A DNA stretch of 61,528 nucleotides, counting the filler, from Nemertoderma westbladi (taxonomy: Eukaryota > Animalia > Xenacoelomorpha), in NCBI GenBank assembly GCA_032718475.1. It is 3 parts of 3 records of this genome, joined end to end, with 100 filler letters (N's around TTAATTAATTAA, not from the genome) between each part and the next. Parts side by side here need not be neighbours in the genome. Positions count along the whole stretch, not along the records: positions 1 to 31,260 come from JAUCBJ010008870.1; 2 more parts are not named here. One strand, 5' to 3'. A program made the translations under genes and the position numbers. The stretch's first letter is position 1. Each line of letters opens with the position of its first letter. The notes below the pieces were generated by a model. That model had not been told where the DNA came from. It was given only the letters and a program-made list of their open reading frames with translations, and did not search any database. Positions 1 to 61,528 of this stretch are shown in pieces.

Positions 1-2159
1 TAGAGGTAAGATTGAGGATTGAAAGCCATCGATAGATACAAATTGAGATCGAGATGAAAGAAAGCTATATATTAGTTGATGAGGTAGTCCACGTATTCCA
101 TATGATGTTAGTTTAGATAGTAGTATTTCATGGTCTAGAGTATCGAAAGCTTTCTTTAGGTCAATGAAGATAGTACATGTAGATAGCGAATCGTCTAGGG
201 CCTGGTGGATGTTTTCAATGACAGAGAGAAGGGCGTGAGTTGTGGATGTTTTCGGACGAAAGCCATATTGCGATTTTGTTATTATTAGGAATTTTGAGAC
301 GTAAGATTGGGGCTGGGTCTTTATTATTTGTTCCAGAAGTTTACTTAGCAAGGGAAGAAGGGAGATTGGGCGATAGTTATTAGAGTCCATCGGGACTCCC
401 CCTTTAAATGATGGTAGGACTTTGGTTATTTTTAATGATTTTGGAAAGAAACCCTGCGAAATGGATAAATTAATTAAATAGCTTATGTGAATAGATATAT
501 GTTGTGCAGCGAGCATTATGAGTTTTATAGAAAAGTGGTCATTTGTAGATGTGTTAGGGTTTAGATGGAGTAAGTTATAGTGTATTTCAACTGGAGATGT
601 CTCAGAGAGAGAGAAGGAGTTTGGCCGAATGTGGTTGATGTAGCGAACAGGGGAAAGATGCGAATGTGGTATATCCCGAGCTAGTTTAGGGCCAATAGAA
701 GCAAAATGATTGTTCAGTGTATTAGCAATATGTGTTGGATCGGTTATAGTTTCAATTTTATCTCCAGTGGAAATAGTAAGTTTCTTAGGTGAGTTTAGTT
801 TACGCCATTTGTTTAGAGCAGTATTTTATTATCACCCATGTTTTACGTATGTTGTTAGAGTTTTTTGTAAACTGAGTAGAATAGTAGCGTGTTTGTGCAG
901 CACGTGTAGTTGAAGTTAAGCTGTTCTTATATTGCTTGTATTTAGTGTGGTTAGAATCAGTGGGGTTTTTTATATATGCCCGGTATAACTTATTTTTTTT
1001 AATGTGCATTTGATTAGGTTGGGGGTCATCCATGGTTTGAATGGTATTTTATTGGAAGATATATATTTTTTTGGAACATGCTTTAAACAGAGGCTCGTGA
1101 AGTCATCATAAAAAGTATCGAATTTATTATAATTCGGTATTGATGACGAAGTGTAAGACCATGTATTTGGATCCTTAACATCATGTAAAAAGTCATTTAC
1201 TCTGAAATTAGAGAAGTCAAAAACTGTACTTTTTTTGGGCTTATTGAAATAGCAAGAGTACTGTTGGAAGACCGTGAAGCAAGGGTAGTGGTCAGAAGTC
1301 CCAATTACATTTTGGAAGACACCGGATGTAGAGAATGATGAGGTAATGTTAGTTATAATATGGTCGATAGTAGTTTTAGAATAAGGTGTTACACGAGTAG
1401 GAGTAGATATTAGCGGTAGAAATCCGTATGAATTTAGGAGGTCTGTATATTGCAGAGAGCGGGCGGATGGTTTCAGGAGGTCAATGTTCATGTCACCTGT
1501 AAGGATGACGTCATAATTATTATTAGTTAAAGATAGCAGTATAGAATCCAGCTTTGTGAGAAATGTATCAATGTGTACAGGTTCGGGGCGATAGATAGTT
1601 CCAATAATTAGAACTTTATTCTGGGGGCGCTTTAATTCTATCCATGAATTTTCTATACCCAATAATTTTAAGTCCTTGCGTTCTGTGACGTCATATTTTG
1701 AGTGCACATAAATGGCCGTTCCTCCTCTGTGGAGTCTGCCGAGGGTACGGTTGTCAAGGAATGGGCCATGGTAGTTTGGAATTTTTATTGGGTCTAGGAG
1801 GTCGTCGTCAGCAAGGAATGTCTCAGTTAGAGTTAGAATATCAAATGTAGGTTTGATGGTAAGAAGAAAGTCAATTAAGTCCGAAATATTAGAATTAAGA
1901 CTCCTACAGTTCAGATTGAATATAGATAGTTCCTTTGTAGCAGTTGCATTATTATTGTCACAATGAAATTCGTCATTGAACCTTTGTTCAGAGTAGTAAC
2001 CCTTGTCTGCGGTTAGATTAATAACGTTGTTATGAGGATCAACATGGCTAAAAGTCTGTCCAATGGAGTCAGAAAGAGCATCAGAAGAGTCAAGATTGTC
2101 TGCTGTGAATAAATCAAAGATATCTTGGTCGGTAGTATCTACATAGGAAAAGGGAAATA
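1..2159 (-). mobile_element. Non-LTR retrotransposon (CR1/L2-group LINE) ORF2: APE endonuclease plus start of reverse transcriptase; frameshifted, runs off the window start, 5' end cut by a mariner insertion
   Basis: ORF 970-2172 has APE motifs (NCRSL, LTET, GGTAIYV, IYRP, GDMNID, PTRVT, IDHI, SDH). After frameshifts near 1030 and 810 the minus strand reads NYRPISLLPLLSKLLE, QYGFRPKTSTTHA and IFIDLKKAFDTLDH (RT motifs). Confidence 0.92.
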
Positions 2160-3240
2160 CAGGGTGTCCCATAAAATTTGTTACTACTTTGAATTTATAT
2201 AACTCCCACGTATGTTGGATAAAATATAAGTTTTTTATATCAATTTAAAGACAATATTCTAACTTAGATTTTGGTCTGTGTTTGGAATCACAATGTTGTC
2301 ATGGAAACAAAATATAGGCAATTGAATTCAAAAGCCAGATTTTATACATTCGTAGGTGCATGTTCTAGGCTTTTGCGGGTATTTATTTTATGAGAAAGTT
2401 AGTGTTGCTATGGAAATAAGACTAGCTACCATTTTGGTTCACTCTTGTGTTTTAAGTTGGAACCATGTTCTCTGGTGAAGATAAAGTTTTTATTGTAAAA
2501 ACGTATTTTGAAACTAAGTCGCCCAAACTAACAGCTAGTGCATTTGGACACAAATTTCCAAATCAGCGTCTTCCTAAAAACGCTGAAACTTTAAGATTCG
2601 TGAAAAAACTTTCTTCCGAATTCGGTTTCACCAGAAAAAAGGGGTCAGGAAGACGCATTCGTGTTTCAAGAGAAATCATCTGTCATCACGAACATCACTG
2701 AGGCGGGCATTACTATCATTAAGCTACGGTCGTAGCAGTATTCAAAGAGTTATTAAGAAACTCAAATTTAAATCTTACAAAATTCAGCTCCTACATGCAA
2801 TTCAACAAATCGACTACACCAGACGTGTCAATAATGTGGCCCAGATATTGAACTTTCTAGAATCTAAGGACTTATCCAAGGTATTCTTTAGTGATGAGTC
2901 TACCTTTCATGTCAATGGACAAGTAAATAGATGGAATTCTCGGATTTGGTGAAAGGAAAACCCTCACTCAATCGCTGAAAAATCTCGCGACTCACCAAAG
3001 GTCACTGTATGGGCAGCTATGTCTCGCACACGATTAATTGGTCCATACTTTTTTGATACACCAACTGTTACAAGTGCCAGTTATTTAGATTTGATATCTT
3101 CATTTTTTGTTCCTCGGTTAGGAATCCATCATAGCGATATTGTGTTCCAGCTAGATGGTGCACCGCCACACTGGGGGCTTATCGTTAGGAATTATTTGGA
3201 CTGTCATTTTAACGGACATTGGATTGGCCTGACACTGGAT
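2160..3240 (+). mobile_element. Decayed Tc1/mariner-superfamily DNA transposon (left TIR plus disrupted transposase; right end lost)
   Basis: TA followed by CAGGGTGTCCC terminus at 2158-2170. Transposase pieces: N-terminal HTH-like 2465-2701, FFSDESTFHVNG...KVTVWAAMS...IGPYFF...FQLDGAPPH...WIG, with frameshift and an in-frame stop. Confidence 0.88.
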
Positions 3241-3249
3241 TGGCCAGGC

Positions 3250-3492
3250 ATTGGATTAGGCCTCACATATAGAAAGTACTGCGTAAGAGCCAAAACGGAT
3301 TTCGACCAAATAGATCAACAATAGCTCAGATACTTGCACTATGGAGACTGATTAAAGGAATTAAGTCAAAGAATCTCCCCGCAGTCATAACATTTGTGGA
3401 CTTCAAGGAGGCATTCAACTCCATCCACAGAGGTAAAATTCTTGAAATCATAAGAGCTTATGGAATATCAGAAGTAATTGTTGCTGGCATTG
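3250..3492 (+). pseudogene. RTE-like LINE reverse transcriptase fragment
   Basis: Translates as LRKSQNGFRPNRSTIAQILAL...FVDFKEAFNSIHRGKILEIIRAYGI; ends abruptly at the LTR at 3493. Confidence 0.8.
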
Positions 3493-4071
3493 TGTGACGG
3501 GATCAAGGGATCCCCACCGGTTTGTTAGACTACGCGTCACCGTGGTATTGAGAATGGGAAAAGTATGTTGTTATCTCTTTGATGCTCGGTAATTAATATC
3601 AATAAATGAATAATGAATGATAGCACAGTTGATGGATTGACAATAACAGTATTGTATACGGTAGGTAGGATATATCGGTGATGGTGACGGTGAAAGATTT
3701 CACCGGTCTGCACTCAAGCTGATGACTGAACTGGTAACTAAATGCATTGACAATATATATGTAATCATTTCTACACTACTGTGGCCTTTGTTCAGTGGAT
3801 GCTCTCCCCCGCTCCTATTGGCTGATAACCTACTTCACGCCTCTCACCTCTCTGGGAGTGCTTCCCCCCTGTTGGCCCCTGTTGGTTATTTTCCCTGTCG
3901 AGGTGGTTTGACCTCTAACCTTCCTTTGTGTGGCTTTGGGGTTTGTGTTGTCCCCGGTTATTGATTGTGATACGAGATTGGTTGTTGCCAATCTCGTACC
4001 TCCGACATATTACTGAAAATGTGCCACTTACCATTTATGAGGGTAATGCAGCAGAACTGAATCCGCTTACA
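3493..4071 (-). repeat. 3' LTR of BEL element
   Basis: TGTGACGGGATC...GAATCCGCTTACA; homologous to 10988-11574 and 37477-37997. Preceded on the minus strand by polypurine tract GGGGGGGAG (4072-4080). Confidence 0.9.
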
Positions 4072-4832
4072 CTCCCCCCCATGCTATCTTCCCGGTGAGA
4101 AGATAGCATCTCCCATAAGTGCGCTTCAATTCCGCTGGAACCCGATCTACTATCGGGTGTGGGGTGGAGTCCTTTTCTCGGAGTCGGCTTTCCGGGCCGC
4201 TCCTTCTGGGTATGATGTCACTACCCTCTCTTGGTGCAACCGCAACCTATGTTGCACCAAGACATCTGGCGTCTCGGTTCGAGACAATTGTGGACTCTTC
4301 TCACACAATTTTTGTATCTCCACTCCACTCTAAACTGACTCTAACTTCTCTAGTTCCACTCTAACTCCACTCTACTTTCGGACCTCTTTGTCCCTAACTC
4401 TGCCTCTTACTCTTCTCCTCCCCACATTTGAATTGCACCCGTACTCTCTCCACACGCGTCAACACCGCCTCTCACTATCTCCCCTGCGTTCTATACTTAA
4501 CCCTTACTCACTCTGCCCCATTCACTCCTGACGAGCCTCACCCTCCCCTTCCGTGCCGTCGCACTTAAGAAGTGTGGAGTGTGTAGTGCCATGTCTAGTC
4601 TCCCGTCCTCCTGTTATAGTCGATTGGTTCCCAGTCCCACTAGCTAATTGGAAAAGGTTACATGACTATAGTACTTACTTTGATTATATTGATTATATTG
4701 ATTATATGATTATATTTTATTGATTACTACATACGTACATACTAATTGCACTTTTATTAAATTTGCACTTAGAAGTTCGTATTACTTCGCATGTGGTGCC
4801 TTCCAGGGATCCCCACATCTCCCCTCCGAGTC

Positions 4833-5186
4833 CTACTCCGCTCCTCCCGTCTTTGGGAACCATCTCAGTTCCTTCCCTCTGTTGTCGTCCTGTCTCGGTG
4901 GTTCCCTCGGATACTTCGGTATCCCGAACTTCGCCTCGTCTCCCTTTACCACGTAGTGGAAATGCTCGAGGATCGCGTTGTCTAACGATGGCGTCCCGTA
5001 GGTCCTGACCAGCCGCCTCTCGTGCACCTCCCTGAAATGGTCCTGCAGCGCTCGCGCCTTGTGACCCTTCTCTAACCGCTCGTAGTATCCCCTCATCTTC
5101 TCCTCCGGATGTCTCTCGGTGAAATCTACTAGTATCTCCTTTCCACCCATTTCCGCCTTTCTCTTTCTGACAAGTCTCTCCGCCAT
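4833..5186 (-). CDS. Small charged ORF (117 aa) in the 3' internal region of the BEL element; function unknown
   Basis: ATG-initiated and uninterrupted, same strand as gag, located between the pol remnant and the PPT; no recognised motif. Confidence 0.4.
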   Translation of the reverse strand: MAERLVRKRKAEMGGKEILVDFTERHPEEKMRGYYERLEKGHKARALQDHFREVHERRLVRTYGTPSLDNAILEHFHYVVKGDEAKFGIPKYPREPPRQDDNRGKELRWFPKTGGAE

Positions 5187-5689
5187 TTCGAACGCTCTCT
5201 ATCGCTCACCTATAAGGTGGTGCCTTGCCAAGGCTCAATATAGGTGAGTGATGTAGTTAGGATGGTCTGTGTGGTCCGATAATGGCCTATCTCTCTCAGA
5301 GCGCTAGGTTTTCTTGCTGTATTTGCCTATTTACCCCCTAAAGTGCTAAATTTCCTTTAATTCCCTAAATCTGTAGTTACTTTTATTATGTTCTAGAATA
5401 TTTTGCCTACTGTTGCTATAATTTGTCGAATTTGATTTTTAATGTAATTTTAATTCTATAACTGTGCTATCAATACTTATGATGGATTATTTGTTCAAAT
5501 AATCCCTACGGTTCGTATACAGGATGGACTAGCTATTCCTTACTGTGCTAGTCTGCACCAGGTAACCTCCTGGCCCTGTATCAAACATTCTGACCTACTC
5601 TACGGGCTGTGCAGTACAGTAGTATGTCTCATGCGGCCTACATGGTCTGTCCTGCTGTACCCACGTGCCCCCCTCTCACTTCTTACTAC

Positions 5690-6175
5690 TAACCCTACTA
5701 ACCCTCTAACTCCACTAATTCCCTAACTCTTACTAACTCTCTAACTAATAGTACTACATACCCTCTTACTCTCTAACTAACTCTTACTAATGGAACTACG
5801 TACCCTCTTACTCTCTAACTAATGGTACTACGTACCCTCTTACTACTCTAACTAACTCTTACTAACGGTACTATGTACCGTCTTACTCTCTAACTCTTAC
5901 TAACTCTTACTAACAGTACTACGTACCCTCTTACTACTAACTCTTACTAACTCTTACTAACGGTACTACGTATCCTCTTACTGCTAACTCTTACTAACTC
6001 CACTAACGGTACTACGTACCCTCTTACTACTGACTCTTACTAACTCCACTAACGGTACTACGTACCCTCTTACTACTAACTCTTACTAACTCCACTAACG
6101 GTACTATGTACCCTCTTACTACTGACCCTTACTAACGGTACTACGTACCCTCTTACTACTAACTCTTACTAACTT
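5690..6175. repeat. Minisatellite (about 45-48-bp unit, core CTAACGGTACTACGTACCCTCTTACTA) inside the BEL 3' region
   Basis: About 9 copies of the GGTACTACGTACC core separated by CTCTTACTAA subunits. Confidence 0.9.
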
Positions 6176-6362
6176 CTATCTGCCTACTTACTTACTACTA
6201 CATACTATGTACTATGTACTATTACTTTCCTTTCTCTTTCTCATCCCTTCTCTTACTTTCTTTCTATTATTTTATTATTTTATATTATTTTTATATTTTT
6301 GTGGGAAGGGCGTCTCGCCCTCAATCCCACCCCCCTCAGTCCAACACTTGGACGACTAAACT

Positions 6363-6803
6363 CTATGGTGCCCCTTCTAGCAGGCAACACTTCCCTACAG
6401 CCCTCCAGTAGGTCTTCCTGTCTTTCGCTCCTATCTTACCCCCTATCCGCACTTCCACCGAATGGACTCTTCCGTCCTCGTCGGAGTAAGTGTCTACAAC
6501 TCTTGCTAGCCTCCACTGACTGTTGATGATTGTGTCGTCCGTGACGATCACCAAATCACCTTTCGGCACTACCCCAAGTAGTACCATTCCTCTTTTCTTC
6601 GCCCCTGCGGTGCTCGTCGCCATTGTCTGCCCTTTGCCTTGACCGAACTTAATTGGTGTTTCTTTGCATTGATCAGCTCTGTGTCCGCCCACCACACATC
6701 GATGACAGATTCCACTCTTCCTTGCATATTCTACCTGATCTTGTTTGGGCAACGCTTGCCAATATCTGCAGTTCATGGTCTGATGAAGTGCGTTCGTATG
6801 CAA
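6363..6803 (-). pseudogene. BEL gag zinc knuckle joined directly to the post-integrase C-terminal segment (deletion junction)
   Basis: CHRCVVGGHRADQC is followed about 30 aa later by GDLVIVTDD...WRLARVVDTYSDEDGRVHSVEVR (DUF5641-like BEL/Pao motif). Confidence 0.85.
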
Positions 6804-6895
6804 TTGGCATTTGTTGTTTGGATTATAGCTGTCCCTATACAGTGCGCTTCGTATCGCACTTACGTTCGTACCTAGATCCCTACTGTTCTTATTAT

Positions 6896-7813
6896 TTAGG
6901 TTCGGCCTACTGGGCGTGTTGGGGTTATGTTTGTTTGTGTTGTTATTTTGCCCCTGTCCGCTCCATGGTGTGGCCCTACCCCGGCTACATGTAGACTAGC
7001 AGTCCCCTGCATCGCCGCATATGGCAGCGATTGTCTAAGCTTTGGCAATGCGTTTGCCGTGTTATGTTCTGGTTTTGGCCTGTTATAATCGGTCTTTGGC
7101 CCTTTCCCCAGACTATCCTCGCTATAGACTGGGTCCGTGATCAACTCAGCTTCATAGTTGAGGAAGTTCGACATTTCCTCTAGGCCCGGTTCCGCACCCT
7201 TCTTCTCCCGGGTGGAGAAGGCGATCTTTCTCCATTTACTGCGCAGCCAGATCAGCAGTGCCTGCGCTATCGTGGTGATGTTATTAGATGCGTTGAGTTC
7301 GTATGGTGCGTCTAGTGTTTTCATCACAATTAACGCCTTCTCGACTTTGTTCGCAAACATCTTTATGCTAACGGGGTTATCCTGTAGGCCACCCGATGTT
7401 ATACCCCTCAGGGTCTGCCGGATGATCTTGGCCGGGTGCCCATATTCCCTGTCCAGGGCCCGCCATGCAGTTGTGAAGCCGCCCTCGATGCCCTGATACT
7501 GCCTCACGATGTCGTACGCTGGGCCTCCTGTATATACCTGTAGATATTTTAGGCACTCTGCCTGCGTCAGGTTCTTGGTTAATATCTCGTTGCTGTACAT
7601 GCGCCGAAATTGCAGGTATTCTTCCGGCCTACTTCCGTCGAATTTAAATGGCTCGACTGGTGGTAACTCGATTCTGGTCTTAAGTGCATCGATTAATGTA
7701 GCCATTCCCATCGCCTGTGCTTCCAATGGGTTCGAAGGATGCTGTACAGATTCTCCCATTGGGTGCGGTCCGCCCGTCTGGCCTGTTGCCTTCCGTTGCG
7801 TCGGATATACCAT
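6896..7813 (-). pseudogene. BEL/Pao gag core (DUF1759-like)
   Basis: LPPVEPFKFDGS..EYLQF...LKYLQVYTGGPA...AWRALDREYG...WLRSKW pattern typical of BEL gag. Confidence 0.85.
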
Positions 7814-7925
7814 TGGGGGTAACGGCCCCCTCCATATTTACGTGTCGCAAGATCTGTTCTTCTCCAGGGGGTTCGATGTTCTTATTTCTGTTTGAGTATA
7901 TTGTTGATATTGTAATGGGGGAATG

Positions 7926-10882
7926 TCACCCTGTCCCCCCCCCCACCAGTGGTATGTTTGGTACTGGGGTTGATGTTAATATATTGGGGCCCATACACCT
8001 ATCCGCAATGACTCTCCCTTCCCCTGGATATATGTTATGTCCCTGCATGTTATAGTCATACTGCTGTGCTGGTACCGGTATAGGCCTATCCACTTCTGGC
8101 CTACCTACCGGTATATACTCCGCGACTTCTGGGTTTAATCCCGTAGTTCGCGCTACCCTATCGCCTACACTATCTCTCCCAGCATGGCCTATAGTATGTG
8201 CAGTAAGGCCTACAGTATGTCCTGCAGTCTGTATGTGTCCCTCCGGACCGAAGTTTAACCTTCTCGAATAATCCAAGAAGTCCTCCCCGCGACTACCATA
8301 CCCTCGATCGGCGGCTATATCTCATCGGGAAGTTTCTCTTCGATCCCCTCTCCTATTCTCGTCCTCGTACCGGTACGCCCTGTACCCCTCTCTCGGCGTA
8401 TAGTACACCTCGCCAGGTTGCGTCTCTCCAGGACGACGGCAATCTCCCGGAGTTCGACCCCACTGACTCTCCAACTCCATCTCTACTACCGACGGCTCGC
8501 TATCCGTCCTCGCTCTCCGGTCGCTCCTAGCAACACTTCTTCGACTCTCTTCTCTTCTTCTCGCTTCAGTGTAGCGTCCCCGCTCGTGAGATCTCTCATC
8601 TACCTCCCGGTTAAACTCCACTGTTCTTCTTCCCTCTTCTGACTGGGCTCGACATCTCTTCGCTCGCCCTCTCGCGACGCCAACCTCCCTCTCTCTAGCC
8701 GGTCGCACGCCGCTGGGGATATTCGTAATCCCCCAACTATTCTCTGTCATCGGGTGCTGCGGTTCACCTAATTCGCCCCGCGCATTATCCGCTGACCCCT
8801 GTGTGACACTCTCTGCCCCCCCTCTCGCCGCTAATCTCTCATTGTGGGGCTCCTGTAGCCCCCCCCCCCCCCCCACTCGCCTCCTATCACTTCACTATCT
8901 CTCGTTTCACCTCTAAGCCCCTCTCTAGTCGACGCACTATCTCTACTTCGGCTGGGTCTATTCACCCCCGCCTCTCCCTCTATCACTATGTGGCCTGGCA
9001 GGCTCCCATTGGGTCGACTCACCCCCGCTACTCCCTGCGTATTAACTATATGGCCTTCCAGGCTCCCGTCGGGGTCTCTCACCCCCGCTACCCCCTGCGT
9101 ACTGATTATGTGGCCTGGCAGGCTCTCGTTGGCCGGGCCACCTACATCTGCCGCGTTTATATTAATAGCACCATTATTAATATTATTTTCTAAATTATTT
9201 AAATTATTAGAGTTATTCTGTACTGAATTCGGATTATTATTTAAATTATTTTGTATATTTGGGTTAGAATCGGGATTATTTTGTACGTTTGAATTAAAGT
9301 TATTATTTAGATTATTTTGCATATTTAAATTTAAATTATTTGAATTACTTTGTATATTCGAATCTAGATTATTATTTGAATTACTTTCTATATTTAAATT
9401 AGGATCGTTCGGATATAAATTATTGTTACCGGGCAAAATATTATTTCCTGCAATGAAAGTTTGATTAGGGTTGTCTACTATGGTACTATTAATATTAACG
9501 TCTTCTAATGTATTGTTATTACCCCCCCCCCCCCCCCCCACCCGTATGGTTACACCAGTCTTGGGTCTGTCGTCCGGTCCCTGTAAGTGGGGTATTAACA
9601 AACGTTTCCATAACCTCTGGCTCCTCGTAAATACTACCCGAGCCAGCCTCACTCTCTGATAGTCCCAACTGCGCCAGTTCTAGTCGGCGCTTCTGTTTGG
9701 CCTGATATTGCATAAGCCCCCTCAACCGGGCAAGCATATCATCCCGCATGCGCTTCCCTGCTCCCTCTCTCTCTCTATCCTCTCGCAAACTCTGGTTCGC
9801 TAACTCTGTTTCTCTCGCCACCCGCTCACTACGCTCGCTCTCTACTCTCTCTGCCCTCGCTTCCCACTCCTTGTGTTCATTCTCTACTCTTATTTTTCAC
9901 TCTTTACGCTCCTCTTTCTCCCTCTCTTCTTGCTCCTTACGTTCGTTCTCTACCCTTATTTATCGCTCTTTGCGCTCTTCTTTCTCCCTCTCTTCTTGCT
10001 CTCTACAGTTCCTGGCCACCCTCTCGGCCCTCTCTCTGCACTCCCTCGCTAACTCTCTCTCTTTCTCCAACAGCGCAGTTCCCTCATCCAACTGCCTCTC
10101 TAACTCTTTCTGGTCTAGCGCCACCATGTCTAATTGACACGCCAGATCTATCTCTAACACCCTTCTTGCTTTCGTGGAGGATGTAGCGGACTTATCGGTC
10201 GCGACGGACTCCCGTCGCCTCCCTGTCCTACTAACTTTCCCCCGCTTTCTGGGGTTTTCGCTAACCGACGAGACCGAATCCTCGGGGTTAACCTCAGGTT
10301 CGCCCTCGTGCGGATCTGCCCAACCCACTAACTTAATTCCCCTAGCATCCACTAAAGATGGCCCTACGTACACTACTTGGGGCTCCATAATCCCGCATCG
10401 CCACAGTTCGAATAGTTCGGTGGCGACCCCCCTCGCTCTCTCACTCGCCAGTTCTCCCTGCCCGAAACGAACTAGGTATCTGAAATGTTTATTCGACTCA
10501 CCTAGTCGCTGGCTCAACTTCCCCTGGTTTACCTTTGCTCCCTCTCTGGCCTCCTTGAGCTGTTTCTTCGTGGCGTTGTAGGCCCGTCGAAGCCGATCGC
10601 TGGTTCCGACATCCTCGTCGCCGACATCTCCTCCTCCTCTCCTGGTTCGGCGTCGTACCGGCGGCCCCACTGTCGCCGTTTTGGTGGGCCGTCCATCGCC
10701 CTCGGCCTGTGGCTGGCCGGTGACTTCGGTACTTCGACCGCCGTCGTGCATCGACTCGTCCCCTCCTTGTAGTAGACAGCCGCCCTCCGCTTGGGCTGCC
10801 AGATCGTCTGTCGTTGGCGAATCCGGCGTCGCAGGTCAGTACCGTCGCGTTGCGGCCTCGCGGATCGTTTCGTTGGTATCAT
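7926..10882 (-). pseudogene. Long low-complexity N-terminal extension of BEL gag (E/R coiled coil, Asn-rich tract, 60-bp repeats), broken by frameshifts
   Basis: Consecutive minus-strand ORFs 9960-10751, 9519-9821, 8831-9652, 8322-8876 and 7926-8276. Frame changes occur near poly-C runs (about 8858-8874 and 9522-9539). Homologous to 36895-37476. Confidence 0.6.
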
Positions 10883-10987
10883 CCGGGGTCCGCGGCAGTG
10901 TCCTCTCTCCTTCCGATAGTTGGGGTTGTCCTGTGCTCATTCTCCCCTCTGGCAGTCACAGTTTGTGGGTTGTTGGGAGTTTTTCAC

Positions 10988-11574
10988 TGTGACGGGATCA
11001 AGGGATCCCGACCGGTTTGTCGAACTACGCGTCACCGTGATATTGAGAATAATGGGAAAAGTTTGTTGTTATCTCTTTGATCCTTTAGTAATTAATATCA
11101 ATGAAATGAATAGTCAATGATAGCACAGTTGTGATGGATAATATATATGTATTGTATACCTGTAGGTAGGATATCGGTGATGGTGATGGTGATGGTGAAA
11201 AACATCACCGGTCTGCACTGAACTGAATGACTGAGTAAACTGAACAACTGACCGGTAATAGGATAATATATGTATTCATTCCTACATTACTTTGGCCTTT
11301 GTCCAGTGGATACGTTTCCCCTCTCCCATTGGTTGATGACCTACTTCACGCCTCTCACCTCTGTGGGAGTGCTTCCCCCCCGCTGTTGGTTATCTGCCCT
11401 CTCGAGGTGGTTTGACCTCTAACCTCCCTTTGTGTGGCTTTTGGGGTGTATGTTATCCCGTTATTGGGTGTGATACGAGATTGGTTGTTATCAATCTCGT
11501 ATCTCCAATATTGCTGAAAAAGGCGCCACTTCCCAACTTTATGGGGGTAGTGAGTAGAATTGAATCCGCTCACA
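10988..11574 (-). repeat. 5' LTR of BEL element
   Basis: TGTGACGGGATCAAGGGATCCC...GAATCCGCTCACA; clearly homologous to, but diverged from, 3493-4071. Confidence 0.9.
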
Positions 11575-11668
11575 TATACTTATATTCCGTTTATGGTGTA
11601 AAATAAATTTTACATGAGTCTCATAAAGTAAAATCGTAGTAATAAAAAGTTACCAGAAAAATGAATGT

Positions 11669-12990
11669 TTATTTCCGGGCCCTTTTCTTCTTAGAAATCC
11701 GTTTATGATGCTTCAACGGTGGGGAACCATTATTGGGTGTGGGAGCAAGGGACCCTTGGACTTGAATTCCTTCAGTAGCTGATGGATGGAGTTCCAATGA
11801 GTCAGGGGGAACTTCAACAGTCCGAATAGTTAGACCACCAGTAGATGTTCCCGGTTTGGGGTCGCCAACCGAAGCTGAAGGAGGAAGTACGTAATGTTTC
11901 ACACCCTTGCAAAGTATCTTGGCTGGAGAAGACTGAGATGAGAGGGAAAGTGCAGATAGTACCGACTGTTTAAGATGGCAGCGGTGATTTGTCCCTTAAG
12001 AGTTTGGGAGGAAGTCGTAATATCTCCTCGGTTGGAAATGTACCTCATGGGCTTAAGCCCTTTTATCGACAAGGCGCAAGGTATGTCTAAGGTAGGTGGT
12101 GTGGTTGGAGGTCTTGGGTTCGCAGTGAGGAATTCATTACCGAGATCGGGGTCTTTTCTCACGTAGTCTAAATGAAATTATATGTGCTGAGATCTTCCGG
12201 ATTCATTCAGCGGAGAAATGTACGCATGTAATGAACATTAACGACCTCGGAGAAAGAGAGCAGTAGTTGATGGTCAGGAAGGTTGGAATGTTGCACTTCA
12301 ATCGCGAAAGCGTATGGGTTAAAGGCAAAGACCCCGAAATATAAATGGGAGGACTCGTACTGCAATCAGGTGATTTGATGTAAGTCCGCCGAATGTTCCC
12401 ATAACCTTATATATTTAATAAGAGATGTCTCGTCGTCCCTTGGGTGGTGTCGAAGGACCAAGAAGTAGGATAATGTCCCTTTAACATGCACTTATCGCAC
12501 TGTTCTGAGAACTGTGGGCAATTAAAGAAAGTATGGTTCCCAAACAGTTGACAATACAGGCAGTGGAGGGGCTCATCAGAGCACTTCACGTACAGCTGAC
12601 AGATCTCACCGGAAGGGGGAGTTCTATGAGCACGGGAGCCGCACTGGAGGCTATCGAAGGTGGAGTATTCTAGATAAGTAGAAAGTTGTTTATCTGGTGT
12701 CTGTACAACGGACACTCAATAACCCGATTTGATGAGAGGGTGTTACAGAACGGTGGAATGTAAGTTCTCAATACACACGTCCCTGAATATAGCGAAACCT
12801 TTCTCGAAAGCAGTTGAATTTACCACTGGGTCACGGAATTGACTATCGATTCGAATGAAGTGAGATAGGAACCTTCGGAAGCACTCAAAACTTTAGAATT
12901 TCCCAACGTGAAGAAACCACGCCCCTGGGCCCAGGTGAGGATCATATGGGTGTCGGCGAAAGGATATGGGATGTCTAATTTTGATTTCAT
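11669..12990 (-). pseudogene. Decayed paralogue of the exonuclease/CCHC zinc-knuckle gene at 37999-40795
   Basis: Minus-strand translations IPYPFADTHMILTWAQGRGFF, FECFRRFL...DSQFRD, GFAIFRDVCIENLHS, CLYCQLFGNHTFFNCPQFSEQCDKCMLKGH, RKDPDLGNEF, PGTSTGG, LHPS and a basic C-terminus match the + strand copy in order; stops, frameshifts and a deletion are present. Confidence 0.85.
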
Positions 12991-13355
12991 CAATGATTGA
13001 CCGACTTATTTTTTTTTTTTTAAATCGTGAAACTACCGGTACCGACTGACAAACTGTCTGATTTTTGACCAAACTTTTGATTCTTTCTAAACCTTTGACG
13101 GACTACATACGTACCAAGGATTGGTTTAATTTCATCAAGGAATGACCGAGTTATTAGCGATAAAATATTTACGACGCGATGAAGACGACAGACAACTTGT
13201 TAAGGTTAACTTTACCTAATGCTAAGGTTCTCTTACTTTGTAGCTCGCCTCAGAACTGTACGGTAAATAATCGTACACTTACCATATACCAGTGCTATCA
13301 TAAACTAAGATTACCCAAGTCGGTGTCTAGAAGTTTATTGTTACTAAGATGGTGT

Positions 13356-13440
13356 ACTTTGTAGTTCAAGTGATCACTTTTCAGCTCAAGTGATTACTTT
13401 GTAGCTCATGCGATTGCTTTGCAGCTCCAGTGATTACTTT
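13356..13440. repeat. Short tandem repeat, 4 x 20 bp (ACTTTGTAGCTCAAGTGATT-like)
   Basis: Four degenerate adjacent copies read directly. Confidence 0.75.
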
Positions 13441-13708
13441 ACCGATCCCCTCTATTTCTGACATATAATATAACAAAGTGGCCTACATAGATTGTTATTG
13501 TTAAAATTTTAGAAATAATTGGATTCAGTTAATCATCTAAAAGCATCATAAATTCAGAATCAGTTTTTTGTTATTGACGAATGTTACTTAATTAATTACT
13601 TATCAATTACACAATAATAAAAAGTCACATTTTTGAATGGTGTAAATAAATTAGACTATCGTTGTATTATTTAGCTGACTTTGACTTCTGACTATTGCCG
13701 AAATAGAA

Positions 13709-15793
13709 TTAATGAAAATATCTAATTGTTGCTGTATCATATGTGTCCGGCGTGTACGTGTACTTGTTTGATCCAGATATTTTTTCAGTTGCTGTCTGAA
13801 ATATGGAAGATACATTTTCTTTGGGAAGTGACATAAGCAAAATCATCGACTCAAATTTACTCAGATTCTTTTCACTTAGGTTGTGTATGTCTCGAAGTTT
13901 TAGTTCAGGAAACTCAGAATAATCCATAAAGATCTTATTAAACTTATGTAAATAATCGAGTCGGTTTAACAGAGCCAGTAATGGTATCCATATCAGAATG
14001 ATGAAAAGTAGACAACTCCCAAAAAGAACTGTCCATGTTGGTAAATCATCCTCAAGTTCATATTTGTGGGTTTTAATTGCGTCGAGTGGCTGGTACTTGA
14101 ATGTCATCTCAGAAAATAATTTAAGGGTCTGCAGTGTTAAAATGATCGGAGCAAAATACCTCCAAATGATCATGAAAAATCCACTCGCCTTTTTACCAGT
14201 CATAGACTCGAAGTCAAACATTAATCGACTGAATACGCCTGGAGTCAGTGTTATAACATATGCAATTACCATGTTAATAATTGTTCCCGAAATATTATTA
14301 ACAAAGTAATCTCCCACATTGCTAAGGTATTTACCAATTCTCAAGGTATATATTAAACTAATAGACCAGAAAATGAAACATATCACCATCAACGTCAAAT
14401 TGAATGATAACTTTGATCGTGTTTCTCGAATTAAACACGCAATTGTATACATAGTTGTAAGTATACTATCAGTTCCTAGGCACACAAGTATAGTAAAGTA
14501 GGCTGCTGCCCAATATTGAGATAAATTCATCATTTCAAACATATCAGAAAGGTGCATGAAAGCAATGGTGTCTCCAGCTCCACTGCCATTAGTATAACTA
14601 CTTAGTAAATATGTTGCGTTTGTAGAGCATTGATGAGTGACTCCATCTGACTTTGAATTTAATTCAATGCATTCTTGGGCATCCAGATTGGCCTTCCGCC
14701 CCAGATTGGCGTAAATAGTTAACGCGCCTAAGACGGACATTAGGTAATCCGCAGTTGCCACAATTTTTGCATCTTTATAAAAATCATTTGTTCTTGGTAA
14801 GTAACTAGCCAAACAAAGATGAGCTCCTAAACCAATTTTGGAACTAACTATCGATCGCGTCAAAGCTGTCTTCCATCCCTGTGGGTCGAAAAATTTGCTG
14901 AAGTCAGGTTTAAGTAAATACTTGACACCAGATATCCCACCTTTAGAGGTAAATGCGTGTAGGAATAGAAATGTGGTCATTAAAACCCCATATGGAACTG
15001 TAATCCGTAAAACCTTTGCTGTTGAATGAATACCGCCAATCAAACAGATGTAAAATATAATCCATGCCACAGTACATGCAGCTAAGATTTTGTACGCAAA
15101 AATTGGTTGTGAAAAATCATTGAAATTTCCGGCCATTTGAAGTGAGGTCGTGTAATAAAAATACTCGCTGGCATTTATCCTTTCCACACATTCCGCCACC
15201 GGGGTTTCATTTACATGCCACATAGACTCTAGTATTGTCTCGCTCTCGGTAGGGCAGATTCGCCAAGGGAGCGGGTCTTGTAATGACATAAACAGATAGT
15301 AGAAACAATATGAAACATTAACGCTGTACATCATAACCCCTAAACTGCATCCCATTAGTGTGGCTACGCCAATTCCAGTGAAGCTTTTGTTAATCTGATA
15401 CCACGAAAAGACGTGACTCCTCCGAAATCGCTGACCGATTCCCATTTCGATGGCCATTATCGGCATCCCGACAATGCAATGTGCGACAGCGAATTGGATG
15501 AGAAAAATCAATCCACCGTTTTTCTCGACTATGTATGGGAAGTCCTTAAAGTTTGATGTGCCAACCGCGCACGCAATTGGTAATAGTAAATATTCCCACT
15601 TTGATGTAAACAGATTTCTGGCTCTGGTCTTGTGGGAATCATCCAAAGCAAACTCGTATATTCTACGGTTAGTTTTTTGTTCAAACGTCTCACCAGCCTC
15701 GTCGGATCCGCCATCTCTAAATATATGAAACTTAGCCGGGGTTATTACATTAAGTTTAGTTTCACTAAGCTTTGGTGTGAGTTTTTGAAACAT
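13709..15793 (-). CDS. SLC6 / neurotransmitter:sodium symporter (NSS) family transporter, intronless and divergent
   Basis: About 694-aa ORF with roughly 12 hydrophobic segments. Motifs AVGTSN..FPY..KNGGLIFLI, GMPIMAIEMGIGQ, FTGIG, LPW..C, GVKYLLKP, LASY, LGTDS and WRYFAP. First ATG at 15793 (ORF track starts at GTG 15802). Confidence 0.92.
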   Translation of the reverse strand: MFQKLTPKLSETKLNVITPAKFHIFRDGGSDEAGETFEQKTNRRIYEFALDDSHKTRARNLFTSKWEYLLLPIACAVGTSNFKDFPYIVEKNGGLIFLIQFAVAHCIVGMPIMAIEMGIGQRFRRSHVFSWYQINKSFTGIGVATLMGCSLGVMMYSVNVSYCFYYLFMSLQDPLPWRICPTESETILESMWHVNETPVAECVERINASEYFYYTTSLQMAGNFNDFSQPIFAYKILAACTVAWIIFYICLIGGIHSTAKVLRITVPYGVLMTTFLFLHAFTSKGGISGVKYLLKPDFSKFFDPQGWKTALTRSIVSSKIGLGAHLCLASYLPRTNDFYKDAKIVATADYLMSVLGALTIYANLGRKANLDAQECIELNSKSDGVTHQCSTNATYLLSSYTNGSGAGDTIAFMHLSDMFEMMNLSQYWAAAYFTILVCLGTDSILTTMYTIACLIRETRSKLSFNLTLMVICFIFWSISLIYTLRIGKYLSNVGDYFVNNISGTIINMVIAYVITLTPGVFSRLMFDFESMTGKKASGFFMIIWRYFAPIILTLQTLKLFSEMTFKYQPLDAIKTHKYELEDDLPTWTVLFGSCLLFIILIWIPLLALLNRLDYLHKFNKIFMDYSEFPELKLRDIHNLSEKNLSKFESMILLMSLPKENVSSIFQTATEKISGSNKYTYTPDTYDTATIRYFH

Positions 15794-16424
15794 CTTAAAC
15801 ACAAATATTAATGTTCTTTATTTCCAAAAGCATTTCTGTGAAGTATCTTCATTTTTTTTCAGTTCTTCAGTTCTGTTCATCTTCAGTTTTTTTTAACTCC
15901 GATCTATGGGGAACAGTTAAAAATAGTTTGTTTCTTTAACTGCGATCTCATTGAGAGTACGAAAATAAGATGAGATTAAATCCAACTAAGATTAAAGTTT
16001 AAGTGTTTTGCAGTTCAAAATTAAAACAGTCTGTTCTAGCTAGAACGACGTTGAGTAGCGGATATATTATAATAGGCAGGTTTTTTTTATTAAAAATTGA
16101 AAAACATGTGAAAAAAATGTGAAAAAAATGTGGTTTGTTCTAGAACAATTTTAAATAATCATAGACATTAGTAGTACCTGTATACCCTGGGTATCAAAAT
16201 TTTTATTTTTTTTATGTGTTGTATGTGTGTTATAAGTTTTTTTATTGTAGTATTTCTTTTTCTTTCTGTTCTAGAACATTTTCTAGTTATCTTTCTAGAA
16301 TCATTATGTTAGCTAGTAACTAATAGGCCAACTATCTAATTACTACAACCAGAATTGAAATGCTGCTTTGCAGCTGCAATATATATATATTACATATTAA
16401 GAATGTTGTGCTGGCTTATAAAGA

Positions 16425-16640
16425 CTATTAAGTTGGTTGAGCGCCGGGCCTGCAATCTATTGGTTGAAGAGTCAACTCAGCCATTTATCCACTGGGGTCG
16501 ATAAAATGAGTATCAGTTAAATTACTGGTATTACCTGGGAGCAAAACTTGGGATAGGAGTAGCGCCCACCCCTACATTCGGGTAGCAGATATCGAAAGAG
16601 GAGCCTTCGGGTCGCATCTGGCTTGTCAAATCTTATTACA
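16425..16640 (+). mobile_element. SINE with Nin/Deu-like conserved core
   Basis: GTCAACTCAGCCATTTATCCACTGGGGTCGATAAAATGAGTATCAG (16471-16517) resembles the Nin/Deu SINE core. Upstream is a tRNA-like remnant (GTTGGTTGAGCGCC); downstream is GAGCCTTCGGGTCGC and an A-rich tail. Confidence 0.6.
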
Positions 16641-17261
16641 CACATAAAACACAAAAAAAATAAGAATTTTGGTTCCCAGGCTATATCGGTACTAATGCCT
16701 CCTCATATATTGTTTATGAAATTTTAACACCATCAATAAATACTATTTGTTGTTTAAAAAAGTTACGATATTCAAATAATACCAATTTTTCTTACTATGG
16801 TTTTTTATAATTTTTGAAGGTGAAATACTACTTTAGTAACTTACCATAGTTTAATCTGCGTAATTTTAAGTAGCTAGAGTTGTTGCTAACTATTAGATTT
16901 AAATAGCTAGTAAACATTTATCAAAAGTATAAAAAAAAACACTCAAAACCACAAAAAATGAATGGTTAAAAAAATGTCAGTGGGTGTCGGCATGGCGAAG
17001 TGGTACCACACTTCATCTGGGGTTCTAGACACATCGCTCGACCGGAATATCCGACAGCAGGTTCCCTGTCCGAACCCAGAGGTGTAGTAGAAGGGAGGTA
17101 GATATTCAACTAGAAGGATCACTCAGGAATCATATGAGGGACTTTCGATATTCTCACCAACGACGAAAGTCCGCTTACATACGTAGCTACTCTAGCCTTT
17201 TTCATGGTTGCTTGCATTTTTGGTTGTGTTGAAAATTAAATTTGCTGATTTGAAATTGAAA

Positions 17262-17548
17262 CTTCTGAGATAGGTTACCTATTATTTTTTATTATGGTAG
17301 CTAGTGTTTTAAAATTAGGTAGTGATTTTAAAATTACAACGTAATATTTTGGACCATGTTAATGGATATTATCATTATGTTTTTTGTTCTAGAACATAAA
17401 CGTCACCTTCTGAAAGAGGTTACCTATTATTTTTTATTATAGTAGCTAGTGTTTTTAAAGTTAGCTAGTGATTTAAAATTACAAAATAATATTTTGGACC
17501 ATGTTAATGGATATTATCATGATGTTTTTGTTCTAGAACATAAATTTC
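17262..17548. repeat. Tandem duplication of an about 143-bp AT-rich unit (third partial copy resumes at about 18192)
   Basis: GGTTACCTATTATTTTTTATTAT..TAGCTAGTG...TTTTGGACCATGTTAATGGATATTATCAT...GTTCTAGAACATAAA occurs twice in tandem. Confidence 0.8.
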
Positions 17549-18191
17549 GGGAACAGTTCCATATGCAGTCGCATTTTTAAAATATAAATCATTGTTAACA
17601 GTTAACAGGGCAACAATGTAGAGTTCTAGAACAAAATATAATTATTATACACTATTCTAGATCATAAATAAAATAAAAACTATAATGTTCTAGAACATAT
17701 AGCTAGTCATTTTTAATATTTAAAATGGCTAGAAAAAACTACATTTTTATAACCAAAATCATTGTTACCATGCAAAAATGTAAACTGCTATATAATACCA
17801 TCAATATTTTTGGTCATTAATATATTCTGCAAAACTTTAAACCTGAAATATCACTGATTTCACATTTTTTTATAATTACAAGAGATAATAGCTAGTAAAA
17901 GAAACACTAGCTACCACAAAAAAACATATCTACTAATGTTCTAGAAAACAAAAAATTCAGTATTTTTAGTAATTTAAAAAAAAATGTAGGGCCTAATATA
18001 TAATAAATCATGTATCAAAAAATTAAAACAGAATATAACTAGCTAGTCGATTAGCTAATGTTCTAGAACACCATGTATTTATTTTGAAAAATATTGCAAT
18101 GAAGTCGGTGGTAATATTACTATGCAAAAGGTACATAATTTCATTAATTAATATCAAACTATCAAATGCGACTGCATACGGAACTCTAGCC
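17549..18191. mobile_element. MITE with about 28-bp imperfect TIRs and probable 8-bp TSD
   Basis: AGTTCCATATGCAGTCGCATTT ... AAATGCGACTGCATACGGAACT; flanks TAAATTTC / TGAATTTC. Related partial copies at about 28647-28830 (direct) and 30080-30235 (inverted). Confidence 0.7.
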
Positions 18192-18906
18192 TGAATTTCA
18201 CCTACTGAGGGATGTAGCTATTATTTTTTATTATGGTAGCTATTGTTTTTAAAGGTAGCTAGTGATCTTAAAATGACAAAAGAAAATTTGTAGTGCCCAT
18301 TTTATTTAGACAATTTCCATATCATCAATATGACTAATCTATTTGACATCTATATGAGTGATAAAAAATAAATAAATCTGGAAATTTTTTGGATGCTCTG
18401 GAAAAGATCAAGAAAATAATATTATTAAACACGATAAACTAGTCCTTTAAGCAAACGGTACCGGTAGTGTTCTGACTGAGTATAATAAAAAATGTATATA
18501 TAACTTACATTTCGGAATAGTAAAAACTGTATTTAGACATCTCTGCCTATATTTTGTATAAAAAACTAGCTAGTGAATTACCTACCGACTGGTGAATTAG
18601 CTACGAGTGAACTAGCTACTTTGACTATCAAATAACAATTCCTAGCTAACCATGACTCATAAATTATTCCAGGCAAATATATAATTGAGAATTAAATTAT
18701 ATCTTACATTTTTTTTACAAGCTAATAAATCGTACTAGCTAATAGTACTAATATTATATTTTAGTTACTATATCATTTTAGGCTATATTTTTTATGGGTG
18801 GTACTATACTAGTACCAATAATATTAGCACTAGCTACTATATACTTTGTGAGTGTATGTGATATGGCAGAACGTTAATCAAAAATAATCTTACCAAAATA
18901 TTTGAT

Positions 18907-21900
18907 TAGTGGGGAGGAGTACGGAACTAGTGGGGAGGAGTACGGAACTAGTGGGGAGGAGTACAGAACTAGTGGGGAGAAATACGGAACTAGTGGGGAG
19001 GAGTACGACCTATTGGGGAGGAGTACGGAACTAGTCCGGAGGAGTGCGGAACTAGTGTGGAAGAGTACGGAACTAGTGGGGAGGAGTACGGAACTAGTGG
19101 GGAGGAGAACGGAACTAGTGGGGAGGAGAACGGAACTAGTGGGGAGGAGTACGGAACTAGTGGGGAGGAGTACTGAACTAGTGGGGAGAAATACGGAACT
19201 AGTGGGGAGGAGTACGACCTATTGGGGAGGAGTACGGAACTAGTCCGGAGGAGTGCGGAACTAGTGTGGAAGAGTACGGAACTAGTGGGGAGGAGTACGG
19301 AACTAGTGGGGAGGAGAACGGAACTAGTGGGGAGGAGTACGGAACTAGTGGAGAGGAGTACGGAACTAGTGGGGAGGACTACGGACTATTGGGGAGGAGT
19401 ACGGAACTAGTCCGGAGGAGTGCGGAACTAGTGTGGAAGAGTACGGAACTAGTGGGGAGGAGTACGGAACTAGTGGGGAGGAGAACGGAACTAGTGGGGA
19501 GGAGAACGGAACTAGTGGGGAGGAGTACGGAACTAGTGGGGAGGAGTACTGAACTAGTGGGGAGAAATACGGAACTAGTGGGGAGGAGTACGACCTATTG
19601 GGGAGGAGTACGGAACTAGTCCGGAGGAGTGCGGAACTAGTGTGGAAGAGTACGGAACTAGTGGGGAGGAGTACGGAACTAGTGGGGAGGAGAACGGAAC
19701 TAGTGGGGAGGAGAACGGAACTAGTGGGGAGGAGTACGGAACTAGTGGGGAGGAGTACTGAACTAGTGGGGAGAAATACGGAACTAGTGGGGAGGAGTAC
19801 GACCTATTGGGGAGGAGTACGGAACTAGTCCGGAGGAGTGCGGAACTAGTGTGGAAGAGTACGGAACTAGTGGGGAGGAGTACGGAACTAGTGGGGAGGA
19901 GAACGGAACTAGTGGGGAGGACTACGGACTATTGGGGAGGAGTACGGAACTAGTGTGGAAGAGTACGGAACTAGTGGGGAGGAGTACGGAACTAGTGGGG
20001 AGGAGAACGGAACTAGTGGGGAGGACTACGGACTATTGGGGAGGAGCACGGAACTAGTGGGGAGGAGTACGGGACTAGTGGTGAGGAGCACGGAACTAGT
20101 GGGGAGGACTACGATCAATCAATCAATCAATCAATCAATCAAATTATATTTATTTAGCGCTAAAAACTTAAATTTAAAATTATACTCTAAGCGCTGCAAC
20201 TTTCGAGTTAACAATGACATTACAAGAAGTAGTTCACAATTAATTAATCATAATAATTAAAATACTTAAAACAAGGAAGGCAAATTAAAATAGTTCGGTA
20301 AAAAATAAGTAATATCTATTTACATCATTATGTGGAAGCAAGGCAGTTCGAAGTAAAAATAATGAAGTTAATTGAAAGTACTAAAACGTAGCAAGGCGAA
20401 TTAAGAAATTAAGATACTTCGGTAAAAATAACGTATTTAATTAAAAGTAAGTTAATTAAGATGGGGTTGGAAACGCTTTATCGAATAAATGAGTTTTGAG
20501 GTTCTTCTTAAATATTTCAATAGATGTTGCGGCACGTATTTTAGTTGGTAATTTATTCCACAATGTAGGTCCCGATACTGCGAAGGCGCGCTCACCGAGC
20601 GTTCTGTGTTTATACGTAGGAATTTCCAGCGTCACAGTATTTCCAGAACGGCTGTTATATGGATTCGTGTATATGGTGGTTAATTCTTGGATATAATCTG
20701 GGGATTGACCATTAACAGACTTGTATACTAGCAACAGTATTTTAAACTCAATGCGTTGTCTTACAGGCAACCAGTGAAGCCGTTTTAGAATCGGTGTGAT
20801 ATGATCATACTTTTGTATACGGGTCACGAGACGGGCAGCCATATTCTGCAATCGTTGTAATCGATCTAATTGATATTCAGCGATGCCATAGTAAAGTGAA
20901 TTACAATAATCCAAACGACTTGATATCAAGGAATGAACTAGCTTTTCTGCTGCCGATTGTGTAAGATATGGCCGTATTTTCCGAAGATTTCTTAAGTGAT
21001 ATGATACACCACTAGATGTTCGACTAACGAAAGTTTCCATTGACATTGTTGAGTCAAAATAGGCACCCAAATTTCGAACATTTTTCATTGGTTCAGTACT
21101 ATGATTGCCGACTTTGATTGCGTTGATATTAACTTTGGCTAACTGCTGTTTGGTCCCAATTATTAGAAACTCAGTTTTGTCATCGTTTATTTTTAGCCAG
21201 TTATTTATAAGCCAACATCGTATCTCAATTATACATTGTTCGACAGCTGTTAGAGCCGCCTGTTCGGAGAAATCACAGTTCGGTTTGAAAGACAGGTATA
21301 ATTGTTTGTCGTCAGCAAATCCATGAACGTTGGGCAAATGTTTAGCGACAATCTCGTATACGACAGTAACGTAAATGATGAACAAAATACACCCCAAACA
21401 AGATCCTTGTGGAAAACCGAAACGTAACTGAACTTTCCGAGAGAAAAGCCCATCAACCTTAACACGCATACACCTATCACCGAGAAATGAAGTGAACCAC
21501 TTGTGCGCGACATCATCGATTTTAAACTTTGACCGCAATGTGTTTAACAGTACTGTGCGATCAACTGTATCGAATGCAGCGCTCAAATCGAGTAGTACAA
21601 ATAGGGTAACCTTCTGTTTATCCATTGCCATTAGGATGTCGGAATGCACACGAGTTAGGGTTGTTTCAGTACTGTGGTAAGGTCTGTACGCTGATTGGTT
21701 GTATGGAAGTTGGGGCGTGATATGAGGCATGGTATCTTCGGAAACCGCACGTTCTGTTAGTTTAGACAAAAATGATAGACCACTAACGGGTCGGAAGTTA
21801 GGGAATAGTTTCGGATCGAGTTTGAGTTTCTTAACTAGTGGGGAGGAGAACGGAACTAGTGGGGAGGAGTACGGAACTAGTGGGGAGGAGTACTGAACTA

Positions 21901-24900
21901 GTGGGGAGAAATACGGAACTAATGGGGAGGAGTACGACCTATTGGGGAGGAGTACGGAACTAGTCCGGAGGAGTGCGGAACTAGTGTGGAAGAGTACGGA
22001 ACTAGTGGGGAGGAGTACGGAACTAGTGGGGAGGAGAACGGAACTAGTGGGGAGGAGTACGGAACTAGTGGAGAGGAGTACGGAACTAGTGGGGAGGACT
22101 ACGGACTATTGGGGAGGAGTACGGAACTAGTGGGGAGGAGCACGGAACTAGTGGGGAGGAGTACGGGACTAGTGGTGAGGAGCACGGAACTAGTGGGGAG
22201 GACTACGGACTATTGGGGAGGAGTACGGAACTAGTGGGGAGGAGTACGGACTATTGGGGAGGAGTACGGACTATTGGGGAGGAGTACGGAACTAGTGGGG
22301 AGGAGTACGGAACTAGTGGGGAGGAGTACGGACTATTGGGGAGGAGTACGGAACTAGTGTGAAGGAGTACGGAACTAGTGGGTAGGAGTACGGAAATAGT
22401 GGGGAGGAGTACGGAACTAGTGGGGAGGAGTACGGAACTAGTGGGGAGGAGTACGGACTATTGGGGAGGAGTACTGAACTAGTGGGTAGGAGTACGGAAA
22501 TAGTGGGGAGGAGTACGGAACTAGTGGGGAGGAGTACGGAAATAGTGGGGAGGAGTACGGAACTAGTGGGGAGGAGTACGGAACTAGTGGGGAGGAGTAC
22601 GGACTATTGGGGAGGAGTACTGAACTAGTGGGTAGGAGTACTGAACTAGTGGGGAGAAATACGGAACTAGTGGGGAGGAGTACGACCTATTGGGGAGGAG
22701 TACGGAACTAGTCCGGAGGAGTGCGGAACTAGTGGGGAGGAGTACGGGACTAGTGGTGAGGAGCACGGAACTAGTGGGGAGGACTACGGACTATTGGGGA
22801 GGAGTACGGAACTAGTGGGGAGGAGTACGGACTATTGGGGAGGAGTACGGAACTAGTGGGGAGGAGTACGGAACTAGTGGGTAGGAGTACGGAACTAGTA
22901 GGTAGGAGTACGGAACTAGTGGGGAGGAGTACGGAACTAGTGGGGAGGAGTACGGAACTAGTGGGTAGGAGTACGGAACTAGTGGGTAGGAGTACGGAAC
23001 TAGTGGGGAGGAGTACGGACCTAGTGGGGAGGAGTACGGACTATTGGGGAGGAGTACGGTACTAGTGTGAAGGAGTACGGAACTAGTGGGTATGAGTACG
23101 GAAATAGTGGGGAGGAGTACGGAACTAGTGGGGAGGAGTACGGAACTAGTGGGGAGGAGTACGGAAATAGTGGGGAGGAGTACGGAACTATTGGGGAGGA
23201 GTACGGAAATAGTGGGGAGGAGTACGGAACTAGTGGGGAGGAGTACGGAACTAGTGGGTAGGAGTACGGAACTAGTGGGTAGGAGTACGGAACTAGTGGG
23301 GAGGAGTACGGACCTAGTGGGGAGGAGTACGGAACTAGTGGGTAGGAGTACGGAAATAGTGGGGAGGAGTACGGAACTAGTGGGGAGGAGTACGGAACTA
23401 GTGGGGAGGAGTACGGAAATAGTGGGGAGGAGTACGGAACTAGTGGGGAGGAGTACGGAACTAGTGGGTAGGAGTACGGAACTAGTGGGTAGGAGTACGG
23501 AACTAGTGGGGAGGAGTACGGACCTAGTGGGGAGGAGTACAGACTATTGGGGAGGAGTACGGAACTAGTGTGAAGGAGTACGGAACTAGTGGGTAGGAGT
23601 ACGGAAATAGTGGGGAGGAGTACGGAACTAGTGGGGAGGAGTACGGAACTAGTGGGGAGGAGTACGGAAATAGTGGGGAGGAGTACGGAACTATTGGGGA
23701 GGAGTACGGAACTAGTGGGGAGGAGTACGGACTATTGGGGAGGAGTACTGAACTAGTGGGTAGGAGTACGGAAATAGTGGGGAGGAGTACGGAACTAGTG
23801 GGGAGGAGTACGGACTATTGGGGAGGAGTACGGAACTAGTGTGAAGGAGTACGGAACTAGTGGGTAGGAGTACGGAAATAGTGGGGAGGAGTACGGAACT
23901 AGTGGGGAGGAGTACGGAACTAGTGGGGAGGAGTACGGACTATTGGGGAGGAGTACGGAACTAGTGTGAAGGAGTACGGAACTAGTGGGTAGGAGTACGG
24001 AAATAGTGGGTAGGAGTACGGAATTAGTGGGTAGGAGTACGGAACTAGTGGGGAGGAGTACGGAACTATTGGGGAGGAGTACGGAACTAGTGTGAAGGAG
24101 TACGGAACTAGTGGGTAGGAGTACGGAACTAGTGGGTAGGAGTACGGAACTAGTGGGGAGGAGTACAGAACTAGTGGGGAGGAGTACGGACTATTGGGGA
24201 GGAGTACGGAACTAGTGTGAAGGAGTACGGAACTAGTGGGTAGGAGTACGGAACTAGTGGGGAGGAGTACGGACTATTGGGGAGGAGTACGGAACTAGTG
24301 GGGAGGAGTACGGACTATTGGGGAGGAGTACGGAACTAGTGTGAAGGAGTACGGAACTAGTGGGTAGGAGTACGGAACTAGTGTGAAGGAGTACGGAACT
24401 AGTGGGTAGGAGTACGGAACTAGTGGGTAGGAGTACGGAACTAGTGGGGAGGAGTACGGAACTAGTGGGGAGGAGTACGGAACTAGTGGGGAGGAGTACG
24501 GAACTAGTGGGTAGGAGTACGGAACTAGTGGGGAGGAGTACGGAACTAGTGGGGAGGAGTACGGACTATTGGGGAGGAGTACGGAACTAGTGTGAAGGAG
24601 TACGGAACTAGTGGGTAGGAGTGCGGAAATAGTGGGTAGGAGTACGAAACTAGTGGGTAGGAGTACGGAACTAGTAGGGAGGAGTACGGAACTAGTGGGG
24701 AGGAGTACGGACTATTGGGGAGGAGTACGGAACTAGTGTGAAGGAGTACGGAACTAGTGGGTAGGAGTACGGAACTAGTGGGGAGGAGTACGGACTATTG
24801 GGGAGGAGTACGGAACTAGTGGGGAGGAGTACGGACTATTGGGGAGGAGTACGGAACTAGTGTGAAGGAGTACGGAACTAGTGGGTAGGAGTACGGAACT

Positions 24901-27900
24901 AGTGTGAAGGAGTACGGAACTAGTGGGTAGGAGTACGGAACTAGTGGGGAGTAGTACGGAACTAGTGGGGAGGAGTACGGAACTAGTGGGTAGGAGTACG
25001 GAAATAGTGGGGAGGAGTACGGAACTAGTGGGGAGGAGTACGGAACTAGTGGGGAGGAGTACGGAACTAGTGGGAAGGAGTACGGAACTAGTGGGTAGGA
25101 GTACGGAACTAGTGGGTAGGAGTACGGGACTAGTGGGGAGGAGTACGGAACTAGTGGGGAGGAGTACGGAACTAGTGGGGAGGAGTACGGAACTAGTGGG
25201 TAGGAGTACGGAACTAGTGGGGAGGAGTACGGAACTAGTGGGGAGGAGTACGGACTATTGGGGAGGAGTACGGAACTAGTGTGAAGGAGTACGGAACTAG
25301 TGGGTAGCAGTACGGAGATAGTGGGGAGGAGTACGGAACTAGTGGGGAGGAGTACGGAACTAGTGGGGAGGAGTACGGACTATTGAGGAGGAGTACTGAA
25401 CTAGTGGGTAGGAGTACGGAAATAGTGGGGAGGAGTACGGAACTAGTGGGGAGGAGTACGGAAATAGTGGGGAGGAGTACGGAACTAGTGGGGAGGAGTA
25501 CGGAACTAGTGGGGAGGAGTACGGACTATTGGGGAGGAGTACGGAACTAGTGGGGAGGAGTACGGAACTAGTGTGAAGGAGTACGGAACTAGTGGGTAGG
25601 AGTACGGAAATAGTGGGTAGGAGTACGGAACTAGTGGGTAGGAGTACGGAACTAGTGTGAAGGAGTACGGAACTAGTGGGTAGGAGTACGGAACTAGTGG
25701 GGAGGAGTACGGAACTAGTGGGGAGGAGTACGGAACTAGTGGGTAGGAGTACGGAACTAGTGGGGAGGAGTACGGAACTAGTGGGGAGGAGTACAGAACT
25801 AGTGGGGAGGAGTACGGAACTAGTGGGGAGGAATACGGAACTAGTGATGCGGAGTACGGACTATTGGGGAGGAGTACGTAACTAGTGGGTAGGAGTACGG
25901 AACTAGTGGGTAGGAGTACGGAACTAGTGGGGAGGAGTACGGACCTAGTGGGGAGGAGTACGGACTATTGGGGAGGAGTACGGAACTAGTGGGTAGGAGT
26001 ACGGAACTAGTGGGTAGGAGTACGGAACTAGTGGGTAGGAGTACGGAACTAGTGGGGAGGAGTACAGAACTAGTGGGGAGGAGTACGGACTATTGGTGAG
26101 GAGTACGGAACTAGTGGGTAGGAGTACGGAACTAGTGGGTAGGAGTACGGAACTAGTGGGTAGGAGTACGGAACTAGTGGGTAGGAGTACGGAACTAGTG
26201 GGGAGGAGTAGGCTACGGAACTAGTGGGGAGGAGTACGGAACTAATGGGGAGGACTACGGACTATTGGGGAGGAGTACGGAACTAGTGGGTAGGAGTACG
26301 GAACTAGTGGGGAGGAGTACGGAACTAGTGGGGAGGAGTACAGAACTAGTGGGGAGGAGTACGGACTATTGGGGAGGAGTACGGAACTAGTGGGTAGGAG
26401 TACGGAACTAGTGGGTAGGAGTACGGAACTAGTGGGTAGGAGTACGGAACTACTGGGTAGGAGTACGGAACTAGTGGGGAGGAGTACGGAACTAGTGGGG
26501 AGGAGTACGGAACTAGTGGGGAGGAGTACGGACTATTGGGGAGGAGTACGGAACTAGTGTGAAGGAGTACGGAACTAGTGGGTAGGAGTACGGAAATAGT
26601 GGGGAGGAGTACGGAACTAGTGGGGAGGAGTACGTAACTAGTGGGTAGGAGTACGGAACTAGTGGGGAGGAGTACGGAACTAGTGGGGAGGAGTACGGAC
26701 TATTGGGGAGGAGTAGGGAACTAGTGTGAAGGAGTACGGAACTAGTGGGTAGGAGTACGGAAATAGTGGGGAAGAGTACGGAACTAGTGGGGAGGAGTAC
26801 GGAACTAGTGGGGAGGAGTACGGACTATTGGGGAGGAGTACTGAACTAGTGGGTAGGAGTACGGAAATAGTGTGAAGGAGTACGGAACTAGTGGGTAGGA
26901 GTACGGAAATAGTGGGGAGGAGTACGGAACTAGTGGGGAGGAGTACGGGACTAGTGGGGAGGAGTACGGAACTAGTGGGGAGGAGTACGGAACTAGTGGG
27001 GAGGAGTACGGACTATTGGGGAGGAGTACTGAACTAGTGGGTAGGAGTACGGAAATAGTGGGGAGGAGTACGGAACTAGTGGGTAGGAGTACGGAAATAG
27101 TGGGGAGAAATACGGAACTAGTGGGGAGGAGTACGACCTATTGGGGAGGAGTAGGGAACTAGTCCGGAGGAGTACGGAACTAGTGGGGAGGAGTACGGGA
27201 CTAGTGGTGAGGAGCACGGAACTAGTGGGGAGGAGTACGGAACTAGTGGGGAGGAGTACGGAACTAGTGGGGAGGAGTACGGAAATAGAGGGGAGGAGTA
27301 CGGAACTAGTGGGGAGGAGTACGGACTATTGGGGAGGAGTACGGAACTAGTGGGGAGGAGTACGGAACTAGTGGTGAGGAGCACGGAACTAATGGGGAGG
27401 ACTACGGACTATTGGGGAGGAGTACGGAACTAGTGGGGAGGAGTACGGAACTAGTGGGGAGGAGTACGGAACTAGTGGGGAGGAGTACGGAACTAGTGGG
27501 TAGGAGTACGGAACTAGTGGGGAGGAGTACGGAAATAGAGGGGAGGAGTACGGAACTAGTGGGGATGAGTACGGACTATTGGGGAGGAGTACGGACTATT
27601 GGGGAGGAGTACGGAACTAGTGGGGAGGAGTACGGAACTAGTGGGTAGGAGTACGGAACTAGTGGTGAGGAGCACGGAACTAATGGGGAGGACTACGGAC
27701 TATTGGGGAGGAGTACGGAACTAGTGGGGAGGAGTACGGAACTAGTGGGGAGGAGTACGGAACTAGTGGGTAGGAGTACGGAACTAGTGGGGAGGAGTAC
27801 GGAACTAGTGGGGAGGAGTACGGAACTAGTGGTGAGGAGCACGGAACTAATGGGGAGGAGTACGGAACTAGTGGGGAGGAGTACGGAACTGGTGGGGAGG

Positions 27901-28577
27901 AGTACGGAACTAGTGGGGAGGAGTACGGAACTGGTGGGGAGGAGTACGGAACTAGTGGGGAGGAGTACGGAACTAGTGGGTAGGAGTACGGAACTAGTGG
28001 GTAGGAGTACGGAACTAGTGGGGAGGAGTACGGACTATTGGGGAGGAGTACGGAACTAGTGGGGAGGAGTACGGAACTAGTGGGGAGGAGTACGGACTAG
28101 TGGGGAGGAGTACGGAACTAGTGGGTAGGAGTACGGAAATAGTGGGGAGGAGTACGGAACTAGTGGGGAGGAGTACGGAACTAGTGGGGAGGAGTACGGA
28201 CTATTGGGGAGGAGTACTGAACTAGTGGGTAGGAGTACGGAAATAGTGGGGAGGAGTACGGAACTAGTGGGTAGGAGTACGGAACTAGTGGGGAGGAGTA
28301 CGGAACTAGTGGGTAGGAGTACGGAACTAGTGGGGAGGAGTACGGACTATTGGGGAGGAGTACATAACTAGTGGGGATGAGTACGGAACTAGTGGGGAGG
28401 AGTACGGACTATTGGGGAGGAGTACGAAACTAGTTGGGAGGAGTACATAACTAGTGGGGAGGAGTACGGAACTAGTGGGTAGGAGTACGGAACTAGTGGG
28501 GAGGAGTACGGAACTAGTGGGGAGGAGTACGGAACTAGTGGGGAGGAGTACGGAACTAGTGTGGAGGACTACGGAAA
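18907..28577. repeat. G-rich 21-bp satellite (GGAACTAGTGGGGAGGAGTAC, with a 20-bp variant GGACTATTGGGGAGGAGTAC), about 8 kb, interrupted by a LINE
   Basis: Hundreds of tandem monomers at 18907-20112 and 21834-28577; variant monomers recur in fixed order (higher-order blocks). Confidence 0.98.
20113..21833 (-). mobile_element. 5'-truncated L2-clade LINE with intact RT C-terminal ORF and (TTGA)n tail
   Basis: ORF 20456-21769: QSAYR..HSTET, LLDLSAAFDTVD, GFPQGS, FADD, KTEF, RNLG, SRLDYCNSL, HITPILKRLHWLPV. The 3' end has AATAAA then (TTGA)n at 20113-20141. Confidence 0.93.
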
Positions 28578-28922
28578 TACATATTCTTCAACATGTATTT
28601 CATAAAACATTACATTGATTTCAGGTCTAATTGGGTTCATTTTTTTGGCTAGAGTTCCGTATAGAGCAACAATTTTTTAAAACATATATCATTGTTACTA
28701 TGGTAACATTGAAGAGTTCTAGAACAATAGAAAAGTATCATATAATATTCTAGAACATAAATATAATAAAAAATATAATGTTCTAGAACATACAGCGAGT
28801 CTTCTATTAATTAGAAAATAGCTAGTAAATTTAAAAAAAATTATTTTTAAATAAATTTCTGAATACATTTAAATTAATCTTGATTAAAGAATGTTTTTGT
28901 ATAACGATGTAGGCCTAACTTA

Positions 28923-29789
28923 TAGTCCGGCAGCCACGTACCTCTTTTTGGCCCAACCGAAAATTTTTGGACGGATTACATTTTTTGGATGTTTTGGTGT
29001 CTAGGGGTCCCACTTAACATAAAAAAGTGATTTATGGACTTTGACACCTTGGGCAATTTGAATTAATGACCCGTTTCTATGGACTACAGCAATTTATTTG
29101 AAAGCTTAGCAATCAGAATGGCGATTAACTGGTGGGCTTGAACTGGTTGTAATTTTGATCGAAAATATGAAAATTTTAGAGAAACTATTGAAATGTTGGT
29201 ATGGTAACGAAGGCACTACAACTATCGCTCTATCTTTCCAAGGAAAAACTACTATGCCTACTGACACTCATGTGTTTTTTGTTTCGTCTGCGCACTTTAT
29301 TAGGTATTAGTATGGCCTGTGACCCCACTTTTTGATGAAAAAAACTATCTAGTAATTTATGATATACTAGCTACATATGTTGGTATTATGTTTGCCCCAC
29401 TCAAGTTCTACATTCTGGAACATTTTTCTGCATATTTTATAACTAATTGTATAATTAAAGGCGTTTGAAATCGCAACACTAAACTTGAATGCCGTCCCCA
29501 TAACAACTGGATCTAACAATCAGTCAAAAAAGATTGTCATTATTTCGTAAATGAACTACATATTGACTTTGTAGAAGATTTCAATCCATTATGACATGCT
29601 GATTGCAGTTGCTATGCTTTAAATGAGAATTACGTGGTCCTTAGCAACTAGGTCGTTATTTCAAAATGCCCAAAGTCAAAAATGTTATAATCGCCATTTC
29701 CTCATTAAGTGGGACCTATAGAACTCAAAACATCAAAAAAATTGAATCCGTCCAAAAATTTTCGGTATACCATTGTGGCTGCCGGACTA
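28923..29789. mobile_element. Academ-like non-autonomous DNA transposon (TAG termini, 3-bp TSD)
   Basis: TIR TAGTCCGGCAGCCAC / GTGGCTGCCGGACTA, second inverted block CCGAAAATTTTTGGACGGATT / AATCCGTCCAAAAATTTTCGG, and TTA on both sides. Confidence 0.8.
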
Positions 29790-30856
29790 TTAGTTTATTT
29801 CTCCAATGGGTATTGGCTTTTGTTGGTCTTTAATATTAATTTTCCTTTTCTTATGTTGCCTCACATTGTTTCTGTCAGTTTATCGGGGAATATCTCGTCA
29901 TAGTTAAAATGACGCTTAAGATTTACATATTACTTACGAGTTAAAATGAACTCACATAAAATTTCTGTCGTCGTAAATTTTTCTTATTTATGGTATTGTA
30001 TGGTATTTATTTATGTTTGTGCATTTCGCATCCCAAACATTTTTTAAAATTTTTTTTAATTACTAGCAATTTTAAATTTGAAAAACATCTAGCTATGTGT
30101 TCTAGGACATTATATTTTTTATTTTATTTATGTTCTAGAATGGTGTATAATATTTATATTTTGTTACAGAATTCTACAACGTTGCCCTGGTAACAATGAT
30201 TTATGTTATAAAAATGTAGTTCTATATGGAAATGTTATATACCTTTTGTTTATTTTGATTTAATAATGTTTCAATTTGATTTCAATTCGATTCGTTTTTG
30301 AAAAATTACATAATAACTTCAACAAGTGCCATTTGGATTTTATAAGTCACATTTCGATTTCAGAATGCGTCGTTTGGATTTCAAAAAGTTGAGTTTGGAA
30401 TTTTCCAGTTTTCGTTGGTTTCACGGGAAAGACCCTGTGAAAAAACAACAGAGGGCAATTTTACTTAAAAAAATAATTTTGGCCAAAATTTAGCGCTTTT
30501 AAAACGCAAAATAGTCAAAATGATTTAAATTAATTTTCTAGATAAATATTTATTTCGCCCAACTTAAAAACAGTTATATCATAAATATTTTATTCATTAA
30601 TATATTTTGCAACAGTTTAATTCTGAAAAAATCAATGTTTTCACAAATCTTTTTATATTTTCATAAAAAAATACTTGCTAATAAAAAAAAAAACACTAGC
30701 TAACTTAATATATAATATCTAGTAATGTTCTAGAGCATTAACCAATAAATATAATAAATTAGTAATTATTTTTTTAAACTAGCTATTGATTTTAAAAATT
30801 GTGAAAATTTTTTTTTTGAAAACAACTATATTTTTACATATTTTTTGAAAAAATTT

Positions 30857-30934
30857 GGTGGGGTGTGTATGCATACTGAACCAGTATCGCTGATCGCTGA
30901 ACGGTACTGGTTCAGTATGCGTACACCCCCACCA
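30857..30934. repeat. Near-perfect GC-rich inverted repeat (about 33-bp stem)
   Basis: TGGTGGGGTGTGTATGCATACTGAACCAGTATCG - CTGATCGCTGAA - CGGTACTGGTTCAGTATGCGTACACCCCCACCA. Confidence 0.85.
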
Positions 30935-31260
30935 TATTTTTTATACTAATTAGTTTTTTATAATTTATTTTTTTAATGTTCTAGTTGTTAGCTATTTGCT
31001 TATGAAAAATAATGTTCTATAACAAATATTTTTATTCTGGAACATCTTTTTAGAAAATCTAAAGGTTTGTATTAAATGAGTTCGTTATATCAACAGTATT
31101 TAGATTTTAATGATTCTATGGAAACATTATTCTCTTTTATAAAACTAGCTAGTCCTATACACTATGTGCCACTTTGTGCGTAGAAATCGTTATGGGGTAC
31201 TAGTACCATAGGCCCTATGTGTCTCAAATTTTTATGTATTGTGTAACCAATTTTTTTCAT

Positions 31261-31360
31261 NNNNNNNNNNNNNNNNNNNNNNNNNNNNNNNNNNNNNNNN
31301 NNNNTTAATTAATTAANNNNNNNNNNNNNNNNNNNNNNNNNNNNNNNNNNNNNNNNNNNN
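31261..31360. other. Assembly gap with artificial linker
   Basis: N-run / TTAATTAATTAA / N-run, 100 nt; an identical structure is at 54310-54409. Confidence 0.97.
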
Positions 31361-31657
31361 GAAGGAGTGACTACTGTCCGTGCCTGTCTATTATCAATTG
31401 TCTGGCCGTTATAAGTACCGCACTGCAATACATACTAATACTAGTTACCGGTATCAAAACCTCCACCAGTAGGCCTATCTACCATGGCCTACTTTATACA
31501 CAATATACTAATATACCAACTCCTCTTTTTCGAGATCCAATATTAATAGTATAAGTAAATGGTTAAGTAATCTTCCAGTTTATATAAAATTCATTATGGA
31601 TCTTCCTGAGTTAAAATCTTAGCAGTGTTAAAATATAATCAGAAAATTAAAACATCT

Positions 31658-34600
31658 TCAGCCGAAAGAGTTGTAAGTTAATCTTTCTGGTGGTTTGCAG
31701 ATTCGCCCTGATCGTCGGTTCACTGGAGAATCCATGGAGGGTTGTATGTCTGTTTGTAAGTTTCGGGGTCTAGTGTATGAGTCTGTTGTTGGTCTATTCA
31801 CATCATTAGCAGAACTACTCATTTGGTTGTTGGAACTGGAATCAATATTTAATAATTCGGGTTGTATGGGTCGAAGGTAACATCTGTTTCGCCATAGAAC
31901 GCGTCCTGATGCGAAACGGAGCCTGTATCGTCGATGATTGTCCGTTTCGACTACTAAAGCCAACTTATCCCATCTATGAGAATTTAGATCTCTTACTATA
32001 ACGGTGGAGCCAACTTTTATATTTTTTAATGCAACTGCACTTCGATTATAATAATATCTCCGTTTATCAGCAGTGTTTAAGCGGTTTCTATCAGCAATGT
32101 CTGCATCTTTCTGCCACTCGCTACAATAGGATCTCCAATGAGTTGGGACGAGTGATCGTAAGGGATGACCGAATACTCGTTGCGCTGGGGATAATCCATC
32201 TTCATTTGGAGTATTTCGTAATTCTAGTAGGCCCGCTAGAAAATCATCCGAATTTATATTGCCACCAGTTTTGGCCAACAAATATTTTATCTTTTTCACA
32301 TTCACCTCTGCGTGTCCATTACTTTTTGGATATCCTGGGGTTGATGATTGCCACTTGACTCCCCATTTTCTAAAAAATTGCTGTGTTTCTTCAGCTGCAA
32401 ATTGAGACCCATTGTCTGATGAAAGGATGTTAGGGACTCCCAACATTGCGAAATATTGTCTCAATACCTTTATATTATCAGATGCTGTAGGTGCATTCTT
32501 AAACTTATCAACAAGGGGGTAACCCGAAGTGCGATCAACATATACTATATAGTATGCTCCACCATACTGAAAAAAATCTGCTGACACAGATTGAAAAATT
32601 CGAGCCGGAATGATGTGTTGCAACATTGGTTCAGTTGGAAGGGATGGGCGAAAATGTTGACATTCTAAACAAGTTTCAACAGTATTTGTGATATCAGAAT
32701 TAAATCCAGGCCAGTAAACGCACTGACGTGCCCGTCTCTTAGTTCTTTCTATTCCCTGGTGACTTGCGTGTAACCGCTTCAATATATCTTTTACCCCAGA
32801 TGGTGGAACAACAATTTGAGCACCTTTCAGAATCAAGCCATCATCTATCGACAATTCTCCACAAATCTTTCTGAATTGTTGAACATAGGCACTAAATTCT
32901 GAATCTTTCATTATAAAATCATTGCGTATAGCATCAATCAATAGCAAATAATCACTATCGGATTTCGCACATTCCTTCAATTTATCTAGAGTAATATCTG
33001 GAATATCACCATTTATGGCTGCCTCATTAACTGCATTTAAAAATATAGCAGACTGTTCATATATCAGTTCATCATCTGAGTCATCATTATTGCTATCTGG
33101 ATCTGAAATCGGGGCTCTTGATAAAGCATCTGGTATTAAATGTTCTTTTCCTTTTTTCCATACAACATTGAAGTTATAACTGGACAATTTAGAACGGTAA
33201 TTTAATACCCTGGTATTCTCTATATCAATCAGACCATATCGGTTGAACATTGTTTCTAGGGGTTTGTGATCTGTTATTACAGTGAATGATTCTAATCCTG
33301 CTAAATAAACATGACATTTTCGAATCGACCATAAGATTGCCAAGGCTTCCAATTCAACTATAGCATATCTGGTTTCAGCTTCTTTTAAAAATCTGCTTCC
33401 GCACTGTATAAGTTTCCAATATCCTGATTGTTTTTGCAATAAAACAAAACCAATGCCATGTAAGCGAGAAACGTCCGTTTGCAAACAGGTCTCTGCATTC
33501 GGGTCAAACATTCCAAGAACAGGGGGTCTTAGTAAAGCAGCTTTGACTTTTTTGAAAGACTGGTTATGTTCTGGTAACCATATGAATTCGTTTCTCGAAC
33601 TTAATAATCCACGAAGGGGACTAGCTGCAGATGCAACTTCCGAACTAAAAGAACCCAATTGGTTCACGAGACCTAGGAAGCTTCGGAGGTCAGTCCGAGT
33701 GGTAGGTATTGGAAAGTCTGAAATGGCATTCACTTTGTTGGGGTCTGCTGATATGTTTCCATGTGATATTTTATATCCAACAAAATCAATCTCTTTGGAT
33801 ATAAGAATAGATTTATTTTTGTTTACAGTAAGATTATAATATGCGCATCTTTCTAGGACATCACAAACGGTGCTCACAAGTTTTCTGATAGTTGGAGACC
33901 CCATAGCAATGTCATCTGTAACTTTCTGAACATTTAATCCTATGAAAGCCTGATCACCACGGTATGAAAAGCTATCGCCTGTTGAAATAAATCCCATAGG
34001 GGAACGTAAAAACTTAAATTTTCCAAATGGTGTGATAAACACAGTTAACTCTTGTGATTTAGTATCAAGCGGCATTTGCCAGTATCCTTTCACTAAGTCA
34101 ATCTTAGCAAAATAGTTGTCTTCTATTGTTAAACCAGATATTGCTTCTTTTGGTGTTTTTGTGTGGTAAGAAGTTCGTAAAACCTGGCAATTTAATTTGG
34201 TTAAGTCTACGCAGAGACGTACATCGCCATTTGGTTTTGGGGCCACAACTAATGGATGACACCAAACAGTTGGAAAATCGCCAACAGGTTCTATAATTTT
34301 TCTTTGAACCATATAATCTAAATTATGTTTGACTTTATCTCTTAAAGCATAAGGGATTTGACGGGCAGTATGAACTGCATATGGTACTGCATTTGGTTTT
34401 AGTGTTATTGTCATTGGGTTTCCAACCTTTTCACCACACATAGGCCTAAGTTCTCTAGCATCATCAAATACAATTGAATAAATGCTGTATATTTTACAGT
34501 TAATTTCATTCAAAAGTTCATGTGATAAATTGCTGGTGTTGTTAGGTAAATTATTCAGCCAATCAGAACGGTTTGGCCAAATATCCGAATTGGGGCATGA

Positions 34601-36478
34601 TGCTTCTTTTATACTGTGCGCTGCTGAATTGCAGTCGTTTTTTGTACATTCATCTATAGCAAGACCAGATGTGGACAATGATGTGGGTGTTATAGTTGAC
34701 ACTGAAACATTATCATTCCCCATAGGTTTTGGAAATATTGAACTTACAATTGTTAACTGTTTGCAAGTCTCTAGAGATAAATACAATCCCTGAACATCGA
34801 AACAAACTACAATAGTTGTACTGGTTGTATGTATCCCGACTGATATAATTGCTTTAAATGTACCAACTTGTTCCAAAATTGTTCGACCAACAGTAAAAAT
34901 GCGACATTTTATCTTGGGACCAAGCACACATTTGTTGACTAATCCACTCTCATTAAACATATCAATACCCATAACTGTAGCACCTGCACCTGTATCAGCC
35001 CAAGCTGTAACACTACATTGAAACTGGGAATCATTCAATGTCAAGTTTACTTCAATTAATGGTTTAACACCAGCAATGGCACCACAAATCGATGTGTTTA
35101 TAAATAAATCATGATTTTCCTCTTCATTCATGTATAGTGAATCTATAAATAAAACTGAATCATCTCCTAATTCATCCTCTTCAAAAGAATCACTTTGATT
35201 GGAGAGGTTGATTGCAGCTAATTTTTGTGATGGACACACAATGGAATAATGTCCCTTGCCATCACAACAAACACATGTTGAATTTAATGCAGGGCACTTA
35301 TTCATTGTCTGATGACCACGTTGACCGCACTGGCCACATCGATCAGTATTAATAAAATCTTTTTTCTTTATTTCCTTAATTCTAGGTTTACTAACTTTGC
35401 GGGATTTGTCATCACTTTGTTTTACATTCCATTTTCTCTTATTATATTCAGTTCTATTTATATTAATAGATGTATCAACACAATGACTTACCTTTCCTAA
35501 GCTTTTAGAAGCTATTCGTGCAGATTCTAATGTAATTATAAATTTTCGTGATGCATTGAAATCTAGTGGCGGATCCTGGGCGATTAGTTTTTCGCGGTCT
35601 TGATCGTTGGATATCGCAAGTATTAATAATGCAGTATGCAACCTATCTGCTGTAACAGTTGATGTACTGGCATACTCTCCCAACTCGATTATTTCGTTAC
35701 ACACAGAAGTATAACTTTGGCTTTCTTTCTGTCTTATTGAAAGCAATGACCGCCAATCCAAATTTGCGTTACGGAGTGAACGAAGATATTCTTGAATATG
35801 AGTATGAATTTCTTCAATATCTAAATCAGTATCTGCAGGGATTGATAGCGTGCGATGAATAATAGTTAAAAATCCTGGGGAGCAACAATCCCAAAAACAT
35901 GCAACTTGTTTGGTCTGGCTTCGCGATTCAAGATCCATTAAGTTATAGTAATTATTCCACAGAGCTCGCCATTCCTTAAACCTTCTAAAATCTGTATCCG
36001 ATTCCAGTGTTACAGGGCGTCGAGCTGTTATTTTAGGTAAGTTATCCTGTAGTTCTCTACCCCGCCACTGTCTTTCATCAGTAGGCCTAATTGAGGATGT
36101 ACTGGAATTGGCCATGGCAGCCGCAATAGCTATTTCACGCGCATTGTGAGCATTGGCCAGAGTTTCAAACTCAGCTAGTTGCTCTTGTGCTTTAAGTAGA
36201 TCTTCCTCGAAATCGTCAATATCTTTGTCCCCATCTGTTGCTACTGCATCTGGGTGACACAAAACGGCCATATCGCTCTCTCTAAAACGGTCAAACTTCT
36301 TCGACCAGTCACTAATCCGTATCGAAATCTGCGTCGGAAATGAACGATCTACTGGTTCAATTGCCTCGTAACTTCCGATCACTGCTAGGCCAGCACGTTG
36401 AGCTTTGGTTACAGCAGATTTAAAACCCCGCCGAGATGCCTTCAAACCAGAAATATCAAGGCCTGCTTTAGTCGTCAT
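31658..36478 (-). CDS. Gypsy gag-pol polyprotein (1606 aa)
   Basis: Two CCHC knuckles (CGQCGQRGHQTMNKC, CVCCDGKGHYSIVC), protease ADTGA, RT (RLCVDL, KIDLVKGYWQ, PMG, VTDD), RNase H (TDVS, ELEAL, TDHKPL, DALSR) and integrase (H..H..C..C, ADFF, SDNG, NGHAE), in PR-RT-RH-IN order. Confidence 0.97.
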   Translation of the reverse strand: MTTKAGLDISGLKASRRGFKSAVTKAQRAGLAVIGSYEAIEPVDRSFPTQISIRISDWSKKFDRFRESDMAVLCHPDAVATDGDKDIDDFEEDLLKAQEQLAEFETLANAHNAREIAIAAAMANSSTSSIRPTDERQWRGRELQDNLPKITARRPVTLESDTDFRRFKEWRALWNNYYNLMDLESRSQTKQVACFWDCCSPGFLTIIHRTLSIPADTDLDIEEIHTHIQEYLRSLRNANLDWRSLLSIRQKESQSYTSVCNEIIELGEYASTSTVTADRLHTALLILAISNDQDREKLIAQDPPLDFNASRKFIITLESARIASKSLGKVSHCVDTSININRTEYNKRKWNVKQSDDKSRKVSKPRIKEIKKKDFINTDRCGQCGQRGHQTMNKCPALNSTCVCCDGKGHYSIVCPSQKLAAINLSNQSDSFEEDELGDDSVLFIDSLYMNEEENHDLFINTSICGAIAGVKPLIEVNLTLNDSQFQCSVTAWADTGAGATVMGIDMFNESGLVNKCVLGPKIKCRIFTVGRTILEQVGTFKAIISVGIHTTSTTIVVCFDVQGLYLSLETCKQLTIVSSIFPKPMGNDNVSVSTITPTSLSTSGLAIDECTKNDCNSAAHSIKEASCPNSDIWPNRSDWLNNLPNNTSNLSHELLNEINCKIYSIYSIVFDDARELRPMCGEKVGNPMTITLKPNAVPYAVHTARQIPYALRDKVKHNLDYMVQRKIIEPVGDFPTVWCHPLVVAPKPNGDVRLCVDLTKLNCQVLRTSYHTKTPKEAISGLTIEDNYFAKIDLVKGYWQMPLDTKSQELTVFITPFGKFKFLRSPMGFISTGDSFSYRGDQAFIGLNVQKVTDDIAMGSPTIRKLVSTVCDVLERCAYYNLTVNKNKSILISKEIDFVGYKISHGNISADPNKVNAISDFPIPTTRTDLRSFLGLVNQLGSFSSEVASAASPLRGLLSSRNEFIWLPEHNQSFKKVKAALLRPPVLGMFDPNAETCLQTDVSRLHGIGFVLLQKQSGYWKLIQCGSRFLKEAETRYAIVELEALAILWSIRKCHVYLAGLESFTVITDHKPLETMFNRYGLIDIENTRVLNYRSKLSSYNFNVVWKKGKEHLIPDALSRAPISDPDSNNDDSDDELIYEQSAIFLNAVNEAAINGDIPDITLDKLKECAKSDSDYLLLIDAIRNDFIMKDSEFSAYVQQFRKICGELSIDDGLILKGAQIVVPPSGVKDILKRLHASHQGIERTKRRARQCVYWPGFNSDITNTVETCLECQHFRPSLPTEPMLQHIIPARIFQSVSADFFQYGGAYYIVYVDRTSGYPLVDKFKNAPTASDNIKVLRQYFAMLGVPNILSSDNGSQFAAEETQQFFRKWGVKWQSSTPGYPKSNGHAEVNVKKIKYLLAKTGGNINSDDFLAGLLELRNTPNEDGLSPAQRVFGHPLRSLVPTHWRSYCSEWQKDADIADRNRLNTADKRRYYYNRSAVALKNIKVGSTVIVRDLNSHRWDKLALVVETDNHRRYRLRFASGRVLWRNRCYLRPIQPELLNIDSSSNNQMSSSANDVNRPTTDSYTRPRNLQTDIQPSMDSPVNRRSGRICKPPERLTYNSFG

Positions 36479-36707
36479 TGTTCAGCTTTCACCTGATAAT
36501 GGTGGACAAGAGCTATCCAGCCCTAGTTGCCTAGCTGATATTTAGTACCGGTATTACACTACCAGTACTTCAGTCAGTCAGTACTTGCAGTCCTGCGCAC
36601 TGCAGGTTCGGTAAGTTGACGCCGTATAGCATAAATAATAGAGTGGTCCTTCTGTCTCACATAAAACTAGAACACACTGTTCATAATATAGTAGTTTTAT
36701 CAGTAAG

Positions 36708-36725
36708 ATCCTACTCGCAGCGCCA
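36708..36725 (-). promoter_or_regulatory. Primer-binding site (tRNA-Ser-like) of the Gypsy element
   Basis: + strand ATCCTACTCGCAGCGCCA looks like a tRNA 3' end with CCA and lies directly next to the LTR. The Ser assignment is from remembered tRNA ends and was not searched. Confidence 0.8.
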
Positions 36726-36894
36726 TGTAATGTATAGAAGGAGTGACTACTGTCCGTGCCTGTCTATTATCAATTGTCTGGCCGTTATAAGTACCGCACT
36801 GCAATACATACTAATACTAGTTACCAGTATCAAAACCTCCACCAGTAGGCCTATCTACCATGGCCTACTTTATACACAATATACTAATATACCA

Positions 36895-37997
36895 CCCATA
36901 GCCCAAACAGTTCGATGGCAACCCCTCTCGCTCTGTCGCTGGCTAGTTCTCCCTGCCCAGAACACACTAGGTAATCAAAGTATCTGTTCGACTCACCTAG
37001 TCGTCTCCTCAACTTCACCTGGTCTATCTCAGCCCCTCCTCTAGCTTCTTTCAGTTGTTCCCGGGTCGCGGCGTAGGCTCGTCGGAGCCGGACGACCCCG
37101 ACGTTCTCGTCGTCGACATCTCCTCTCTCCCTCCGGGTCCGGCGTCGTACCGTCGGCTCCACCGTTGCCGTTCCGGTGGGCCGTTCGTCGCCCTCGGCCT
37201 GTGGCTGGCCGGCGACATCGGCATATCGACCGCCGCCCTGTGTCGACTCGTCTCTCTCCTCTCCCGACTCGTCCTCTCCCTGTAGGCGGCCCCCCTCGTC
37301 TCGGATCGCCGGATGGCCCGTTCTCGATGGGTTCGGCGTTGTGGGTGCATGCTGTCTCGTCGCGGCCTCGCGGATCGTTAGGTCGTCGTCCGGGGTCCGT
37401 GGCGGTGTCGTCTTTCCTTCTCTACTCATCTGTCTGCGTCTGGCAGTTACAGTTCGGCAGGCCTAGAGTTAGGACTGTGACGGGATCCGAGAGGATCCCA
37501 GTTTATCCGGTGTTGGTTGTGTACGCGTCCCCGCCGTACCGTGATGGAAAAGAGTTTGTGTTGCTCCAACGTTATTGTTAATATATGAAATACAGTATAA
37601 ATAGGATGATAGCAGATAGCAGTTAATGATGGTAATGTACCGGTAATATGGTGACGGCGGTGACGGTCCTAACTGTCACCGTACTGCCTGACTGTACTGG
37701 GATAACTGAATGAAAGCTGCATCGACCGGTAATATATATATTGCACAGTTGGCCATATTGCTACTCAGCCGATGCTTCCCCCTGATTGGCTAATATCCCT
37801 GTTGGCACCCTTTGGAGTGTTTCCCTTCACTCCTTGTGTTCTCTCTTGGTTAGGGGTTTGGCCCCTGACCCTCGTTGTGTGTTTCTCCTTCCCACTTTAT
37901 TGGGGTGACACGAGGTTGGGTAATCAACCTCGTGCTCCCAATATTGCTTAATGGCTCACTCTATGGGTTTGTGTTAGCGGAATTGGATAAGCTAACA
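36895..37997 (-). mobile_element. 5' part (LTR 37477-37997 plus gag N-terminus) of a second BEL-family element
   Basis: LTR TGTGACGGGATCC...GCTAACA is homologous to 10988-11574. ORF 36884-37429 (GQPQAEGDERP...LRRAY.AT..QLKEAR...GQGELAS.RARGVA.ELF) matches 9960-10751. Confidence 0.88.
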
Positions 37998-37998
37998 A

Positions 37999-39429
37999 GA
38001 AGCTCAAATCCTTATAACAGATCTCTATTCTAAAACCATTATCCATCCTTCGATGGTTCCCCATTTCGGAGACAAACTCTTCGCCACGGCACAGCCTCAA
38101 CCGGTTGATATCAACCTAAGATCTCAAGATCTTATCGCTGACGCTCCCATGTTGCAACGTCCGCCCATCGAAGCCGCTCGTGTCGATGGTATACTCGTTG
38201 AACCTCCGGACAATAGAGCGGATCTTGTCCGTCGCATGGTACACGATGTTAACATACGCGCTAGACCTTTACCGGACTCGTTTTATGGGATCAAAGATCA
38301 CCCTTATTACGTCAATCTAACACAATATTACATGGTAAAACCGGAAGATCCTACACATAGTCGGAGGTTTCTACCACTCATAAATCCTCTCGATCTTGTC
38401 GAACTCGAACAACTGCGGAAACATCTGGATCAGTTAGTTAAAATAAACTCATTTCGAAAACCATATAATGTTTCCAGAATAGAGAAAGAAACAATTCCTC
38501 CGAATAATCTTGATGGATTCATCAAAACTCGATTAGTACACTGGAATCTTGACATGTTATTCGAGGAGGAAAGAATACAACGATATGGAGATGTGGAAAC
38601 ATATACTACACAATACTTAAAGTATAGAGATCTACCTAATGCTAGCGAATGCGCTACCTTGTGGCATCCAGTGGGAATGACTCTCGAAAACGCCACTAAA
38701 GAGTGGAATGAGACTCTCAATGTTATCGAGATGTATGGAGTTGTCACTTACGATAACGAAGGTAGCGTTCCGGTTGGAGAACTGGGAACTACGCGGATGA
38801 TACACATACGAGGACTCGCTGGTTCTACCCACGTATTTACTCGAGCGTGTTCCGATGTGATTGATTATTCTTTTGAGACTCTTACTGAGACACAAAAGAA
38901 ACTCCGACATGGACAATTCGAACTCGCGCAGCGTTACGTCACCGACACCGAGCGCAAACCGGCCATGGGTATCGATGGATCGATGTTACCCCAGCCCGTG
39001 CTCGAGATGTTGTTTAACGAAAGAATCCTTAAAATCGGCTCAGCTGTTTATGGAGATCTACAAAACGACTTTCGGAATATGGAGAACATTCCATACCCTT
39101 TCGTTGATACTCAGCTGATTGCTCCCTGGGCAGAAGGCCGATGTTTCTTCCGCACTATGTATGCCAATACACCCAGCGGCATTACTAAAGTACAACGAAC
39201 CTCCATCGGACATCTTGCCTTTCAAGAATACGGATGGAATTTCAAGGTTGGAAATCCTATCAATTACCAACAAGTATATGGAGATCATTATTCTCGTTTA
39301 TACTTTGATGGACCATTGACCGCACCTGGCGCCGTGTATAGCTTTATGAGTGTTCCACTTCGTCCCTCCTTAGCTATATACACGATCTTTGAAAACGCCG
39401 CACTTGCCGGTTGGCTAGCCACCAGATGA
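37999..39429 (+). CDS. Putative DEDDy (WRN/MUT-7/EXD-like) 3'-5' exonuclease-domain protein, N-terminal part; frame open up to the LTR edge (first ATG 38053)
   Basis: VVTYDNEG (ExoI DxE), LPQPVLEMLFNERILKIGSAVYGD (ExoII), FVDTQ, SIGHLAFQEYG..FK and PLT....VYSFMS (ExoIII-like, with Asp replaced by Ser). Confidence 0.72.
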   Translation, partial: EAQILITDLYSKTIIHPSMVPHFGDKLFATAQPQPVDINLRSQDLIADAPMLQRPPIEAARVDGILVEPPDNRADLVRRMVHDVNIRARPLPDSFYGIKDHPYYVNLTQYYMVKPEDPTHSRRFLPLINPLDLVELEQLRKHLDQLVKINSFRKPYNVSRIEKETIPPNNLDGFIKTRLVHWNLDMLFEEERIQRYGDVETYTTQYLKYRDLPNASECATLWHPVGMTLENATKEWNETLNVIEMYGVVTYDNEGSVPVGELGTTRMIHIRGLAGSTHVFTRACSDVIDYSFETLTETQKKLRHGQFELAQRYVTDTERKPAMGIDGSMLPQPVLEMLFNERILKIGSAVYGDLQNDFRNMENIPYPFVDTQLIAPWAEGRCFFRTMYANTPSGITKVQRTSIGHLAFQEYGWNFKVGNPINYQQVYGDHYSRLYFDGPLTAPGAVYSFMSVPLRPSLAIYTIFENAALAGWLATR

Positions 39430-40795
39430 ACACAATAAATTCATCTGCTTCGAATGTTTCAGGCGCTTTCTGACTCCGTTCCGTAACGTTGATAGTCAGT
39501 TCAAGGACCGCGCTCTGACCAAACTCAGCCTAAGAGACTCAGCTGCGGAGAAGCTAAACAGCGCGGGATTTGCCCTTTTCCAGGACGTTTGTATACAGAA
39601 CTTACATTCATCTGTTATACAAAGACCCCGAATACCCACGGGTTATTCTGTCGTGGAAGTTCAGACAGTGGGTCCGCTTGCGGAGACAGCCGCACCTACC
39701 TCAGCTATGCAATTGGAAGACGAACCAATATGCTTAGAATCTGAGGCGATTCAGCCTACAGCGCCCCGGAGCAGCGATAACGACTACGTCTTAGAGTGGT
39801 ATCAAGGTCCACAATGTCTCACCGCATACGATTATCGACACGCCAACTATGTTTCTCGAAAACGTTGTCGATTATGCGCATCGAGAGACCATTTCACCCC
39901 TATGGACTCAGACGTACCCTGCTCCTATTTCCACGAACAACCGATGATGGAGATCTATTGTGCGTATTGCAGACTTAATAACTCGCACATTTTTGAAGTC
40001 TGCCCCCAATTTATGACTCAATGCCACCACTGTCAACTTAAAGGACATGCCAGTTATAATTGCCCCTTTAATCGCGAATTAGAAAGCGTAGATGAGATGA
40101 TTACCCTGCGATACATCCGAGCTTGGGAAGCGAACGCGGATTTACATTGTGAGTCCCGCCATCGCTATTACCCTGGACGCTCTTACGAGGGAGTTTACGC
40201 GTTCCATCCTTATTTATTCGCGTCTGTGGAACAAAAAACACGCACACCGAGTTACGAACTAATGAAGCATGTTGGTGAGTGTATTTCCACCAAATTTGTT
40301 CGAAAATATCTCAGGAACGTCAATCCTAATGATATTACTTCATACCATTTGATCAATTTCATCCGTCAAGACCCTGAGTATGGCGATTTATTTATCAACT
40401 CGCACCCTGAGTTACAGGAAGTATCTCGACGGCCCTACGAATATCGAGCCCGAGAACGCGAGCTGGAAAGAACCATTAAACCGAGGAGGTTTCTCACCAC
40501 TCACGGTCCACCTACCGCTATTGTCCAGACGACCCGTCAAGGACCCGTAGGAGCTGCTGTCCTAAGACGCGCCCTAAAGGCCGTTAGACCTCGCTCCACT
40601 GAAGTTGATATCGATCAACCAGGTACCTCGACCGGCGGATACACCGATCGTAATCCTAAACCTTCTGATGCAATTGTATTGCACCCTTCACCCAGGAGTT
40701 ACAGCCCTCCTAGTAAAGTGGCTCGCCCCAAAGAGAAAAGGACTCTTGCTAGCCTCAAAAAACTGCGTAAACGCCGTCCGCGTAAGAAAGACTAA
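39419..40795 (+). CDS. Triple CCHC zinc-knuckle protein with basic C-terminus; probably the C-terminal half of the exonuclease gene (frameshift at about 39419-39429)
   Basis: CRLCASRDH...C, CAYCRLNNSHIFEVC, CHHCQLKGHASYNC and KKLRKRRPRKK. The frame is open from 39419, overlapping the upstream ORF stop, and the linker is conserved in the paralogue at about 12720-12890. Confidence 0.75.
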   Translation, partial: PPDEHNKFICFECFRRFLTPFRNVDSQFKDRALTKLSLRDSAAEKLNSAGFALFQDVCIQNLHSSVIQRPRIPTGYSVVEVQTVGPLAETAAPTSAMQLEDEPICLESEAIQPTAPRSSDNDYVLEWYQGPQCLTAYDYRHANYVSRKRCRLCASRDHFTPMDSDVPCSYFHEQPMMEIYCAYCRLNNSHIFEVCPQFMTQCHHCQLKGHASYNCPFNRELESVDEMITLRYIRAWEANADLHCESRHRYYPGRSYEGVYAFHPYLFASVEQKTRTPSYELMKHVGECISTKFVRKYLRNVNPNDITSYHLINFIRQDPEYGDLFINSHPELQEVSRRPYEYRARERELERTIKPRRFLTTHGPPTAIVQTTRQGPVGAAVLRRALKAVRPRSTEVDIDQPGTSTGGYTDRNPKPSDAIVLHPSPRSYSPPSKVARPKEKRTLASLKKLRKRRPRKKD

Positions 40796-42289
40796 CTGTT
40801 TAGAGTATTTTTATATTTTAGAAACTGTGATTTTTATATTTTATAGACTAAAATCCCATTTTCTGGGAGCGGTGTAAAAGCTTTTGCGGAATTAGCCGGT
40901 TATTTTCCCCATAAAGTACTCTGTAGTTGGTTTAACAGGCATAAAAGGCCGTATCCTTACTGTACTGGTGTTTTAGTGGACATAAAAAGCCATTTCTTCT
41001 GTATGTGTACTTTAGCGGACATAATTAGCAATTGTATGACGCAATGCGCTAGATCCTCTTGAAACAGTGTAGTTACTATGACGACAGCTAACAGCTGAGC
41101 TGTACACGTGTAGTTATTTCCTTGTTCTCTGGTGTTTCTTTGTTCGGTCAACCAATCAGAGCGATTCTCTTGCTTTTTGTACAGAAACCTCCGAGAAATC
41201 GCGCAATGCATTATGGGTCAATGTTTACATTTTGTCCTGAGCCTAGAAGACCGGCTTTGGAATCTCTGTGTTTTTCAGTCTTTAGCCCAACATTAGTAGG
41301 CTTAATTATAGAACGTATATCTGTTATCATTACTCACAAACCAAATTTACATTTTACCACAATTCATAACTAATCAAACACCACATTTTTACTGCTATTT
41401 ACTGTCGGTTATTCATTATATCAGTTGATGGAATATTATTATATTGGATAATATCGATAAATTAATCATAAACCCTCAATCTTCTTGATATACTGAAGGT
41501 AAGAGAGACCGGTTACATATAACGATTGCGACTTACATTAAAGTGGTTTTGAAGTGAATCTAATGCTATTTCATAGGCACTACATGTATTGGTTGTTGTT
41601 CTCTTTATATGTGACTAAAATTAGTGAAGGTCGGCAGATCAGTGTGCAGCATTGTGCAGTATTGTGTATGATTGTGACTGATAACAAAGCATCTCCTAAA
41701 GAATGCGCCATATACGTGAATCCATAGCCATCCCGTTGTGTCTAGTTTAAGTCATAACTCTGTTTACATATGTAGAGCGCCACGTCCTAAAGGAACTGTT
41801 AATATTTCCCGAAAGTGAATAATATTTGTCAGAGATTATATATATTACGATCAGTCGAATAATACAGTAGGCATACACCGCAATAAGATTAAGCTTCCGA
41901 ATCCAGTCTCCCGAGTATATCCAACGGGTGAATGGTCGCGCATAGACTGGCTTCGGCTAATGTAGTGTATCAAATACTCGTCATAGGCTAAAGTCGATTT
42001 ATTATCTAGAAGACATCCCAATTTGGCAGGTTAAACTGCTAAAGGTCTGAAAGCGCGAACAAAGCTTTTGACCGAATTTCATGTGTTAAACTGTTAGCAA
42101 AACTACTTACACTGGGTTGCGGCAGCCATATTGTAAATACGTATTATCTCTAACTACAATCGGACTGCTGCATTGCAGCTGCACATGAGAAGCTATGCTG
42201 TCTTAAAAAAAATATTTTGACACTACCATTCAATCGACAATTGGCAAACCCAATGCAGCATGCATTAAGAATGATATGCCAGCTTATCA

Positions 42290-42640
42290 ACAAATTTGCA
42301 CCGCCACAACTACCTATCCACCATGGCTTTTGCGAGATTATCCGCCTCTTCAAGGCCAGTGTCCTTTAAGATGCGTCTCAAGAAAGTCATGGGCTGTCCA
42401 CCATGCCTATTCACTCCATGGGGCCGCCAAAGCACAAGATTGTGCACAGGCTGGACCTCTCGGCGAAAGCAATGCCTTGCAAAGCGGATGCGGCTTTGTT
42501 CAAGTATCAAGCTTGGGGGAACCAATGAGACACTTCCAATGTTATATAGTGTCTGGTTGGAGATGTGTGCATTGTACTTTGTACGAACCATTGCATACTG
42601 ATGTGATTGTGCAATGATTTCCTCAGGAATCATTGCACAA
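42290..42640 (-). pseudogene. 3' fragment of RTE-like LINE ORF
   Basis: HISNQTLY...RIRFARHCFR...LVLWRPHG..RHGG..MTF...LKDTGL....L.KAMVDR resembles RTE ORF C-termini. Confidence 0.75.
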
Positions 42641-42759
42641 CTTATATTGATAGTAACAATGTGTTGGCAAGCTGTATTTTTCGAGGTGTTATTATTATAC
42701 GTTTATTATATAGGAAGGGATCTAGGGGTCTTAACCTCGAATGATAAGTTTATTATCGT

Positions 42760-43190
42760 ACGTGTCCCGCACTTTACAGTGAAATGTCCCACACTTTACA
42801 TGACTTTGCTGCACTTAAACTACTCCCCTGTTTCATTGATGTTACCTACCATCTTACTAAAGGCTAATTTATTTTCCCTACATATCTAGGAACATCACGG
42901 AACAAAAGTTTTCCCACTAACTTTACCCAATTCGCTGAACTTTAGCAATGAATTTGACAGTTGAGAATTTCACTTTCGTATGCGTCCCGCACTTTACAAT
43001 TTTTTGAAGCAATAATTCTGAGACATAAACTGCTGCCGGTTTTCCAAACTGCTTTTTTTTACTGAACCGATAATTGGTTTTTCTAAGAAACACAAGCATT
43101 ATACTATTTTAGTTCATTTTCATGATGTAGAGTGCTAAAGTATGCACAAAAAGTCGTACGAATGTCCCGCACTTTACATGGAATGAGCCT
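42760..43190. repeat. Probable DNA-transposon end with dispersed GTCCCGCACTTTACA motifs
   Basis: Four copies of the 15-mer (about 42764, 42786, 42985, 43165), the last running into CATGGAATGAGCC; the partner end was not found. Confidence 0.45.
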
Positions 43191-43910
43191 ACTCCTCCTT
43201 TAACGAAGCCCCATTCAACTCCTTTTATAAGACTGTGTACTCTATCAATGCCTCAGTGGGTTGATTCCAGTACTGCAAGGCTCAGCGCCGGGTAAGTTAA
43301 CAATCTGTCAATAATAAAAATGAAAGCGAGCCGACATTTAGTCAGATCCACCAAATGGATGGCCAAGGAGACAGACTGTCTGGATTGAGCTGATTCGAGT
43401 TAAATCGCTTCGCCAAAACGACCAAGTAGCCCATAGGAATACACTACATTTTTTTTGGTGATTTTGGTCATTTTGGCCGCCAAAACGACCAAGTTAATGT
43501 TTATTGGGATTGGGACTGTATTTATCTATAGGACTACATTACATTGAGCGATTTCACATACAGACATCTGGACATACCGTATGCATAGGCGTAGTCGAAT
43601 ACTGTTTCCTGATTGGTCCAGACTGCCAGATGAGATAGAGAGAAAAGTCATGCATGTTTTTGAGATATTGCAGGGTAAATAGGGTATAACTTTTGCGTAG
43701 AGGTATAGCCTACATAGAGGCTACATGTAGGTATGTGTAGCCTACATGTAGATGCACGTGTAGGGTGAATGTAGGTAGGTGTAGGTAGGTCTTTAAAAAC
43801 AACAATGATGAATGAATAGGCCTACACGGGGTACCCGGACCCGAACTTCCTCGATGAGATGCGAATGCGGCGAACGGGGGTGGTATCCGGAACAACCATG
43901 AAGAGATGTA

Positions 43911-44753
43911 CGGTGGCTGAATTGTGCCACTTAATACTTTTTTTTATTATTTTTTTTTGAAGCGACTTTTTGGTCGACCAAAAAGTACTTTTTGGTCGAC
44001 CAATAAGTCGACTTTTTGGTCGACCAAAAAGTAGTTTTTGGTCGACCAAAAAGTACTTTTTGGTCGACCAAAAAGTCGACTTATTGGTCGACCAAAAAGT
44101 CGACTTATTGGTCGACCAAAAAGTACTTTTTGGTCGACCAAAAAGTCTGGAAGTATTATCCAATAGAAAACATACAACTATTTTCGAGGCAAAATCAAAT
44201 TACATTAAGTGAATTAGGTGGTTATTTAAAACCGTAACACTATCATGATGAAGGATTAATATCCTAGGTACCGGTAGGCCTAGCGATCAATGTGTTTAAC
44301 AAAGCTTTATGTACACCGGTACAGTAATTTGATTTTACCTCCAAAATAGTTATATATATGTTTTCTATTGGATAATACTTCCAGACTTTTTGGTCGACCA
44401 AAAAGTACTTTTTGGTCGACTAAAAAGTCGACTTTTTGGTCGACCAAAAAGTAGTTTTTGGTCGACCAAAAAGTACTTATTGGTCGACCAAAAAGTCGAC
44501 TTTTTGGTCGACCAAAAAGTAGTTTTTGGTCGACCAAAAAGTACTTATTGGTCGACCAAAAAGTCGACTTTTTGGTCGACCAAAAAGTACTTTTTGGTCA
44601 ACCAAAAAGTACTTATTGGTCGACCAAAAACTACTTTTTGGTCGAACAAAAAGTCGACTTATTGGTCGACCAAAAAGTATTTTTTGGTCGACCAAAAAGT
44701 CGCTTCAAAAAAAATAATAAAAAAAAGTATTAAGTGGCACAATTCAGCCACCG
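43911..44753. mobile_element. Foldback-type MITE with TA TSD and arms built from palindromic modules
   Basis: TA|CGGTGGCTGAATTGTGCCACTTAATAC ... GTATTAAGTGGCACAATTCAGCCACCG|TA. Arms contain arrays of TTTTTGGTCGACCAAAAA alternating with AGTACT/AGTCGACT; inner arm homology extends to about 44205 / 44325. Confidence 0.92.
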
Positions 44754-46314
44754 TAGAGATGCGCATATGGCGGGCGGTGGTACCCGAAACAACCAGGAGA
44801 TGCGAATACGTCGAATGGAGGTCCCCTGAATACCCACGAGACGGAGCCTATCAATACTACAGTACTGACAAAGGAAAAAACGACTGAACGATATACCGGA
44901 TACATACTGTAGATCTTATGATCCTGCGGGTTCGGGCATGGAGGCTAATGACTTTGTATGGGCCGAACGGCCCGAACCTTATGTTTCCAGTCAAGGAGGA
45001 ATCGACTAACGGTTCGGGTTAGAGCTCGTCGTCGGTGTCCATGAGGGTCTGAGGATGAGTGGGTAATTCAACAAAACGCTAACAATGATACCGGACTGAC
45101 TGATTGAACCAGAGTGGCGATGGTAGTCGCTGATGTATATATATTATATATATCATGTATTGATTGTTAGTAAATATTTTTTATAGTATTTGTTTATTAA
45201 ATTGTCTTCAATGTCTATATTGATAATATTGTGTGCTGTGCTGATTTTACTTATTTTTCACTTTATAAATCTTGCTGTGGCCGTTTTAATCTACTAAACT
45301 GCCGTATCAATTTCATGATATTTTAATGGATATGCAATTTAACTTCTTCTTTCTATTAACTTTCAATGCAATCAAATATAACTGTAAAGCTATTGACTTT
45401 CGTGTTATTGTTTTGCTGTTACTTCGAGATGGGATTTGAATCCCATCGGATTACTGATTAATTCCCATCATCGAGATGGGAATACTTTATAATGAAACAG
45501 TGTGGTGGTCCGCGGGATAGTGGGAAGGGATGGGAATGTTGCTGGTTGGACCAACCAGCAACATTGTGATTCCATCTATAGGGCAAATTTTTAAAGTGTA
45601 TATTTTACTTTCTCCAGCCTTCATGTACGTTCCACTTGGTAAAAAAAAATATATAAATAAAAAAAAATTAAAAAATAATAATTTTGTGAACTTGCTCAAT
45701 CTCCTAAAAGTTTCCAGAATTTCTAGAATATACCGCATAATGTTCAAAAGCGTGGATTTTAGTTGTTTGGCATTTTATCACATAACGTCATTATGTTTTA
45801 CAGTTATAGGATGTTTTACATAATGATGGTACCATTTAATACCATTCTGCTAAGTAGGGCATGTACGCCGAAAGCATTTAGCGCACAATTTTTTCAGATA
45901 CACAATACAGATTTACAATACAGATAAGAGATAGGGCCTACCGGTAATAAGCCTCCTGCCAGCCTGCTCCTACTTGGTGTGCTTAGGCCAGTTGCCAGTA
46001 GGCAGGCAGGTAGGTGGTAGGAGATTTCGCGCAGTATTTCTGCTGCGCGTGCCAATCTCGTGCAGTTTTTCTGCTGCGCACGCGGATTTTGCACTGTTTT
46101 TGACTGGCACGCGCACTTTTTTTTCTGCGCCGTGTCGCGTTCGGCGCACCAAAAAAATCACTTAGCAGAAGGGATTTAATATAGGTTAACTCTGATGTCT
46201 GCAGTCTGTAGTTTTCACAGTTGGCTTGTAACGTAATTCATTGTACTGCAGTATTATCCATATATAAATTATATATATAAAGTTACTGTTAAATTTTTAT
46301 CTTTACCACTACTT

Positions 46315-48594
46315 ATGGCTAAACCATACAGGGTCAGGGATCCACGAGGAATATGGCTTATAGGTGATACCAGATCACACTTTAATGCATCTAAACTTCC
46401 TTCTCGAGGTGAATTGCTTGCTGTTCTTTTTCACTTCCGCAATAACGAAAAAAGAAGTCTTAAAGAAAGTATAGAAGAAACAGCGACACTTTTAATACCA
46501 ATCTGGGAAAGAGCAAGAATTCCGACTATAGCTAATAACCATGTTATAGAACACATTCGTAAGTTCCACGGAGAATGGCAAGGACTAAAGAAGAATATCA
46601 ACCGCCAATCAGCTTCTAATATAGCTAAACAGGAAGATTTCAAACTCAGTTTATCTGATCTATTTGATATCGCCCACCGGGATGCAATGCAATTAATCAA
46701 GATTGAAGAGGATCGTTTGTTTTTATTATCACAACGAAAAAAGGGACGGAGTGGTGCAATGATTGGCGTCGATAAAACTCTCTCCAACCAAGAGGATCGT
46801 GCTACACGACGTAGTATTGCTGAATCTCGAAGATGTGATAAAAGTGAAGCTTCTACTTCAGCTATGCAGGAAGTAGTAATACTTGACTCTTCAACTGATA
46901 CATCAGGCAGTGATTTAGATGAGCTCTATTCGAAAAGACCAAAAAAGACTACGCCTTCAAGGTCAAGGGGGGTAGTACCTGTGATAACTAAGGATATATC
47001 TGCTGCTTTGGACCGAACAAAGACAACCGATCGACAAGCAGCACATATTTTGACTTCTGTTGCTTCATCCGGAATTATCCAAGAGCCAACCGTGAAACTT
47101 ATAATTAGTTACAGTGCTATTCGGCGAGCAAGAATGAAACATCGTGAGAAGTTTGCAAAGGAAATTCGCTGTTCGTTTAAACCAGACGTCCCTTTAATAC
47201 TCCACTGGGATGGTAAGATTCTTCCAGATCATACTGGAACTGCTCGTGGAAACGTAGACCGCCTACCAATCCTAGTTTCAGGCCATGATGTGGTAAAGCT
47301 ACTTGCAGTACCAAAACTACAGTCTGGCACAGGATCTGCAATGGCTGAAGCATGTGTGTCTGAACTAGCTCTGTGGGGACTAACTGATAAAATTGTAGGC
47401 ATGTGTTTTGATACCACAGGATCAAACACTGGTGGCAATAAGGGTGCTTGTCTCTTGATTGAAAATGAACTAGGTAAAGACCTACTCAATCTAGCATGCC
47501 GTCATCACATTTCTGAAGTTGTCCTGGAAAAGGTATTTTCTATTAACGATGTCTCAAAGTCTCCAAATATTGAATTGTTTGAACGTTTTCAGGAATACTG
47601 GCCAAGGATCGATCAAAGTGCTTACTGTACAGTAAAGGACACTCCAAATCTAGGCATCGATGTTGAACCTCTTAAAGATGATATTATAAGTTTCGCTTTA
47701 GATCAGCTATCTCAACACCAGCCACGTGATGAATACAGGGAACTGTTGGAACTGACAATAATATTCTTTGGAAATGTTCCTCCAAATGGAGTGCGATTTA
47801 GGTATCCAGGAGCAGTTGCTAGGTCACGGTGGATGAATAGGGCGATATATGTACTCAAAATGTGGCTCTTTAGGAAGGAGTATCCACTCACAGGACGTTC
47901 AAGTTCAAGAGGTCAATCATATGGAGACAAGATATGGGAGCACATTCAGGATGTATCCTTGTTTGTAGTATTAGTATATGTTCCTTATTGGTACAAAACT
48001 CCATCTGCAATCCAGGCACCAAGAAACGATCTATACTTTCTACAGGCCTTGTTAGTGTATCCAAATAAGACAATATCAGAAGCGGCTGTGACATCCTTTT
48101 CTAGACACTTATGGTATCTTTCTGAAATGCTCGTCGGTATTAGCCTGTTTGATGAGTCGGTTCCTGATAGTGAGAAGCGTGATATGGTAAAAAATATGAA
48201 GGAAATAGATGGGTCAGAACATGCCATTAAGAGGATTGCTCCTATTGTCGATCCGAACTCAAAAACTCTCTCAAGTTTTTTCACTAAGTCAACTCTAAAA
48301 CTCTTTAAGATTTTAAACCTTAATGTCAACTTCCTGTCAGATAAAGACCCTAGCCTTTGGAGATCAGATGACGACTACAAACACGCTAAAGTCATTGTTT
48401 CATCCCTAAATGTTATCAACGACATGGCTGAAAGGGCAGTTGCTCTAATCAAAGAGTTCAATGATGCCATTACCCGAAATGAAGAGCAAAAACAATTTTT
48501 GCTTCAAGTTGTTGAGGCTCATCGGCAGTTATTTCCTGTTCCATCGAAAGCCACATCAATAGGATGTAAGACCTCACAGCAGGATGACCTATAA
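46315..48594 (+). CDS. DDE transposase, hAT superfamily (hATm-like), intact 759 aa
   Basis: LHWDGKIL, VDRLPILVS, KLLAVPKL..GTG, GMCFDTT.SNTG...GAC, LACRHHI.E, RDEYRELLEL, RWM.RAIY.LK and VINDMAERAVALI. Probable right terminus ...GCATCACCCTT at about 49276; subterminal direct repeat at about 48807/49006; left terminus unresolved. Confidence 0.85.
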   Translation: MAKPYRVRDPRGIWLIGDTRSHFNASKLPSRGELLAVLFHFRNNEKRSLKESIEETATLLIPIWERARIPTIANNHVIEHIRKFHGEWQGLKKNINRQSASNIAKQEDFKLSLSDLFDIAHRDAMQLIKIEEDRLFLLSQRKKGRSGAMIGVDKTLSNQEDRATRRSIAESRRCDKSEASTSAMQEVVILDSSTDTSGSDLDELYSKRPKKTTPSRSRGVVPVITKDISAALDRTKTTDRQAAHILTSVASSGIIQEPTVKLIISYSAIRRARMKHREKFAKEIRCSFKPDVPLILHWDGKILPDHTGTARGNVDRLPILVSGHDVVKLLAVPKLQSGTGSAMAEACVSELALWGLTDKIVGMCFDTTGSNTGGNKGACLLIENELGKDLLNLACRHHISEVVLEKVFSINDVSKSPNIELFERFQEYWPRIDQSAYCTVKDTPNLGIDVEPLKDDIISFALDQLSQHQPRDEYRELLELTIIFFGNVPPNGVRFRYPGAVARSRWMNRAIYVLKMWLFRKEYPLTGRSSSRGQSYGDKIWEHIQDVSLFVVLVYVPYWYKTPSAIQAPRNDLYFLQALLVYPNKTISEAAVTSFSRHLWYLSEMLVGISLFDESVPDSEKRDMVKNMKEIDGSEHAIKRIAPIVDPNSKTLSSFFTKSTLKLFKILNLNVNFLSDKDPSLWRSDDDYKHAKVIVSSLNVINDMAERAVALIKEFNDAITRNEEQKQFLLQVVEAHRQLFPVPSKATSIGCKTSQQDDL

Positions 48595-50521
48595 GAGCCG
48601 TCACCAATTTATTTAATTAAACTCAAACTTTATGGTTTGATCTCCTGTTTTACTCCTCTAATAATTTGAACTCTACCTGTCACTAATAATACCGAATATT
48701 TTGGTAATTGGTTTTGCTACATATTAATATATATACTGTACAATTTATATTAATGGAAATTCGAATTGTACAAATAATTGATTTTCATGTAACATTGCAA
48801 ACAATTCGATTCGTGAGATGATTTTTCAGTCTAACTGTTGAGAGATTATCGAATTTCACTCAGCCAAGCCAGTTACTAGATAAAGCCATTTGAAGCCAAA
48901 AATGACTTCCGCTCCAGTGAAAACATGCCGCTTCGAGTATTAACTAGCGAGTTATTGACTAAATGCTATTGGTTTACATTGAACATGGCAGCATGGCATG
49001 CCAATCGATTTGTGAGATGATTCTGTGTCTAACTGTAAATAAATTATCGAATTTCATTAAAATATGACCCATTGAAGCCAAAAAACTACTATCGCAATGG
49101 TTGCGATTGCTAAAAATCGTCGGCGTATAGGGGTAAAATTTACTTAGTGCTTGAGCAAGTCCTAAAACTCAATATTTTTTGATGAAATTTTTCCTGTGAG
49201 ATTTTTTTGTCCATTGGAACACATTGGTAGGTTGGTCATCAACTGATTCCAAAACTTCAATTTTAGCATCACCCTTTGGTTGGTGGAATGTGACTGCCTG
49301 AAAAATTAAAACAAACAAAACTTCCAGACTTCTATATTTTTACTTTCAAAACAAAACGTCCAAAACATTTCAATGCTGAAGTACTGTTCAAGTCCCATGG
49401 ATGTATGGTTGATAAACAGATAAAGAGGGGCAGAGGGGGGTCAGGGTTTCTGGTAGACTATAGTCCCCGCGATGATGGCTGTTCTTCTTTAGGTTACTCT
49501 TACTCAATAAACATATAAATCAGAACGAGTTAATCTAATGGAACGATGCCTTTCGTGGCGTTAGCATACTCAAATTTATTAGGGCATAATATTTATGACG
49601 ATGAGTAAGGGACTTTAGTATAATCAGAACGCGATGTTTGATATTTATACAGTACTGCAGTACGGTATGCAGTAAAACCTGTTGTCTGACAGCAGACAGG
49701 TCTGCAGGTTGATGTACCGTATTGTACCGTGGAGATCAGAGATTATTGCCATACATCCTGATTGACGACCGTGTATCACGTTACTGCAAGTTGACACATA
49801 AATTACATTAATATCTATGGGACTACTACACCTACCTACATTCACCCTACACGTGCATCTACATGTAGGCTACACATACCTACATGAAGCCTCTATGTAG
49901 GCTATACCTCTACGCAAAAGATATACCCGGGTAAATACTGAAATATAACACATCCCCCTCTCTGAAACTAACGCTACTAACTAAAAGAGCTAACTTACTT
50001 AACTACTGTAATAACTAACTTAGCAGTGGGTGCCAAATTTTGGTGCCAGCCCCAAATTTTGAAATATTTCAATCTTGTAAATTTAATATTTGAAGCTGTT
50101 TTTTCCGCAATAGGGCAGTCTGGCAGTAGGGGTTTTAGGAGTTCTAGTCTTGTTGGAATATATGAATTGCACAAGGCATGTTGGCACGTTGTATTTTTCG
50201 GTGCTTTGGTCTTTGGTTAGAAATTTCCGCCGCTGTAATAACCTGCTATTTTCCTTCAATTGGAAGGTTACAACATCGTTTATTGATTCCCACCTTCCTT
50301 AATCGTCTGGGTATAAACTCCGCCGTATCAGCTGGCAAACAGGGCAATGAATTATTTAATTATCATCCAAACATTCGGATAAATAAGATGAAATATGCAT
50401 GTTGAATATACTGTTGGTAGCGCACAAACTAGGTAGGTTGTTAAGAGGTGGTTTACTAAATTATTAAAATAAATAAAGTTATTAAAATTATTATTATTAT
50501 TGCATATTATTATTAAAAGAA

Positions 50522-53410
50522 TTAGAGTTCCAGGGTCATTAAAAATATTGCTTTCCGTAACGATGTGGTGTTTGGTGGGATCCCCTCGCAGATTGTATAA
50601 TGTAAGTTTGTATCCGCAGCGCGGTGACACAGTTTGCATATGCAGGTATCAGTCGGTCGCCAGCATTTTGGCGTGTCGCAGCATCGTTGGTGGCAGCCGT
50701 TAACAATCAGCTGAGCGGCCGCGCGACGCCTGAACCCGTATAGGGGCTCGATGTCTAGGCCAGTGCTGCCCATACCGTTATTATCGATAACTTCGAGTAA
50801 GTCCGTTGAAGAGGAGTACTTTGAGATACCCGCCCACATCTTCCAGTAAAACGCGCGGGTCCGTCTCACATGATCCAAGCCGTCAAGATCACCTGTCGTA
50901 AATATCTCACACCCATAAGTCACTGTAGGTTGGACAATGCCAAGCCACAACCTTTTTGCTGAACGCATCGAGATCGAGGTCAACTTAACTTTACAAGCCA
51001 AGCGAGCACAACATGCTATTCCTTTATTGTATAGGTGTTGGTAATGAGCCGATGGACCATTTTGGGTTGACAAAACTACTCCGAGGTATTCGAAACTTCT
51101 TACGAATTGTATTTGTTTTCCATTAAATAGTAAAATATCATCGTTTGAAAAACGTCCTCCGTTTCTACATTTCACAGCTTTAGTCTTTGTGAGATTAACT
51201 GATAATTTATTTAACAAGCAGAACTCAGCAAGTTTGTTAAGAGAGGCCTGCACGTCGTTGATTGATTCTCCATATATTACTAAATCATCTGCGTACATAA
51301 GTACATAACATGACGCTAATGCGATTGCTGCTGGTAGATCATATACAAATATGCTAAACAGTAATGGTGACAGCTTATCCCCTTGGAGAACTCCAATGGT
51401 CTGTGCTATGGGATTTATTACATATCTTCCGACACATATGCATACATAGTTTACCGCTAGTATAGACCACAGAATGGTAATGAACTTTCTGCTTACCCCG
51501 CATATTGATAGCTTCTTCATTAAAAGCTGACGATCAACCGAATCGAAGGCTTTTGTGAAATCTACGAACACACAGTATACATGCCCACCCGAGTTGCTGA
51601 GGACGGAGTTAATGTATTCGTATAGCCGCCGTACCGCCATAATGGTTGATCTGGATTTGCGAAAACCAAATTGCTCATCCGGCAGGATTCCTGTAGATTC
51701 GGCCCAGCAGTATAATCGTCCACAGAGAATCGACGTATACACTTTCAACATACAGCATAGGAGGGCAATCCCACGGTAATTTCCAGGCTCAGACTTAGCC
51801 CCCTTTCCTTTGAATAATGGTATAAGGTAGGCATATAGCCATGCTGCAGGACAAGTTGCTGTAGTAAAACACAGTTGGATTAGCATTAATAAATATGGGA
51901 GCGCACCCACCGATATCTGCTTGATCACATCATTTGTTATACCGTCTGGCCCCGGCGCTTTCCCTGACTTTTGTTTCCTGATTGTGTCCGCAACTTCTTC
52001 ACTTTCTATTGGCTGATCTAAATAGTTATTGGGTTGTTCTGGAACTGTTGGTTGAGACAAGGATTCATTCGCTGCTAGTAATGTGGCGAAATGATCATTC
52101 CAGGATTCTGCTGATACATGTTGAGCAGTGGGTTTTTGTTGCTGCTGATGTTTAATAATATTCCAGAAATTTGATCTGTCATTTTCGCATTCCAGAATTA
52201 TTTTGGTCTCCTGGTTATGTAGAAATAGTTTTTTCTTACGTTTAAGCAGTATCTTATAGCGTGATTGTAATTCCCGATATAGTAAGCGAGTTTCTTCGTT
52301 TGGATTTTCTTTCATAGACCTGAGACTGCTACATACATCATTCTTAGTGTTTCGGCATTCAACGTCAAACCACCGGTTTAATTTTCTAGGTCTCGCTGGG
52401 GTTGCAGATATCCTAATAGCGTTCGTTATGTACTCATTGAGATCGGTTACACCCTTGTTAGCTGCGTCCATACATTTATTCAGGTTAAGCTCATATGAGA
52501 GTTTGTCTACGTCGACCTTCTTTATCGCTGTAGTGCGCGGTATCTTTGTTTTCAATCCATTACATTGAAGGTTCACTCGAACACGCTGATGCTTTGTGTT
52601 AACTGTTGGTTGCACGTTTATATCAACCATGTCTATCAGTGACGCATCAACAAAGAATAAATCAATTGCACTGCTTCCATTCCAACAATAGTAGGTCGGT
52701 ATTACAGGATCATTAATGCACTGAAGGTTTGCTCCCATAAGCCCACTACACAATACATTGCCCCTTTCACCTGAAGCGTCTATTCTACAGTTAAAATCAC
52801 CATATACAATTATTGGTTTTCCTGTCTTCTTTCGAACATCTGAGATCATAGGTATGAGTTCTAGTAAAATATCTGATACATATGTCTGTGGAGTGTAATA
52901 ACACGCCATAAAGACATAGTCACCGCAGGCTATAGCAATGGTAGAACTGCTGGAGGTAATTTCTTTACAGTTAACATTGTATTTCGAATTCACTGAGATT
53001 GCGATTCCACCAGACGGACGGCCTGTCTCGTTTTTATCACAGGGAACATTGAATGTTACATACCCAGGAAGGTTAATCTCACTCGCAAGAGTCTCAGTCA
53101 TCAAAATAACATCGGATGTCACGAAAGTTTCATCTAAAGTTGTATCAATTGTTGAATTAATTCCTTCTACATTCCATGCAACAATAAGTAGTTGACCATC
53201 TGCGTCACTTTCTGTTGTTTCATAAGGGAAAGGTAAGTGACTGAGATTTTCTAAGTTCTCTAGAGTTTGGAAGCGTAGACAGTGAGAGTAATGTTTCCCA
53301 AGGCTTGCTTTATACCGGTATACCTTTTTACATCCAGAGCAACACAATATTGTCCTGTTTTCTGGCAGGTTTATGTCCGAGTCTTTAATCGATATCACAG
53401 AGTTTGTTTG
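50522..53410 (-). CDS. LINE ORF2: N-terminal C2H2-like zinc finger, APE endonuclease, reverse transcriptase, Cys/His-rich C-terminus
   Basis: CSGCKKVYRYKASLGKHYSHC; WNVEG, TET, GGIAI, GDFN, IDLF; KAPGPDGI, NYRGIALL, QFGFR, FVDFTKAFDSV, GVLQGDKLSP, YADD, FEYLG; CKLC...H...C. Confidence 0.93.
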   Translation of the reverse strand, partial: QTNSVISIKDSDINLPENRTILCCSGCKKVYRYKASLGKHYSHCLRFQTLENLENLSHLPFPYETTESDADGQLLIVAWNVEGINSTIDTTLDETFVTSDVILMTETLASEINLPGYVTFNVPCDKNETGRPSGGIAISVNSKYNVNCKEITSSSSTIAIACGDYVFMACYYTPQTYVSDILLELIPMISDVRKKTGKPIIVYGDFNCRIDASGERGNVLCSGLMGANLQCINDPVIPTYYCWNGSSAIDLFFVDASLIDMVDINVQPTVNTKHQRVRVNLQCNGLKTKIPRTTAIKKVDVDKLSYELNLNKCMDAANKGVTDLNEYITNAIRISATPARPRKLNRWFDVECRNTKNDVCSSLRSMKENPNEETRLLYRELQSRYKILLKRKKKLFLHNQETKIILECENDRSNFWNIIKHQQQQKPTAQHVSAESWNDHFATLLAANESLSQPTVPEQPNNYLDQPIESEEVADTIRKQKSGKAPGPDGITNDVIKQISVGALPYLLMLIQLCFTTATCPAAWLYAYLIPLFKGKGAKSEPGNYRGIALLCCMLKVYTSILCGRLYCWAESTGILPDEQFGFRKSRSTIMAVRRLYEYINSVLSNSGGHVYCVFVDFTKAFDSVDRQLLMKKLSICGVSRKFITILWSILAVNYVCICVGRYVINPIAQTIGVLQGDKLSPLLFSIFVYDLPAAIALASCYVLMYADDLVIYGESINDVQASLNKLAEFCLLNKLSVNLTKTKAVKCRNGGRFSNDDILLFNGKQIQFVRSFEYLGVVLSTQNGPSAHYQHLYNKGIACCARLACKVKLTSISMRSAKRLWLGIVQPTVTYGCEIFTTGDLDGLDHVRRTRAFYWKMWAGISKYSSSTDLLEVIDNNGMGSTGLDIEPLYGFRRRAAAQLIVNGCHQRCCDTPKCWRPTDTCICKLCHRAADTNLHYTICEGIPPNTTSLRKAIFLMTLEL

Positions 53411-54160
53411 TCAATCCATTGTGGGGTCGTTAGCGCCAGGACCAGCTCGAATTTCCGGGTCGATATTAACCTCGACTCCGCTAGCTCGATCATTATCCCT
53501 GACCCGTGGTTTCAATCCAAGAGAGGTTCGTTCCGCGTTTGTGAGCGCGTAGTTCCGGATGAGAACCCCGTTCTGCCAGTTCTCGGGGTTCATAAGACGA
53601 TCCCTGTCGTCCTGTTTGCATGTCAGATGGAACGCGATTGTACCCGACGCCGGCGTATCGTTCCCGGACTCACCCAGCGGGATCAGCCGCGGGACCGGTA
53701 CGACATCCTGGAATGGTAGGCCTTCTCTCTCCAAGTATTGTTTAATGTGGTTTTCGTTGACGGAACGTTTGAATCTGCCGATATAGATGTGGGCTAGTTG
53801 GGGACTAGTTGGTGCGTTTACCGTTGGAGGACTTACATCGAGACCAGTTCCCGACTTCGTCCCGATCCGCTGGGGTTCGCGATGTTTAGGTCCGCCCATC
53901 GTCCAACCGTCGTTGCCTGGACGGAGCAGGCGAGTGCGAACAACCATCGACGCATATGAAGTACCGGTAGTCGGCGCGCCGGGCACGCGGGCAGTAGGCT
54001 CCTGGGCCTGGCCCCGGGTGTTTGAATGACTGCTAGGTTGGTGCGTATTATCAGCCATTGGCGTATTTGCTGTCATGGTAACAAGTTTGTCCTTCGAGTC
54101 TATTAATTCTCGTTGCACATCGGTCAGTTTACCCAACGCAATGGTGTAGAGAGCATTCAT
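53411..54160 (-). CDS. LINE ORF1 (coiled-coil start, RRM-like C-terminal region)
   Basis: SYASMV, HIYIGRF....E..IKQYL...AFHL.......LMNPENWQNGVLIRNY resembles the CR1/L2-group ORF1 C-terminal motif. Confidence 0.8.
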   Translation of the reverse strand: MNALYTIALGKLTDVQRELIDSKDKLVTMTANTPMADNTHQPSSHSNTRGQAQEPTARVPGAPTTGTSYASMVVRTRLLRPGNDGWTMGGPKHREPQRIGTKSGTGLDVSPPTVNAPTSPQLAHIYIGRFKRSVNENHIKQYLEREGLPFQDVVPVPRLIPLGESGNDTPASGTIAFHLTCKQDDRDRLMNPENWQNGVLIRNYALTNAERTSLGLKPRVRDNDRASGVEVNIDPEIRAGPGANDPTMD

Positions 54161-54309
54161 CGCAAGTAGGTTGTCTGTTAGTGTTTGTTCATCATTGGCG
54201 TTTACACCTCTTTTTGATTTAATGTTCCTTATCAGACAGTCAGAGATAAGACCTCGCTTTGTAAGCGGAGAAACTCATCCGCCATTGTACAGTTATATAA
54301 TATATATAA

Positions 54310-54409
54310 NNNNNNNNNNNNNNNNNNNNNNNNNNNNNNNNNNNNNNNNNNNNTTAATTAATTAANNNNNNNNNNNNNNNNNNNNNNNNNNNNNNNNNNN
54401 NNNNNNNNN
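54310..54409. other. Assembly gap with artificial linker
   Basis: N-run / TTAATTAATTAA / N-run. Confidence 0.97.
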
Positions 54410-56369
54410 GGTCTATAAAAGCGCGTACAACATGTCTTTTGGAAATGTGAGGGTTCATGGCATATTTGTACTCCTAGGTCAAGGGTACACATAGCTGTAA
54501 GTCAAATTTATTTATGTTTACTTGAGACCAAAATCAAAATGTTTATATTTGCATTGCAACTCTAAAAACTCTCTAAAATACTCATTCTGCAATTTGTCAA
54601 ATCGTTTTTCTGCAGTGACATTATATATAATAAATTAGAGCTGTGTATTTTTCGTGAATTCATTTGTTTCCGTATAGGTTACGCAATACAAAAAAGTTAC
54701 TTTAATAAATTTTAGCAAATAATATACAGTACATTTAGGAACAATGGTCGTAAACTACTGAACTGGGAGTATCTGGTTGTAAAATAATAATAATAATAAT
54801 TTAATGTACTGAGTTTCCAATTAAGAAATCGCCACTTTTACAATCATATAATACGTGAGGATAGTGGCTTCCAGAAGACAATAAATATGTAGTATTTTTT
54901 CATTTTTCACAGAGTTGGTTGCATCTGAAATCGTATCAAGTTTGGTGGGATATCCTACATAAAAATTATAATTATAAAGCAATTCAATACAAATATCAAT
55001 GAATATTAACTACATAATAGAAAGACGCAAATATAACAAACATAATTTATAGATTCATGCAATGAATGATTGTAGCACCCGTATGCCTACTATTATTAAA
55101 GGAATACTGATGGACAGACACTAGGTAGGCCTATGCAAGCAATGCACGTAGCACACTGACACACAAAGGCTGAAATTGGCCTGTCAAATATATTGCCTTC
55201 AATTCAAGTATTCTTTCTAAATAGCTAAATACAAGCTGCAGGTGCAGAGTGCTTCACAAATTCCCTAACAAGCAAGCGACCTCTTATTCTTGACAAAGGG
55301 CGAATACAATGACTGGTGAATGCAGATGTAGATGCCAGGGGCTCTATTTTATTCCCTGTGCTCCTGAATTTCATTGGTAGTTTACTTTCTGAGGCTCTAG
55401 AAAGGACATGAAAGGGTTCTGGTTGGAAGTTCAGGTTTGATGCAGCAATAGTAGTGAATAAATGAATCAAATAGTTGCACAGTTTTAAAATAATTTAATC
55501 ACATTTATGAACTGTATTACTGAGCCTCTTCTACCACTGTTGCGTGTATCGATGCACACCCCACTTTAATTTATTTTCCAGTATGATAAGTACTACAAGA
55601 GCTATAGAGTATTTCCAGAAACAAAGAAATAGTCTTTGCTACCAAAAGTATAGGGAATCAATTGAGCAAATTGTATTTTCAAGTCGGGTTAAATGAGCCA
55701 TGAAATAAATTAAATTCAGTACTGGGTTACAGCAAGGGTGGGTAGGCGTACGGGATGAGGGAGCAGGGGGGCAATTCCCCCCCCCCCCCCCCCCCCCCAG
55801 CAAATTTCAAGGGGGCGAAATTTTTTTAGTATTAAACCAGTAAAGCGTTTTCCTACAGTATAATATTACTGAACATGTGCGTGCAGCCACTGTTTTACCG
55901 GTAATGTAAAGTCATTAGTTTTATCAAGTATTATTGGTTAGAAAAGACGATTTAAATGTGCAAAATCTCAACATTGTGCCTTCAGCATGATAAGCTCCTA
56001 AGCGGCTTTTATAAAGTTTCTCAAAAATATTTCCAAGTTCCAACTCACTTCGTCTATTGTTTCGGTTTCTCGGTAGAGACGATGGACTCGAATTAGCTCG
56101 CATAAAACACGGTCTTACAACGAATTGTACTTTACGGACTACAACAACCTTTCTACGATAATTAAAAAAACACAGTGATTTTCATTTTCCGATGTTTTAT
56201 GTCTTCCTTCAGATAAAAATAATGTACTGTACGTAAAACCATTGAAAAAAAACTCTGGGAAGATGGAAAAAGAGGAAACGGGGTGAGGGGTGCTTTGGGT
56301 CTGCGAGGAACCAAAGTATCCTCGAAAAATAATCCAATAAAACCATAAAGCACCATAGAATCACATAAG

Positions 56370-57751
56370 GCAACACATAATCCTACCAAACAACCAGTGC
56401 AGTGTACCGGTAAACGCTCAACGACACATAATCCTACCAAACATCCAGTGCAGTGTACCGGTAAACGCTCAACAACACATAATCCTACCAAAACAACCAG
56501 TGCAGTGTACCGGTAGACGCTCAGCAACACATAATCCTACCAAACAACCAGTGCAGTGTACCGGTAAACGCTCAACAACACATAATCCTACCAAAACAAC
56601 CAGTGCAGTGTACCGGTAAACGCTCAACAAACACATAATCCTACCAAACAACCAGTGCAGTGTACCGGTAAACGCTCAGCAACACATAATCCTACCAAAC
56701 AACCAGTGCAGTGTACCGGTAAACGCTCAACAACACATAATCCTACCAAACAACCAGTGCAGTGTACCGGTAAACGCTCAACAACACATAATCCTACCAA
56801 ACAACCAGTGCAGTGTACCGGTAAACGCTCAACAACACATAATCCTACCAAACAACCAGTGCAGTGTACCGGTAAACGCTCAACAACACATAATCCTACC
56901 AAACAACCAGTGCAGTGTACCGGTAAACGCTCAACAACACATAATCCTACCAAACAACCAGTGCAGTGTACCGGTAAACGCTCAACAACACATAATCCTA
57001 CCAAACAACCAGTGCAGTGTACCGGTAAACGCTCAACAACACATAATCCTACCAAACAACCAGTGCAGTGTACCGGTAAACGCTCAACAACACATAATCC
57101 TACCAAACAACCAGTGCAGTGTACCGGTAAACGCTCAACAACACATAATCCTACCAAACAACCAGTGCAGTGTACCGGTAAACGCTCAACAACACATAAT
57201 CCTACCAAACAACCAGTGCAGTGTACCGGTAAACGCTCAACAACACATAATCCTACCAAACAACCAGTGCAGTGTACCGGTAAACGCTCAACAACACATA
57301 ATCCTACCAAACAACCAGTGCAGTGTACCGGTAAACGCTCAGCAACACATAATCCTACCAAACAACCAGTGCAGTGTACCGGTAAACGCTCAGCAACACA
57401 TAATCCTACCAAACAACCAGTGCAGTGTACCGGTAAACGCTCAACAACGCATCATCCTACCAAACAACCAGTGCAGTGTACCGGTAAACGCTCAACAACA
57501 CATAATCCTACCAAACAACCAGTGCAGTGTACCGGTAAACGCTCAGCAACACATAATCCTACCAAACAACCAGTGCAGTGTACCGGTAAACGCTCAGCAA
57601 CACATAATCCTACCAAACAACCAGTGCAGTGTACCGGTAAACGCTCAGCAACACATAATCCTACCAAACAACCAGTGCAGTGTACCGGTAAACGCTCAAC
57701 AACACATAATCCTACCAAACAACCAGTGCAGTGTACCGGTAAACGCTCAAC
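56370..57751. repeat. 51-bp minisatellite, about 27 nearly identical copies
   Basis: Unit AACACATAATCCTACCAAACAACCAGTGCAGTGTACCGGTAAACGCTCAAC; indel variants only at the left edge. Confidence 0.98.
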
Positions 57752-58901
57752 TTGTATACCCCCAATAAAGGAGGATATCTCTTATGAATATTCTGTCTTA
57801 TAAACTGGTAGAGGCCGAGTTAGACACAAACATTCGTTTTACTTCTCCGTGAGTTTTTCCCCTGTTGTGATTTTCAAATATAATATTTCTGTAAAGTATC
57901 ATTCAATTTATACACAAACACGCACAGGGTGCTTCTCTACAGACTACAGCTACCTCAGTTTCCTGACAAATCAGTATGTAAGGGTAATTCATGCAGCTGG
58001 GAATTTCCAAACATCCCAAATAAATTGACTTACAGCATAAGGCCAATTATAGAAAAGTGAAATATGGGATTCTTAATACTTCACAGAAGGGGCACCGTTA
58101 ATAAAAAATATTATTATCCCCTTGCTTTCATTTTTAAATATATTATTACCTTCCACTAAAATAACTGAATAATGTTACTTAATTATCCAATCTCTGATTG
58201 GCTAATGCTTAGTCCGAAACTTGGAAATTTTTCAAAGTTTCAAAATCGTATTAAATCCTTAAATCTTAAAATTCAAGTAATAGTTAATCAGGCATGACGC
58301 AATATATGATAAGTTTGAAATTAAATATAAAATCTTTAAAAAATTAAAATCGCGACTCATTTTTGTTATTTACTAAATTGTTACCTAAAAATGTATAATA
58401 ACCTTCTAACCTATTTGCTCTGTAATATTTGTTCAGAAAATAATCCACCACCGATTGAGTTATAGTGATTGTTGTTAGTGCCAAAAGTTATTATTTAATA
58501 TATTTGATTTGTCTTATATAATAATGTGGTAATTATTTGAGGTTGGTAAATATATAATCAACTTTAAGGCTGTGCGGTGCTACTATAGATAAGCCCAGAC
58601 TCCAGTACTATTTATTCAGGAGTGGCATTATATGTATAATAATATACTTGTTAGTCAATTAGCAGGCGATTTTATATCAATTATAATAAAGATTAATTAT
58701 CTTTACTCCCAGTGAGTATGCAAAGCATAATCTTACTGAAAGAGTAATGTTATTTATTTATTAATGTCTAACCGATTGCAAACTTATATGCAATTTATAA
58801 CAAATTGTTTAGAATCTATTGAATATAATATATAATCCTCATGTAGCAAAATCTATATTAATTGTATCTATGTAGCAAAATTTATATAAATAATTCTAAT
58901 C

Positions 58902-60592
58902 ATGGCGGTTAAGGAACTAATGCAGATATCCGAAGGAGAGGAGAGTGAAATTGATACAACCGAAACGATTCCATTAATACAAAAACCAACTCTAAATCGA
59001 CGACGCCGTCTGCTGTTGGTAACCGCTACTAGTTTGTGTAACTGCATTGGTTACATTTCTTACACAATTCTAGCCCCTTTCTACCCACTGGAAGCTGAGA
59101 AGAGGGGTCTGGGAACAACCGAAACTGGTATTGTTATTTCAATATTTGCCTTGGTCAGCGTTGTGTTCTCGCCCATTTATGGAAAATATCTCGACTTTTT
59201 TGGAATGAAACAGGCATATATATCTGGGCTGTTCGTATGCGGCATGGCTAATGTGTGTTTCGCCTTTCTCAATTATATTGATGATGGGTGGGTTTTCTTC
59301 ATTTTGTCAATAGAAGCAAGAATTTTTCAATCTCTTGGGATCAGTCTATATTTCACAGCATCATATGCTGCTGTTATTGAAGAATGTAAAGATAACGTGA
59401 ACTTTGTAGTTGGAATGTTGGAATTCTTCATCGGAATCGGGGCTATGATAGGCCCCCCAGTGGGAGGGGCGATTTATGAACTGTTGGGGTTTATTGGTCC
59501 TTTTATGTTATGTGGAATATCGTTAATAATAATTTCATTTGTCGCCTTCTTCATTGTTCCTGCGAATAAAGGTGGCGCTCCAAGTTCAGGAAAATTAAGC
59601 GATGCTATTAAAATACCAGCTCTGCACATAACAGTGTTTACATCACTATCTGCAGTAGCAGCTACAGGGATATTGATACCAACACTTTCTCTATTCTTAG
59701 AAACAGCATTCGGAATGAGGTAGGTCAGTTCCATGTTTATTCTGTAGATGAGATTCTACATATTCAAATACCAGTAGAGTATCCGAGGGGTTTTGGATTT
59801 TAATACTTTTAGAATAGAAGCATTGAAGACTCTTATTATGATCTTAAATAAACAGTCCTTCCTTTCAATCCCTGTATCATTATCTTTCCCCTCCAACCTC
59901 TGTGTCAATGTTACAGCCACCATACACAGCCACCAATACTTTACCGGTCTTTGAGCAGATTTTACTTTATTTTAATTAAATTGCTTTTATATACGTTACA
60001 CTAACACCGCTGAGGACGCCGGTAAGGGTGAAATGCGCATACGGTAAACCAATTATAATTTTTATTTAAACGTGGCAAGACCCACACCTACTCCCTTATA
60101 GTCTCGGATATGCTCGGAGTTCCCTCAACCTTAATGAATACGCCACGCTCGACGTCTTTTAGAAACGTTAGAATACTTAAATACTTACTCTTTTAGAATA
60201 CTTAAACCATTACTTTGATTGCCAAATTGTATGTGTAGTGTGTCTTCCATATCTGACTATACACTTGAATACTTGTTTCATGCATGTGAAGTGAAGAAAA
60301 CATTAACATGGTATAATATAGATGAACGATCAATACTTGTTTATTTGTTGCATTTATAGCCCCTTCCACATTGGGCTGATGTTCCTTGCACAGAATCTCA
60401 CTTATGGGATTGGAGCATTCGCTGTAGGACGTTTCTGCGACAAGTTCGGCTACACAAAACAGGTACTCCTGGTGTCTATGGTAATCCTATTCATTGGATA
60501 CCAGTTGATGGGACCCGCTTCATGGCTGCCATTTCCTAGTATGTTACCTTTGACCGGAGTTTGTCTGTTTGTAACTGGATTCGGAATTTCAG
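58902..60592 (+). CDS. SLC18B1: MFS transporter, SLC18B1-like; exons 58902-59719 and 60360-60592, further exon(s) probably beyond the window
   Basis: TILAPFYPLEAEKRG, FSPIYGK, GMLEFFIGIGAMIGPPVGG.IYE..GF..PF and PTLSLF. Donor AG|GTAGGT at 59719/20, acceptor TTTATAG|C at 60359/60 restoring the frame (GMSPFHIGLMF), next donor CAG|GTTGGT at 60592/3. The symbol indicates family resemblance, not proven orthology. Confidence 0.85.
59800..60145 (+). mobile_element. Penelope-like element 3' remnant with minimal hammerhead motif, inside the MFS intron
   Basis: RIEALK...LNKQ..S resembles a GIY-YIG C-terminus; ACCG-CTGAGGA-...-GAAA-TGCGCA-TA-CGGT at 60006-60045. Confidence 0.55.
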
Positions 60593-60910
60593 GTTGGTAT
60601 TCCAGCTACATAATATTATCCACTATGTTTGTCCTTGTATCTTTCAGTAGGTGGATCCAATATTCCAAATTCTGCAACACAATGACGGGAATAGATATTA
60701 TTATTATTATATATTCAACAAGTCACATGACTATTTTTGCACAGATACACAAACAAATTAACCAGTTACATGAATACTTACATAAAAAACAAATATAATA
60801 AAACAATAATACATATAATAAATACAATAAATAATACAAAATAACAAACAAAATATTTGTAATTATTCCCTGAGTAATACTGAGTCTACTGAGGAACTGC
60901 CTATCTACAG

Positions 60911-61528
60911 TAGGGTGGAGTGAAAAAAATTTGTTCTTTATTTTTAAGGGAAGCACTATTTTTCTGATGCCAAATCGGTCTAAACTTTGATTTCGAAAAA
61001 TTCTAAGCGGGCCTCACGACACTTGAAAATTTCAAATTTTTGGGAAGGCAATGCCATTTTTGAAAATTCCAGATATTTTGTATTTTCGATAAAAGTTAAG
61101 GAAGATGCAAATATATAATGTCAAATAGGTTGGAAACAAACACAAAATGTGAAATTGTGATTTTCATATAAATCTACCCCAGCCTCACGGCCTTTAAAAT
61201 TTGCCAAATTTCACCATTAAAATACAGCAAACCTACTTCGTAGTCTCTGTAGTTGAAATCGATTTTCTGGGGTTTGGAGTTCTTCATGGGCGAAAACCAA
61301 GTCCCCTGATTTGATTACTACTATATTTCAATGCTAGGAACCCAGATAGCTGGCTGTGAATTTGCCTTTGGATCAAGATTCTACAGATCAAGTCCCCCAA
61401 AAGAGGCTGCAAAGTAAATAATGTTTAAGTTTCAGCTTGAATAAATTAAAAAAAAAACGAAATAAGATAACTTTTCACTATCAGTCTTGTTGCCCTCTAC
61501 AAAGAGACTCGAGAACTGCATATCGATG
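60911..61528. mobile_element. Possible hATm-like DNA transposon end
   Basis: Begins TAGGGTG, like the reverse complement of the 49270-49276 terminus; repeated GCCTCACG subterminal motif; other end not seen. Confidence 0.35.

Follow-up and report, generated by a model that had tools for sequence, protein, structure and literature searches.

Do an exonuclease-like frame and a neighbouring frame that bears zinc knuckles represent two genes or one, and what carries them? The question is raised by a stretch of Nemertoderma westbladi DNA (61,528 nt with filler, hereafter the window) in which the pair occurs twice, as copy B on the plus strand, in two frames that overlap by 11 nt, and as a decayed copy A on the minus strand. 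A preliminary description had argued from copy A that the two halves are one coding unit, belonging to an old family that diverged under protein-level constraint and whose individual copies decayed later. The window is mobile-element-rich animal DNA, with BEL/Pao, Gypsy and LINE pieces and an SLC6 transporter. Positions below count along it (Table 1).

Table 1. Coordinates of the two gene copies and of the adjoining LTRs and elements.
Feature	Position	Strand	Remarks
Copy A	11669-12975	-	exonuclease-knuckle pseudogene, truncated at the 5′ end and with an internal deletion; 5 stops, 3 frameshifts
Copy A, exonuclease-half remnant	12910-12975	-	IPYPF.DT motif, equivalent to the RNase D-like P.P.fDTQ
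Copy A, deletion junction	12902-12909	-	8 nt, against 286 nt in copy B
Copy A, conserved post-exonuclease segment FECFRRFL...NLHS	12752-12901	-	
Copy A, CCHC knuckle region and conserved module WE.sADLH...Y.GV.AF.PY	12171-12640	-	boundaries approximate
Copy A, T-rich 3′ UTR	11575-11668	-	collinear with 40796-40872
LTR TGT...ACA, 587 nt	10988-11574	-	94 nt after copy A stop; 5′ LTR of BEL/Pao element
Internally deleted BEL/Pao element	3493-11574	-	Gag DUF1759 6896-7837; DUF5641 6363-6995; 3′ LTR 3493-4071
5′ LTR of second BEL/Pao-type element	37476-37997	-	antisense at copy B 5′ end; upstream sequence cut off
Copy B ORF1	37996-39429	+	477 aa; unknown N-terminal part and RNase D-like exonuclease core
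Copy B break	39420-39424	+	family contigs end at 39420, restart at 39424
Copy B ORF2	39419-40795	+	458 aa, +1 frame; conserved segment, knuckles, conserved module, PGTSTGG, basic tail
Copy B, three CCHC-type knuckles	39866-40063	+	within ORF2
LTR-like repeat TGT...ACA, 420 nt	40873-41292	+	77 nt after copy B stop; likely its 3′ LTR

The motifs that had been attributed to copy A are all present, at the described places on the minus strand and in the described order: IPYPFADT..I..WAQGRGFF (12972-12910), FECFRRFL..DSQFRD, GFAIFRDVCIENLHS and the knuckles, followed by DPDLGNEF, PGTSTGG (11854-11834), LHPS and a basic tail that runs to the stop at 11669. The extent proposed for this copy, 11669-12990, holds for 11669-12975, as homology begins at about 12975 and the first ~15 nt, the ATG at 12990 included, overlap a neighbouring repeat. 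Stops interrupt the copy at 12895, 12745, 12718, 12368 and 12209 and frameshifts near 12450, 12166 and 11966; the frame also changes at the deleted junction, leaving the two halves in different frames. ExoI and ExoII, with the ExoII Asp, are gone from the 5′ end, and the putative ExoIII is gone with the internal deletion. Copy A itself is an ordinary pseudogene, and its divergence from copy B indicates that their subfamilies split long ago.

Translated comparison relates both halves of copy A to copy B. Using tblastn, ORF1 matched it at E=1e-5 (15 of 30 residues identical) and ORF2 at E=2e-41 in four pieces; the best scores were 38.5 bits for the exonuclease half and 87.0 bits for the knuckle half, compared with maxima of 26.2 and 24.6 bits, respectively, in 200 triplet shuffles. 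The segment that follows the exonuclease is 62% identical in amino acids to 39425-39652 over 60 codons. At the DNA level, similarity appears only in pieces of 27-102 nt (best E ~1e-6), bearing out the earlier remark that it is clearer in protein than in DNA. A frameshift-aware alignment gave 42% amino-acid identity over 395 codon pairs, with nucleotide identities of 0.54, 0.62 and 0.33 at codon positions 1, 2 and 3. Synonymous sites are saturated (pS 0.82, pN 0.41; an alignment of this kind maximises protein similarity and so biases towards pN < pS), and 104 of 165 identical degenerate residues are encoded by different codons. Neutral decay that had brought third positions down to 33% identity would have been unable to preserve 42% identity in the protein. 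This supports the picture of an old family under protein-level constraint with later decay of its copies. Judged from these substitution patterns, both halves and the segment between them have been under purifying selection.

Copy A cannot prove a single frame, because its junction is deleted and its halves lie in different frames. We therefore turn to copy B and its relatives in public contigs, of which 15,767, 5,715, 305 and 80 matched copy B in four runs from four studies; the exonuclease-knuckle gene is highly repeated, with many copies in the animal's genome. Loose contig ends follow 39420 (9 in X1, 3 in X3 and 2 in X4), and loose starts precede 39424 (4 in X4). A listing of 30 pieces, out of a set with 1,845 more, includes 5 whose match stops at 39420 and 5 whose match starts at 39424, and no piece in it spans the site. 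The gap is bridged by a single X5 contig (n=1, depth 6, with a second organism label, B), in which 62 letters replace 3. Each of 39420 and 39424 is the last base of a codon in its own frame, so that a stretch of 62 letters has a length that would bring ORF1 and ORF2 into register. The breaks and the in-register bridge suggest that a small deletion private to copy B separated its two frames.

Variation within the family points the same way. The stretch 39430-39652, previously taken as apparently intergenic, belongs to the ORF2 open frame, which runs from 39419 and has its first ATG only at 39707, ~95 codons after the start of the constrained segment. Of the single-site family variants listed, 11 of 16 in ORF1 and 15 of 20 in ORF2 are synonymous (36 of the 40 listed fall inside the frames and were classified, from 730 in total). 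Within 39424-39652, 27 of 35 are synonymous and 24 of 35 are third-position changes (p=2e-5, with one third as the expectation; 35 of the 40 listed were classified, from 100 in total), the rows being a best-supported subset, several from one contig and not independent, so that p-values are indicative. None of the listed variants in ORF1, ORF2 or 39424-39652 creates a stop, and the other two frames lack such a pattern. Separately, summed contig depth over the basic tail and 3′ UTR (40625-40866) exceeds that of the remaining gene several- to tens-fold in X1, X3 and X4, which suggests many short derivatives in which the 3′ end of the element alone is kept.

The exonuclease and knuckle frames could instead be expressed apart, as two genes or through a programmed +1 frameshift. 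The overlap of the copy B frames would fit such an arrangement, as would the differing frames of the copy A halves, and no copy with one uninterrupted frame was seen among the two window copies and the short public contigs. It is nonetheless improbable, given that family contigs of four runs break exactly at 39420/39424, that the length of the bridging contig restores register and that ~95 codons upstream of the first ORF2 ATG are under coding constraint. An intron was also considered as the cause of the stretch missing from copy A. GT...AG pairs exist at 39164-39429, yet we rejected it because all three listed family variants in 39297-39378 fall at ORF1 third positions (hand count). As judged from sequence, intact copies very probably carry the exonuclease and the knuckles in one uninterrupted frame. 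The claim of one coding unit is thus upheld by the family junction contigs and by the codon-position bias before the ORF2 ATG; copy A, from which it was first drawn, shows adjacency and constraint only. The fused protein would be ~930 aa, counted from the first ATG of ORF1 at 38053; its actual start is possibly upstream of this, in the part interrupted by an LTR.

What kind of nuclease might the first half be? When 297 targets were searched with a profile of 20 diverse RNase D proteins, ORF1 came out on top at E=5.4e-5, the runner-up having E=1, and the alignment covered the ExoII Asp (D354, near 39055) and the P.P.fDTQ motif (PYPFVDTQ at 39091). Because the profile aligns this motif in ORF1, the IPYPF.DT of copy A can be read as the same RNase D motif. 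hhalign of ORF1 against RNase D scored 39.1, compared with a maximum of 25.1 in 60 shuffles, and the only NCBIfam matches were two RNase D models (E=0.0043 for the top model, TIGR01388, at 16 bits against a cut-off of 299 bits, and E=0.017). An Atlas search returned PF01612 clusters in 25 of 30 hits at 0.91, which we take as a lead only. Pfam named no domain in ORF1, hence no exonuclease, and ORF1 was also missed by a profile made from 40 short PF01612 proteins of bacterial origin. Protein searches yielded no relatives of ORF1 among 969 candidates near its length or 2,361 longer ones; metagenome and viral contigs likewise yielded none, and ORF1 matched no PDB sequence. AlphaFold reached pLDDT 30 from the single sequence and 57 on the RNase D alignment; the RNase D top match of the latter model is circular, that alignment having been its input, and was not counted as evidence.

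These comparisons make an RNase D-like fold of ORF1 highly probable. With bacterial RNase D (TIGR01388) and eukaryotic Rrp6/EXOSC10 it shares the ExoII region and the P.P.fDTQ motif. Unlike them, it has knuckles added, its ExoI and ExoIII registers are candidates only, and no HRDC was detected after the exonuclease: the first 75 residues of ORF2 scored 12.3 against the RNase D profile, with a shuffle median of 12.6, and a remote HRDC is conceivable. By eye, ExoI may be YDNEG (residue 252, 38749) and ExoIII YTIFE (residue 462, 39379), the latter with Glu for Asp, but both pieces score like shuffles, 19-20 of 25 of which reach the same score.

Whether the predicted exonuclease is catalytically active is accordingly finely balanced, and we put activity slightly below even. 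A somewhat less probable, still quite possible reading is a single fused gene whose dead exonuclease fold binds RNA or works as a decoy to counter piRNA-type silencing, in the manner of EXD1, Egalitarian and Maelstrom. Significance is limited to the ExoII/PFDTQ region, the candidate ExoIII has the wrong acid, and in both the hhalign and the MAFFT alignment ExoI falls on a degenerate ETL ~40 residues downstream of YDNEG, which would mean a dead enzyme; EXD1 and Maelstrom are described as inactive DEDD derivatives in the passages available from PMC5408684. On the other hand, ORF1 retains the ExoII Asp, and its VTYDNE resembles the VTVDTE of RNase D by eye and was aligned with it in one profile, not significantly.

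For the knuckle half, Pfam gave zinc-knuckle matches only, all sub-threshold, and a search of 1.84 billion representatives gave two weak matches. One of these, P0001, is a MORN-repeat protein whose match lay in an unrelated repeat, and it was discarded. The other, P0002 (633 aa, an NCBI/JGI singleton cluster), has the same triple-knuckle and helical module as ORF2 (E=4.5e-4 in the library, 2e-11 pairwise), differing in that it bears the module twice. Its N-terminal region looks exonuclease-like by eye and was recognised by no profile tried, NCBIfam included; among 4,297 candidates its only relative was itself. P0002 hints that the exonuclease-knuckle architecture is present in other animals.

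We next consider what carries the gene. The 3′ ends of copies A and B are collinear through the stop, the UTR and the start of the LTR (46, compared with a maximum of 40 in 300 shuffles). Both LTR starts share an 11-mer that has no third occurrence in the window and lies 122 and 111 nt past the two stops, and all four LTR starts of this kind have TGT...CCC.ATA.A. The likeness is confined to the LTR start, since the score of the whole LTR after copy B against BEL LTRs was reached by 251 of 300 shuffles. This repeat is preceded by a short G-rich tract, two X4 contigs have unrelated loose ends exactly at its first position (40873), and contig depth falls, rather than rises, along it. Behind copy A, no clear polypurine tract was found in the 3′ UTR. 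From its position and the shared 11-mer, the LTR at 10988-11574 probably serves copy A as its 3′ LTR as well. In our reading, both copies are element ends bounded by LTRs, and copy A shares its LTR, in tandem, with a neighbouring element.

The BEL/Pao element on the other side of that LTR (3493-11574) has a G-rich tract before its 3′ LTR. Its LTRs are 82% identical, and its flanks form no target-site duplication; recombination between relatives would fit both, and the element is probably a recombinant. Canonical TGG primer-binding sites were absent after both BEL 5′ LTRs of the window. The element's Gag contains a long low-complexity region, and its 3′ LTR lies within an apparent LINE reverse-transcriptase fragment (by eye). 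At the ORF3 position, 4717-5205 (minus strand) holds two short open frames of 121 and 162 aa, without an NCBIfam match for either or a Pfam match for the 121-aa frame, and unlike the exonuclease gene; they are possibly another accessory gene. BEL LTRs also lie antisense inside or beside the exonuclease-knuckle gene, at 37476-37997 and, at another ORF1 position, at a joint in an X1 contig (37997-38617). An apparent inversion that might have indicated long terminal inverted repeats proved to be two BEL LTRs in the same orientation.

That the carrier is an LTR retrotransposon is, on this evidence, a confident though not firm conclusion; that it belongs to BEL/Pao is one towards which we lean slightly. 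The LTR adjoining copy A forms the 5′ end of an element with the DUF1759 Gag and DUF5641 of BEL/Pao, whereas tblastn found no exonuclease gene before that element's own 3′ LTR in the window, and no copy linked to gag or pol was seen in the window or the short public contigs. An unlikely alternative is that the gene is cargo of another, 5′-truncating retroelement, Penelope/Terminon-like or LINE-like, next to which BEL LTRs inserted later. The truncated 5′ end of copy A, the rise in depth towards the 3′ end of ORF2 and the antisense BEL LTR at the 5′ end of copy B, together with the X1 joint, would all suit it, and Terminons bear DEDDy ORFs according to the available text of PMC6431247. Such cargo does not account for the collinearity of the two copies into the LTR start, with its 11-mer, or for the sharp left boundary of the TGT...ACA repeat after copy B, and no poly(A) or telomeric tail was seen. 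Far less probable still is that a host gene family expanded independently of mobile elements: the purifying selection seen in each half and the twofold module of the lone P0002 are compatible with this, while the missing introns, the breakage of both window copies, the thousands of variant contigs and the LTR context all speak against it. Taken as a whole, we consider it probable that the gene encodes a ~930-aa exonuclease-knuckle protein in the env position of an LTR retrotransposon, as the final gene ahead of the 3′ LTR, the element likely being of the BEL/Pao type.

The closest known system is in bdelloid rotifers. As described in the passages available from PMC5408684, RNase D-like DEDDy ORF3s occur in the LTR retrotransposons Juno and Vesta and in Athena/Terminon; their activity is undemonstrated, they show no clear departure from neutrality, and a role in 3′-end processing is proposed, with only a Cys-His-Cys motif mentioned for the Vesta2 and Vesta5 ORFs. 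Available parts of PMC5718144, PMC6431247 and PMC6338049 repeat this account. Copies A and B resemble Juno and Vesta in having an RNase D-like exonuclease gene last before the LTR, and differ in a likely fusion that adds three CCHC knuckles and a basic tail to the exonuclease. The carrier here may be BEL/Pao, in contrast to the gypsy-type Juno and Vesta; the rotifer elements are low-copy, whereas this family is high-copy, with purifying selection between and within subfamilies. These comparisons are with the published description of the bdelloid ORF3s rather than with their sequences. Among titles and abstract openings, the literature held neither a fused exonuclease-knuckle form nor an exonuclease-bearing BEL element. 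The gene is thus likely a variant of the bdelloid DEDDy ORF3, which the partial sources describe only from rotifers, and there without knuckles.

Conservation past synonymous saturation in a family of very high copy number suggests that the protein probably does something for the element. In one model, to which we would give a little less than an even chance, the knuckles would bind single-stranded RNA, leaving the exonuclease to trim the 3′ ends of element RNA or of replication intermediates. Rrp6 works together with Air proteins, which bear knuckles, and would offer an analogy for such trimming; the basic tail might serve nuclear import. The protein would act in trans as an accessory RNA-binding exonuclease, and because of this copies A and B would be free to decay. 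A more speculative and rather unlikely version is a high-copy BEL/Pao lineage that carries, in place of an envelope gene, a fusion akin to 'Rrp6 plus Air', in which a bacterial RNase D-type exonuclease is joined to three knuckles and a nuclear-type basic tail, and that uses this enzyme to destroy or trim the host's small silencing RNAs. Such a counter-silencing nuclease, if real, would account for both the family's success and its long purifying selection. The family offers a testable case for an enzymatic role of ORF3, in RNA 3′-end processing or counter-silencing, and enzymatic ORF3s may extend to BEL/Pao.

Several other features of the window are recorded here. About 700 nt upstream of copy A and on the same strand, 13709-15817 (minus) is an intronless 702-aa SLC6/SNF transporter frame (PF00209, E=4e-78). 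A Gypsy-type element at 31361-36894 (minus), with an uninterrupted 1,607-aa frame (RT, RNase H and integrase) and a 158-nt terminal repeat pair at 99% identity, is nested in a second BEL 5′ end and is probably a recent insertion. Large tandem-repeat arrays at 18874-28579, 43918-44746 and 56586-57803 give rise to many spurious long frames, and one array is interrupted by a LINE RT fragment (~20456-21830). Finally, 46237-48594 (plus) contains a 785-aa frame that looks transposase-like by eye, with no Pfam match, and 50522-54274 (minus) a two-frame LINE whose 962-aa frame appears, also by eye, to be endonuclease/RT-like.

Follow-up and report, generated by a model that had tools for sequence, protein, structure and literature searches.

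The accessory ORF3 of LTR retrotransposons usually lies just before the 3′ LTR. In bdelloid rotifers, ORF3s encoding DEDDy exonucleases are carried by the LTR retrotransposons Juno and Vesta, and DEDDy ORFs also occur in the Athena/Terminon elements (Rodriguez, Kenefick, Arkhipova 2017, PMC5408684); a review places them in Terminons as well (PMC6431247). The bdelloid DEDDy ORF3s were proposed to act in 3′-end processing of element RNA, and EXD1 and Maelstrom are described as catalytically dead or weak nuclease folds that serve as an RNA-binding decoy or adaptor (PMC5408684). An exonuclease followed by tandem CCHC knuckles is a solved architecture in RNase D of Trypanosoma brucei (TbRND, PDB 7C42). 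According to Gao et al. (PMC7797062), the TbRND knuckles support RNA cleavage, small guide RNAs are the substrates, the ExoIII Asp is a metal ligand, and the mutant without it, D230A, keeps only trace activity.

Here we describe a repeated gene of Nemertoderma westbladi, found in a window of 61,528 nucleotides (the whole stretch of DNA that was analysed, filler included). We slightly favor the reading that the gene, present in many copies and broken in this one, is an accessory ORF3 of an LTR retrotransposon, whose predicted knuckle-exonuclease would erode small silencing RNAs of the host.

Organization of the locus

The gene had been predicted to consist of two ORFs with overlapping frames, and both are present, overlapping by 11 nt with a +1 offset. 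The longest ORF among 500 shuffles of the ORF region has 220 aa, compared with the observed 477 and 458 aa. No intron is seen in the gene, as expected from the original prediction, and the motifs named in it, DxE (38752–38760), LP..VLEMLFNERILKIG..VYGD, FVD and SIGHLA, lie where they had been placed. The features of the gene are as follows.

37996–39429, plus strand: ORF1 (P0001, 477 aa), N-terminal ~235 aa, then the DEDDy-type exonuclease domain
38752–38760, plus strand: ExoI, D253-x-E255; the DxE of the pair profile (P0003 with P0001) aligned to the RNase D DxE
39034–39114, plus strand: ExoII region (K-x-G...D354) with the FVDTQ motif, where the match is best (TIGR01388 rnd, E 0.009)
39379–39393, plus strand: ExoIII equivalent, Y462-x-x-x-E466, by global hhalign; Glu replaces the RNase D Asp
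39419–40795, plus strand: ORF2 (P0002, 458 aa), in which a linker precedes three knuckle-like motifs, a conserved segment after them and a basic tail
39420–39424, plus strand: ORF1/ORF2 break, most likely a deletion scar; contigs of other copies carry extra sequence
39866–40063, plus strand: three Cys/His knuckle-like motifs, C150–C168 (long spacing), C181–C195 and C202–C215 (canonical)
40757–40792, plus strand: Lys/Arg-rich NLS-like tail, present in copy 2 too

A protein of about 930 codons made through a single frameshift, as once proposed, is not borne out by the contigs of other copies, which carry extra sequence at 39420–39424. Matching ends at 39420 and other sequence follows in two X4 contigs and one X5 contig (at least 255 letters), and three X4 contigs arrive at 39424 from other sequence. 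No indels within 37998–39560 are among the contig differences listed. Because the other copies hold this extra sequence, the break is most likely, as far as the contigs tell, a deletion in this copy, and for the same reason a programmed +1 frameshift throughout the family was ruled out as the main reading. The window copy (37996–40795) is most likely dead.

ORF1 is bounded on its 3′ side by the break between the ORFs, and its 5′ end abuts a BEL/Pao LTR at 37997. Since this inserted LTR cuts the 5′ end, the intact protein was likely at least 930 codons long. A single X4 contig (n = 1) extends 517 nt upstream of 37999 and differs from the window there. Run X5, guessed to be RNA, is without cover at 37300–37740 and 41122–41268. 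Rfam gave no match anywhere in the window.

Predicted exonuclease domain and zinc knuckle-like motifs

A distant relative, P0003, was the sole match (E 4e-4) among 1.84 billion representative proteins. It is encoded on a 9.4-kb contig and matches both P0001 and P0002. Within one ORF of 648 aa it joins the exonuclease motifs to three knuckles through a long linker, which supports the claim that the exonuclease domain and the knuckles belong to one protein. Word-based searches of 5.8 billion proteins, run in length bands, yielded no recognisable orthologues and nothing new. No related locus was found in the metagenome and viral contigs scanned, and tblastn of plasmids returned chance-level matches only, one being an RNase D at E 9.

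The assignment of ORF1 to the DEDDy exonucleases stands in part: profiles and motifs reveal remote homology of the RNase D/PF01612 type, but Glu takes the place of Asp as the fourth acid. In the Atlas feature search, residues 225–477 of P0001 fell with PF01612 clusters (score 0.91, 25 of 30 matches), a score with a chance rate of 4–10% and a shared-feature count of 157, below the 170 usual among genuine members of a family. NCBIfam RNase D models match residues 333–376 of P0001 (E 0.009 and 0.028), with 15 bits for rnd against a curated cut-off of 299. A reference HMM built from 11 bacterial RNase D/PolA exonuclease domains scores P0001 at 8.7 bits and P0003 at 9.4 bits, values reached by none of 300 shuffles each. 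By hhalign, the pair profile of P0003 and P0001 aligns with bacterial RNase D/PolA domains at a probability of 90.9 (E 1.1e-6), the best of 100 column shuffles being 8.9, with DxE and ExoII in register. Pfam exonuclease families, PF01612 included, matched neither P0001 nor P0003, and the exonucleases of the PDB gave no sequence match. AlphaFold2 models reached pLDDT 30.4 from the single sequence and 31.1 from a two-row alignment.

Residues were assigned without the MAFFT alignments A1 and A2, in which ExoI and the knuckles were misplaced. The ExoII Asp (D354) and the D-T motif (FVDTQ) are present, as is the ExoI D-x-E (D253/E255), which is weak by itself: 618 of 2000 shuffles were as good as the ExoI segment alone, and 110 of 2000 as good as the ExoIII segment alone. 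In place of the Y-x-x-x-D of ExoIII, both P0001 and P0003 have Y-x-x-x-E. The two proteins are ~31% identical and keep the four acidic positions and the Tyr. The K-x-G ahead of the ExoII Asp resembles that of WRN/MUT-7. From the sequence features above, ORF1 is predicted to encode a remote DEDDy exonuclease of the RNase D/PF01612 type. Because the fourth acid is Glu, whereas the Asp of TbRND is a metal ligand, the domain may be weak or inactive.

Three CCHC knuckles had been read in ORF2. Three knuckle-like motifs do exist there, but the spacing is canonical (C-x2-C-x4-H-x4-C) in only one of them, the others being C-x2-C-x5-H-x4-C and C-x2-C-x4-H-x9-C; in P0003 it is canonical in two of three. 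The Pfam model zf-CCHC_3 matches the knuckle region of P0002 at E 0.0018; this match, like the zf-CCHC matches, is below the curated cut-off. For the knuckles of P0003, the best match in the PDB is retroviral nucleocapsid (E 1e-4). The NLS-like basic tail was recovered as described, being rich in Lys and Arg.

Copies and the probable carrier element

The surroundings of the gene and of its second copy in the window contain the following features.

10988–11574, minus strand: BEL/Pao LTR Y5, starting 94 nt past the copy 2 stop in the same orientation
11669–12999, minus strand: copy 2, a decayed relative (tblastn E 1e-35)
37476–37997, minus strand: BEL/Pao-like LTR Z, inserted at the 5′ end of ORF1
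40865–40917, plus strand: short purine-rich tract and TG at 40873, candidate 3′ LTR start, with an 11-mer in common with the Y5 start
40873–41768, plus strand: W, the candidate 3′ LTR, which ends on the right at 41537 or 41768 and is repeated in reads

That the gene is multicopy is confirmed by the decayed copy 2 and by thousands of diverged contig pieces. Copy 2 has 33–50% amino acid identity, many stops and frameshifts, a truncated 5′ end and a larger internal deletion. In run X1, 19,152 contig records align to 4.4 kb with 80–100% likeness; many diverged copies thus exist, and their dispersal is seen in the two window copies only. Among the best-supported substitution rows (40 of 377 and 40 of 1076, so not randomly sampled), 29 of 39 substitutions in ORF1 and 11 of 15 in ORF2 are synonymous, compared with 23–34% expected.

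Both window copies (2/2) stop 77–94 nt before an LTR or LTR-like sequence that starts with TG. This start behind both copies, along with the many diverged contig copies, supports the earlier suggestion that the gene is cargo of a mobile element and not an ordinary host gene. The gene is probably cargo of an LTR element, sited just before the 3′ LTR; that this carrier belongs to the BEL/Pao clade has about an even chance. The starts of W and Y5 have an exact 11-mer in common that the rest of the window lacks (2 matches where 0.02 would be expected; picked only after the alignment had been inspected), and other contigs match up to 40883–40886 and diverge beyond. Over its whole length W resembles the BEL LTRs weakly (Y5, 87 vs 58 ± 7; Y3, 60 vs 54 ± 7; Z, 49 vs 45 ± 6). 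The purine tract is short before 40873 and missing before Y5 at copy 2, and the 3′ UTRs of the two copies, compared by themselves, show no significant likeness (87 of 1000 shuffles). The element is incomplete here: neither an LTR pair nor a TSD delimiting it was found, and a second W is absent from the window. Nor does the window show gag or pol linked to the gene; element Z, a Gypsy insertion and an N gap have displaced what lay upstream of it.

The LTR of Z scores 157 against the LTR of Y, with shuffles at 30 or less. The idea that this LTR belongs to the gene itself, the ORF lying antisense to it, was rejected: other contigs continue past its edge into a run of C, which on the Z strand is a purine tract, and the gene-side contig extends upstream into other sequence. 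Element Y has DUF1759 (gag) and DUF5641 on the far side of the LTR from the gene, and a different, unrelated ORF lies ahead of its own 3′ LTR. In the neighboring Gypsy element a single open ORF encodes the RT, RNase H and integrase domains; the exonuclease-knuckle gene was not found in it.

A carrier of another kind (Penelope/Terminon-like, non-LTR or a DNA transposon), or a free cassette whose 3′ flank is a hotspot for BEL insertion, appears unlikely. BEL LTRs do adjoin both window copies, Z is a clear insertion, and one X1 contig links the Z LTR edge to 38617, perhaps by an independent insertion. Such a carrier would also suit the truncated 5′ end of copy 2 and the DEDDy ORFs of Terminons and Dada transposons. 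However, the gene ends show no poly(A), tandem 3′ repeat, TIR or Rfam match, and two diverged copies share a short distance to the LTR-like start.

Possible functions

On the slightly favored reading, an accessory ORF3 of an LTR retrotransposon directed at host small RNAs, the zinc knuckles would grip single-stranded RNA and the DEDDy-type domain would trim the gripped RNA from its 3′ end. By analogy with TbRND, we lean a little toward knuckles that feed RNA 3′ ends into a two-metal site formed by D253/E255/D354/E466. Host small silencing RNAs or their tails would thereby be eroded, to the benefit of the element. The most likely single target would be guides of the piRNA type or RNA ends that are uridylated, with the protein acting in the nucleus or close to it given the basic tail, a choice that is tentative and doubtful. 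A more specific version, in which an animal BEL/Pao lineage carries a TbRND-like, D-E-D-E, knuckle-guided 3′–5′ exoribonuclease that destroys or trims the piRNA guides of its host, with distant relatives such as P0003 in other genomes, is a speculation with little likelihood; the gene would then be an element-encoded enzymatic suppressor of small-RNA silencing.

The exonuclease may instead serve replication of the element, by trimming the 3′ end of its genomic or subgenomic RNA, or else of its single-stranded cDNA; the knuckles would then bind the RNA of the element as a nucleocapsid does. The PDB match of the P0003 knuckles, the 3′-end processing proposed for the bdelloid ORF3s (PMC5408684) and the atypically short purine tract before the candidate LTR are in line with this role. 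Nevertheless, short CCHC knuckles all match nucleocapsid and AIR2 equally, and the neighboring Gypsy element has RT, RNase H and integrase but no such gene was found in it; we regard a replication role as rather unlikely. A dead or weak nuclease fold carried by the element as an RNA-binding decoy or adaptor, in the manner of EXD1 and Maelstrom (PMC5408684), is improbable to a slightly greater degree. The exchange of the ExoIII Asp for Glu in both P0001 and P0003 agrees with it, as does the trace activity of TbRND D230A (PMC7797062); yet the four acidic positions and the Tyr are kept at only ~31% identity, and bdelloid ORF3s vary the motif too (DEED; PMC5408684). Least probable is a host family of the small-RNA pathway (MUT-7/EXD-like) expanded by duplication or retroposition. 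The mostly synonymous changes between copies (best-supported rows), the intronless host-type genes nearby (SNF transporter) and the cellular TbRND, a host protein with such an architecture, would fit it. The very many diverged copies argue against it, along with deletions inside copies, a truncated 5′ end and the nesting of TEs, as does the lack of recognisable orthologues among 5.8 billion proteins in a word-based, length-limited search.

With this gene, exonuclease-carrying retroelements would extend beyond bdelloid rotifers, to a form equipped with an RNA-binding module as well. Thanks to the knuckles and to the solved structure of its TbRND analogue, the role of an accessory nuclease becomes directly testable through the RNA ends bound and trimmed. 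Host small RNAs as targets would mean an enzymatic counter-defence from an animal retrotransposon; with other targets, the gene would be another accessory ORF, a known and apparently recurrent pattern.

Comparison with known systems

The architecture had been thought to lack precedent. This does not hold, since DEDDy ORF3s (PMC5408684) and the exonuclease with CCHC knuckles of TbRND (PMC7797062) have been published. No published account of the combination on an animal mobile element was found, though a DEDDy ORF with knuckles may exist in Terminons.

The WRN-exo/MUT-7 (Nibbler)/EXD1/Egalitarian group is of the PF01612-type fold class predicted here, and its solved structures gave no sequence match. 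Its members are single-copy host genes that are not known to carry knuckles. The Dada DNA transposons of Laccaria and Ectocarpus (PMC3706591) also encode a DEDDy exonuclease and a CCHC motif; the exonuclease there resides inside a DDE transposase, whereas the window ORF is without transposase.

The bdelloid ORF3s resemble the window gene in being RNase D-like DEDDy ORFs on a retroelement, as the window gene probably is, with an inferred position before the 3′ LTR, an altered acidic motif and a predicted function. Their motif is DEED, whereas that of the window gene is D-E-D-E, and a Cys-His-Cys motif is described in them with no tandem CCHC knuckles, in contrast to the three knuckle-like motifs here. 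By these descriptions, the window gene is further set apart by its long N-terminal region, basic tail and BEL/Pao LTR neighbors.

The best working model is TbRND, in which tandem CCHC knuckles come after a DEDD exonuclease. It is a mitochondrial cellular protein with four knuckles, a 28-residue linker and a full DEDD, whereas the window gene is multicopy and has three knuckles, a linker of more than 150 residues (~270 in P0003) and an ExoIII Glu. The match to TbRND covers the knuckles only and is non-significant (E 3), with none from single sequences, so this comparison supports a common architecture rather than orthology.

Two ORFs and their database relative

The two ORFs of the original prediction are located where it had placed them, and both are far above the longest chance ORF of 500 shuffles (220 aa). 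The prediction that the gene is repeated also holds, through a decayed second copy in the window and the many diverged copies in public contigs. The features are:

37996-39429, ORF1, encoding P0001 (477 aa)
39419-40795, ORF2, encoding P0002 (458 aa)
11669-12999, minus strand, copy 2, decayed, with similarity to P0002 and P0001
37476-37997, minus strand, LTR Z (522 nt), related to the LTRs of BEL/Pao element Y

Copy 2 shares 33-46% identity with P0002 and 50% over 30 residues with P0001, and is interrupted by numerous stops and frameshifts. The gene is real, of remote homology and rare in databases. The sole match among 1.84 billion representatives (E 4e-4) is P0003, a protein of 648 aa from a 9.4 kb ENA contig, whose one ORF encodes three knuckles and a linker of low complexity besides the exonuclease motifs. 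P0003 is similar to both window ORFs, and its knuckle region scores above all 1000 shuffles. The three CCHC knuckles expected in P0002 are present as knuckle-like motifs, with canonical spacing in the third only.

Profile comparisons are what point to an exonuclease fold in P0001. An Atlas feature search returned PF01612 clusters (25/30 hits, score 0.91), NCBIfam RNase D models match residues 333-376 (E 0.009), and P0001 outscores all of 300 shuffles with a profile built from 11 bacterial exonuclease domains of RNase D and PolA. When P0003 and P0001 are paired in one profile, its alignment to the same 11-domain set reaches a probability of 90.9 (E 1.1e-6); 100 column shuffles gave no more than 8.9, and the reversed control 0.26. 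These four weaker lines agree on an exonuclease, though they are mutually non-independent. The putative active site comprises D253, E255, D354 and Y462/E466. The claim of a DEDDy exonuclease is upheld in part: the remote RNase D-type matches and D253/E255/D354 speak for it, whereas at ExoIII Glu replaces Asp in P0001 and P0003 alike, and sequence searches of P0001 against Pfam and PDB yielded no exonuclease match. ExoI and ExoIII as isolated segments do no better than shuffles. The N-terminal ~235 residues have no family assignment.

Copies in public contigs

Part of the stretch was found in five of seven sequencing runs, four of organism A and one (a small share) of organism B. Contig records matching 37300-41700 number 19,152 in run X1, 6,918 in X3, 405 in X4 and 106 in X5, counts that yield no copy number. 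Because they spread over 80-100% likeness, there are many diverged gene copies. The substitution lists comprise the 40 rows with the best support out of 377 and, likewise, out of 1076; in them, 29/39 changes in ORF1 and 11/15 in ORF2 are synonymous, against an expectation of 23% (all changes) or 33-34% (transitions). None of the 7 indels listed falls within 37998-39560, all being in the LTR; in the wider comparison (37300-41700), the best 12 of 91 indel rows are all 3′ of the stop.

The ORFs had been proposed to be joined by one frameshift. However, two X4 contigs and one X5 contig, the latter with at least 255 further letters, depart from the window sequence after 39420, and three X4 contigs, coming from other sequence, join it at 39424. 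This copy has therefore most likely undergone a deletion at the break. Since P0003 has a single ORF, the missing part would keep one ORF.

Flanks and the probable carrier element

LTR Z is an insertion, and therefore the true 5′ context of the gene is hidden. From its edge, two X4 contigs run on into a C-run; one X4 contig matches 37999-38211 and extends upstream for 517 nt of sequence that differs from the window. In one X1 contig the LTR Z edge (37997) is connected to 38617, through either a deletion or a second Z-type insertion, the latter in another gene copy. BEL elements may favour the gene-bearing element as a target.

Element Y (3493-11574, minus strand) is non-autonomous, with DUF1759, DUF5641 and a long gag region; most of pol is absent, deleted between gag and DUF5641. 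Its two LTRs are just 82% identical and no TSD was seen, which is consistent with either a recombinant or an insertion of long standing. No TGG primer-binding site was seen after its LTR. By eye, Y and Z alike show a short inverted repeat after the end of the LTR. A 121-aa open frame (4833-5198, minus strand) that matches no Pfam family lies between DUF5641 and the 3′ LTR of Y and is possibly the remnant of another accessory ORF. A young Gypsy element (31361-36894, minus strand) with a single 1607-aa ORF interrupts the gag of BEL element Z; its LTRs are 99.4% identical over 158 nt, the 3′ LTR being cut by an N gap.

At the other end, a short purine-rich tract lies 77 nt past the ORF2 stop and is followed by TG, where a candidate 3′ LTR (W) starts. 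X4 and X5 contigs are concordant to 40883-40886 and divergent beyond, and the repeat 3′ of the gene extends beyond 41700. Copy 2 ends 94 nt before Y5, an LTR of Y, in the same orientation. An exact 11-mer, picked only once the alignment had been seen, is common to both LTR-like starts and absent elsewhere in the window (0.02 expected). Quite probably the gene is the ORF3 of an LTR retrotransposon that carries it, and the chance that this carrier belongs to BEL/Pao is about even. Against this carrier, W is only weakly similar to BEL LTRs over its length, Y5 is not preceded by a purine tract, and the gene has no linked gag-pol.

The DNA of the window is of animal type and dense in TEs; it contains a Gypsy element, LINE fragments, BEL/Pao remnants, a TIR element, satellites and two transporter genes. 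The DNA transposon at 43682-49928 has 103-nt terminal inverted repeats (98%), a 9-nt direct repeat at both flanks and an internal inverted repeat (43909-44144/44523-44755) made of 22-nt units. Its intact 785-aa ORF (46237-48594) has no Pfam family match; its motifs WDGK/FDTT/CRHH are hATm-like. A near-intact non-LTR retrotransposon (50522-54274, minus strand), cut by an N gap, has ORF1 parted from APE-RT ORF2 by one stop codon alone. A 21-nt satellite (18907-28576; 58 + 323 copies) is split by a LINE RT fragment (20456-22105), with AT-rich dispersed repeats on its flanks. An intronless sodium:neurotransmitter symporter ORF (13709-15817, minus strand; 702 aa; SNF E 4e-78) lies ~700 nt upstream of copy 2, and an MFS transporter gene (58890-60640, plus strand) apparently has introns.

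Proposed function and known systems

In the proposed mechanism, ORF3 of an LTR retrotransposon would encode an exonuclease-knuckle protein, whose knuckles would bind RNA while the DEDDy-type site cleaves, as in Trypanosoma brucei RNase D (TbRND). In TbRND, guide RNAs are held by their U-tail in the knuckles, each of the four knuckles counts for cleavage, and the DEDD site cuts with two cations (PMC7797062). By this analogy, the balance leans slightly towards the same division of labour in the window protein. The Glu at ExoIII may weaken catalysis. The target may be small silencing RNAs of the host, or RNA ends that bear tails, a tentative proposal; the element's own RNA or cDNA is only slightly less likely as a target, and binding without cutting a little less likely again.

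In a literature search that took in few subscription papers and neither Repbase nor the Terminon paper, we found no report of an exonuclease-knuckle fusion on an animal mobile element, none of an exonuclease ORF in BEL/Pao, and no paper that brings a DEDD exonuclease together with zinc knuckles and transposable elements. DnaQ-like domains are among the known LTR accessory domains (PMC6338049), and the DEDDy domain of Dada transposases is internal (PMC3706591). Bdelloid LTR elements Juno and Vesta and the Terminons, the latter also treated in PMC6431247, have DEDDy ORF3s of putative activity (PMC5408684). Their motif is DEED, and the window protein has D253/E255/D354/E466. For TbRND, an exonuclease with a CCHC array is published (PMC7797062), an architecture like that predicted for the window protein.
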